64,000 bases of DNA from Anolis carolinensis (taxonomy: Eukaryota). Of this stretch, positions 1-64,000 are shown piece after piece. The position numbers and the translations under genes are program-made. The notes below the pieces were generated by a model. It made no database searches. It was not told the origin of the DNA and saw only the letters and a list, made by a program, of their open reading frames with translations. The first letter of the stretch is position 1. The number at the start of each line of letters is the position of its first letter. Location: assembly GCF_035594765.1 (NCBI RefSeq), contig NC_085842.1:77352782-77416781 (forward strand), given 5' to 3'.

Positions 1-1607
1 GCTTGCACCTCCTCCTCCGCACGCCTCCCGGTTGCTGGCTTGGGCTTTGAGGGTTTTGGCGGCTCCCCCTTCCGTGCCCAGCATTCTGCTGCTCGATGGC
101 CCGTCTTCCCACATACAAAGCATCCCGGTTTAGGTTTGTTGTCGTCTCCTCTGGAGGGAATCCCCGGCCTCCCTCCAGGTCTTTCCTGCTTCCTCGTTTC
201 TCCTCGACCTCTCGCCGCCGGTCTTTGCTGGCCGCCGCTGCTCCTGAAGCGCTTTACTTGGGCCAGGGTGGATTCAACGCGCCCCGCTAGTTGAATCCAT
301 CCCTGGAGCGTTTCGGGGTCATCTCTGTGCGCTGCCCAGCTGAAAATCTCGGGGCGTAGTCCCTCTTTAAATAACTCCACTTTGGTCACTTCAGACCACT
401 CTGGTACCCTTTCCGCGAGGTGTAGGAATTCCTCTGCGTACTCGGGCACTGTTTTGTCCCTCTGCTTTATTCCTTTCAGCTGGTCTCGAGCCCTCAATTG
501 CTCTAGCCGGTCTCTGAATCGGTTTTCCAGTGCGGCGAGGAAGCGGGGCACTGACCTCAGGCATGGGTCGTGTCTGGCATGGAGTTGCACGTACCAGCTG
601 GCTGCTCCTCGCTTTAGTGTGTTGCCGATGGCTCGAACCCTGCTTGCTTCGGAGGGGAATGTGTGTGCATTGTCTTCCATGTATCCTCTGATGCTAATTA
701 GAAAAAAGTTCAGTTCATCTGATTCCCCTCCGTATTCCAGTTTGAGATCTTCTCTTCTTGGCATCCATTCTGCGGCCCGTTGATGCTGTCTGGGAGGCAT
801 GGGGAAGGGTTGCATCAGGTTTCCTCGGGCGGCTCCTTGGAACACGCCGCGCCCCACTCCGGTGGTCATTCTGCGCGGCTCCCGAAAGTCTGCCGCCGCT
901 GTCGGCCCTTCCGCCCATCCGCATACTGGCCTCGCTGTAGCCCCCTCATCTCGCCTTTCCTCGTCGTACGGCACATCCTCCTCCTCTTCCTGGATCCCCC
1001 GCTCCTCTCCGCCTTCGCCTGCAAATCCACTGGACCCGATCCCTGGCCCCAGTGGCCTTTCCACCCCGACGCCCATTCGGGGGGTTGGGAGCTCTGTTGG
1101 GGATGGCGGCCTCAGAGTTCCCAGAGCTCGCTGGCGCTCCACTTCGCGCGCCATTCTGTCTCGGAACTCCAGCTCCTGCCAGTATTCCTCGTCTCCCTCG
1201 TCCCTTGCCGCCGCGGGACTCTGCGTTGAAGCTCGCTGTCCCCTCTGGCTCCAATCGCCTCCTTTGCTTGGCTCTCTCTCGGCGCCATATCGGATGTGCT
1301 CTTTTTGGAGATTCTCTTCCAATATTGGCACTATTCTCCCCACGCTATCCGACAGCCTGGATAAGTGAGTTTCCAGGATGGATAACCGCAGGGCCACGGT
1401 CTCCGGCATGCTTCCTCCAGATCCCCAACTGGTTTCTGCCGCCGCCGGAACGCCTCTTCCCCCTCTGGGAATCCTCTGGGTCACGCCGTCCGGCTTGGGG
1501 TACCCCGTAGAGGAAGCTATGGCTTGCAATGTCTCTTCTGCCAACGGCAGAGCTCCCAGCGGAGGCCCCTTTGCTCCGTCATGGCTTTGATCTCCTTCCC
1601 TGCTCAT
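1..1607 (-). CDS. gag: Gag polyprotein (PEG10/RTL1/sushi-like capsid + CCHC zinc knuckle), 3'-partial
   Basis: ATG at 1607-1605 (MSREGDQSHDG...) reads without a stop to the window edge. Capsid-like segment ...ELNFFLISIRGYMEDNAHTFPSEASRVRAIGNTLKRGAASWY...LKGIKQRDKTVPEYAEEFLHLAERVPEWSEVTKVELFKEGLRPEI; zinc knuckle CFVCGKTGHRAAEC (CX2CX4HX4C) at ~81-122. Absent from the ORF track because no stop lies inside the window. Confidence 0.9.
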   Translation of the reverse strand, partial: MSREGDQSHDGAKGPPLGALPLAEETLQAIASSTGYPKPDGVTQRIPRGGRGVPAAAETSWGSGGSMPETVALRLSILETHLSRLSDSVGRIVPILEENLQKEHIRYGAEREPSKGGDWSQRGQRASTQSPAAARDEGDEEYWQELEFRDRMAREVERQRALGTLRPPSPTELPTPRMGVGVERPLGPGIGSSGFAGEGGEERGIQEEEEDVPYDEERRDEGATARPVCGWAEGPTAAADFREPRRMTTGVGRGVFQGAARGNLMQPFPMPPRQHQRAAEWMPRREDLKLEYGGESDELNFFLISIRGYMEDNAHTFPSEASRVRAIGNTLKRGAASWYVQLHARHDPCLRSVPRFLAALENRFRDRLEQLRARDQLKGIKQRDKTVPEYAEEFLHLAERVPEWSEVTKVELFKEGLRPEIFSWAAHRDDPETLQGWIQLAGRVESTLAQVKRFRSSGGQQRPAARGRGETRKQERPGGRPGIPSRGDDNKPKPGCFVCGKTGHRAAECWARKGEPPKPSKPKPATGRRAEEEVQ

Positions 1608-1646
1608 TATCACTTCACTGCAAATTTGCAGGAGGGTGAGAACGGG

Positions 1647-1657
1647 ATTCCTGACTT
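1647..1657 (-). promoter_or_regulatory. Non-tRNA primer-binding site (self-priming type)
   Basis: AAGTCAGGAAT on -, 3 nt past the LTR end; exact reverse complement of the predicted transcript 5' end ATTCCTGACTT (1763-1753); no TGG tRNA-type PBS. Confidence 0.8.
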
Positions 1658-1660
1658 AAT

Positions 1661-2021
1661 TGTCCTGCTCACTTCAAAGGGTCAGTCTGAACGCAGATCA
1701 GAGATGGCTGCTCTCAAATCCAATCTTTATTGAAGAACACATGACTTTGGAAAAGTCAGGAATGACCCAATGTTTACATACAACTATTTTTATAACTTTT
1801 GATGCTACGTAACACCACACGTAAATATCATCAAGTCCCACCCCCAATATCACATTACTACCATTTTCACACACTAGACCAATTATAATTGTTTATACTT
1901 TCGGCCCCAAGTTCCCAGGCATATTCTATCTTCTTCTGCCAGGTGCTCCTGGGATTGTTTATGTTATGACTCCCAGTTACAGGGCTGAATTACCAAAGCC
2001 CTGTAACTGGGTTCCATGACA
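1661..2021 (-). repeat. 5' LTR (361 bp) of the Gypsy element
   Basis: On -: starts TGTCATGG (2021), ends GCAGGACA (1661); TATAAAAA at 1794-1787; Inr-like TCATTCC with +1 at 1763; AATAAA at 1731-1726. Confidence 0.88.
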
Positions 2022-2325
2022 CTCCCTGGGGAGGGTGGTTCAAAACTGGAGAGCTGGGACCGAGAAGGCCCTCTCCCTTGTCCCCACCAATTACGCTTGA
2101 GAAAGTAGCGGGACAGAGACGAGGCCCCCCATCCAATTTCAGAGCCCTTGCCGATTCATGGGGGGAGGAGTGCGGTCACGTATATAGGCAGGACCTGAAC
2201 CATTGAGGGCTTTGTAGGTAATAACCTGCACTTTGAATTGAGACCAGAAACTTATGGGGAGCCAGTGGGGCTACTTAAGTAGGGGCATCGTGTGCATCCT
2301 ATAGCTACCTCCAGTTAGAAGCCTG
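2022..2325 (-). mobile_element. Degraded L2 LINE ORF2 3' fragment (insertion site of the Gypsy element)
   Basis: Recognisable antisense L2 motifs (gagaaggccctctcc..., agggctttgtaggtaataacctgcactttgaattg). Confidence 0.55.
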
Positions 2326-2367
2326 TAAACTGAGTAATTGATCATATCCAGGGCCAGTATGTTTGGA

Positions 2368-2492
2368 GGGGTTTTGCCTTCCCCTTAAGTTGAGAGAATG
2401 TGAATTGCTCATTGAGTTTCCATAGCTAAATAGGAATTTGAACCCTGGTCTCCATAATCATACTCCAGCTCTCAAACTATTACACTATTTGG
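2368..2492 (-). mobile_element. tRNA-derived SINE fragment (Anolis SINE2/MIR-like)
   Basis: ggaatttgaaccctggtctcc (reverse B-box) and similarity to copies at 3075, 12780, 28720 and 61557. Confidence 0.55.
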
Positions 2493-2656
2493 CTCTCAAA
2501 TGTATGCTTAGAATGATCTTTGCTCTTAGTGTTAAATGTGTATGGAAAATGTTTGTCAAAGATATGCATGGCAAAGCTATTTCACGTGATTGCTGATGCA
2601 TGTCTTTCATGTTTTAGCTACATTTCCCTTATTTCTTCCTTAATTTCCTTTTGTAG

Positions 2657-2731
2657 GTTTTTGATGCAACAAACACTACAAGGGAACGTAGGGAAACCAT
2701 CTATAAATTTGGTGAGGAAAATGGATATAAG
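2657..2731 (+). CDS. PFKFB4: PFKFB4 coding exon (VFDATNTTRERRETIYKFGEENGYK)
   Basis: ttttgtag|...|gtgagt, 75 nt; kinase-domain DATNTTRERR motif. Confidence 0.96.
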
Positions 2732-3074
2732 GTGAGTTAACAAATGTTTTTGCTCTGTACATTCTTGTACAGCTTCTTCTCCATTGAATTGTACTAATAC
2801 GTACTCATGCTGTTAATGAGTAGCTCCATATACTGGTAGTAACTATTAGTGGTAACTCATGCTTTCATCAGATCTATTAGAAGAGTTTTTGGTGGCAATA
2901 TGTATACCCTTTTTAGAATTTCTAATAGCAGCTTTTAACTAATCGTCTTTTCATGTAGCATGTCATAGATGCCTTATTAAATTTAATCACTTTGTTCACA
3001 TAGCTTCTCTGTAAATGAAAGCTGGAGGGGGAGGGAAATGTTGAAAGGAGGGGAACATTTTCTTGTCTCTTAAT

Positions 3075-3290
3075 GTTATGTGTTTTTGAGCTGACTCCAA
3101 CTTAATGATTATCGTATCCTAGGGTTTTCTTGGAGATAGTTATTCAGAAGACGCTTATCCTGGCCTTCCCCTAAGGCCGAGAGAGTGTGACTCGCCCAGG
3201 GTCATCCAGTGGGTTTTCATGGCTGAGTGGGGATTTGCATCCCAAATCCCACAGTACTAATCCAGCACTCAAACCAATATATTACACTGC
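3075..3290 (-). mobile_element. tRNA-derived SINE (Anolis SINE2/MIR-like)
   Basis: Typical body aggccgagagagtgtgactcgcccagggtcatccagtgggttttcatggctgagtgggga and a tRNA-like head at the right end. Confidence 0.65.
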
Positions 3291-3927
3291 CCCCTAGTTT
3301 CATCATACATCCTTAAAAAGATAGCTTAACAAAACCCACTTCTGGTGTACTATTTTGTTATTGTTTCATCAAAACAGATTTTGTTGCAAAGAAGTGGGGT
3401 GTCAATGTACCCTTTTCAACATTTCGCTGTCATTGGGGATATCAGTTATGCATTTTGATCAGGAACAGAACTTGGAAAAGTTATTCTTTCAGATCCAAGA
3501 ACCCCCAGGCAACATGATTGCTGGCCAGAAATGACCAGGGTGAGCTGGAAATTGTAATCCAAATAAATACTGCTTCCTAAGCTCTGATCAGGAATCTGGT
3601 CATGGTGGAAGGAGCCTTCCTTATGGCTTTAAGGCTCCAAGTTGTTTTGCCCTCTGGCTCCCCAAAATGACCTGCTCCTTTCATTTGTAATTGTGTCATT
3701 AAAAAACTGCTGCCTAGAAGTGTCCCAGAGTAACTGGGAAATACAATATGTTTTCTGTCTAAAGAGTGATGGTGTGATGGTATTTAATATCTTATAGGGG
3801 GCTATTTCAAAGCAAAACAAACCTGGTAAAAATAAGTATGCAAATGAATCATGACTCATTTTGTTTTATTAATCAGTTTTCATTTTTTCTCGTCTTTCAT
3901 AAATGTCAATTCCCATTTGGATGCAAG

Positions 3928-3984
3928 ACTTTTTTTGTGGAATCAGTATGTGTTGATCCAGAGGTCATTGCTGCAAATATTGTG
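3928..3984 (+). CDS. PFKFB4: PFKFB4 coding exon (TFFVESVCVDPEVIAANIV)
   Basis: aag|...|gtgagt, 57 nt, in frame with neighbouring exons. Confidence 0.95.
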
Positions 3985-4454
3985 GTGAGTAGTAAATACA
4001 TTTTTTAATTCATAAGAAGGGAAACGTTTCTGTTTTCTGTATGCACACCAAAGCCACACATGCAATATCGTTGTTTCCCTTGTCTGCCCCCCCTCCCTTG
4101 CAATCTTACCTACCTTCATATTCTATTTTGGCATTGTGGATTTTATATCACTTGCTTTTTAATCCCGTTACCTGCAGATATTCACATAAGGAAGTCCATT
4201 CCCCTATTGCATCCTGGAGTTTTGTTCTTGATGGCTCCTTTTGCAATTCATATACTGGACAATTATGTGTTGTTGTTGTTTTACTTGGGATATTAAAAGC
4301 CCTCAAAATGTTAAACCAGTATAAGTAGCAGAGAACTTCTTTTGTGTCATTATACTGCTATGCTGTTTATTCATACTTGGGCTTCTGTTCCCCTCCACTG
4401 TGGAGGAGGAGAGAAAAACCTGATTCATCGAGATCTTCCTGTTATAAAATCTTA

Positions 4455-4612
4455 ATGTAATTTGATGTTTAATAGGCTTTTCTTTAATCCCTCCTTATTA
4501 TCCAACATTTTCGCTTATCCAACACTTTTATTTTTTAGTGATTGCTTTCGGGGGGGGGGGGGGGGACCAAAATTCTGTTTGCCTACACTTGAAAAATACC
4601 TAGGGCCGGCTC
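4455..4612. mobile_element. Composite DNA-transposon remnant (Tc1/mariner MITE piece + hAT-like end with G-run)
   Basis: tttgatgtttaataggctttt...cttatccaac matches the interior of the MITE at 17088; ends ctagggccggctctg. Confidence 0.5.
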
Positions 4613-5119
4613 TGATAATTGGTCATACAAGTGGGTTTTTTTTGCCACCCAAACTGAAGATTAGGAAGAAATTCAGTAATGATTGTACTTCACTTTTTAA
4701 AAAGTACTAACTATTCAATGAACTCTAATTTTTTTAAATATACGGCTTAAAGGCAACCAACTGTAGGCTGTATTTGAGAAAGAGAAAATGGCAAAGCATC
4801 ATATGATATTCTGTGCCTAAGAAAGCCCCATGAAATGTATAATAAGTTGACAGACGCTCATACTTAACTTTATATAACTTTTTAAAACTAAAATCATTGT
4901 TTCATAATGTTGCAAAGTCCTTTTATAAAAACAACAACAACAACAAACATATTAGAAGGGGACTAGGGCATTTGCATGTATAATACATGCAAATCAGTGA
5001 TCACAGATATAAGAAATGCTATTTACCAAGTCAGAACATTTACTGAGTGTAGGTTTTCAAACTGGAACCACACATACCTTTTTCTGAAGATGTTAGAGAT
5101 GATGGATATAAACTATCTA

Positions 5120-5655
5120 TAACCATAAGGCACCACAAGGGCCATTCTGTCCAATCCCCTGCTATGCAGGCAAAGCACAATCAAATCACCCCAACAGATG
5201 GCCACCCAGGTGTCAGGACCCTGATTTCAGGGCCTGTACTCTGGCGCCAGAAATCGAGGTCGCTGACATCACAGACTGATAAGGCACCTGTGGTTCTCGG
5301 CCCTGAAGAGAAACGGATGGTGTGCTTGGCGGGAAGGATTGCGCGGGGTTTTCTCTAGGCGGGAATTTTATTTTGAATGTGGTGGGAGTGTATATAAGGG
5401 AGTCCTGGTGAGCCGACTAGCAATCTCGGCTTTATGAGTGTCAAGGTATCCTACAATAAAGTTCTCAGTGATAACAGAGTGAGTCTCTTGTGTTCATTTG
5501 GGAGCGGCTGGAGTGAGCTGACACCCAGGCTCTGTTTAAAAGTCTCCAAAGGAGGAGCCTCCACCACTTTCCAAGGCAGAGAGTTCCACTGCTGAACAGC
5601 TCTTATGGTCAGGAAGTTCTTCCTAATGTTCAGGTGGAATCTCCTTTCCTGTTAT
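5120..5655 (-). mobile_element. CR1 LINE 3' fragment interrupted by a solo LTR
   Basis: CR1 3'-end text (acagatggcca...ctctgtttaaa...ggcagagagttccactgctgaacagctctt...aggaagttcttcctaatgttcaggtggaat) shared with 60160-60636. Confidence 0.8.
5211..5523 (+). mobile_element. Solo LTR (313 bp)
   Basis: TGTCAG...CTGACA inverted termini; 6-bp TSD CCCAGG (5205-5210, 5524-5529); TATATAAG ~5391; AATAAA 5455-5460. Confidence 0.88.
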
Positions 5656-6107
5656 TGGTCTGCTCTGCCAATTAATTGTAGTTGTTTCTCTCCATTTTCC
5701 TGGGAAAAACAAACTAGTGTTCAGTTTCAGACAACATTCTTCGAGATTCTTTTGGGGTCACCCAGGGATATAAATGAATGGAAGTAAAACGTGACAAGAA
5801 TATTGGCCTGACCCAGGACATGCCGTCAAAGGCCAAGAGCATTCTGGCAAGTGAAACAAAAGGAAGGATTTTCTGGGGATAACAGTTAAAGAGCCACATT
5901 ATCCTCCCAGCTTATATTGAAGTTTCAAATTGTTTAAACATTTTGAAGTTAGAGTCTCTGTACATTTATATCAAGAAGTTCTGGTTCTGTTGATAGCATG
6001 AATCTTTCTTAAATTTGACATTAAATGATTAGACTTTTTGCTCATGTGTTGCATACCTTAAGGCTTCTGAGGAATATTTCTGTTTTTTTCTTTTCTGCCT
6101 CAATTAG

Positions 6108-6229
6108 CAAGTGAAACTGGGAAGTCCTGATTATGTTGACTGTGGGAGTGATGAAGCTACAGAAGACTTCATGAAAAGGATTGAATGTTACAAGAATTCA
6201 TATGAGACACTAGATGAAAATATGGATAA
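6108..6229 (+). CDS. PFKFB4: PFKFB4 coding exon ([40 protein letters not shown])
   Basis: ttag|...AA|gtacgt, 122 nt. Confidence 0.96.
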
Positions 6230-7120
6230 GTACGTGATCAGTAAAATATTAATATTATGCATGTCATTTAGCTTCAGAATCTTAAATAGTCTCTGGAACT
6301 ACTTGTCACAGGGATGCTGAGCTTGTGCCTACTTAGGAATTTATGTTTATGGGGGGGTTTCTTGACTGAATTCTCTTCCATATGCAATGATTCTGTGACT
6401 GTGGAAAAATAGACCCCCCCCCCCCCCCCAAATCCCCATTGGAGAATTACATACAGAAGCCGTCATGTGTTCTTGGACTGGCACAGTCTTCCACTTCAGT
6501 AGCAACCTAACTCTTGTTTTTCTGCTTTGTAAAAATTTAGCCTGAAAAGAAGTAGGTAAGAAAACAATAATATTCCAGTTCCCTTTTACTTTGCAACATC
6601 TTTGTCATTAAGTTGTCTGTAGGCACTTCTTCTGGTATGGAAAAGTAACTGAAAAGAAGTATCAAAACTGAAACTAATGTTGCAGTAAACGGGGACGTAA
6701 AGAATGATTCAGCAAAATGGAGAAAAACAGTTCTGAGTGTCTGTTTTCAGAGATGAGTTTGTCACAATGAACATGCAATATATCTATCTCCCATTAACTG
6801 TGGTTTGGGCACATAGTTCTGTACGTCCTAAGAAGTTTGCAGATGAACAGAAATAACTAAAGAAGTTCATCTCACTGAGAACTGAGTAGTTTGATAGGCA
6901 GAACTGCAGATACTCTTCTGGGAAGGAAATAGGAACATGAAATTGGGTGGAATGGTATGGGATGAAGCCAGCACTTTCACCCAGCTAGAAACCTACCAAG
7001 GATCTCCCAAAATTGCAACGCTTGTCCTTATAAAATAAAGAAATAGTGTTTTCCAATAATATCGTTACTTGTTTTTCTAAAGCAAAATATTATCCTAAAC
7101 ACACTCTGTTGTGTGTTTAG

Positions 7121-7672
<552 letters not shown>

Positions 7673-7861
7673 TTGCTTTTGCATACCTCCCAAGATTGAA
7701 GATCAAGGCAGGGGCATGTGACCAGACAAACCTTAAATAATGGAGTCTTGTTATGCTCATTGCGGTGGGTGGGAAGCCACTTGTATTGGTCAGGGGACCC
7801 CCAAGAATTGTTCAAATGTGATACATTAGGGATGCAGCATTGATAATTTAACCTAGTTTGA

Positions 7862-8188
<327 letters not shown>

Positions 8189-8815
8189 TGAAAGAGAAAT
8201 TACTTTCATGGCGCAATAATAGAACTCCTGAGGGCTTTGTATCTTTTAGAGATTAAGCCTTGAAGGGCTGAAAAAACATTTAAGTTGTACAGCACCTTGC
8301 TAAGAAGATGTGTAAATAAATAGCATTATATAAAAGCATTATTACAAAATAAGGAATGTTGGCTTTGAGGAGTTCTTCATTACTTTATTTTAATAGCGTT
8401 TTATCAGTTAGATCTGACATGTCTCATTTCAGATGTGCAGCTTATTTCAGAAATGTTTTTTCAAAGCAGAAGTATTTGGTAGCTCACCTTCTCAAAAGTT
8501 TAAAATAGAAATAATAAATAAAGACAAAACTATGGTTTTTTATTTTTATGAGAAGAATATTGTGTGTAGCAATTTGGGCTGATATGACAATGCTCGTAAT
8601 AGAAGCAGACTTTTTTTGGGAAACAATATTTTATCAACTGCATGTGAGTGAATCACATGGCAGTCCAAGCAGATGAGCCCGAGTTTCATTATGATATCAT
8701 TCAAGAATTTTGATGAGTCAATGTGTCCACAATGAGAAAAACTCTGGCAGGTAGTGTTCGGATCTAGTAAACTTATAGTAATAGAGTGTTATGTTGATAA
8801 TGATGAGCATTTGCA

Positions 8816-8982
8816 TAGGGCTGTGCGAAACGGCACAGAATCTGTTCTGTTTTCAGGTGCCCTTCCCCAGTTCTGTTTTCAGGAAGATCTGAATGGCATC
8901 CCTCCTAGTCTCCTGGAATCTTCCCGAAAATAGAATGGGGAGCACCTGAAATTCAAAAAGAAAACAGAATGGCGCACACCTA
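8816..8982. mobile_element. Small hAT-like MITE
   Basis: TAGGGCTGTGCG...CGCACACCTA termini with internal inverted segments. Confidence 0.45.
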
Positions 8983-9537
8983 GATTTTTCATGTTCAATT
9001 ATCCTTATCAAGAAATCTATACCGTAGATTTATATTAGTCTTCTTTAGGTAATAATCACAGGCCTGTCTCTTGGTCTCACCACCCAGAGGCACATTTTGT
9101 GAGAATGCAGGCAATGTCTTTCTCAGCAGTTACTCCCAGGATGTAGTATTCCCTTCTTAGGGAGTTTAGGATGTCTCCATCCTAACTCTCCTTCCACTTG
9201 CACACAAGCCTTTGAGGTTTCTGGAACTTCTGGAGAAGGATCTTCTGAATCTATTAAAAAGCTTTGCTTTTTATTAGTGTCTTTATTAACACCTGTCAAT
9301 ATTTTGATTATGTTCTTGAATTCCATTTGGGAGTATCAAAATGTAAATAATTATAGGCAGAAGGAAGGTTTCTCTCCATAGAGGAAATGTGAGCCTCAGC
9401 TTGAAAGAGAAAGAATGGAACATTGTCCCAGTGAGTTCATGACAGAGAAGCGATCTCAGCTGGGAATAGCAATGTCTTTCCTGGTCTTCTGACTGTTAAG
9501 GTACACTGATGTTCTCATGTTTCCTCTGCTTCTCTAG

Positions 9538-9681
<144 letters not shown>

Positions 9682-10753
9682 TAAGTGTTTACAAACACTT
9701 GTTAGGTGAGGCTATCTGGACATAAAGGTAAAAAATGTCCCTGTGAGTTAAAGGGCATAAAATGCTATTCCTCACTAGTTATGCATACTATTAAAGTGTT
9801 TCTGCACATGTTACCTTGCCAAATTATTGAAAATGATTCTCACATTCTCATTTGTGGAGTGATATTTCATAGTAGTGGTAATCCCATTTCCTTATCTATT
9901 CCAAGCTGTTTGGTTTGGATTCTGAATGGGACTAAAAAGCTGATTTTTGCAGATTTTGAAGGAGAGAGAAAAGCTTTCTCCACACATTTGAACATGTGTG
10001 AGAGAAACATGTTGTGAATGCATGTACTGATCCCCTGGCCGTATTACCACTGCTTCCAGTTTGGACCTTCATTCATTAAGTGGCATGTCTGAAGAGTAAA
10101 TCTGTTCACATTGGTGCTCTTCTCCCCTTCATGTTTTTCAGCTGATTTCTGGAGGTGGTTAGAAAAAAAGCCATGAGGTTGAGGGTGTGCTACCTCCTTG
10201 GCCTTTTACATAGTGACATTAGAAGTGAAGCATTAATGAAAAGCATTGATTTCAAACAGCTGTTGCTATAGTTGTGAAATGTGCAACCCGTGGTAGTGTT
10301 GGCTAATTCATTACTGCTACCATGAGTTGGATGTGTGATCATAATGCCTAGAACAATACTGAGATACAGATGGCTTTTGTTTGTTGTACAAGTCAAAAGT
10401 CATGTCGTAACAGCTGTTTAGTAAGATGGAAAGTTTTCTGGAGTTGTTTGCTAACCTTTCAGGGAGAGAATGGGTGTGTGTTTGCTTCTCTCTACATAGG
10501 TGCACTTCCTCTCTTAATGGCTCACACTGGAATTGCGCCACTCATGCACTGTTCACATGTTCCTGTTAGCAGGAGGGATTAGTTCTGCTTCCCCAAATGT
10601 GACGGAGTTCAGAGCTTCCGATTAGATAAAATTGCTTCTTGAGAGATTAATTTGTACAGAAGCATTACATGTTCCCTAAAACATAAAAAACATGGCCAAC
10701 TTCTTAATTCTTAAATGAGCCCACAAAGAGTAGGCATGCAATTTGTCAGGTTA

Positions 10754-11063
10754 CACTGGTCAACTCACATTTTAGTGCCTTAAATGTTAAACCCATTTCT
10801 GGGTATCTCTGACCTGCTTATTCCAAAAATGGCACCAGTTTCCCCCTATCAGCTCTAGTTTTTGAGATACAGAACATATGCAACGGGAGGAGAAGGAGGT
10901 GATTTATCAACACAGGATTGGTTGATAAAGACTTAAAATAGTGTATAACTACTAAAATAATGTATAAATATTAAAATAAATATAGTGTCCCTACTTCACG
11001 GATTTTCACTTATTGCGGGTGGTCCTTGAACCCAACCCCAGCAATAAGTGAGCGAACACTGTA
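10754..11063. mobile_element. Composite DNA-transposon remnants (CAC-terminal element + Tigger/pogo-like end)
   Basis: Left: tta|cactggtcaac; right: ...cagcaataagtgagcgaacactg|ta. Confidence 0.4.
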
Positions 11064-11199
11064 CTACCCAAAGTGTGTGTGTATCCCATTCTTCCTCCTA
11101 TGTCCATAATACATTTAGGACCATGCTGATGTACTGCCTCTGGTGCTAGTGAAACTGCATATATGTCTTGCTCTGGCTGATTCAATAGAGTTCAAATGA

Positions 11200-11433
<234 letters not shown>

Positions 11434-11888
11434 TAGACATTTCCATGTGAATTCTTCCACTTGCTATCTTGTCTCACGAGAGCAGTATATTCTCAGAGTA
11501 TAGGGTCCCTTTAAATGTGTACTTTTCACAGCCCATTCAAAATTAGTATCGCATGGTCCAGGGAAAGCTGTTATGTAACTCAGGCAGACTTTGAAAGAGT
11601 AACTTTTTTTGAGTGATTGATTCTTGGAGGTGTACTAACAAAAAGAACTTTCCAAGTTCTAAAATTCATGGAGGACAGTTGTGATCATCCATATGTTGTG
11701 GGTCTACAGTTCCCATCAACTCAAGCCGCAGAGTTACCAGTGAGTTACCATAAATGTTGGGAAGGTTAAAGTTAACCGGATTTAACTGGAATGAGATCTG
11801 CTTTTGCAGATGATATCCGATAAAAATTCTTTCTAAGAATTTATCTTCCTATATATTTGTGCCTGGTGAACAAGCTTTTATTTTGTGT

Positions 11889-12005
11889 TGTCAAAGGCTT
11901 TCACAGCTGAAATCACTGGATTGCGGTGAGTTTTCTGGGCTGTATGGCCATGTTCAGAATACTTCTGGAGCATGGCCATACAACCCGGAAAACTCACAGC
12001 AACCC
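11889..12005. mobile_element. Penelope-like element terminal fragment forming a fold-back
   Basis: gtgagttttctgggctgtatggccatgttc / gagcatggccatacaacccggaaaactcac inverted arms; degenerate direct flanks aagcttttattttgtgt / aagtttttatttgtgt. Confidence 0.6.
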
Positions 12006-12291
12006 AAGTTTTTATTTGTGTAGACTTTTTATTTTTCATATTTTTATATTGAGTCTAGTATTTTCACTGGATCTCTGCTGTTGAGGTATTGCTCTTATAC
12101 TGTTCTTTTAAAAGCATGATGTGGGTCACTTCAGAAATTTATTTATTTATTTATTTCAATTACATACATACAGTAATTTAAAATTACCTAGCAAAATTTA
12201 TTCCTTTAACTATTTTTATGTGGTGATGCTTAAGGAAATAGTTGTTTCTATTATTTACTATCAATTTTTATGTATATGTTTTCCATTTTAG

Positions 12292-12354
12292 AAAAATTGC
12301 CTTATCTCAAGTGCCCACTGCATACTGTCTTAAAATTAACCCCAGTGGCTTATG
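12292..12354 (+). CDS. PFKFB4: PFKFB4 coding exon ([21 protein letters not shown])
   Basis: ttttag|...G|gtaagt, 63 nt. Confidence 0.97.
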
Positions 12355-12779
12355 GTAAGTTTTTCAATATTTTTTCTATAAGGGTATTTATATTGCATCA
12401 GCTACAATGATTATGACAAACATTATGTGTCTTTATGATTGCATCCTATTCATGTATTATGATCTGGCACATGCAATCCTAATTCAATTTTGTAGCTGTC
12501 CTTATAGGTTGGAAGTATTTTCCAATATGCAGTGACCCAAAGTTCCCCAACTTGCCCTTTGCACAGTGCAGCCCCACCAGCATAGCTACTTCCCTGTCTT
12601 CCTTCTCCCTGAATAACGGGTTTTGTGTGACAAATGTTTGAATTTTGAATGTAGACTGATTCAGAAAAAAAGTTCTTGTTTTGTCTGTTCCAGAATATCA
12701 TGGATACTGAAAATTTGGAGTTTTTATTAAACAAAAATGGATTTTAAAATAAAACAGAATGACCATTATTTAATAAGTC

Positions 12780-12968
12780 CCAGATGCTGACTCTGGAGAC
12801 CAGGGCTTGAATTTCTGCTCAGCCATGGAAACCCATTGGGTGACCTTGGGCATGTCACACTCTTTCAGCCTCAGAGGGAGGCACAAATCTGACCAAGAAA
12901 ACCCCAAGATAGGTCCACCTCATGATCGACTTAACTCAGACATCAATTGAAGTCATGCAACAACAAAT
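12780..12968 (+). mobile_element. tRNA-derived SINE (Anolis SINE2/MIR-like)
   Basis: ctctggagaccagggcttgaat...agccatggaaacccattgggtgaccttgggcatgtcacactctttcagcctcagagg body. Confidence 0.65.
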
Positions 12969-13198
12969 AAGAGGATGAAGACAGAACTCTAGCGACATCT
13001 AGTGTCCAAAATCCATTATAGATCATAGAAAGTAGGAACCTTTCTAGTTTTTTTTTTTAATGAGAGCATTATTGGTGTCAGTTCAGTGTTGGGGTTCAAG
13101 GTAATCACACACTTAACAGAATTAAGGAACAGGGTGACCCATCTAACAGGAAAATATGCAGTCTTGTTTCCAGGCAATCAAGGATTAATGGTCTAGAC

Positions 13199-13333
13199 GA
13201 GTGGTTCTCAACATGTAGGTGCCCAGGTGTTTTGTCCAACAACTCCCAGAAATCCCAGCCAGTTTACCAGCTGTTAGGATTTCTGGGAGTTGAAGGCCAA
13301 AACATCTGGGGACCCACAGGTTGAGAACCACTG
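13199..13333. mobile_element. hAT-Charlie-type palindromic MITE
   Basis: TIR (c/g)agtggttctcaac...gttgagaaccactg; 8-bp TSD GTCTAGAC/GTCTAGAA. Confidence 0.85.
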
Positions 13334-13651
13334 GTCTAGAAAGATAATCGTGTTATGTATACATTTTATAGGATCATACTAAGCCTTTCAACTTTGCAGT
13401 AAGATTATTTTACCCAAACTACCAGAGACAGTCATTCAACTCTACTGGGTGTTGTCCCTTGGACTGAAAGAGACAGTCTTTTTAATACAGTATTAAAAGA
13501 CACTTGCAGTGCTGCAGTACTGAAAGCAAGACCATTAATTCCAGAGGTTGTCTATGAAGCAATATTGTGGGCACACCTTTCTGGCATGGGAATCACTGCA
13601 ATACATATCCTTCCAATGATAAAGGTTAGAATTACCCTTGAAAGGGTTGTA

Positions 13652-13969
13652 GAGGTTGAGCATCCCTGATCTGGAATTCCACAATTCTCCAAAATCCAAA
13701 ATTGTCCAGATAGATGGTTCAGAAAGGGACACCTATACTTTCTGGTGAAACTGCTTCATGCATAAAATTTTTAGAAATATTGAATAAAATTATCTCCAGA
13801 CTATGTATATAAAATGTATATGAAACATAAATGAATTTCATGTTTAGAGTTGGGTCCCATCTGCAAGATATCTTATTAGGGGCATATGCAAGTATAGGCA
13901 TTGATATTGGAAATAAAAATACAAAAGTCTTCTCATCCCAAGCATTTTGGATAAGGGATACTCAACCTG
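13652..13969. mobile_element. Tigger/pogo-type non-autonomous element
   Basis: ta|gaggttgagcatccct...agggatactcaacctg|ta TIRs with TA flanks. Confidence 0.75.
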
Positions 13970-14240
13970 TATTTTGACTAGGCTTTCATAGCATTTCCTG
14001 ATGGTCATGGGAAGAATATTCTTACATTAACTATCAGTAATATTACAGGGGAACAGTTCACACACAGAGCTTTGTTTCACTGGAGTGCATTAATTGGGGT
14101 CTACCAGTGTATCCCAGTTTGTGATGAGGAATTAACATTTTGAACAATAGTGATTGGAGAAGGAGATCTTTTGCTTTTATTCTGGTTGTCCTTGTTGACA
14201 TAAAGTAGCAAAACATCTAAACATTGATATTTGTCTACAG

Positions 14241-14305
14241 GTTGCAAGGTGGAATCCATATTTCTGAATGTTGAAGCTGTCAATACGCACAGAGACAAAC
14301 CACAG
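14241..14305 (+). CDS. PFKFB4: PFKFB4 penultimate coding exon (GCKVESIFLNVEAVNTHRDKPQ)
   Basis: ctacag|...CAG|gtagga, 65 nt. Confidence 0.96.
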
Positions 14306-16028
14306 GTAGGATAGTTTTACTATTGCAAAGGTAAACTTGGAATTCTAAAAAGGAGGGAGCAGCACTCACCTCCCTCCCACTGCTTCCCTCATTTCTTTAG
14401 GAAAAATAGGACACTAGACAAACGTTTTAAGTTACTCTGTACAGGGTTTAGTTTGCCTCTTATTAGAGTGAGAATTCAGAAATAACAAAAGTCTTGTTCA
14501 GGCATTGTTTAGTGGTTCAGATCAACATAGGGAGGAGCCTTGCCCCACCCCTTTCCTCATTGTGGTGAAGAGCTGCTATGACAGGATCCTCGTGGCGATT
14601 TGGATGACCTTCACATACAGACTCTTCGGATTTCTCACTTTCCTTGTCAGGCAAGTGACAAAGAGGGCGGGCATACTATCTTGCCCTCTGTATGCGTTTG
14701 TATTTGCTTTTATGTGTGAACATTCAAAATAATGCATTCTGCATTTTTAATAAAAAGAAGAAATGGTTTCACATTGTTCTTTATCCCTATTCACATAATC
14801 ATATTTTCTAACATTTCCCTACAGGTATTTTAATTTTTCCCTTTTTTGCAGGGACATTTCATGGACTTTGTAGGCAGTCTTCCCACACTAGATCTTCTCA
14901 TTACTTTTAAATTCACTTCAGACATGAACTGCCAAATCCTCAAATGATATTGATGGGATTGTGAGAGCAGGAGCTTTGACGGTTGATTATTTTTTTGTTC
15001 TGTTTCACTTTGAATTTACTCTCTGTCTGTTCTTTGTAGCCGAAGCTCATGCTTTATTTCTGCGGTGTCCTTAAAGTTAGTGTGAGCCATAGTTAACACT
15101 AGTTGCTCACTTTATAAGAAGGGGTCTACATGGCCTGTCCATTTCAGTATTATATTGCACATGTACCGCCCATTTAGTAGTTAAAATACCATCATTATTT
15201 GGCTGAGAATAGCTCCGTATACATGCATATGCATGTAGTTATAGATCTGGACATACAGTGAGAAGAGGGCAAGTGGTAAAAAACCCTCTTTATACCGCAT
15301 ATTATTTCCTTTGTCTTGATGCTGACAAATGTTTGTGGTTGAAGAACTCAGGATTAAAGTTTATATCAGTAGCAAATCCCTGTAATAAGTGTCGCATTAT
15401 ACTGAATTCAGTGGGATTTTTTTAAAAGGCATAAATTCTGTAAATAATAGGAAAATGAAACATTTTCCCCCTCTCCTATCAACAGCAAAAATACTGTGCT
15501 CTGAACTTTTCTCACTTGTGCTTTGACATCACTTAATCCATGGCTACTTAAAACGGCATTTTTAAGACAAAAATCAAACACTTGTATGCAATATATTCAA
15601 AGATTATATTAATTAACAAGGTACAGAATCAATAGTAAATTTATAAGTGTTTTGATAAACACTACTAAATGCATGACGATGTAGCATCATTGATTGGAAT
15701 GCCTGGGACAAACCTTACAATAGTCAGTTGGAGGCATAGCTTATTATTGGATTTTGAGAACCAGAGAAGGATATTTTGCAAAATGAAGCTACTTAATTTT
15801 ACGATAGCGTGGCATCCATTTGCCTTCAGTATTTGTCTTTCTTAGAATCTCTTCTCTCTTTTATTTTTGTGAGTTTATGACACTGGTGATATGGCGTGCC
15901 TTGTGTGAGTGGATTTGGCAACTGATTGGGGAATCTTTAGAGGAGAGGAACAGATTGTGAGGAGCAACACATTGCTTCCAGTTGTGTTATTTTTGAGCCT
16001 CCTTGTAAACGAAAAACTTTCGTTTCCC

Positions 16029-16127
16029 ACAGCTATGATGATTTGCATGTGTCTCTTTGGGTGCTGTTGTATTTAACACCGATGAAGAGTTGATAATAAG
16101 CTGTTTTGTGAACACTCTGAAAGCTGT
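16029..16127 (+). ncRNA. Candidate intronic C/D-box snoRNA (orphan)
   Basis: ACAGCT/AGCTGT terminal stem; box C ATGATGA 16035-16041; D' CCGA 16079-16082; C'-like TTGATAA 16090-16096; box D CTGA 16117-16120; sense strand of a host intron. Confidence 0.35.
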
Positions 16128-16623
16128 CACAGTTTGGAGTACTGTTGTTTTTGTGCTGTCTCTAGAATGTTTAGCTAACTAAACAGTATGATAAGTTGCT
16201 CTGTTGAATCTGACTGCTGTGTTTCTATAACAACTATAACAGCGTTGCGATATCCTTAGCCTTGATGAAAGCAAGACATTATCTGCCATTTGGTTGCCAT
16301 GTAGCTATTAATTTGCTTTTTTAAACACTGTGAATATAATACAAAAATTAAGGAGCCTTTATAAATCAATTGCAGTTTGGGGACATTCTTCTATAAGATA
16401 TACAAGTCTGCAAGTCCATGTGTAAGTTTGAGAATATTGTGGCATATCATATTATTTATTGTGATCTAGCTTTTGAATGCCTAGTAAGTTGAAATTGCAA
16501 GGGTAAAAATGTACAACTGAACAATAAGAAAATATATTTTGAGAGTCAGGAATGGATGTTGTCCGGTGGGCACAGTGGCTGATGAGGCCAATTGGCATGG
16601 CCTGGTGTCACTCTCAGGGTGTC

Positions 16624-16644
16624 AACCCTAACCCTAACCCTAAC
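16624..16644. repeat. Short interstitial telomere-like repeat (AACCCT)3.5
   Basis: aaccctaaccctaaccctaac. Confidence 0.7.
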
Positions 16645-17087
16645 TGGTCACGTTTATGGTAGTCAATATGCTGTTTATTCTGTAACAGTAAAGCTGTGCC
16701 TTATGATTTGAACTTAATTGTACTTCTACTTTTACTGAGCAAATCCAGAGAGAGGCTTCTAAGAACTTAGGGTTGTCTTTTTGATCATAGCAGCTATGTG
16801 TCAAAATGATCCTACGTAGTGAACAACAAAGTGAAATCTGGGGGCCTCACATACTTATTACCAGATTTTGGAGGCTTTTCCAATGTTTTAGGTTATTTGA
16901 TTGTTAAACCCAGCTGGGTTCTATCCATTCATGGTTACTATTTTCCATGTTTCTTTGGCCTGATTTCGGAGGATGAAACTTTAATAAATCTAAACTTGGG
17001 TGGATTTGTATAAATTCCTAATGACAGAGGAAATTGAAAGTTGGCAAGTACTGAATGCTGTAAAGTTCTTAGTAGTAGGTTTAACTA

Positions 17088-17410
17088 CAGTAGAGTCTCG
17101 CTTATCCAACGTAAACGGGCCGGCAGAAAGTTGGATAAGTGAATATGTTGGATAATAAGGAGAGATTTTAAAAAAGCCTATTAAACATCAAATGAGGTTA
17201 TTATTTTACAAATTAAGCACCAAAATATCATGTTATACAACAAATTTTACAGAAAAAGTAGTTCAATACACAGTAATGCTATGTAGTAATTACTGTATTT
17301 ACAAATTTAGCACCCAAATATCCTGATGTATTGAAAACATTGACTACAAAAATGCGTTGGATATTCCAGAACGTTGTATAAGCGAGTGTTGGATAAGTGA
17401 GACTCTACTG
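17088..17410. mobile_element. Tc1/mariner-type MITE
   Basis: TIR CAGTAGAGTCTCRCTTATCCAAC, TA TSD; same family at 35519, 36416 and 58746. Confidence 0.92.
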
Positions 17411-17694
17411 TATGTTTTGTCAGAATAATTACACAAGCCACTGTACACACAGGGTCTCCTTTATAAAGTTGGGAGCAAATCCCACTGAACATAATGAATC
17501 CTATCTGCATAAACACACATAGTACTGCTAGCTGTATTTGTTAGTATGTTTTTAAAAGATGCAACTATCTTTGACTTTTTAAATATGTGCCAAATATTTG
17601 TTGATTTCACCAATTTAGCTAAGTGCTTACAAGGGAAGCTGGCTGACAGTGTTGTATGATAAACATTCTCCTCTGTATTTTTATTCATACGCAG

Positions 17695-17754
17695 AATGTA
17701 GACATTTCAAGAGATCCTGAGGAAGCCCTTGTAACTGTCCCTGCTCACCAGTGA
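17695..17754 (+). CDS. PFKFB4: PFKFB4 terminal coding exon A (NVDISRDPEEALVTVPAHQ*)
   Basis: acgcag|AAT GTA...CAG TGA; closely matches the mammalian PFKFB4 C-terminus (NVDISRPPEEALVTVPAHQ). Confidence 0.95.
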   Translation, partial: NVDISRDPEEALVTVPAHQ

Positions 17755-19264
17755 ATCCCGTTTCCTGATCAGCAATGAAACATTTGGTGCTGTTTTCAAC
17801 ATTTTACATTGAATTGATTTCAATCATTCCAATCACTTTGGAATCGACTCTTAATAATATCAGTTTCTGTGTCTTACATGGCATTTGGAAATCAATACAC
17901 ACTCAGTTCCTATTGGGCTGTTAACTGGTTGTCCCATTCTGCCAAATTCAATTTAATTGGTTGGACCATTTAATTACTTGCTCTTATGATGTCACTTAAT
18001 TGAATATTGCTAATTTTAATGCTGATGTTTTATATTCTTTTAAAGGTCATTTGTTTGAATTCTGTTTTGGAGGCTAAAACTGCAAGTTCTTGCTAATTTA
18101 GTGGGGCTTTTTTTCTTTAGTGATTGGATTGTTTTAAATAGAAGAGCATAATGTAATTTCTAGTTAGCCTAGCTAACAAGTGCATGAATGAAGTAAATAA
18201 GAAAACTAGCAAACTGTTTAACACTGATATTTTTGCAGGTCGTGATGTGCTTGACTCCTACCTTGGTGTGAAATAGTTTTTGTGGTTTTGTCACATTTGA
18301 TGGATCTGACTGATCAATTTTTAAGAACTTGACCAACTGAGGAGATGCTTGTGATAAATCAAGCAGCTTTAAAAAAGACAGTTACAAAAGCTCAGGACAA
18401 TTTTAAGATACTTTTAAACAACATCTCAGTAGACATTTTCTGTCATCATAGAGAATACCTGCCATAACACATGCATACTGTGTGTGAAAACAAAGTATGG
18501 CTCTTGCTCTGGATTTTACTAGCACACAAAGTTAATCTATTAACCAACTAATTAATAATTGAGAATTCCATATAGTTGTTCAGGGCCAGCTGTGGCTACC
18601 CGTGAGAGATACTTTATTTCACTTAGATTTTGCTGACAGCAGTCTAGTAAACCAGATGTGTGTGATTTTTGGGTTTGGAGTCATTTTGCAGTTCTTCAAG
18701 GTGACATAAGGGGATACTTTTAGAAGGCAGGTTTGGTAAAATCCATATTCGTACAAAACCCATTGGAGCAGAGTCTCAGGGGATGAAAAGGTAAAATGTA
18801 ATTAATTTAGCAATTGGAAGAGGCTGTGGTAGACAAACAATTACTGGCACCATTGACTTACCTGTGATGTTGCTAGAGGTGTCTGAGTGACTAAAGCGGA
18901 ATTTAGTTGGATATAGGAAAGCATTTGCCAAGACTCTCTGGCTTACTTCTCTTTGCCACATGTTTCTTCTATGTATTGTACATTAATTTTTGTTTTGAGT
19001 TGTTTGTTCAGCTCCACAGTTGCACAAGGTGGAGGATTCTTCTAGGTAGTGCCATTTTGCCAGGTTGTCTTTTGATCTGCCCACTCTGCTTCTGAGTCTG
19101 TTTGGGGACTTCCAAAGTTCAGGGCCATAATGAACAAGTGAATGTGGGCATGACTCACCCACTTGCTTGTCATACAGATTACAAGATCAGGTGGCAAATG
19201 GTTCCTGTCCAAGTGATTCTGTAGTGTTTCTTGAATCGACCATCTCCTTATTTATTTATTGTAT

Positions 19265-19426
19265 GGAATCATAGCATCTTAGAGTTTGGAGATACTACAA
19301 GGGCCATCCAGTCCAGCCCTGTTCTGCCATACAGGAATAAACAATCAAAGTACTCCTAAAAGATGGCTATCCAGCCTCTGTTTATAAATCTTCATTGAAT
19401 GAGATTCTACTACACTCTGAGGCAGG

Positions 19427-19459
<33 letters not shown>

Positions 19460-19890
19460 GCAACAACAACAAACTTTATTTGTATACTGCCCTATCTCCC
19501 CAAAAGAACTCAGGGTGGTTTCCAACATGTAAGGCAAAACATTCAATTATCCACCACCATAAAACATCTCTTAACATCAAGAAGTTCTTCCTAATGTTTG
19601 GGTGGAGTCTCTGTTCCTGTAGTTTGAATCATTGCTCCATGCCTTAGTATTTGGAGCAGCAGAAAGCAAACTTGTTCCATTTTCATTAGCACATCTTTTT
19701 TATATACGTGAACATGGCTATCATGTCCTCTCTGAACTCTGTCTTCTCTAGGCTAAACATACTCAGTTTCCCAAGACACGCCTCAGATAACTTGGCTTCT
19801 AGACCTTTTAACATTTTAGTTACCCTTGTTACCCATGTTCTAGCTTGTCAATATATTTCTTGAATTGTGGTGTCCAGAACTGGACACACT
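19265..19890 (-). mobile_element. CR1 LINE 3' fragment with a nested (AAT)n/L2-tail-like insertion
   Basis: CR1 text aagggccatccagtccagccc...aagttcttcctaatgtttgggtggag...ccagaactggacacac; (AAT)n/(AAC)n at 19427-19471. Confidence 0.75.
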
Positions 19891-20644
19891 ATGACTAAAA
19901 CAGAAGCTTTTTGTAGCTTTTTTTAAAAACAAAGAAATTACAAAAAAATTAAAAGGCGGCAGTGCTGTAGAAAGAAGCAGCGCCCAATCAGTTAAAATGT
20001 TTTCAGTACAAGCCATAATAACATTTTGAAGCCTCTTTTAAAATGTCAAAGATCTTTGCCTGCCAACAGAAGGATCTCTGGGCAAGGATTTCAAGAGCAT
20101 AGGAGTGACCACTGGGAATGTTTTCGCTGTCATCCCCACTAAGTGGGATTACAGTGGTAGTAAAACTAGGACCTTAAACTCCACATAGGTCTGTATTATT
20201 AATATGAAGTTTTAAATATTCTGAATCATGGAAGGCTTGATGGGTCATAACCCAAACTTGGAATTATGTCCAGAAGCAGACTATTAGCTGCATGTTCCCT
20301 GTAACTGAATCAGCCATACGTCTGCACCATTCTGGACTTGCTGATTTTTTAAAATGGTTTTCAAAGGAAACCCTGTGTGACATATTTTACAGTTGTCCAA
20401 CCAGTACAAATGATAAAGATGCATCTCAGTGTGGCTGGATATCACATCTTTAGAAACTGACAGTTTCTAGGCTTTGCTGTTAAAGTCTAGCCACCATTAC
20501 CAAAACCTTGGATTCCACCTTTGTGGGTAAATCCAAGAGGATGCCTCCACTGTGAGTCTGAATCTTCAAGAGGACTTAATTACTTGGTTTTCCTTTCATA
20601 TCATCAGCAGTAACTGTCTTATCTTGGGGGGGGGGAGGGGGAGT

Positions 20645-20941
20645 CATAGGGAGGAAGGAGCAAGCTTGTTTTCTGCTGCCCTGGTGACTAGGACGCAGAA
20701 CAATGGATTCAAACTATAGGAAAGGAGATTCCACCTGAACATTAGGAAGAACTTTCTAACTGAGAGAGCTATTCCGTAATGGAACTCTTTGCCCCGGAGT
20801 GTGGTGGAGGCTCCTTTGGACACTTTTAAGCAGAGGCTGGATGGCCATCTGTCAGGGTTGCTTTGAATGCCATTTCCTTCTTCTTGGCAGGGGGATGGAC
20901 TGGATGGCCCATGAGGTCTCTTCCAACTCTATGATTCTATG
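20645..20941 (+). mobile_element. CR1 LINE 3' end
   Basis: ggaaaggagattccacctgaacattaggaagaac...ttccaactctatgattctatg tail. Confidence 0.85.
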
Positions 20942-22140
20942 GATTAAACTTCAATTTGTGTGCTTTTATTCATTCTACTTTTTTTTGAATTGTGAGGGAT
21001 TTGACATGTGAGTCCTTTACACTTGAGAGTCCTGAGTCAAAGAGAAAATGTGGAGGGAAAATAGCTGCATCCTATAAACTTTTATCAGCTGAAGGCCGAA
21101 CTTACTCCTTCTCCTCTGTGTGTTCTTAAAGAAAACAAATAGCAAATTGGGTTTTTGCGGCATCAGGCACACACGTGGCTGTCTGTCAGAAGTCATTACT
21201 GCTAGTTCTTGGCTTTAGCAAACTGCTTTAATTCCACTTAAGTTCCACCATAATTTTAATGTAGTTTTGTCTGAATATTTTCAAAAACAATCTGCCCTGT
21301 TTATAATAGTTCTTACTGACAGACAGAAGGTTGGCTTTCTTTCAGGGACAGGCATTAAGCAGCATGTGTTTCATTACTACTACTTAACTAATGGCTGCAA
21401 ACTGCAGCATTCAGCAGGTTGTAGTCTGATATTGCCAGAATAAAAACCAGATAATGTACACATCTTAGAATCCAAATATATTTCACCTGATGGAAACTTT
21501 GTCCACTTTTCTCCAACACTTTTCTCTTGGATTATTTGAGGTGTATAGGCATTTTTTTGGGCTCAAACCTGTGAATCTTTTTCTCTTGTCCTTGTGTGCA
21601 TGGACATTAATGCTGAAGGTGAAGATGTGCTCCCTTTTGGTTGTTTACAGAACTTCCTATGTTGGCCATGGCCCATGGTGATAGTTTCTAATGGATGCCG
21701 AAAAATAAGCTGCTATCTTTGAGCTAACCTAACACAGATGTGGGATTTGGGGTTGAAGCCAAGTAGATGCAAATCCAGCAGGTTGTGGTCTCATTGATTG
21801 TCCAGTTAAACTGCTGTGGACTACATGGTGCAGTGCAACTAAAGTCCTGTCTGTATTGAAAAGTTTATTCTGCGATGAAAGAACTTGTAACAAAGTAATG
21901 CTATATCGAACCATCAGTGTCTGGATGTAGTTAGCATGAAATACTGCCTTATAGCAGTCCAAGCTTTAACATTTTGACTTGGAAGTAAGTCTCACTGAAG
22001 TGAGTGAGACATACTCTCGGGTAAGTCAGCACAGTCTAGTGGCCATGATTAAAGGGAAGCTTCACAAATAAGACAAAACTATGTCATTGAAACTGAAAGC
22101 CCTGACGATGTCTGACATGTTTTCTTCATGTTCTTTTCAG

Positions 22141-22200
22141 AATGTATGCGTTAACCGCTCTCGGGACGAAGCTTTGAGGACTGTACCTAATCACTTGTAA
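22141..22200 (+). CDS. PFKFB4: PFKFB4 alternative terminal coding exon B (NVCVNRSRDEALRTVPNHL*)
   Basis: Strong acceptor ttttcttcatgttcttttcag|; same phase, same 60-nt length and homologous peptide as exon A. Confidence 0.8.
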   Translation, partial: NVCVNRSRDEALRTVPNHL

Positions 22201-25200
22201 CTTTCCCGACCTGGTGCCAACACCGTCCCAAACTGCTGAAGGAGCTCAAAAGAAACAACTCAGGGACCTGAGAATGAAGACAACCAAGTGACACTGAAAG
22301 GCACGCACTCCTCCTCTTTTAGACTGTGTTTTTTAACTACCAAGGACTTGGCATCAAAGGCTGAAGCATACCAAGTATTTATGGAATATACAATGAAAAT
22401 GCTTTTAAATTAATCTATGTTGTCTTATGTTGTTCCTTGCCCGTGGATGTTAAAGGTTATGAAATAGTGTTGTCACTCAATGTAAGGTTTTGACTTCATC
22501 AAGCTTCTAAAATCTTTTCTAGAGCTATTGCTTTGGAAGACCATCTAGTCTTTCTGTATCAGTACTTCAATTGTTTTATTCAAATATTATAAAATAGCCC
22601 CAAACAGAGGATATTTTAAAATAACGGAGGGCATATAAAATATTTACTGTATTGTGCAAGAAAGCATATCCATTCCTTCAAGAATCCATTCCAACTTCTG
22701 TTTTGTAAATGTGTTAATCCTGTTAATTTATCAGTTTTAGCAACACTTTTTATCCTTTCAGTGCTATACAATAGATTATTAAATTGCCATTTTTCTTGAC
22801 TGTTTACACTCCACAAATTGGAATATCAAATTTCTTTAAAAATTAAATTAAAGACACCACTTGATATTTCATATCTTCTAACTGGAAACCTCTATAAGCA
22901 AAATTTCCTTTAAAGTGCACTCCTATCTTTTTCAATTATTTTAACCCATCTCCATTAATGTTTTAAGGATATTTTTTATATAGAGCATGAATATATTCCA
23001 CAAGATAACACCAAATTGTAAGCACTTTTTATTTAACAAAGGTCATTATACTTGTTTTTGTCTCTGAACATTTGTTAAGTACAAAAGCAAACTACAAACA
23101 GGTACCAGTTGAGCTTATGAAAAGAAAGGCTTGAAAATAACACCACCTTACATGGAATGAAAAAGATAGCAATAAATAGCACTGTTAAGGCAAGGTGCAA
23201 GACAAATCATGAAAAAGAAATGACTTCGAAGCAGTAGCATTATTAACATTATGGAAACATGTTTTGTTTCTTAAACCAAAGTCACTGCTTTGTGTTTTTT
23301 TTAAAGGTGAGAAATTTTGGGATTGTTATTAATACAAATCTGAGTCTTACAGTTATTTTGTCAGCCAAATTATATTGGCAAGATGAACTGAAAGGGATTC
23401 TTTACATGTGTCTGTAAAGCAGTTTTTTTTTCTGTAAAGCACGAGGCATGTAGATGTCCTATGAAAAATTTCTCCATTCCTCAAGACTGTTGAGTACTTT
23501 CTCTCTCTAAACCTTTGCTTCCCTACATTGTCATTGTAGAAAAGAAAGGAAACACACTGGAACATGAAGCTGTGCAGGTTTTCTAGTACTTGCGTGCATA
23601 GCTTAATGTGGTCTTGTTGATGAATTTGTGTAATGTTCTTACAACTAGGCGGTTGTCCCACATTTTGAAATGAGTCAAACAATATACCCTTGTGCATATT
23701 AACCTTCCATTTATATGTATTCAATAAAAGTGATACATTTTATCAGTAATTCTTGATGTGACAGAATTCGGCAAGCAGTAGATGGGGCCCAGAATTGGGT
23801 TGGTACACAACATCAGTTATGCTGTGGCAGCTGGAGGGAGAAAGCTTGCAGGCATGGAGTTGGAGAAACAGGCTGCTGAAAGCTGGCAGATTTTGTCTGT
23901 TGCCCTTGCCACCCCTGACAAAAATAAAAGGAACTACACAGTGTAGTACACCAACAGAATTCTGACTCTCAGGTGCCCTTTTCCACTACCCTGGCATTAT
24001 TATTCCTCTTGAACTATGATGCTGCATCCTATGGAACTGTGAAGATTGTAATTTGGGGAGGTGCTAGAACTCTCTTGAGTATTCTCAATGCGCCTCCCTG
24101 AACTGCAAATCCCACATTTCCATTGGCTGCTGCCAGTGCAATCAGTGTGGAATCATAACACTCTTAATTGGGTAGGTGAAAGCTTCCATATGTGTTAGTT
24201 CTTGAAAAGAGGGAAGTTTTGTCCTCTGGAGTAGGAACATTTTTATTCACTTTCTATGTCAATTAATTAACTGATTCTTGCCATGCTGTTAGCGCCAGAG
24301 CAACGCACAATGCACCATAAGTTTACAACTATAGCTGGGTGCTATCATAACCTGCCGCTGTGTTAAGTTTCTGTGTTCAGCAATATTTCGTTTTCAGCAA
24401 ATAAGCCATAAAAGCAATCTCATTTCAGAAAATGAAATGATTGTGTTACACTGTAAGTGCTTTAAATGTATTTCATCTTGTCAGGTAATATGCGTTTGAA
24501 TTGTGGGTCCCTTGTTACTGGAGTAGATGAGGATCAGAAAGTAGAGCTCTTGATCCACAAAAATTGAGTGCTGTGCAACAGTGTTCCCAAATTAATTCAG
24601 ATTGTCCTGTCACGAAACGTGCCCTAACTTCTTTGAATGCAGGCCAAGGGATGTGAACTATTTTTTTGCCATTTAGTGGGAAGGTACAACTTTGTGTAGT
24701 AAATGCTGGACTGATAAGACAACGCTCCTTTATTTAGATGATGCAATGGGCTTGTCTTCAGTGGTGGACAAAATATTTTCTTTTAAACTTTTCATAACCT
24801 GAGAGAAGTGTTTATTATCCTTGTTCATTTGATTCCATATTTCTCATTGTGTTCTAAAATTCTGTGGCTAAATATTTAATGTATAGTAGATATTTTTATA
24901 ATACAGACTATGATTACAGTGTTTCTTCTTGGATGTATAAGATATCCCACATGTTGTATGCAATTATAAATTTATGTCGATACTTGAAAATGAAAAGACT
25001 TGGGAAGCTCTGACTGGTTTTTTTTAAATTAAGCTGTGATTTTAAATGCAGAACTTAGAAGTCAGTCCCTCTTTGAATCTAATAATTGGACTTGCTTCCA
25101 AGTAAATGAGGTTAAGATTGGGATGTTCCATTTTTTATGTTTTCCATCAGTTCCAGTGACCATCTTTAGAAGATTTACATTTCAACCGGACTGCTGAAAT

Positions 25201-25536
25201 ATTAAAGGGTAAATGCAAGAAATCCTTAAATGCAAAGGATAAATGTAAGGCTTGGTTAGTAGCAGTTTCCTATTAAGTGTATGCTTGAGGGCAAATCTAT
25301 ATTTGCAACTTTATTGTATGTGAAACAGCCTTTAGGGAGTACTATGAAGTCCAAGGTGTTATGAAAAGTATATGCTATAATTTCTGTATGGTGGACCCAA
25401 ATGATTTTGAATGACTTTTTAGTTCAGATGCGACTTAAATGTACGTGCTAGTTCTGATGCAATCTTTTGCTGTATTGGGCTTTCAAGTTAGTTTTTTAAA
25501 GGAGATGTGAATTTTATGTAGCCTAAACTCCGAAAT

Positions 25537-25542
25537 AATAAA
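25537..25542 (+). terminator. Candidate polyadenylation signal for the PFKFB4 exon-B 3' UTR (alternative candidate at 23723-23728)
   Basis: AATAAA at the end of a largely TE-poor AU-rich stretch, followed by U-rich sequence. Confidence 0.35.
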
Positions 25543-28500
25543 TATTCAATTTTAAATTCCAAGGAGTGTACTTAATTTCTTTCCCAATCTTCGTATCCTT
25601 TCTGACTTAGGTTTGTAGTGCATAAACCTCAATTCTAGCCAAAATGAAACCAATGAGTTCTAAACATGACCAATGTTTGTGGTTTTGGTTGTTGGCGCCC
25701 TTCCAGTAAGGAGTACACATTTTCCCAGCTGCAACTCCTGTGGGGCATAATGTCATGTATATCTTTGAGCACCAGTAGACCTCTGTGCCATCACCAAAAT
25801 CATGGAAACTCTTCCTTTTTACTTTGCAAAAATCTTACTTCAAGATTACAAAACTAGCCCAGATAGGGAGGGAAGTAGAAGAAATGTATAGGAAGGTGCA
25901 CCTTTTCTGTAGCTACCATGACTTCAGAGTGGAGTTGGAAATTGTCCATCAAGGTGCCTTCCAACTTCATATCATTCCTTGTGGATGCTGTTGAGTGCTA
26001 GATCTGTACTTGTTAGTGAGGTGATCACTTAAATTGCATGAATTCCATCCATGTCAGTTTTCTAGAAAACTGACAAATCTGGGTTTTTGACCCACTACCT
26101 TCTTGCTGACCACAATTTATTTGAGGGCAAATCTATAAGGTAGTGGCGAAACGCTTGGCTAACCACAATAAAGGATATCATACCATCTCTAGTCTCTAAA
26201 AAGTTGCCTCAACAAGTTGCATTTTCCTGCCATTTTGGAGTTGAGGTACAGTAGTTACCTTGACCCGTGGATACATTGACTTAGGTTTTTTGGACTGATT
26301 TCTTGATTAAAATTTCTAGACTTAGACATGAGTAAATATAGTAGGCTTTTGACAAAACTATTCACCATTATATAGCTATGTCCTCTCCCCCAGCCTGGGC
26401 ACTGGGCAAAGGCTGCTAGATAGTTCCAGGCTGTGAGTGAAGATGTGCACAAGGGGGCTGTCCCTAAATATGCAGGGAAGAAAAGAGTAGTATCTGTTTT
26501 ACTATCACCACCATAAGTATGATGATGTAGATGAACACTCCTTCAGCAATTCAGCTGACTCTTAGCCTCTATCTTGTATGGGCTGGTAGCTTGTAAGTAA
26601 TTGTTTATAAATATTCAATATGACTGCAAGTGTACTTGAGGCAGAGAGAAGGAAATGGCACACCATCCTCAGACAATCCTTACACAGTCCAAGTATTTAT
26701 TTCTTGAATGTTTTTTAGTGAGGTCATAATTAAGATAAATGTCACTAACAGACATAAGCTTATTTTTAAAGACGATTTTCCAAGAAATCAATGCCTTCAA
26801 ATAATCAGCATATTTTCCGAATGATTTTTTACTTTATTAAATCATACTTTAATCTTAACCTTATGGCTTTGCATTAATATAAAATGATTGTTTTTTGTTT
26901 AAAGAAGCATTTGTGAATAATCTGTAACCTGCTCCTACAAACAAGTGCACTTAACCGTTAATTGATTTTGATGCTGTTAAGGAGTTGTTCCAAGGTATTT
27001 GAACATTCCTAAGTTTGAAATATCATATTTGCTTATGTATATGTCGATGTGTTGTGAAAGTCAATGATAGTTTTGGGGTCAAAATTGTGGATTTTTATAT
27101 GACTCGTGAATAAGTTAAGGGTTATTTCAGTGGAAATCCATCACATGAGCCAGGTGCTCTAGCTGATGCCATTTTCTTATCCAGGCATTCAGAAAAATTG
27201 TTTGATACTCTATTTAGGGAAGTGGGTGGCTTTTAAAAAAATAGAAGTTAAGGTATAGTACTAATTCTTAACAAAAAAGAAGCAATGACTTTCTCTACTC
27301 CCTTGGCACTCCTTTGAGGGGGAGTGCCATAAAGCCAACACTGCCCTTTTCCCACCCAGGCATACAAAAAGGCCTGCAAATGCACTGTGTCAGAGAAAGC
27401 AGAGGGGGTTGGCACTTCTTTTAGGTTTGGGTCCATTTTTTTTATTAATGTGTCTACGAGTTTATACAGTAACGCTTTTGTAAAGGCCAGTGTGGCGTAG
27501 TGGTTTGAGTGTTGGCCTAGGACAGGGCTTCCTAAATCTTTTCAACTCATGACCCCTTTCTGCCTGATAAATTTTATTTGCAATGCTTGCTAAACAGGCT
27601 GACTTTCCATTCTATGAAGTACAGCTGAAACATGTTCTGCAGAATCCACTGTAAATACAGCATGCTTTTTGTAACCTTATTATGCAGGAGTGTTATTATT
27701 TGCTGCTTTAGAACTCAGCATTGTTCAGTTGCTCAAGAAATTTGTCCTACTCCCTAAATATTTGCAAGGAGGCCTCATTTAAACAATAAACTGGTCATAT
27801 AGAAAAAATAAAGAGCCCAAACTTTTATTCATCTGTATAGAGGCCACAGAAAAGGATCAACAATTTTCTGCAATACAATTTATGATGCTCAGTTAGAAAA
27901 ATGGGATAGACTTTGCAATAAAGCTTACATTTCAACATGGGATGAATTTGATGATGATGTTGTAATGCTTGACATTACCTAATGCCCAATGGTATTTTGT
28001 GAACTGGAAAATTCACATATAGCTCTTTCCTAGAAATAATTCCCTAGAAAGCTTCTGTTTTACATCAGGCCAGCTATGCAGATCAGTCATTGCTAGAATC
28101 CCATTAACTTCCCAATTGTGTGAAGTATTTGTGTGGTCAACCATCTTATAAAAGTTTTGTTAAACAAGAAGTTAAATTCGTAAAGCCTGTTAAATTCTTA
28201 CTATATTATTTTTCCTCTTTTTAAAACATTTACAAATATATCATATGTGTAGAAATGGAAAATTACACTGCAGCGTATAAAGGAATAATTCCTAGGAAGT
28301 ATTGTGTTGCCTGCTTTCCCAGCCAAGGTGTCTGCTGTTGATGGCTAGAGAATAAATATTTTTAGTAACCTATGAAACTTGGCACATGGAAAGGATGTTT
28401 TCCAGTGAGCTGTAACTTAACTATGCGAAAAACCATGTGGCTGTGTTTCAGCCATGGCAGCTAGAGCTTAAGTGAGAGTCTGGGCATTTCAATCAGCTTC

Positions 28501-28719
28501 AGTAGTCAAGGATGCTCAGATTTAAACATGTAGGAGCCATACCAAGGGAACCATTTAGCCAAGGGAAATGCCGAAACCACTTATTCTTCACATGATTTGA
28601 GACATCATTCAATACTTTAATGTAATAGAAATATGTAATTGGTTCAGAAGGGGACCTTACTAAAATGAATGGAATAGTACATTCAGTGATCTTAAACAGA
28701 AAAGTCCTGCACATGATCT

Positions 28720-28945
28720 TGTTATGTGCCTTTAAATTGTTTCTGAGTTATGGCAACCTTAAGGCGGGCATATCACTGGGTTTCTTAATAAGATTTATTC
28801 AGAGGAGTTTGCCTTTGCCTTCCTCTGAGGCTGAGAGTGTGTGACTTGTCTAAAGTCACCCAATGGGTTTCCATAGCTTAGTAGAGATTTGTATCCAAGT
28901 TTTTAAGAGTCACAGTTCAACGTTCAAACCACTACACTGTGCTAG
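28720..28945 (-). mobile_element. tRNA-derived SINE (Anolis SINE2/MIR-like)
   Basis: gccttcctctgaggctgagagtgtgtgacttg...caaaccactacact. Confidence 0.7.
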
Positions 28946-29963
28946 CTCCCCATGTATAGGTCCAACAAAGATTTTACATATTTGTATTGTGCCGGCTTTT
29001 ATGCCTGCTATCATTTCTAAGTCCAGATGATTCTATTCTATGCTTTTGTCGGAATTTACCATAGTCAGGAGGACCTAGCAAATTTATAGAAAGGATACCT
29101 CTATGTATTTTATAGTTCTATGGTAACTACTGGTGGAAGAATCCAGTTTCCCAATTCCATTGTAAGTTCAGGAGCATATTGTCTGCAGATACAGGGGTTG
29201 TACATAGCTAGAAGTGTTCTTAGGTACATGCCAGTTATTGCAGTGAACAGGCAATCTGTTCTCTATTGATGCTTACTAAGCAGCACCACAAAGTGATGGA
29301 ATTTGTATCTCCCTATGCCTAGAATTCTGTAGGTGACATAGTTACATAACTTCATATACTGTGAGATCTTGCAGGAGGAGGTATCCAGTACCTCTTTTTT
29401 CAATGCCAAGAGGTGGGGAAGGCTATTAGGTGCAGCTACACTGCCTTGGCCAAAGTCTGGCTGTAGGGTGCATTGCAACAGCCCTCATGTGCCCTTACAT
29501 TTGGGATGGGAGCTGTTTTGCTTTTCCTAGGTGCATGATGCTAGCTAGAGTAAACCATGCAGATAGTCAATAGCCAGGAGGGCAGAGGTGCAGGACATTT
29601 AAGCTCTGTTAGCTTACGGGATCTCAGCCTAAGTGTGCTTCAGACCTGAATCTCACTATGTGTTCTTTAGGCTATGGGTCAAATTTGGGTTGTGTGACCA
29701 TGACAGTCCAACAAGGAAATGGGACACGTTTTAAGAATTGCAATAGCTTTCATGATCCTTTAATGTGCATTCTTTCATGAACACTGATGAATAACAAGAA
29801 CTGCTGAAAAAGATTGTAAACTTGTTAGAATAAGGCCCTGCACAGCACTGCAGCAATTGATGGCACTTAGGAAATAAAAACAGCAATGTTTGAAACCCAA
29901 AATCAACTGAATAAAAATTCAAGTTATTTCATTTGATGTAAAAGAACTGGCTAGTCATTTTGT

Positions 29964-29969
29964 TTTATT
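29964..29969 (-). terminator. PRKCD polyadenylation signal
   Basis: AATAAA on - about 370 nt after the stop codon, followed by U-rich sequence. Confidence 0.55.
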
Positions 29970-30335
29970 TAAAAGAAACCTATCTTTCACCTCATGAGCA
30001 CAATATACAGCATATACATATATATTTCCTTCTGATGCTTAGCTACACTCAAATACACCCCCTGCCCCCCACACACAAACACACACAAACAATTTACATT
30101 TTCCCACTGAAGAGAAAACCATGTACACATGATTCACAAGGATACTTAATCATGCAAGGTGAAGGATACCGCCAATTTCTAAAGAATTAACAGTTTAACA
30201 ATTTGTTACTCTTCAGTGTTTTTCGAAATGAAGTTGAAGAGATGACCGTATCCTTAGATATCCTTGCTTTTCACATGGAGTGCTGGAATGTTTTCATTTA
30301 CAACTGGACCTCAATAGTTCTGCTATTTGGGAGAA

Positions 30336-30536
<201 letters not shown>

Positions 30537-30814
30537 TTAATCAATATGGAGGAAATGTGATTCATAGGCCAGGAACTCCTATGAGTAAAAAAAAAATATG
30601 TTTGCTATTAAAAAAATATTTTGCCACAATATGTCCTCTATGGGGCATGGGCTGCATTTAGTGTGGTGGAAATGCAGGGCCAGTTTAAGCTCAAGGAGAT
30701 GACCTTTTTGGAAAAGGAAGTGAGCTCATTCTTCTGAAAAAGGCCTCTTCTGGGTCTAAAACGACAGGAGAAAGGACAAAATGTGTGAAAATGTCTCAAA
30801 TGCCACCTAGTGCA

Positions 30815-30941
30815 TTTGGAGGCTTTTAAGCAGAGGCTGGATGGCCATCTGTCGGGGGTGCTTTGAATGCAATTTCCTGCTTCTTGGCAGGGGGCTGGAC
30901 TGGATGGCTCACGGGGTCTCTTCCAGCTCTATGATTCTATG
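30815..30941 (+). mobile_element. CR1 LINE extreme 3' end
   Basis: ggaggcttttaagcagaggctggatggccatctg...ctctatgattctatg. Confidence 0.85.
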
Positions 30942-31189
30942 GAGACCATTATTTACTTGCTTGTGTGTGGGAGCAATTGCAATGGACAAATGTGGCCTTC
31001 CAAGGGGTGTGTGTGTGTGGAGTACAGCCCCTTAATCTTCCATAGCTGCCTACCCCAAATCTATAACTGTTGGTCATTATACTACTAGGAATCTATTTTA
31101 ACTAGCATGGCAACATCCTATGTAATGCTGGGGTCTGTTCAAGTCTTCCCTGAATAGGATAACTCCAAGCATAACTCCAAGCATGACAT

Positions 31190-31290
31190 TTTTTATTTGT
31201 TGTTTTATCCCACTCCCACCCTCCCCTCCTTGTTCATACAATTTATACAGCAAACTACAGAAGTTACATTTGAAATATCAATCTCAATCT
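31190..31290 (-). mobile_element. Short poly(A)-tailed retroposed fragment with 18-bp TSD
   Basis: Direct repeat TAACTCCAAGCATGACAT at 31172-31189 and 31291-31308; insert ends AATAAAAAA on -. Confidence 0.55.
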
Positions 31291-32424
31291 TAACTCCAAG
31301 CATGACATAACTATGCTGGGTAGGGAGTTGTAATTCCATCATATCTGTAGGCCAGATACTTGGATGATGTGGCCTCAAGTTCATGAAATATCATGCTGCA
31401 ATAAATGCATTTATCTTTTACATGTCACAATGCTTGGCTTTTAAAAACTAGTTAACAGAACAATCCCTTTTGGGGGTGGTGGTGGGAGAAGACATTATTC
31501 CACATTTTCTAGCTATAGTTGCTACCATTCCAAACTTAAGCAATCACTGCTCATAAGCCGAACACATGCTAGTTTGCAAAAGATTTGGTGCAATTCTTGA
31601 TATATTTCAGACTTCCTAGAGGTGTGGAAACAAAGTGTTAAATACAAGAAATTTCAATAATCAAAACTCTGCAGGAAATTGTGTTTTTAGGTTGAGTCAT
31701 ATTAAAAGCATATAGAAACTGTTCCAAACAAAGAATATAGAAATGTTGGGAAATAACTTCAGGAAAAACAGGAATTTTCCTCCAGCAAATCAACATCTAG
31801 TCATTGAGTTTATGGAGTGGCCATAAGTTCTATTTATTTCACAGGATGGCAGTAATACGTTTTTAAAATGAAATGAGGTAGGGGTGCAAACTGATAGAGA
31901 GCCACTCCCAGCTCTCCAATTAATAATTCAGAACTTAAGTGTTGCAGTCCTTTATTTGAAAAATATCTGACAATACACTAACCCCCTCTGCTTTTACAGG
32001 GTTATGAACGCAAGGCTCCTGTGAAAGTGGAAAAAACATCAATTAAAAAATGTTCAAGGTTCATGATCTTGAGGAGCGAGATAATCCTAGAGAGAAGATA
32101 TTAATCAAATCCACAAATAATCAAATCTGCAAAAATTTAAACCTGCTAATGTGGAGGGCCAGCAATATTCTAAAATGCGTATTTTAAGAGATAACTGCTT
32201 AAGCTATGTGTATCTTTAAAACTGAATGTACAACGAAGTGTGTCTTTTCTTTCTGTCTGTCTTGAGGTGCATGAATGGCAGAATTACACTGGAGGTGTAT
32301 ATATAAAACAGACATAAGACTTAAGATTCCTAAAGTGATACCACATATGCTACTCATAGTTTCTAGATACAATACTGGAATAAAAATGCTATGGAGAAAT
32401 GCAGCTGAGTGTCATACAGGCTCA

Positions 32425-32565
<141 letters not shown>

Positions 32566-33742
32566 CTACAAAAGATGACAAAATAACATATTTAAATGAC
32601 AGCATGACTTGTCTGGGTTGGTAAGAGGCCGGAATTGATTTATGTGGTGGAATCTACAGAGCTTTAGTCATCTTGGCTTCTCCTGTAAGCACTTTGTGCT
32701 CTGTCTGTGCTGGCAGGAATTTTAAAAAGCCACTGTCACAGGCGCTGGAGAAACAGGCTGTGTATGTGCTTCCCCTTGTGCACTGTAAAATCTTGGAAAA
32801 AGTGGAACCACGAAGATCAAGAACCAACAAGATTCCAGCCAGAAGATGACATGTAACAGTTTCCCACCACTATCCTCTTCCTTTGGAGGAATCCCTGTAG
32901 CTGCAATTTGGGAGTACAGAGGGTTTAGGTTCATGGTTTTCAGTCCAGGGTAGTGCTTTGGCTGGGGAGAAAGTAATGCCAGATATATCCCACTGTCCCA
33001 ACATGGCTCACTGTCCCAAGGCAACATATGACACTGTATTATTATTGTTGTTTATTTTTATCTCATTTTTCCTCCCACGGGTGGGACTCAAAGCAGGGAA
33101 CAAATGGTAAAAACAAAACTACATAATATAATAACACAGCATATTTCCCCAAAACAACATATAACAATAAACCAGGCACAATACATAAACAAATTACATA
33201 GCATATAAATAAGCATAAAAATAAACAACACATATCATTATCATTACAATTATCAAAATCATTAAAATCCCTAGGCCTCAGGCCACTGGAGTTGTCCTAG
33301 AAACATTGTAATAACAAGACTCAAAGCTCCACAGCTTTAGCCACATGAGTCTTGCCTGACTGAGATAGCTTGCCATTATGGGATGTTGGGGAAGGCCAGC
33401 TGGTTGTAATCTGGAGCAAAAGGCCAATAACGAAGGGGCCAAGTGCACCTCTTTGGGGAGGGAGTTCCAGAGCCAGGGGACCACCATTGTAATAGCAATG
33501 GATAGATCAATACTAATCTCAATTTTACTGAGGATGGAGACTTAGGATGCATGTACACCACATATGTCAAACACAAGGCCCATGGGCCAGATCCAACCCG
33601 CCACATCATTTTATGTGGTCTGCGAGGCTTTCAATGCCAGGGAAACATAGTTACATTTACACAGTCTTACAATTACAAACGACCCTTTGAAGGCAACCTT
33701 AAGGCTGATGTGACCCTCTCAGTGAAAATGGGTTTGACACCT

Positions 33743-33961
33743 CTGATCGACACTTTAGAATTAATGCAGTCTGGTATCACTTTAACTGACATGGCTCAAT
33801 GCTATGGAATCACGGGAGTTGCAGTTTTACAAATTCTTTGGTTTTCTCTGCCCAAGAAAGCTGGTGCCCATCAAACTAAAAGCTCTCAGGATTCCATAGC
33901 ATTGAACCATGGCAGTTAAAGTGATGGCAAACTACATTAATTCTACAGTGTAGATGTATCC
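33743..33961. mobile_element. Palindromic MITE (Harbinger-like), adjacent to a hAT-like remnant at ~33560-33743
   Basis: agaattaatgcagt...actttaactg..atggctcaatgctatggaatc and its inverted copy gattccatagcattgaaccatggcagttaaagtg...attaattctacagtgtagat. Confidence 0.7.
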
Positions 33962-33982
33962 TTCATTTCTTTGAATACTCTA

Positions 33983-34393
<411 letters not shown>

Positions 34394-35329
34394 TTATCTT
34401 CAAGAAGTATAAAAACCAGAGCTTTGTTTTTTTTTTTACCAGTTAAGGCATCATAGATAATTCAGATACAGTATTTTTATTTGCTACAAAATCTTTATTT
34501 TCAGAGTTTATGTGACTGTATTTTATCCCCTTGGTTTCTCTGGCTGCATTCCGAGATAGCAATCAATTGTATGTAGTTAATTGTTAGGAACCTTTTGCTT
34601 TAACTTACAACAAACTGCAGCAGAGATCTATATCTGAACTCAACCTACTCCTTCATTTGGTTTTGTGGCAGTTGACATGGTTCAAAACATCACTTGGATC
34701 TTACTTTGAGAGAAAGGCAAAATATATATTTAATAAATTATTGAACAAAGGTTATGATTGGCTAGCTTCGTACTTTATGCTGAGCTAGCATTATTCTGCC
34801 GAACTGCAGTATAGCCAAAAGTTTTAATTTTGCCGCTGCAATGGAAGAGAGAAGATGAGGGAGTAAAGCTTTCTGCAGCTCATGTAGGTAAAAATAAATG
34901 TACGACTGTGTCCAAAAATATGTTTCAAAGCAGCTGCCATTAAACATTATTTATTTATGATTTATGGTAATCAAATTGTGATGTTAAGACATCACATAAT
35001 TAAATGCTGTATTGGTAATATATGCTCTATATAAACAGATTACAATAGGCCCTCAGTAGCCGCTGGGTTTTGGTTCAAGTCCCCATTCGGGTCCATGGAG
35101 GTTCAATTTCCATTATATGCAACAGCATAGTAAAATGGTGTCCCTTATATAAAATAGTAATGAATTCAAATAAGTACTGGAGAGAGACTGAGGATCTGTG
35201 AAATGATTGGAGGCTGCTTTAGTGCAGTATGTGCCAAAATTCATGTTTTACCCCTTTCCATTTTCTCCCCCCAAATATTTTCAAGCTATGGTTGGTTCAG
35301 ACCATGAATGCAGAACCCATGGATTGGAT

Positions 35330-35330
35330 A

Positions 35331-35373
<43 letters not shown>
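35330..35373. repeat. (CAT)n microsatellite
   Basis: About 14 CAT units; source of the spurious poly-H/poly-S ORFs. Confidence 0.95.
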
Positions 35374-35375
<2 letters not shown>

Positions 35376-35510
35376 TTTTATTTATTACCCACTTCCCTTA
35401 GTGGCTCGAGGTGGGGTACAGCAAATTCAAAACACAGGAACATAGAATACTTACAATAAAATACATAGATAAAACACACCAATATAAAAAAAACATAGAG
35501 CCAACTGCAA

Positions 35511-36323
35511 TCTATATACAGTAGAGTCTCACTTATCCAAGCTAAACGGGACGGCAGAAGCTTGGATAAGCGAATATCTTGGATAATAAGGAGGGATTAA
35601 GGAAAAGCCTATTAAACATCAAATTAGGTTATGATTTTATAAATTAAGCACCAAAACTTCATGTTATACAACAAATTTGACAGAAAAAGTAGTTCAATAC
35701 GCAGTAATGTTATGTTGTAATTACTGTATTTATGAATTTAGCACCAAAATATCACGATATATTGAAAACATTGACTACAAAAATGGCTTGGATTATCCAG
35801 AGGCTTGGATAAGCGAGGCTTGGATAAGTGAGACTCTACTGTATATAAAAGGGTAATGAAATTTCGGCCTAGGATAAAACAACAAAACTACACTTCCCAG
35901 AAACACTAAACTTGGCAGCACAACCCCTCATCCATGCCTCTACGTTCATACAACAAAAAGAAAAGAAAAATAAAGTCCTAATTAGAGGGAGAGGAATAAT
36001 TGTTTTTATCCAATTGCTGCCAGTTAGAAGGCTAAGCTCCGCCCACTTGGTCTCCTAGCAACCCACTCAGCCCAGGGGACAGGCAGAGTTAGGCCTTTTA
36101 GGCCTCTTCCACACTGCCTATAAAATACAGATTATCTGATTTTAACTGGATTATATGACAGTGCAGACTCAAGGCCCTTCCACACAGCTATATAACCCAT
36201 TTATAATGGACTTAATGTAAGGTAAAACCTTTATCCTTTACCTTAACTACCACCAATTCCTCAATACTTTATTTCCCATACCACCATACTTCGCCACAGC
36301 AACACGTGGCTGGGCACAGCTAG
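35511..36323 (+). mobile_element. Non-autonomous Helitron
   Basis: A|TC 5' end at 35511; subterminal hairpin gccacagcaacacgtggc; CTAG|T 3' end at 36323; inserted between A and T, no TSD. Confidence 0.82.
35519..35841. mobile_element. Tc1/mariner-type MITE nested in the Helitron 5' end
   Basis: TIR CAGTAGAGTCTCACTTATCCAAG with TA flanks. Confidence 0.92.
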
Positions 36324-36415
36324 TTATATATAAAGTTGTTTTCATTTTATTATTTATTCAGATAATAATTTCTAATTGCCATTGGGCAAACACTTACTAT
36401 ATGAATTGATAACCA

Positions 36416-36738
36416 CAGTAGAGTCTCGCTTATCCAACATAAACGGGCCGGCAGAATGTTGGATAAGCGAATATGTTGGATAATAAGGAGGCATTAAGGA
36501 AAAGCTTATTAAACATCAAATTAGGTAATGATTTTACAAATGAAGCACCAAAACATCATGTTAGACAACAAATTTGGCAGAAAAAGTAGTTCAATACACA
36601 GTAATGCTATGTAGTAATTACTGTATTTATGAATTTAGCACCAAAATATTACGATATATTGAAAACATTGACTACAAAAATGCGTTGGATAATCCAGAAT
36701 GTTGGATAAGCGAGTGTTGGATAAGTGAGACTCTACTG
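36416..36738. mobile_element. Tc1/mariner-type MITE
   Basis: Same TIRs and interior as 17088-17410. Confidence 0.92.
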
Positions 36739-37386
36739 TATATGGCACACTATATTAGAAATAGGTGGATGTGAAGTGCATGATGTGCATGTGGCTAAAA
36801 GGGGGAAAAGGTATGGATTGTAGCTTAGAACTAGATACATTGTATATTCATTTTTAAAACACCCACTTCTCCAGTAATGTGTGAAATGACCTTTATACCA
36901 TTATTATATTGAAAACTGAACATCACTTTTCTACAGTTTATGGGCGTCGACTCCAAATGACTCACACCACATTTTATGAATGAAACTTAAGAACCACATA
37001 GATTTTAATCAATGAATGACACTTAAAAGAAAGCTGTTGATACCATTACACCTCCATATAACATTTAAAATTTCTTTTTTGTTGAATTCCAAGAAAAAAA
37101 CTCAACTGTGGGATGAAAAGTGTTTTTGTGTACATATTTCTGGCGGAGAGTAACATTTAATTTTGTTTAATAATAGGCTTACCTGTACCAGAAACCTCTT
37201 GACCTGAATCCAACATGTATTTTACTTTTTTAAGCCTCTGGTACACAACATGAGTTCATAAGCATTATTGGAACAAATGATTCCAGGATTTGGATAATTA
37301 CTTTTTATCTAGAAAGGGCAGGGAATTGTAGTGCAACACACCAAGAGAAACTAGGTTGGACAAAGCTGCCTTAGAAATATAGATCA

Positions 37387-37608
<222 letters not shown>

Positions 37609-38556
37609 TCACTTAAAGCAGGAGTACATACAAGCCCCATGCTGCAGTAGTACTAACTGTATCCACTGAAACCTCATTTTCAGCCTCACAGGACACTTCT
37701 AGTATAAACACAAAACTACATACGAGTTCATGGGCAGGAAGAGTATGCGGACTCAGGAAAGGGCAGGCGAACTCTTATGCTAGGAGGGTCTGAGGTCCCT
37801 TCCCTAGGCGATCAAGCAAAATCAGATCATCACGTAGATCAGGTTATTCATGAATTATCACCCAGTGGTACATTAAATGCTCAAGCATTCAAAAGATTAC
37901 GATATCTATTACAATTGAGACTTGCCAAGCTAAGATGTCAGAGATCAATGGAAAAAACTGGTTGCCTTAGCTAGGACACCACTCTCATTGCTACATAATT
38001 GTGTTTCTGAAATGAAAGCCAAAAGCTTACTCAGTGGGAAAAGAAACCTGAAAGCCAATATACCTTTAAATCTACCAGCGAGCTGAGTTTCTCCAGAGAA
38101 TGGTCAAATCTGGCCCACAGCACAGAACCCATTTTATTGCAGTGCAAGATGTATTCCTTTTAATTTCTAACCCTTCCAACATTTGTTATTGAAAGCAAAG
38201 CACACAGTTCGGTACTTTTACCAAATGCTGGCCCAAATACTATCAATCTGCTTTGCCACTAGAATGAAGACAGACATGTCTCAGTTTTGAGGCCAAATGC
38301 TTGGCAATGAGCAATGTGAAACAAAGATCCTTTTGTGTAATGTAAATAACACTTCTTTTTTCTTGTTGCCGGGGAGAAAAGAAAACCATTAGGGGTTCGT
38401 CCCAAGTACCTCTGGAGTAAAATCAAAATGTAATAGGGAACTGCTCCTTTTAAAATCCTCTGCTTGTAGGTTATTCACAGAACCCACCAATTCATCACCA
38501 TGACACAAGTGATGCAATGTTTTACAAGATTCTTACCAAGGTCAATCAACACTCAC

Positions 38557-38619
38557 CTATAAATAATGCCTTTGCTATGAAGAAACTGCAAGCCGCAAAC
38601 TATTTCAGCTCCATAAAAC
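38557..38619 (-). CDS. PRKCD: PRKCD coding exon (FYGAEIVCGLQFLHSKGIIYR)
   Basis: ttcag|...|gtgagt, 63 nt. Confidence 0.96.
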
Positions 38620-39625
38620 CTGAAATAGAGTAAAAGCACTTTAAAACAGAAATGAAAACTTAAAAGTAGTAAGCCCAATGCTATTACAGTCACTGACCTC
38701 TCTGACCTCCAATTGCATTCAGAAATCTTTCTCTTTTCATACAAATCTTTAGAAGCAGTATAAGTAGGAGGTGTTCAAGACATAAACTGAGTTAGAAAGA
38801 ACTTATGATCAGTCTGTTTCCTTCCAAATCTCTCTGCCCTTTCAAAAAAAAAAAGGCAGGAAGTCCTTACACACATTCTAGTTCCTGGAAACCCTTCCCT
38901 TCATTCTACACACTTTCCTACTTTCACTCATCCCAAGCCCATCCTTCCCTAGCTCCTTTGCATTGTCGAGATGAAAATGCAAATATTTTCCTCTGCTATT
39001 CAAATCTGATTTCATTTTATCAAAGAGAGGACACTTTCTCAAACCATTTATAAGCTCTAGGTGTTATATTGTCTTGTGTGAAGAAAGATATTTCAAGGTC
39101 ACGTTAAAATTCTGCTGATGGACTGGATAAGAATTGGGATCTATCACACCTATTTTGTTTGCAACCCAACATAAGTGCTGCTTCTGAAAATTATTCTTGA
39201 CACTGGAGTTGAGTAGAAGCCCAAGGTCCTACTAAGGCATTTCAAGCATGCAGGGTTTTACCTTGGGGAAGCAAAAGTGGAACTCTACTTTTTATGTACC
39301 AGGTGAGACACTCCATCAGATATCAAGACTTGCATTGATTTGCATCATTTTTTTGTTTCCAAAGTTAATGCAAATGGGTTTTTAGAAATAGTTTTCAACT
39401 CTAAAACATGACCTGAAAGTTTGATTGTTCCCTTTAATCCCTATGCAAAAGTGAACAGCACCATAGTGGTCAAATATGGAGTTGTAGTTGTTTGTTGTAT
39501 GACAACACCTTCTGCCATATTGTAGAAGTACAATGCATAGTACTTCCTTTGCAAAACACTTGAGCTTAAACAAATTTTTGGATTTGAAAAGGATTATTAC
39601 CAACTCAGAACATTGCTGACACTTA

Positions 39626-39718
<93 letters not shown>

Positions 39719-40791
39719 CTATTTACAAACAGGAGAGAACATAACATTAACCAACTGATGTAACTGTCTTCAACATTAACATGCGCTTTGAATGAGTCCA
39801 GCTGCAAAATTTTACCCTCTGAATGGAAAATTTGACAAATGCTGTCAGGCATTTATTTGTTTACTTTTATTTATTACTTTACATATATTTACTTCTTTCA
39901 ACTACAAACACGCCACCCACCTCACTTGGGATTCCTTAGAAATTAGAAATGAAACAATTCTATAGACAACATGAATAGCAATGAAAAAAATGGAAAGAGC
40001 ATCAACAAATAAAAATATTCTAAAGTGAGGGTTCATCACAGCAAGATAAATGCTTGCCAGAATAGGAAAGTTTTAACCGCTCAGTGAAAAACAAAAGGAG
40101 ATGGAGCCATGGATTTTACAGGGTAATGTATTCCACCATTTGGATGCTACAATGGAAAAGATCTGTTTTTCACTTAGGGGAATAAGTACTTAGGGGTTAT
40201 AATTGTATACTGTGAAAGGGCTCCTGGCAAGCTGATACAGAGCAAGGCTGATGGCAGTATGGATGGGCATCAGTAGTCAGCTCTGTCATAATCTGCAAAG
40301 AAGCAAATTTTGATTTCCCAAGCAAAGAAATTTAGGGATATTTCGACATCTTGTGATGGAAGTTGAAGCGCAGTTTGCCCAAGGCAAACTACCTGTCTCT
40401 TAGGTCGTGTGAGCTCAAACCACATAAAATGGTGATTACCATTTTAGTTTATTTAGTAAGACAGTTGTGCTGAGTATATTTTAGCAGGGAAAATTTCATT
40501 TTCATGTTTTATGACTACTCATGAACACTGTTAGAACAATGTAATTATGCTAACTAGTACAATTAGTAGTTATCAATTTGCTTTTTCTGTCATTTTGAGC
40601 ATTCACTACAACAATTGATTAATTTGTAAGAATAAGGATATTGTTTTCCTACAAAATACTAATGCAGTGGACATGGGAGACATAGTGGTATAAGCAACAG
40701 GCAATATGGTAGAAGCAGAAGATGTGGCAAATGAAATTATATGAAATGTAATACAACAAAATTCAAAATCCAAAAAGTAGCAATACCTTTA

Positions 40792-41124
40792 TAGGTAAAG
40801 GTAAAGATTTTGCCCTTACACGAAGTCTAGTTGTGTCTGATTTTGGGGGTTGGTGCCCATCTCTTTTTCTAAGTGAAAGAGCCGGCGTTGTCCGTAGACA
40901 CATCCAAGGTCATGTGGCCAGCATGACTGTATGGAGTGCCATTACCTTCCTGCCAGAGCAGTACCTATTGATCTATTCAAATTTCCATGTTTTCAAACTG
41001 CTAGGTTGGCAGAAACTGGGCTAACAGTGGGAGCTTACCCCGCTCCCTGGATTCAAACCACTGACCTTTCAGTCAACAAGTTCAGCAGCTCAGTGGTTTA
41101 CCCGCTACACCACCGGGGGCTTCC
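40792..41124 (-). mobile_element. Full-length Sauria SINE
   Basis: tRNA-like head at right, (ACCTTT)n tail at left; 13-bp TSD AGCAATACCTTTA (40779-40791, 41125-41137). Confidence 0.92.
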
Positions 41125-41913
41125 AGCAATACCTTTACTGGGCCAAATAAAACCAAATAAAAGCAATAACATTACTGGGCCAAAACCAAATAACAACATA
41201 CATTATGCAAGTTTGTGAAACTTCACTGGCTTCTTCATCAGGCAAAGATATTAAAAACTGCCTCTTTCTTAGACCACACTGGACAAAGACAGCTGGGTCT
41301 CAAGGGAAGATACTTTTTCTGTAGTTAATGAGATGAAATGCTATTACTTGTCTTTTATTGCCTCATGACTATGCTTCTCTTGTGATTAAGAAGGAACGAG
41401 GCCTCAGTCTACACTGAGATCCCTCAATACCATCTTGACAACAGAGTAACATCAACATGCATACAAAAAGTCATCCTGTGACATCTCTTGTATGGTTTAA
41501 ACATCTTGCTTGATGAAGAAGCCTGGAATGCTTTGGAGGCTTGCATAATATATTTTACATTTTGGAGTTGTTGCAATAAAGCTACTGTTAATTTGTGGGT
41601 TTTAGAGCTTGTATTTTTCTGCATGGTCAATATGGTCACCCTGAGTTTGTTATATGAAACATATAATGCACCCTTCCTGCATATACAGCAACTACTGCCC
41701 CAGAGAAGTGAGCCACTTTTAAACATATTTAGACATTGCCTTCTTAAATAGCTCACTTTGGTTATAATCTGCTGAGTTGTATCTTTGCTCACTTGAGATT
41801 CTCTTATGATCATTTCCTTTTTCCTGCCTCTGGTTATCTACTGCTAGAGTACTTCACCTCAAAAAAACTCAACATTATTTTTGCTTGGTTAGTTAATACT
41901 GGAAGTAAAATTA

Positions 41914-42102
<189 letters not shown>

Positions 42103-43773
42103 CTATAAAATAGAATATTACTTTGAGATACAAATAATTAGTTTGAATTAGGAATTTTCCAGTTGAAAAAATTGCTTTTTTGTGATCTGACAGCTACAAC
42201 ATGATATCTGATTTCTGAGAAGCATATAAATATTCACTCTGTAGCCATGTGAAACATCAAAGGGTGCTGTGACATCTTGAAGATTACAAACAACCTAAAC
42301 TTTTATGGTTTATATCAGATATAATCTCTTCCCATAGGAAATTTAGAATGACTCCTCTCATGTTGTCCTTCTGTCAACAGAAAAGATTTTTCAGTATTCC
42401 AGTAGGCTTTGCTAACTAACCAATCAATGGAATAATGAGACCACACGACAAGATATGGGTTAAAATATGGTCAGCTTTATAAACTATCACCTCTTGAAAT
42501 GTTTCTCAGTGATATTCAAAAACTAATAAGGGCAGCTACCTGGTGTGGGAACAACTGGGGCAGTAGGTCTCTCCTAGACCTCTTCCTCAGTTTCCCCTGG
42601 GTGAGAACACTGTAGCACCCAAGAAAAACCCAACTTAAATGTGGGTTACTCCCAGGCCAGCTGTCAATATGGAAAGTTGACTCAAGGGATCATCCCTCAA
42701 GCTACATGGCCCCTGAAGTGGGCAAAACCCCTGAGACCAGCCCCAAGGGCAATAAATTTGCCCAACCTCAAATAGCATGATACTCAGAGGAAGTCTCAGA
42801 TTACCATCCTTTGCCACAGATGTTCACCAAACTCGTCATATCTCTTTGTAAGACCTGCCAGTGAAACCTATTTAAGACATCAATGGTACCAGTGAAAAAA
42901 ACCCTTTAAGGAGGAGGAAAATATTCCTGGCCAGTCCCAAAACAACCATCAAAACAACTAAACATATATTGTGAAAGGGGGTGAGGGTGGTAGTGTAAAA
43001 GAGGGAGATAAAGGATGGCTCAGTTCTGCTCCCTAAACTAAGGATCCTGGCATGAGATTCCAATACACAGCTTATTCTGGCCTCTCTCCACCTGAGATTA
43101 GCAAAAGGACCTCAATGCTAAGCTGGGGGTGGGGAGCTTTCATAAGATTCAATATAGTCTTGAGCTATTTTTATTATTTTTATTTCATTTTAGCGCAGTT
43201 TTAATGTTGACATTAATGTTTTAACTATATTATAATTGTAATTTGTAAGCGATCTTGAATCTATTTTCTTTTTAGAAAAGAGATATGCAAAAATCATCGT
43301 TATCATCAAATGCATGAAGCACTATCCACAATTCAAGGCAATGAACTCTTACAAGGCGAACAGTTTTGTAGCATTTCTATGCAAAGCACAAATGTATCTC
43401 AGATAAGAAAAAGCTGAAAGATATCATAATACCTTCCTAAAAATGTCATGGTCAAACAAACATGCACTGAAGGAAAGAAATCCATGTTCCTAATGCGCTT
43501 TCACTGGTTTCTGATTTTTTTTAAAGAAATCAGTATTTTATCCACTGCTTGATGTTTTCATACAGTTTAAAATTAGTAGAGTGATATGTTCCAAATGGGA
43601 ATGACAATAATGTTCTAGCCCATTATTTTCTTTCTCTCTGAAGCATCTGATATGTTCATTCTGACTAACACCTTTTAATCTGCTAGGCTTCTGCCTTTCA
43701 TTTCCCTTCACTCCTTTCTGCTTTAACTTGGAGCTGGAGCATTCATTTAAAAATCTAAAGCAAAGTTAATTAC

Positions 43774-43892
43774 CTTTCCAAAACTTCCTTTCCCAAGAAC
43801 TTTATGGAAGACAAAACTGTCTATGTTGAAATTTCTCCTGGATGGCCGAGACAATGATCTTCCTTCCCAGAGCTTATCATACTCACTATTAT
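43774..43892 (-). CDS. PRKCD: PRKCD coding exon ([40 protein letters not shown])
   Basis: tacag|...|gtaatt, 119 nt; glycine-rich loop GKGSFG. Confidence 0.96.
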
Positions 43893-43972
43893 CTGTAAAA
43901 ACAAAAACAAAAATGCAATTATGACAAGACAACTTCCCCCGTGTGCCCTGCAGTGGCCTGCTACTGTGATTT

Positions 43973-44222
43973 ATATATATTTTTTAATCGTGTCAGAAGC
44001 GAATTGAGAATATATTGCAAGTCACTTTTGTTGTGAGAGAATGTGTTATCATCCTGTGCAAACGTGCATAGATGTGTTATCATCCTGTGGGAGGCTTCTC
44101 TCATGTTCCGCATGGGAAGCTGGGGCTGACAGACGGGAGCTCACCCCATCACATGAATTCGAACTGCCGACTTTCAGATCAGCAGGCACAAGGGTTTAAC
44201 CCATTGCAGCACTGCGGCTCCT
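43973..44222 (-). mobile_element. tRNA-head SINE with a Vingi-LINE-like 3' tail
   Basis: Head ggagccgcagtgctgcaatgggttaaaccc...; tail ctcaattcgcttctgacacgat; 8-bp TSD TGTGATTT (43965-43972, 44223-44230). Confidence 0.8.
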
Positions 44223-44790
44223 TGTGATTTTTAAGTGCAAAGAACTAACATACCATGGACGTTTTTGTGAAGCTGTTCATGTCACTAACGTGAGTGGACA
44301 CAACAATACAGAATGCACCAGGCCAAACCAATAGTTCATAAGAGTTACAACCTCAGGATTGCTCCTAATCTTACTCTGCAGTTTTATTATTGCTTAACTC
44401 TGTCATGGTTTTGACAGAGTTTATTTGTATACAACCCGAGAAGTTTGGTTACCACAAAGTATTAAAGGTTCAACAAATAATATACATCAATGGACACAAA
44501 TATGATGGTGTAGAGAAGAATACTCTAATTTGCAATTATGTTCTGTAAAATGCCTTCAAGCCTTGAAACCATCAGCACAGTGGATCTAACCATACCTACA
44601 ATTTTGATTCATGTACTGAAAGTTGAACTACCTTTTGCGCTTATAATGTGCTTTGCTGCATATGTTTTTGCAATTCACTTTATATTTTTATTCTTACTGA
44701 GCAATTATTTGCATTATAATAGTGAGGTATGTGAATATGTTTGTGTTCAAATCCAACCCATAATAAAAACAATTTGACTTAATTTTTCAC

Positions 44791-44887
44791 CTGTTGTATC
44801 ACCACCTAAGGCTTTAGGTTGCTTATCAAAATCCTGGTAAATGCCAACACTTTCTACTGACCCAGAATCAGATTTTCTTGAAGATCT
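44791..44887 (-). CDS. PRKCD: PRKCD V3 hinge exon (RSSRKSDSGSVESVGIYQDFDKQPKALGGDTT)
   Basis: ttcag|...G|gtgaaa, 97 nt; conserved VGIYQ (Y311/Y313-equivalent). Confidence 0.93.
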
Positions 44888-45673
44888 CTGAAAATAAAAT
44901 AAAAAACACCCTCAATTTTAATCCAGCATTTAAATTATCAAAAATTATTAAAAAGATTAATATAGTTATGTTATGCTTTAAAATTAGTATTAGGATACTC
45001 TTTGACCTGATGGGATATATTTTGCTATATAATATGAGGAATACACATACACGTTTGCTTTTGGAAATAAATAATGGGTTATTTTAATACCTAGTATGTA
45101 TCATCTTTCTTGACAGAAGAACTGCTTTCTACAGTTGTACTAATAAAATGGCTGGGCAATTGATAAATGATCATGTCTACAAATGCTACAAATGTGCATA
45201 TTACATTATTTTTTTACAGCAAGATTAGCATTGCTGAGAAAAAGCTCTATGCAAAGTTGTTGAGCTTTTCTCAAATTCTCCACAATTATCCTCTTCACAG
45301 TTATGAAGGTCGAAAATGGATGTCTCTTCTTTTAAAAATCATGAAACCGAAGCCTAAAATCATATTGCTAGTCCCAAACAGTGTAGGGACGCTGAATCAA
45401 TATGAATTTAGGAAGCCAACACTTATTGAACTAAATAATGCTTTTAGGAGGGTGATTTGGGCTGCTTCCCACTGACCTTCTTCTCAAGAGAAATTGCAAT
45501 TTTTTTGCTATCATGGGAGTTATCTATTGATTGGACATCGCCACTTACATTATTTCTCTGTATCTCTCAATTTGTACTTCAATTGACATTCAGTAAAACA
45601 AAGAAAGTAAATATTGCAATGGTAGGATAATACAGATGTCAAGATTAGCAGATGTTATACACACAGTATAGTG

Positions 45674-45894
45674 CAGGCATGGGCAAACTTGGGCCCTCCA
45701 GGTGTTTTGGATTCAACTCCCACCATTCCTAACAGCCTCAGGCCCCTTCCTTTTCCTCCTCAGCTGCTTAAGCGAGGAAAAGGCGAAGGAGACACTTAAG
45801 TGGCTGATGGGGAAAAGGAAAGGGCCTGAGGCTGTTAGGAATGGTGGGAGTTGAAGTCCAAAACACCTGGAGGGCCTAAGTTTGCCCATGCCTG
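45674..45894. mobile_element. hAT-type palindromic MITE
   Basis: TIR CAGGCATGGGCAAACTT; 8-bp TSD GTATAGTG/GTAGAGTG; near-perfect fold-back. Confidence 0.9.
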
Positions 45895-45992
45895 GTAGAG
45901 TGTATACACTACTGTAGCAAGCACTTTGAAATTCCAGTTTAAGAAACGAATGAGGAAAGACGATACACAGAATAAATATTAACAGGACGTAC

Positions 45993-46093
45993 CTGACTAA
46001 CTTGAGTTAAAGCTTCTGCCAGTAGTTTCTGATTGATCCCACATAGATTTGCCACTTTCCTTTGACATTTGTGATGAACATTCATTCCACATT
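45993..46093 (-). CDS. PRKCD: PRKCD coding exon ([34 protein letters not shown]), end of C1B
   Basis: tgtag|...|gtacgt, 101 nt. Confidence 0.96.
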
Positions 46094-46476
46094 CTACAAA
46101 AATGAAAATAGTGTAATTAGTGAGGATTATAATTTAACCCACTATTTTTTCTTGCTGTCTGTCTGGTCATTGAGCACTTTAATGGGAATTTAAAGTTTAC
46201 ATTTCCCATTTTTATTTTTCAATATTGAAAGAGAAAAAAATATTACTCAGTGAAAAAGAAAGGAGAAAAGCATTTAGTTTGGAAATCATCGTTTTTCCAG
46301 CTGTGAATATGGCTGAAGGTCAGCAACTACTTTCCTTAAAAGAAGAAGTGTATTGATTCTTTTCTTTTTAAAAAATGCACATAAAAACATAGACATGAAA
46401 TATACTCCATTCCAAAATAGTCCAGTGTGGCTCTATTTGCCCAGAGCCTGAAATGAGTGCATGAAATGGACCATAC

Positions 46477-46606
46477 CTTCACACTTAAGTCCTTGTTTAA
46501 CTAGTCCCCAAAGAAGACTCCCACAGTGATCGCAGAAGGTAGGACTCATGTAATTGTAAACTTTGAATCTATGGGGCATATCAATGTGGAAGCGCTCTTT
46601 CTGAAA
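46477..46606 (-). CDS. PRKCD: PRKCD coding exon ([43 protein letters not shown]), C1B
   Basis: ttcag|...G|gtatgg, 130 nt. Confidence 0.97.
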
Positions 46607-46816
46607 CTGAAAGCATATTTGTGTCAGAAAAAAGTTAGAATATGTCAAAATCTCCTTCTGTCTTGTACAAATAAACTTCTATATCCTGGTTCTCAATTTC
46701 TTCTCTTGCTATCTGAAGATGGCTACTTTAGATTTTTTCAAATCACACATGAAGATATTTTAATTTACCAAGTCTTTTAAAATCATTATTTACTGGGTTT
46801 TTTTAACCTATTCAAT

Positions 46817-47348
46817 TATGCACCGACATTGACATTGTTAGGCATTGACATCTCCGTTCGGGTATCAGCCAGCATGCCAACACCTTAAATCAAAAAACAT
46901 CTTCCTAAGATCTACAGAGATACTCTCAGGAACACCTCAGCAAGCGAGTGTCCGAAAGTGACAGGTTCAAACACAGAACCTCAATCCATGACTGATACCA
47001 GATGGGAAACTCTCTCCTGGACACACAGAAGACTGGGCAACTTGGAAGGTGCTGAACAGACTGCGCTCTGGCACCACGAGATGCAGAGCCAACCTTAAGA
47101 AATGGGGCTACAACGTGGAGTCCACAACATGTGAGTGTGGAGAAGAGCAAACCACAGACCACTTACTACAATGCAGCCTGAGCCCTGCCACATGCACAAT
47201 GGAGGACCTTCTCACAGCGACACCAGAGGCACTCCAAGTGGCCAGTTTCTGGTCAAAGTAAATCTAGTACAATGTCAAATTTAAATTTTTGTGTTTTTAA
47301 ATACATGATAACTGTATCCTCAATTCGCTCCTGAAACAATAAATAAAT
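46817..47348 (+). mobile_element. 5'-truncated Vingi/Ingi-clade non-LTR retrotransposon
   Basis: C-terminal ORF remnant LNRLRSGTTRCRANLKKWG...CECGEEQTTDHLLQC (CCHC-type); (TAAA) tail; TSD CTATTCAAT (46808-46816, 47349-47357). Confidence 0.8.
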
Positions 47349-47620
47349 CTATTCAATATGTTTAAATTCTGATGTTTTGTGTTTGATTTGACTTAAGATG
47401 GATTTAAAATTAATATTAATTTAGCTGCTCTTGAAATGTTATTACTGAGAGGGACATTTCTAAGATGAACCAGCTGAAATCTTAGCACATTCAGATATTG
47501 TATTTATTTGAGTAATCAATAAAAAAATGCAGCCTTTGGTTTTCTTTTGACACGAATTTCATTTTTTAAATACAGAATAAATAACTCATTGACAGGATTA
47601 TGTAACACTGTATTACTTAC

Positions 47621-47706
47621 CATTGTATCTCTACTGTTTGCTGCAGTACCAGTACATCTCCCAATGATTTTATCAATGCATTTTTTGTGAATAGCAGCAT
47701 TACATT
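47621..47706 (-). CDS. PRKCD: PRKCD coding exon ([29 protein letters not shown]), end of C1A
   Basis: gaag|...|gtaagt, 86 nt. Confidence 0.96.
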
Positions 47707-48250
47707 CTTCAGAAGAGCAACAATAAAGGAAAGATACAAACAGTTAAAATGTGGCAGACAAGTGGCAGATCTCTGAAGTACTTTACCCAGAAATTGCCAA
47801 TTCCCACTTTAAATGAACATACGCATTTCAGCAAACACAATAAGCTGGTTTCCCTTAATTTTCACTTGGTATTTCTACAATTATAATTTGATTTATTTCA
47901 GTGATAGGATTTAGAAAAATTTTACCAGCCGCTTTGAGTCCCCTTTGTGGAGAGAAAAAGCAGGGTATACATAAACATAATTATAATTATATTCATAACA
48001 ATAATAGTTCAAGTTTAAGTTGTGCTAACATATCATAATGGACTTGTTAAGGTGCTACAAAATCTTTCATTATTTGCTGTTACAAAATAACATATTACCT
48101 TGGAAAATGTTAGACTTAGATGAAATTTATAAGCTTTTGTACTAATAAGAAAACAGTTCTTACTAAAAATAAACAAACAAATAAATAATGTATCAACTGG
48201 TTGCTCAATCATTATAGAAACCCAAAAATAAGATGATACAGCCAACTTAC

Positions 48251-48282
48251 GTCTACATTTGTATCCTTGCTTGTTTAGACCC
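48251..48282 (-). CDS. PRKCD: PRKCD 32-nt coding exon (GLNKQGYKCR)
   Basis: tacag|...|gtaagt; frame joins both neighbours. Confidence 0.95.
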
Positions 48283-50266
48283 CTGTAAAAGAAACAGGGA
48301 AGGTTATAAGCACACTGTACAGAACAAAAGTTCCCAGACCTCAAATACAAAGACCATTTTATTACCTGAGATTCTACATAACTCCTCTGACTTTAGTGAA
48401 ATATTTGTACCTATGCCTTGCTACAGATGACACAATTCGGTTTGTAAGTGAAGTAACATGAATACCTAGTTCTACAATTCTAAGTGGTCCTAGTCAGGAG
48501 CAAATGTCTTAGGAAATAGAAGATGTAGTCAAAAGGATGAGAGAGAGAAACACTTGAGTCAAGAAAATGCTTATGTTGTGGTCTTCTGAAGCAAAAAATG
48601 ATGTCTATTGATGTTGGGAGGAGTGTTGCCTTTCATACATTCAGATGAATATTACCATCCTTTCCTTAAAGATTCCAAAAAAAACCCCTCAATTTCATTG
48701 ATAGTGGGATGATGAAATGGGGAGGGATGATATTTTGGCTCAACTTTACAGAGAACACACTATAGTGAACTCCAGGTATAGAAATAATAATTTCAGATCG
48801 TATGGGTTTTTCAGTTCACTAATAACTAATAGATATCAGTACTAAGAAGGAACTAATGTTGTATTAATGGAGGTGCCATTTGATACACTGATTATGTGGA
48901 AGAGAAGGAATTGACAACTATCCAGCTCAGCAACAACTTTGAGGTGAGCACAGGCTAGGAATCCTTTGTCTCAACAAAGCACTAAATGAACATAAATAAA
49001 ATAACAAAACCTGGGTGGAGGTGAGGCTGCAAGCTTGCCAGGTGTCATGGGCAGATATCACCAGAAATAAACATGGTCTTGCAGTACTGGGTCCTTGAGG
49101 CAAAACTGACAGGCTGAATGTGTCAGTCCCATCTGCATTTCCATCCTCCCTTCCTGCACAGTAATTAATATGTATTTTCCTTAGCACAAGTTCTTGTCAT
49201 ATTCCCTTGTCATATTCCCTGCTTGACTAAAGCAAAAATTGATGTTTTTCACTCTTGACACAGGGTGGGATGGGGTGACTAGGGGATATTTTCCTAATTC
49301 CCAAACTTTAAGCACATCTAAATGACTACATAAGGCAGGTAGAAAGTGGCAGAAGAGAGTGAACATGGAGCTGATCACACATTAAGGACAAGAACAGGTT
49401 AGGCATGAACGGTGCTTATGAGCACCATGGAGTTAAGCTCCAACACTCGTTTCACCATGTGATGTGGTTACATCTATGCATGCTGATGTGCATTACTTGA
49501 TCATTTTGGACTATCCCATAATTTTGTTTATCACTGTTTCTCTAAAGGATACTTCTATGCATGTTTGCATTGGGTGTCATCTGAACACTGAAAATGACAT
49601 TGTGCGTCATTTTGAGAGGCTTACGATTAATGCTAAGTGGTCAGTGCAAATGTGCCCTCTATCTGCTTATTTTACATAACTTCAACAACATACCTGAGCC
49701 AGAAATGTTTTTAATGTAAAAATAGCTAATTGTGTCTCCTTAATGTGTGTGTATGGTGTTATGATCAGCCATTTAAAGGCTATCTCTTCCTATACAAATT
49801 TTAAGTCTAAAACAGCCTTTCAAAAATAAAACAGGTTTGGAATTGGAAGAATAAACAGGAATGGAGGGAGTATCATGTTGAGGTCATTTTTGGGAGGAGG
49901 GCTGTAGGTTGAAGTGGGGGCTGGAAGGCCACATGTGGCCCATGGTCTTTACTTTGCCCATCCCTGGACCAAAGCATTTTTGCATGTGTTTTTTGTACCA
50001 CTGTATTTTTAAAAGTATAACTTGTCTTTATTTTATTTTTTCCAAAGCAAGATGAAGTCTGTCTTGCAACAGGTCTAAGAAGGTATGGAATGAACACCTT
50101 CATTGAGAATCTCAGCTGCATTAATTTTTTTTATCCATTCCTAAATCAAGGTTGTGATAGTGTATGTTTACTCAAGCTTACAGTAGAAATACTGAAATCC
50201 TTTAGCATTAGACCTATAACAAACATGTATGTAAACATATTGCTAGAACATAGCTATTCTCCTCAC

Positions 50267-50417
50267 CAAACAAATTCTTTACAGACTGAGCAAAATGTAG
50301 GTTGCCCAAAGAAGGTGGCAATAAATTCATGGTTTTTGATGTAGTGGATCTTTGCCTGTTTGATTGCACCTCTTCTGTTTATAGTCACTGTTCCCTCATC
50401 TTGCATTGACTTGGAAT
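50267..50417 (-). CDS. PRKCD: PRKCD coding exon with pseudosubstrate and C1A start ([51 protein letters not shown])
   Basis: tttag|...|gtgagg, 151 nt; RRGAIKQAK pseudosubstrate. Upstream C2-like exons were not found in the window. Confidence 0.97.
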
Positions 50418-50984
50418 CTAAAATAAAACAGAAATGAAAGTGTTGAAGGAAACATTTCATTTTGTCACACACATTTATATTTTAACAGCCAATTTCTAAC
50501 TTTTGAATAAAATGTTAAGAATGTATTAAAAATAACTGGGTAATAGTTCATATTTTCTCTTCATTTGCTGCTGAAGTAATTTTAAGTTTTAAAAGAACCA
50601 GATTGGTCAAACAAACCCAAGCACCATGTGCTTTACACTGATATAGCACAGGCTAGGATGGAGACAAGAATATTTGAAAATCAGTTCTGGAGGAAGAGTT
50701 CCAAATTCTAATTTCCACAAACGTAAGAAATTCACAATATAGGAAAACCAGAAGTCAACAGGAAACTTGAAGGCATACACATGTACACATACACACACAA
50801 TTCTTTTTAAAATATCATGGTCATATTATGTGGCTACCATGTAATCTCATATTTCAGAGTAAAAACACCAACTATTTGTTGACATTGAATGAGGTTATTT
50901 TAAACACATAATATGAATATGGGAGTTTTAAGAAGCTTAACATCTAGAATACGTGGAAAAGTAGATTTTGAAAAGCAAAAGCAA

Positions 50985-53900
50985 GTGGTCTATGCCCTCT
51001 CGATCTTGGGCCGACCAACCCATGTCCCTGGTCTGGGCAGGGACCCCCTGGGACCACCAGACAGGAAAAGGACTGGCCCTCTCTGCCTGAAGTGGAGGCA
51101 TTGGATGTGACAGAGATCCTTGGACGGGTGCCTGTCTCTCTTTCAGTGCCCCCGTTTTGTGGAAGCCCCCAACGACGTCGCTGCCTCTCCCTGTCAAAGA
51201 GGCAAGCACCAAAGATGGCGGCTGACCTTGGGGACGCCATCGGTGAGCTCATGCCTTCTTCTCCAAACCCCAAAAAGCTTCGGCACAGGCGTGCGGGTCA
51301 CCCCGACTGGAGACAGAAACGCTGCCATGATATGCGCCGGACTTCTGGTGAGACGCCAGAACAAATTATTTTTCTAGCAGAGGGAGTTCCTGGCACTTTG
51401 CAGAGTGCTGGATTGGCAGCGGGCCAAGATGGTCTGACAACAGACTCTGGAGAACCTGAAGCCCCAGACATGGACAAATATACAATGATGGGAACCGGTA
51501 AACCTCCAAATCGTAGGTTTCAGAGACGTGGTTGTCATCAAAAGAAGTTTAAGACTAGAATCTTCTGGGGAGTAGGATTTGGTAACCGGACAAGACCTGC
51601 AACTACTACCTTCTCCCACAAATTGGCCAATGTTCCGCCAAGTGGTTCTAGATCTGTTAATATGGAGAAGGGAGCACTCCCCCAAAACATTAGTACCTGG
51701 GATTCGAGTATCAGAACTGTGGACATAAAAGAGAGAGTGACCTCCCAGTGTGGTGGAGTTAAGAACTTATCCCAACACTCTCGAGGGAACCTAGACTTGA
51801 CATCCCCTAGATCACCCCCCCCCCCCCCACCCACAATGCTGGCCGGGTGTTCTGGCCTTTACACCTGCCCCTCATTACTCCGAGGGCTCTATTTATGACC
51901 ACTTGGTAATTGGCCATGCCCCATCTCCTTTTCAGGGGGCCAGTCGAACATTGGGCACTTAGCTTCTGCTGTAGAGCCCCCAAGAGAAGTAGGTCTGTGT
52001 ATGGGAATTCCTACGATCTCTGGGAGGGGGAGATATGACGGTAGGCTCAGGCCGAATATTAGAGGGAGGCTGAGTCGACGGAAGACTCGGCCCCCCTCTG
52101 ACCTGCGGCCTATCCCCAAGTGCACCTATGACAGGCGACCAGTTTCCTCCCCTCCTACCCTGGTGTTGGTGAATGCTAGGTCCATAAGGAATAAAACTGC
52201 TACTATCAGAGATTTTCTTACTGACCAGGGAGCTGACCTAGTGTGTATCACTGAAACCTGGTTCCAAGAGGGGGACGAGATCCTACTCCAGGAAATAACA
52301 TCTCCAGGTTATGTAATCACCCACCAGATGCGGAGTGGGAGGCGGGGGGGTGGGGTGGCTATGCTCTCCCGAGAAAGCTTTTCTCTTAGGGCAGTTCCTG
52401 TTGTGGACATCTCTGGCACTGAATGTGTTGGTCTGGTGTGGGATTCCCCTGAGAGCATGGCCTTTCTGCTGGTGTACCGTGCGCCTAGTGCACCAGCAGA
52501 CAGCCTATCCCAGCTGCTCGAGACTGTGTCGGAGTGGTCCTTGAGGTTCCCCAGACTTGTTGTCCTGGGGGACTTCAATGTCCACGCTGATACGGACTCT
52601 TGCTCAGCAGCGGCTATGGACCTAGTGTCTACCATGGAGACACTAGGACTCTTGCTCTGCAGTACTGGGCCCACGCATCAAGCAGGACACACGCTAGACT
52701 TGATCTTCAGCGCAGGAATTCAAGTGACCCAAGCCTCTATTTTAGAGGTTCCATGGTCGGATCACTGTGCCCTGAGAGTCAGGCTGGAGCATGCCTACCC
52801 ACCTGGCAAGGGCGACGAGCCGATTTGGGCTCGCCCAAGAAGACTTATGAAACCTAGTAGGTTCCAGAATGCTCTGAAGGATCTGGAGCCTGTCAGCGAC
52901 TCAATCGATGTGCAGGTGGACACGTGGAACATCAGGCTGTCCAATGCACTCGGCGAGATCGCTCCTAGACGCCCTCTCCAACCCCGCCGAAATCGGTCTC
53001 CTTGGTTCACCGAGGAACTTCGATCGATGAAGCGGGAAAAGAGACGGCTAGAGGGCGTGTGGCGAGAACTTCATGACAGAGCTTCGAGATCAGCTTACAG
53101 GGCATTTATGGAGTCCTATGAGCATGCTACCATTGAAGCAAAGCGAGTATACTATGCCTCTTTGATAGAGTCCGCCAGTTCACGCCCGGCAAAATTGTTC
53201 AAAATAATTAGATCTCTAACGACGGTTCCTACCAACCCAAAAAGTGATGATCAGGCCCCTTCAGCCGAGGCTTTTCAAAGCTATTTTGCTGACAAGATCT
53301 CACTACTACGCCGGGACCTCCCCGCCACAACTGATACAATGAGAGAACTTGAGACTCCGTGGCCAGTTGCTGGGATTGAGAGGGCAGTAGCGGTGCAGCT
53401 GCAGCAGTTCCTAGACGACACAGCCGGACTGGATCCTTTCCAGTCTGGCTTCCATGCGGGGCATGGGACAGAGACTGTATTGGTTTCCATCACAGATCAT
53501 CTCCGACGCCAGCTTGACCGGGGCGGGTCGGTGTTGCTTGTGTTATTGGATCTCACAGCAGCATTTGACACAGTCGATCACAATCTTCTGACCCACCGCC
53601 TTGCCGTTGCTGGAGTTAGGGGGACAGCTTTAAATTGGCTGGCCTCCTTTCTTCACAACCATGGACAGCGAGTGGAGAGGGGAGGCCTGGTCTCTGAGAG
53701 GTCCCCTCTACATTGTGGGGTTCCTCAGGGGGCCATTCTCTCCCCTCTGTTGTTTAACATCTATATGCAACCACTTGCTCAGCTGGTCCGAGATTTCGGG
53801 CTCGAGTGTTATCAATATGCTGATGACACTCAGTTTGTGTTAAAGATGGAAGGCCAACCGGAGTCTGTACCCGACAGTTTTCACCAGTGCCTCGAGGCCA

Positions 53901-54826
53901 TTATTGGATGGTTGCGTTCCAGTAGGTTGAGGGTGAATCCAGCAAAGACGGAGATCCTATGGCTGGGCCGACCGGGCAGTGGGGATATCCAGTTGCCAAC
54001 CCTGGATGGCGAAGTGCTACGCCTGTCTTCACTAGTAAAGAGTCTGGGAGTCCTCTTGGACCCTTCATTGACGATGGAGGCCCAGGTCTCCGCCGTTACC
54101 AAAACTGCCTTTTTTCATCTTCGGCAGGCTAGACGGCTAGCCCCCTATCTATCGACAATCTGGCTACAGTGATCCAGGCTACAGTCATCTTGAGACTGGA
54201 TTACTGTAATGCCCTTTACATTGGCCTTCCTGTGTCGGTGATCCGGAAGCTCAAATTGGTGCAAAATGCAGCTGCCCGGCTCCTTGCGGGAGTCCCGATA
54301 AGATGCCACATAACACCAATCTTACGGCAGCTGCACTGGTTACCAATTGAGCACCGGATCACTTTCAAAGTGATGGTGCTTACCTTCAAGGCCTTACATG
54401 GTCCAGGGCCGATGTACCTGAGGGACCGCCTCACCCCCTACAAACCCCAGAGATCCCTCCGTTCTGAGGACCAAGACCTGCTGGAAGTCCCCAGTTTTAA
54501 GACCTTGCGTCTAACTGCAACTAGACGCAGAGCCTTTTCAGTAGTGGCGCCATCTCTGTGGAACACCTTGCCACCTGAAGTTCGTGCCTTGCGGGACTTG
54601 TTGGCCTTCCGCAGGGCATGTAAGACACACTTGTTTCGGCAGGCTTTTGAGTTCTATTGCTGATGTTTTAAAAGGTGCTTTTAGGATGTTTTTAAGATGT
54701 TTTTTTAAAGATGTTTTTTAAAATGTTTTTTAAATTGTTGATTTTAGCCGGTTCTTGTAAGCCGCTCCGAGCCCTAGGGGAGTGGCGGCATATAAGTTTG
54801 AAAAATAAATAAATAAATAAATAAAT
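50985..54826 (+). mobile_element. Large L2-clade LINE, antisense within a PRKCD intron
   Basis: GC-rich ~1-kb 5' region, APE-RT ORF2, (GATGTTTTT)-like 3' UTR repeats, stem-loop and (TAAA)n tail; 5' boundary approximate, no TSD seen. Confidence 0.88.
52001..54663 (+). pseudogene. L2 ORF2 (APE endonuclease + reverse transcriptase), disrupted
   Basis: APE motifs VNARSI, ITETW, GDFNVH, LDLIF, SDH; RT motifs LLDLTAAFDTVDH, GVPQGAILSPLLFNIY, YADD. Frameshift at ~54150-54170 and an apparent in-frame deletion near 53365. Confidence 0.9.
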
Positions 54827-56293
54827 TAGCTGGGGGAATTGTTTTTTTAATTAAGATTAATGATCCTATGAATTATATAAAACCTAGTGTTGTAAAAGAT
54901 TCTAAAGTTTCTTTTACAGGTATTCATAGGCTTAAACAAAGAATCCCCCCTTTTAAAAAAGCTGCTTGCCTTTACACCTGGATACAAATGCAGTTTTTTT
55001 TGTCACACATGTATGTAAATTCTATATTCTAAATTAGATGAAAGTTATATTGGTTTAAGTGGGTTTTATTCTCTTAGCAACTATGCAGTTTTATAGCATA
55101 ATCCAGTGCATCTGTAGCTGGTTCCAAACCTCACTCAATTACAGGCTTGTCCACATACAGCCCAGGACGGCTATGAAAGACGGCTATGAAAGAAACATTG
55201 AGATTCTTTAACATTTTTTGTAACTCAACTGCATGTTTCTCAAGAGCAAACTTTGTAAACAACAAGGGACTGGAGTGAAAAAATCAGAGTATGTTACATC
55301 CACAAATATTATTTAAATTATCCATAATTTGCATTATAATTGCAAGCAGTCTGGCCAGAAGAAATTTAAAACTATTAAAATTAACTAATAAAATAAAGAG
55401 TAAGAGGACTCCGTTGCAATGTCATTCATCAGCTATCATTAGTGTTAGCAAATTTTATGTGTGGTCCAAGATAATCCTTCTTCCAATGTGGCCCAGGGAA
55501 GCCACAAGACTGAACACTACTTCTCTAGTACATGTCTTTATGACTACACATTCAAATCCTTTAAAATCAGAAGTAAAATAAAGCTTCTGGTCAATTTTTT
55601 TTTTCACAATTACTGTCAGTTACAGAGCACCCCAGAAGTCTGATGCTCTATTTTGGGCACAATGTCTGTTGCCATTTATAATGTGTTTGTAGCTTAGTGA
55701 GATGATTAAAGTTTGAATTCTAAACATCTAATTTAGGAGGGCAACAGCAACATAGCGCCAAATATAATGATATGAAAAGAAGGTTGTATTTCATTAATGA
55801 GCATAGTCACTCTACTTCAAGTAGTATTCGTTCAGGTTGGAGCTAGCAGGGAGAATGTCTCTATAAGCTAAGAATAGGAAGGTTTTTAAAAAGTATCATT
55901 GTGACTTTATTGTAAGCAATGCTTCCATGTTAAAACTTGAAGAGAGGGAAAGGAGTTGGACCAAAACACCTCCAAAGCACACAGCTGTTCTTTGGTTTTG
56001 CCTTCTGCTGGGGCTATTTTATTTTGAAAAGCAAAAAAGATCAAACATTTACCAACTGATTGCTTCTTACACAGATTGCTCACTTTAAATATCCCTAGTC
56101 TACAAACTGAGATAATTGCTATTAGAAGTATTTTGAACGTTCAGTGTATTTAAACAATTTTGATGGCTTACTTGGCAATATTTAATAATACCAACAACTG
56201 CTGTATTACAATTGAATTATAGGGTTTTAGCCCTGAAAAAGAGAACCCCATACCCTCAACCTTTTCTTCTTAGAGCATGTAGTTCCACAATTA

Positions 56294-56620
56294 AAAAGGT
56301 AAAGGTTTCCCCTGACGTTAAGTCCAGTCATGTCTGACTCTGGGGGTTGGTGCTCGTCTCCATTTCTAAACCGAAGAGCCGGCGTTGTCAGTAGACACCT
56401 CCAAGGTCATGTGGCTGGCATGACTGCATGGAGCCCCGTTACCTTCCTGCCGGAGTGGTACCTATTGATCTACTCACATTTGCATGTTTTCGAACTGCTA
56501 GGTTGGCAGAAGCTGGAGCTAACAGTGGGCGCTCACTCCACTCCCGGGATTTGAACCTGGGACCTTTCGGACTGCAAGTTCAGCAGCTCAGTGCTTTAAC
56601 ACAGTTTGCCACTGGGGCTC
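56294..56620 (-). mobile_element. Full-length Sauria SINE
   Basis: Head/tail as at 40792; TSD CACAATTA (56286-56293, 56621-56628). Confidence 0.93.
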
Positions 56621-57548
56621 CACAATTACAATGCCTAATTAATCTGGTTTTGTCATGCTTAATGTGTTCTTTTAAGCAACAACACAAAAACTGTTTGAAA
56701 CAGTAGATGAATTTCAACTGTAAGGACCAGTTCCTTTCTGACTCCCATTCACATATCCTGCACATTCTTTATTTTCTCTTATGTATTCTTCAAGCAAAGT
56801 GAAAAATTGGAAACAATATATTTGAGTAATCTTGTTTGCAAAATATCAATATTTCAAACCCATTCTTCCTATGCATTACTCATATTTAGTGATTGCTCAC
56901 TTTGATAAGTGAATGGAACAACATCTGCTTTTTGCTGAGCCTTTATCCCTGGAGGAATTAGGCAGGATATTAACCAGTCCAATCTTGGAGTCGAAAATGA
57001 ACTCTCTACTTTCCCCAGGAATGCTGATCTTTCCATTTATTCCTCAAAATAAATGCTTTTCTGTAGTCAATAAATGTATTTAGACCCGGGGTCAAAGCCA
57101 GCTAGGTTTTACATTATGGCCCTGAGGGCATAAAATATGCTTAAGTGGCAATTTTGGGAAGAATCTTAGTTTGCGGTCTTTGAGGATGTGCTTAATTTAC
57201 TGCAATAACGAAGGCAATTCCTGTTAATCTTCCTGCAATACTGTTGTGGTCCATTCCTGATCTCACCGTGGTTTTCCAATGAAAGACTTGAAATATTTCA
57301 TGGGCTTGTAGGGGAAATCTTCATGCTTACAGATCTCCTCCACATGTTAAAAATAGGGGTTGGTGGTTTGCTTAATAATGCAGAATCATAGGGCTGGAAG
57401 GAACATTATTGTGTCTTGTGTCTAATCTTTGTTTGGTGTATTTTGTAGAAATATGTTTTAATATGTGTATATTATAGAACGTTATAAGATGATTGTGTGT
57501 GTTTTAGTGATATTAACCCTCCTCGAACCACGAGGAGAGGCGGGTAAG

Positions 57549-57549
57549 A

Positions 57550-57599
<50 letters not shown>
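57549..57599. repeat. (AAT)n microsatellite, tail of an L2-type 3' fragment
   Basis: About 17 AAT units after the stem-loop cctcctcgaaccacgaggagaggcggg. Confidence 0.9.
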
Positions 57600-57601
<2 letters not shown>

Positions 57602-57638
57602 TCCAACTCCCTGCTTAGCGCAGAATCTCCAACTAAAG

Positions 57639-57816
57639 CAGGCATGGGCAAGCCAGACCTCCAGGTGTTTTGGATTTCAACTCTCACAATTCTTGACCTC
57701 AGGCCCTTTCCTTTCCCCCCTCAGCCGCTTAAGCTGGAAAAGGAAGGGGCCTGAGACCAGGAATTGTGGGAGTTGAAGTCCAAAACACCTGGAGGGCTGA
57801 GGTTTGCCCTTGCCTG
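57639..57816. mobile_element. hAT-type palindromic MITE (same family as 45674)
   Basis: TIR CAGGCATGGGCAA; TSD AACTAAAG/AACTAGAG; lies inside a CR1 remnant. Confidence 0.88.
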
Positions 57817-58745
57817 AACTAGAGCCTCCCCAGCAGGTTGCTGTCCAGCCTCTATCTGAATATCTCCAGAAAAAGAAGATTCAGCATTCCTCTAGGCAAT
57901 GGGTTCAATGGCTGAACTGTCCTCACTGTCAAGAACTGTCTTCTAATGTTCATCAAGATTTGTTAGACTTTGCATTAGACTTCTCTTTAAAAATAGTCAA
58001 GAATAGAAATGGGACCAGGAGAGGTATCAGGGATTTTTTTTAAAAAAAGAAACCCATACTGTACTAGCAATAACACTGGTTTCTAAAATATTAAAAGAGC
58101 AAATTATAAATGGAAAATAAGCCATTTTCTTATCTAACCTTTCATTAGTTTATGGCTTCCTCAAATCAAGGATTGGAACTTCAGTTGTATGTGGTGTCAA
58201 AAGGAGAACCAGCTTAAGGTAATGTAATGTCACAAAATGCTAAGAAACATGACCTTATTCAAGCCTAGAACAGCACACACACTCCAAGACTCATACGCAA
58301 ACAACAACAAATGACAGAAACAGCCATGACTCACTCAGTTCATTCAATGTTCACTCTGACCAGCAGGTACTTGTGGTCCCTACTCATCATATGGCATTAT
58401 TTTAGCGTTCTCAACAAGAGACTCAAATGTAAAATAGCAGGATCATAACTATACCACAATGTCTTACTTTTTATTTTAACAGTGAAATAAAAATATTTCT
58501 GGATGCCTTGCAGAATTCTTCAAAAGTTCCCATCATAATTCCACCACTTCAAACATAAATAACCAATTTTCTTGCCTTTCCTCTTATAAATGGATGGGAA
58601 GGTAATATTTCAGTAGTCAGTAGACTGAATGTACTATCTCCAGTTGTTACATCTCCATATTTTTGGCAACAGTATCAGGCCAACTGTACTTCTAGTTACG
58701 TTTCCCCGAAGTAACTGCTTGCTGGCACCACAAATCTTAAACTTA

Positions 58746-59032
58746 CAGTAGAGTCTCACTTATCCAAGCCTCACGATTATCCAAGCCATTTTTGTAGTCA
58801 ATGTTTTCAATATATCATATTTTGGTGCTAAATTTGTAAATACAGTAATTACAACATAACATTGTTGCATATTGAACTATGTTTTCTGTCAAATTTGTTG
58901 TATAACATGATGTTTTGGTGCTTAATTTGTAAAATCATAACCTAATTTGATGTTTAACAGGCTTTTCCTTAATCCCTCCTTATTATTCAAGATATTTGCT
59001 TATCCAAGCGTCTGCTGGCCGAGACTCTACTG
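58746..59032. mobile_element. Tc1/mariner-type MITE with internal deletions
   Basis: ta|cagtagagtctcacttatccaag...gagactctactg|ta. Confidence 0.85.
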
Positions 59033-59535
59033 TATATACTGTACAGGAAGAACAAAAGCAGTGTTTGGTGGCAGGCAAACCAACCCAGATTACCCTTGAA
59101 AGAAGACAACTATTAGGACTGAATGTGGACAGAACAGTGCCATCTCTCTCTTGAACAGTAGCAACTGCTCTCATTTTTGGATATGGCACATCATTATTGA
59201 AACCAGAACTTTACTGGTTTATAAAATACTAAAAGGTCAGGACTCTTTGAAGTAACAATCTTCATGGAAATTATGAATGATTTCAAAATAAACTGTTTAA
59301 TTTAAGAGCCACCACCACTAATGGAACAAATGTTAACACTCAAGGAAATTGTTACAAAGGTTGCTGCATACAAAGAAGTAAAATTCAAAGAGGAAATAAC
59401 ACTGAGGTTCCACCAATCTGGACTATTCTGGACTCTATAGAGCACTTCAAAGTTGTTTTTCACTATTTTATACAACAAGTACTATTTTGGTGCATTTGAA
59501 ATGCTATACTACATGTTTTTATATTTCAAAGGTAA

Positions 59536-59849
59536 GGTAAAGGTTTCCCCTGACGTTAAGTCCAGTCATGTCTGACTCTGGGGGTTGGTGCTCATCTCCA
59601 TTTCTAAGACGAAGAGCCGGTGTTGTCCGTAGACACCTCCAAGGTCATGTGGCTGGCATGACTGCATGGAGTACCGTTACCTTCCCGCAGGAGCGGTACC
59701 TATTGATTTACTCACATTTGCATGTTTTCGAACTGCTAGGTTGGCAGGAGCTGGAGCTAATAGCGGCCGCTCATGCCGCTCCCGGGGTTTGAACCTGGGA
59801 CCTTTTGGTCTCCAGCTCAGTGCTTTAACGCACTTCGCTACCGGGGCTC
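59536..59849 (-). mobile_element. Full-length Sauria SINE
   Basis: Head/tail as above; flanking direct repeat (TC)AAAGGTAA. Confidence 0.92.
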
Positions 59850-60159
59850 AAAGGTAACATTACATAAACTACACATCTGAAATATAAATATTATGCACCT
59901 CCAAATGAGCCCTTAAATTCTAAGGGTGTGGTATTTTGTGTATATATTATCTATATCGCTTTATATATCATGTTTCTTTATACCCCTGCTTATTCTCTCC
60001 ACAAGGAGATTCAAAGCAGCTTACATTAAATGGACTGTATTTCAATACAATTTAAAATCCACAAACATTAAAACAGAATTAAATATCAATGGTATTAAAA
60101 ATTCACAGTTAAAATCTATAAAAACATATTCAACACTAAAAACCATAGCACCTCCTGAC

Positions 60160-60636
60160 CTAGAATCCTAGAGTTGGAAGAGACCTCATGGGCCATCCAG
60201 TCCAACCCCCTGCCAAGAAGCAGGAAAATTGCATTGAAAGCACCCCCAACAGATGGCCATCCAACCTCTGCATAAAAGCCCACAAATCAGGAGTCTCCAC
60301 CACACTCCGGGGCAGAGAGTTCCACTGCTGAACAGCTCTCACAGCGAGGAAGTTCTTCCTAATGTTCAGGTGGAATCCCCTTTCCTGTAGTTTGAAGCTG
60401 TTGTTTCGCGTCCTAGTCTGCAGGGCAGCAGAAAACAAGTTTTCTCCCTCCTCCCTACTACTTCCCCTCACATATTTATACATGGCCATAATGTCTCCTC
60501 TCAGCCTTCTCTTCTGCAGGCTAAACATGCTCAATTCTTTAAGCCGCTCTTCATAGGGCTTGTTCTCCAGGCCCTTGATCATTTTAGTTCACCCTCCTCT
60601 GGACACATTCCAGCTTGTCAACATCTCCCTGAAATT
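60160..60636 (-). mobile_element. CR1 LINE 3' end (ORF2 C-terminus)
   Basis: MIKGLENKPYEERLKELSMFSLQKRRLRGD...RKNFLAVRAVQQWNSLPRSVV is the CR1 ORF2 C-terminus; tail (T)AGGATTCTAG. Confidence 0.92.
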
Positions 60637-61556
60637 GAGCTGATTTTAAAAATCTTCTTCTTTAAAAGTCTGTCTGAATAAAAAGGTTATGGATATGTTT
60701 GGCATACTGTAAGAATTTGCTTTGCTAGATACAGCAACCTATTCTTGTGCTTCAGACAAACATTTTTGGTTCCCAGCTTGTCCACAGGCAAAATGTTCAT
60801 TTAAAATGTGGAAGTGATAATCTGTAGTATTAATTTGTAATTGCTGTTGGGGGTATGGTCTATGTAGTATAACATTTGAAATATACTCCATGAAGACAAA
60901 TGCTGTAATTTACATAACCTGCAAACAGGTCTTTAAAATCAAGTAAAATGCAGTATCTGCCCTCAAAGTCAGGTAAGAAAGGAAACCCATACACAGAATT
61001 AGACATTTGCATATGAATTACTTTCTGGTACAGTAACTGGGTAACAGATATTTCTCCAAATGTGCATCTAATTCCAGAGACAGTCTCTCCACTGCATTGT
61101 TTTCAAAGAAGTATCTATCTGAATATGTTATATACAATACTTGTTATTTCTAACCTGGCAAAAAATTGGAAAGGTCTACTTTACACAATCATTGGTGGTG
61201 TATGTGTGTGTGTTTGCATTCAGGCTCACAACTATTATACACTATTCTGTAAATTCTGTCACTCACAACATTTCCAGAGAAAAGCGCAACAAACAGCATG
61301 GAAAAACTAACCACAACTCACTAAGAATAGAACCATTAACACACGCAATCATAGTCTTTAAAAACAAGGGCCGTAATTTTGAACTGCTCCCACTGGAATG
61401 AATCAATGCTGTGAATGAGCTGTGTAGGAATATTAGCATTCACATTTATCTTCATCAGAGGCTAACAGACAACACTGTTAGCAGCTGATAATGGAAACAA
61501 TTACTATTTGCATGCTCATAAACGATAGTGGTTTTTTTTTTGTTAATTTAGCTAAG

Positions 61557-61762
61557 AGCCAGTGTGGAACAGAGGATTTGAATCTAAGAGATGAGGGTTG
61601 AAATTTCTGCCTAGCCACAGAAATCCAGTCTGTTATTTTTGGCAAATCACACTCTCTCAGCCTCAGAGGAAGGCAGCAGCAAAATCTTATGAAAAGATCT
61701 GGCCAGGAAAACTGTGACAGGGTCTCCTTAAGTCAGAAATGACTTGAAGGTACATAACAACA
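61557..61762 (+). mobile_element. tRNA-derived SINE (Anolis SINE2/MIR-like), degraded
   Basis: ggcaaatcacactctctcagcctcagaggaaggca...taagtcagaaatgacttgaagg body. Confidence 0.6.
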
Positions 61763-63799
61763 TCACAAATTAATTTAGAAATAGAAATAAGCACATTCCT
61801 TAACATGGAATAAAATAAACCAGCTAGATAGACATACTCAAGACTCCACAGATATCAAAATAAATTTTGGCTAAACATTCTTCACAAAATAAACATAGAA
61901 ACATTCTGGTAACAAGTGCCTGACTATGTATATAATCTTCCCCACTTGCTAATAAATTGCTTGTTAAATATTAAATTGCATGGGGCAAATTTCAAATACC
62001 AAAAAGGATACATTTTACGGTGGTTAACTAACCCTTTCTTTTTGAAGCTGAAGTCAGCGGCATGGTAATTCCAGAAGAAGAAAACTAGTTCAGCTGCCTC
62101 CAAAGTGGCTGAAGACACACAGAGAGGGAGACTCTCAGTGCTAATATAAACCATGCACTACTAGGTGCTAAGGTCTGTGACTGGATAAGGTAAATATCTT
62201 GACTCAAATAAACAAAGGCATTGGCAACTAGATCTGTGTGCTGCTCATAAGCATTGTTCATACAGCACAGAAAAATTGAAGATCAATTCATGGGGATGGC
62301 AGTCCTTGTGTGCTACTGCCTTTCAACAAAAAGCAAAGATAATAATAAGGGGGAAGATAAATGAGTGTGTTATTGCAGACCATCTTGAAGGCTTTGGTTC
62401 TAGCAGAAGTTATCACAACCCAAAGTTCAATGAGCAAAGCAATCAAATGGGCTTTATCCAGTTTCTGCAGAGAGCATTTTTGATGGAGAGTAAGTTAGGC
62501 ACCAGGCCTTGATAAGATAACATTAAGATACTAGCCTGGAATAACATGTTGCATCTTACTATTACATTTCATAATTTGATTACACAGAACACTCTGTATC
62601 CTAAGCCTTTTAGGTCAGATGTAGCCCAAAACTTTTTTCAGGGATCTAAACACCAACACTATTTTCCTTATTTCATTGTACAATATGAAAAACTAGCTTT
62701 GTCACTTTATACAAACTGCCTGTATTATTTTACTCTCAACACAGTAATTCATATTTACATAAATGATAGTGACTCACAACCGTCATTGTCTCTTCAAAAT
62801 TTGACAGACATGGGCAGGAAAACACTGTTGAAAACCTCTGCTTTTTCATAAAACACATTAGTAATTTAGGTGTCTGTTGTAAACCTCGGGCAGTAAAAAC
62901 AACACAAAACAAAGCATCACATTAAATGCCACTGGCAAAGCAAATATTTAATTCTGTCATCGTTCTCACTAAACCATGACATATTTACAATGAAAATACA
63001 CTCATCAAAATGTTGCTGTTTTTTTTAAAAAAATCACAACACCTAATAATACTTGTATACAGAACCACATACCTATTACCTTAAGTCATTATCTTTGAAT
63101 CACCATAGAGTGCTACAAAGAGAAATGTAATAACAAGGCAGTAAGAGAAAGTTTTATATGCTCACCAAAGAATCCCCGTTTGACTCTTTCAAATATTTAT
63201 TTAAAGGAAACTTCAAATAGGATGGCTACTGCCCATGGTTAGAAGTGTGTCCATGCACAACAATGAAAAAAGAGCCAATAGTATATTATGAAATGTGTGC
63301 AACAAATAATTTTCTGAAACAGAATAAGCTCTCTCTTTTCCAAAGGTTGTATATACCCGGAGCTAGGAATGGAGAAGACTAGAGTCCTAAACTTGAGGTG
63401 CATAGCAAACTAAATTAAGAACATTATAATTTTTTTATTCTTCTAGCTACATTTTCCAGCTCTTAGCCTCTCTTTTTTGGTTATAGCATTTAATCAATTT
63501 CTTCCATTGAATTAACAGATTGAAAACTTTTAATTAAACTAAAAGTGGCCCCAAATAACCGTAAAGGTATTTAAAAGAACATTATGATGGCTAATTGATG
63601 TAGTGGAAATTTTACCAAACCATAAAAGGTAATTCAATGGTGAAATGTCCCTCTTTTTTATGGGTTAGGCGAACATCGAATTGGTGAGTTTGGCATACAA
63701 TATTTGAATGTGGTATGACCCCACATCTGTCCCATATCTGACCCTGTCCAAGACACACACACATCCTAGTGGATATATGAAACCATATTTTGACTATAA

Positions 63800-64000
63800 T
63801 AGAGCTGGGGATTTGAGAGCTATGTTTAAATATTTGAAATGTTATCACAGTGATGAGTGGGCAAGCTTGTTTTCTGCAGCTCTGAAGACTAGGATACAGA
63901 GGAATGGATTCAAATTGCAGGAAAAGAAATTCCACCTAAACATCGGCAATAAAGCTGTTCACCGGTAGAATAGGCTGCTGCCTTGCAGCATGGTGGGGTC
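63800..64000 (+). mobile_element. CR1 LINE fragment (runs off the window)
   Basis: GDLRAMFKYLK...LFSAALKTRIQRNGFKLQEKKFHLNI. Confidence 0.8.

Follow-up and report, generated by a model that had tools for sequence, protein, structure and literature searches.

The analysed window (64,000 nucleotides of the Anolis carolinensis contig NC_085842.1, positions 77,352,782 to 77,416,781 of the forward strand) contains most of PFKFB4 on its plus strand. Exons 5 to 12 were placed at 2657..12354 by tblastn with the Anolis sagrei isoforms, exons 1 to 4 are located upstream of the window, and exon 13 (65 nt; 14241..14305; donor CAG|GTAGGA) is common to both of the transcript forms described below. Each exon in the window is 89 to 100% identical to its counterpart in Anolis sagrei PFKFB4. 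The identification of the gene as PFKFB4, made in an earlier note from the sequence, was borne out: the kinase and bisphosphatase core is closest to PFKFB4, the homologues ranking highest carry that name, and exons 1 to 13 could be mapped in a 14-exon layout. Rat testis PFK-2/FBPase-2 (1BIF) was the top PDB match both for one window exon and for the A. sagrei protein P0146. The genome holds three more PFKFB loci; the PFKFB1-like paralogue has a single tail exon within 18 kb past its own exon 13.

Two exons can supply the C terminus. The coding part of exon A (17695..17754, plus strand) encodes a 19-residue tail and TGA; this exon is the orthologue of mammalian exon 14, and its tail is identical to that of A. 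sagrei isoform X2 (P0147). The first 60 nt of exon B (22141..22200, plus strand) encode a tail identical to that of isoform X1 (P0146). As the earlier note had claimed, both coding segments are 60 nt including the stop and in phase 0. They follow the donor at 14305, and each is preceded by a CAG acceptor with a pyrimidine tract (14 of 20 positions for A and 17 of 20 for B). The tails are homologous, with 10 of 19 residues identical; of 8,280 stretches of 19 codons led by AG, taken from either strand of the whole window, the next best match to tail A reached 7 of 19. Exon B is single copy, with one match in the genome, and the flanks of A and B share no homology except for one 31-nt match (E = 0.095). 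Being neighbouring exons with detectable protein homology, A and B fit the pattern of a tandem duplicated exon substitution and look like a local duplication. Diverged synonymous positions had been put forward as a sign of selection; however, just four of the ten residues in common are encoded by different codons, and codon positions 1, 2, and 3 match in 10, 12, and 11 of 19 cases, so the pair by itself shows no selection. That the duplication is old and under selection is supported instead by the occurrence of both tails across bony vertebrates. A 42-residue open frame that finishes with tail B, used as a search query, yielded four candidates, none of them scored, and, in a representative library, two unrelated repeat proteins; it was too short to inform. 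Structures predicted with AlphaFold2 from 30-sequence alignments reached mean pLDDT values of 41 for the B isoform and 51 for the A isoform, with the tail below 50, and were set aside.

Splicing in the lizard was checked with contigs from four runs over 20950-23900; these runs are only presumed to be RNA, none being listed as such, and carry no tissue or strand label. In two of the four (X1 and X10), contigs have the last bases of exon 13 as their loose end and run from there into 22141, which supports the proposed spliced use of that acceptor. In a third run, X8, contig 13 has a loose end that matches 17756-17785 and continues at 22140/22141; the contig connects 17786 to 22141 through a weak 5' splice site (TTG|GTGCTG; 17787..17798, plus strand) and runs through 17786 unbroken. 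This A-to-B junction is known in the lizard from that one contig in one run. Exons 2 to 13 (1,253 nt) plus 91 nt of A come to 1,344 nt against 1,345 loose letters, so the contig fits a fully spliced exon 2-13-A-B mRNA within one base. Together with the 32 noncoding nucleotides that complete it (17755..17786, plus strand), exon A is mainly a stop-carrying 92-nt cassette. Exon B thus encodes tail B if A is skipped and is 3' untranslated region (UTR) if A is included, and each mRNA has just one of these exons translated: B in X1 and X10, and A, with its stop, in X8. These forms uphold the claim of two homologous, mutually exclusive C termini. The accompanying picture of alternative last exons with separate UTRs needs correction for the forms seen, in which A is spliced onto B as a cassette and the 3' UTR of B is common to both. 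This UTR extends over 22201..23800 (plus strand), with an AATAAA at 23723; contigs of X1 and X10 stop at 23797 and 23841, contig ends being only a weak hint, and the X8 contig extends 1,584 nt beyond 23900. The UTR may reach about 25500 in some samples. No repeat matches were found between 22141 and 26000 in a comparison with only 91 kb of the genome.

We consider it probable that splicing picks one of these two tandem homologous tails and likely tunes the bisphosphatase side of the enzyme in a tissue-dependent manner. Skipping of exon A would join exon 13 to B and yield tail B, whereas inclusion of the 92-nt cassette would end translation in A and turn B into 3' UTR. Nonsense-mediated decay (NMD) acts on mRNAs whose stop lies more than 50 to 55 nt ahead of the last junction. 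Exon A does not qualify as a poison cassette, as its stop lies 32 nt from the last junction, both in the lizard and in a second amniote contig (L002); because this distance is so short, the A-included mRNA would be expected to escape NMD. The choice of tail is probably tissue regulated, and the tails may differ in catalytic effect, given that the tail comes after the bisphosphatase domain and that the terminal regions modulate both PFKFB activities (PMC4178209).

Signs of the cassette arrangement recur in other vertebrates. L002 was the only one of seven loci in a metagenome scan (none of them mammalian) to contain a tail exon, and it has the same 12 donor bases exactly 32 nt past the stop of exon A. 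A conserved block surrounds this exon from about 48 nt upstream to 90 nt past the stop (17647..17844, plus strand; 77% identity to L002 over 205 columns; E = 4e-39); it is likely splicing regulatory. YCAY-like motifs near exon A (two in the lizard and four in L002) are too few for naming a regulator. No exon B was found in the 4.7 kb past exon A of L002 (the lizard gap is 4.4 kb), which does not speak against its presence. Frog, fish, and manakin annotations show A-to-B joins. In mormyrid fish, an 11-residue extension and stop past tail A fit the +1 frame of exon B at 12 of 12 positions, compared with 7 for the best of 100,000 shuffles. From the mormyrid and manakin isoforms, a second donor can be proposed in the CAG-TGA of lizard exon A (CCA|GTGAAT; 17751..17756, plus strand), where no use was seen; it would possibly put B in the +1 frame. 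Isoform X5 of Xenopus laevis carries a diverged A-like segment without a stop, followed by B in frame; it reads both segments in tandem and is an exception to the rule of one tail per mRNA.

Annotations of squamates, turtles, birds, and teleosts include both tails, and six species were each found to have the two: Anolis sagrei, Crotalus tigris, Phasianus colchicus, Brienomyrus, Brachyhypopomus, and Coregonus. Database isoforms are for the most part predicted automatically. In amphibians the annotated tail is mostly B (eight of nine tails are plain B) and in mammals A; none of 83 mammal-type proteins carried tail B, in line with the earlier note, which had exon B absent from the canonical mammalian protein. 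The duplication would be older than the divergence between ray-finned fish and tetrapods, with B presumably lost in mammals and A left to decay in Xenopus. The orthology of fish and amniote B is based on exon order and diagnostic residues, the tree being weak: with its 40 rows it has 19 columns, not enough for firm support, and it splits A from B at 53 to 63%. Amniote B is equally close to fish A and fish B (11.5 of 19 residues each). Shark tails (three proteins, B-like but extended) and the A-like segment of Xenopus are placed in this tree without confidence.

In each class, some 9 to 10 of the 19 tail positions vary little or not at all, and A and B alike preserve the common motif N-V-x-x-x-R-x-x-E-(E/D)-A-L-x-T-V-P-x-H. 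Any structural role is thus likely kept in both, which brings up the possibility that the tails act alike on catalysis and that the pair is retained for partners, turnover, a phospho-site at position 7, or control at the mRNA level. That mammals manage with A alone and amphibians largely with plain B fits this reading, which we hold to be unlikely, though worth serious consideration. Against it stand the activity-modulating regions at the termini (PMC4178209) and the residues specific to each class (positions 7, 13, and 19), which hold from fish to birds but are partly circular as evidence, being class defining. Serine or threonine occupies position 7, itself one of the three classing positions, in 48 of 50 distinct B tails and is, on these alignments, a conserved mark of B. 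The phospho-site proposed for tail B is weakened, R-S-R not being general (arginine at position 8 in 10 of 50 B tails), yet the candidate residue at position 7 persists. In frog and axolotl, B does not fit its description as a basic tail: its net charge there is −3, as in lizard A.

A classical pair of alternative last exons, in which transcripts with A would usually stop at a poly(A) site of their own or continue into a long UTR left unspliced, the A-to-B join being minor, appears improbable as the main arrangement. Contigs on the intron side occur in all four runs, and run X14 covers nearly all of 20950-23900 without a junction; retained-intron, long-UTR, antisense, or DNA forms therefore exist. 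Mammals necessarily finish with A, no B having been seen in them, and L002 carries AATAAA motifs within 250 nt past exon A. In the same comparison with 91 kb of the genome, the first 1.5 kb past lizard exon A has no repeat match, although the claim that each exon has its own transposable element-poor UTR is contradicted by three repeat-matching pieces between A and B (19259-19425, 19563-19892, and 20635-20947). In the lizard, however, there is no AATAAA or ATTAAA from 17755 to the repeat at 19259, the first AATAAA after A (19336) sits inside a repeat-matching piece, and no canonical poly(A) signal outside repeats was found before 19948. The uninterrupted passage of the X8 contig across 17786, the 32-nt donor distance kept in L002, and the A-to-B joins annotated in frog, fish, and manakin likewise speak for the cassette, and the two routes can coexist.

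A cysteine-based redox switch in tail B is very doubtful. Glutathionylation is reported to regulate PFKFB3 (PMC6131595), and Cys3 is present in all four squamate B tails seen; these are, however, the only ones among 50 distinct B tails, position 3 being Gly in birds and turtles, Asp in amphibians, and mostly Asn in fish, so that the conserved reactive cysteine of a redox-regulated PFKFB is missing and the switch is not supported. The idea that exon B is a defunct copy or an artifact of annotation, as the automated origin of most isoforms could suggest, is largely refuted by the spliced contigs in two of four runs, the near identity of turtle and bird B tails, and the standing of B as the main annotated amphibian tail.

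The PFKFB4 tail pair joins a known class of tandem duplicated C-terminal exons, and its isoforms are already predicted in databases. In KRAS, exon 4A is a stop-carrying cassette and 4B then becomes UTR. The KRAS pair likewise consists of tandem last coding exons for alternative short tails (PMC9882654; a C-terminal event in PMC8373072) and is reported to have been present since early jawed vertebrates (PMC9882654); unlike in PFKFB4, both exons are kept in mammals, the tails set membrane targeting, and 4A is proposed to derive from NRAS by exon shuffling, whereas PFKFB4 A and B look locally duplicated. Tandem duplicated C-terminal exon substitutions are similarly ancient cases in which adjacent homologous exons swap the C terminus (Martinez Gomez et al. 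2021, PMC8373072; 2022, PMC9741552), and such events are given as 77 of 236 human substitutions. The human catalogue (one supplementary file; main text and supplement of PMC9741552) lists no PFKFB gene, consistent with loss of B in mammals. Within the family, splicing also alters the C-terminal regulatory region of PFKFB2 (exon 15; 58 and 54 kDa) and PFKFB3 (PMC4178209, PMC6131595), but those forms are described as adding or removing long phosphorylated regions, whereas PFKFB4 swaps homologous tails of equal length. Some rat PFKFB4 variants differ, as here, in the C-terminal part (cited in PMC4178209), and human exon 6 skipping (PMC12639319) is a different event in the same gene. The predicted A. 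sagrei isoforms X1 and X2 (XP_060621878.2 and XP_060621879.2) have the tails of window exons B and A, in protein records that give no view of the cassette structure. We found no description of the PFKFB4 twin tails in the literature, and a 2013 review notes that PFKFB4 had no described regulation on a par with the phosphorylated PFKFB2/3 tails (PMC4178209).

More tentatively, and with the balance somewhat against it, an undescribed tissue-regulated switch may have set the kinase:bisphosphatase balance of PFKFB4 for upward of 400 million years across fish, reptiles, and birds, with mammals fixing A and frogs largely B. Frog PFKFB4 (isoform unstated) is reported to rescue human-cell migration via its N-terminal half (PMC9348664), so the tail would be dispensable for that role. 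The lack of a human counterpart in our searches, the existing predictions, and the known kind of system limit the reach of the finding. Comparisons between model organisms are affected, as amphibians mostly have B and mammals A; if the long-lived switch is real, work on frog, fish, and chick PFKFB4 may have used a tail type other than the human one. PFKFB4 sets fructose-2,6-bisphosphate, and the equal-length tails offer a clean natural protein pair for tail testing; were the switch confirmed, the swap would be a natural experiment on tail control of this metabolite.

The assignment of this gene to PFKFB4 was upheld: the best of 14 PDB matches for one exon of the window was the rat testis enzyme (1BIF), exons 1 to 13 were located by mapping, and the two C-termini match those of Anolis sagrei RefSeq isoforms X1 (tail B) and X2 (tail A) residue for residue; slight differences in the other exons point to a related lizard. 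Both tail exons lie on the forward strand, exon A at 17695-17754 and exon B at 22141-22200; each is 60 nt long including its stop, follows a CAG acceptor, and continues in phase 0 from the exon 13 donor at 14305, as the earlier note had described. Our recount likewise gave 10 of 19 identical residues between the tails (the next best among 8280 AG-led windows scored 7), and exon B had a single match in a genome search. Homology was also sought in the flanks of the two exons, and none was seen. The claim that diverged synonymous positions imply selection did not hold, however. Of the 10 residues in common, only 4 have different codons, and nucleotide identity is equal across codon positions 1, 2, and 3; thus, the pair alone is no proof of selection.

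Exon B and its untranslated region (UTR) were present in 20 of 24 listed sequencing runs, none of the 24 being recorded as RNA. Junction evidence comes from the contigs of four runs (X1, X8, X10, and X14; not the RefSeq isoforms) over 20950-23900. In X1 and X10, the last bases of exon 13 (mapping to 14282) form the loose end of the contig joined to 22141, indicating that splicing uses B as a coding exon through the 14305-to-22141 junction raised in the earlier note. The X8 contig joined to 22141 is 1375 nt long and has its loose end at 17756-17785; directly after the segment joined to 22141 lies a donor (TTG/GTGCTG) at 17787. Exons 2 to 13 comprise 1253 nt, which with the 91 nt from the start of A to 17785 gives 1344, versus 1345 loose letters in the contig. 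The contig thus fits a spliced mRNA running from exons 2 to 13 through A to B, a reading that beyond 30 loose letters comes from length. Therefore, the junctions in X1, X10, and X8 identify exon A as a cassette of 92 nt that carries a stop, B serving as UTR when A is included. Nonsense-mediated decay is not expected when a stop lies this close to the last junction, and so is not expected for the A-included mRNA, whose stop is 32 nt upstream of the A-B junction. This architecture, a stop-carrying cassette with a shared UTR, corrects the earlier picture of two alternative last exons with separate UTRs: both tails are indeed spliced, but A is joined to B, and the form of A that was seen shares the UTR of B.

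Exon A may also be used as a terminal exon. Intron-side contigs of exon B occur in all four runs, and AATAAA motifs lie shortly after exon A in L002 (an amniote contig carrying this exon), favoring terminal use in that species; the X8 contig, which joins A to 22141, argues against it. The intron-side cover over 20950-22141 could come from intron retention, a long UTR, DNA, or antisense transcripts of the convergent neighbor; X14, whose contigs span almost the whole of 20950-23900, shows no junction. At 22948, the window has A and all four runs have G, likely an allele or assembly difference. That junctions differ between runs hints at tissue choice of the tail, contigs showing presence and not absence.

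Other species provide independent support for the cassette. L002, one of seven loci found, has the donor in identical form over 12 bases, again exactly 32 nt downstream of the exon A stop, inside a block around exon A that is 77% identical to the window over 205 columns. In four mormyrid records, tail A is extended by 11 residues; for the two that were tested, the extension together with its stop matches the +1 frame of exon B at 12 of 12 positions (best of 100000 shuffles, 7; tail A or PFKFB1 as template, 2), which implies that a donor lies within the CAG-TGA of exon A. This donor is also compatible with tail A plus Met in one mormyrid and two manakin records, at two positions only. In Xenopus laevis isoform X5 (P0335), a diverged A-like segment without a stop is followed by B in frame, so that both tail units are translated in tandem.

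To place the tails, we used 274 PFKFB4-like proteins of at least 240 residues that reach exon 13, classed by a three-position rule into A (128), B (95, including Xenopus X5 and three shark tails), and other (51). Tail B was found in snakes, geckos, turtles, birds, frogs, axolotl, and teleost pfkfb4a and 4b, and both tails occur within A. sagrei, Crotalus tigris, Phasianus colchicus, Brienomyrus, Brachyhypopomus, and Coregonus. Of the 83 proteins recognized as mammal-type by their exon 13 end motif, 62 have tail A, 21 have unrelated tails, and none has tail B, in agreement with the earlier note; the sample consists of listed cluster representatives and up to 15 members per cluster, nearly all placental. 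A B-tail profile search returned no mammalian PFKFB4 with B among the best 120 of 1314 matches. Judging from protein records that are nearly all placental, mammals likely lost exon B. The PFKFB1-like locus of this lizard has one tail exon in the 20 kb covered, and in a tail tree A and B separate with weak support, PFKFB1 falling between them. The duplication would predate the divergence of ray-finned fish from tetrapods some 430 million years ago; exon order and diagnostic residues speak for this date more than the tree does. Nine passerine PFKFB4 records (P0121, P0129, P0196-P0198, and P0204-P0207) have a third, unrelated tail of 20 residues after exon 13. Three shark PFKFB4-like proteins (P0259, P0271, and P0339) have a B-like tail with 7 to 10 extra residues, and the matches included no shark tail of type A.

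Positions 1, 2, 6, 11, 12, 14-16, and 18 are kept in both tail classes. Because positions 7, 13, and 19 define the classes, residue counts there are partly circular: tail B has Ser/Thr at 7 in 48/50, Gln/Arg/Lys at 13 in 48/50, and Leu/Phe at 19 in 45/50, and tail A has Pro/Met/Leu, Val/Leu/Ile, and mostly Gln, respectively. A redox switch through the Cys of tail B, as once suggested, was rejected, since Cys3 occurs in only 4 of 50 B tails, all squamate; the proposed R-S-R site is not general either, with Arg8 in 10 of 50. The swap from an acidic to a basic tail is truer of amniotes than generally: the net charge of B lies between -1 and +1 in 46/50, but frog and axolotl have -3.

A gene for a novel-type protein kinase C, which from its motifs we take to be PRKCD, converges on PFKFB4 from the reverse strand (exons within 30341-47743). 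Its stop is about 8 kb from exon B and an X8 contig extends to around 25484, so the two UTRs may come close to each other or overlap. A 551-residue open frame on the reverse strand (3-1655), inside PFKFB4 intron 4, presumably has gag-like features of an LTR retroelement, and long forward-strand frames (50972-54660) inside an intron of the kinase gene carry what we take to be endonuclease and reverse transcriptase motifs of a LINE element.

The exon pair is real, spliced, ancient, and already in databases, and it is apparently undescribed: searches of the openly available literature listed no paper on it. The pair can be placed among the C-terminal tandem duplicated exon substitutions, which make up 77 of 236 human events (PMC9741552). 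A human catalogue (PMC8373072) includes KRAS and CDC42, and a search in its supplementary material gave no PFKFB genes. The closest architecture is KRAS 4A/4B (PMC9882654).

The tail aligns with 1BIF residues 450-468, C-terminal to the bisphosphatase domain. It reportedly packs near the bisphosphatase site, and its deletion from the liver enzyme is said to raise bisphosphatase activity. One review states that terminal regions modulate both enzyme activities (PMC4178209). The N-terminal half of frog PFKFB4 rescues human melanoma cell migration (PMC9348664), so the tail is dispensable for this non-catalytic role. For catalysis itself, we give about an even chance, or slightly better, that swapping one tail for the other would tune the enzyme.
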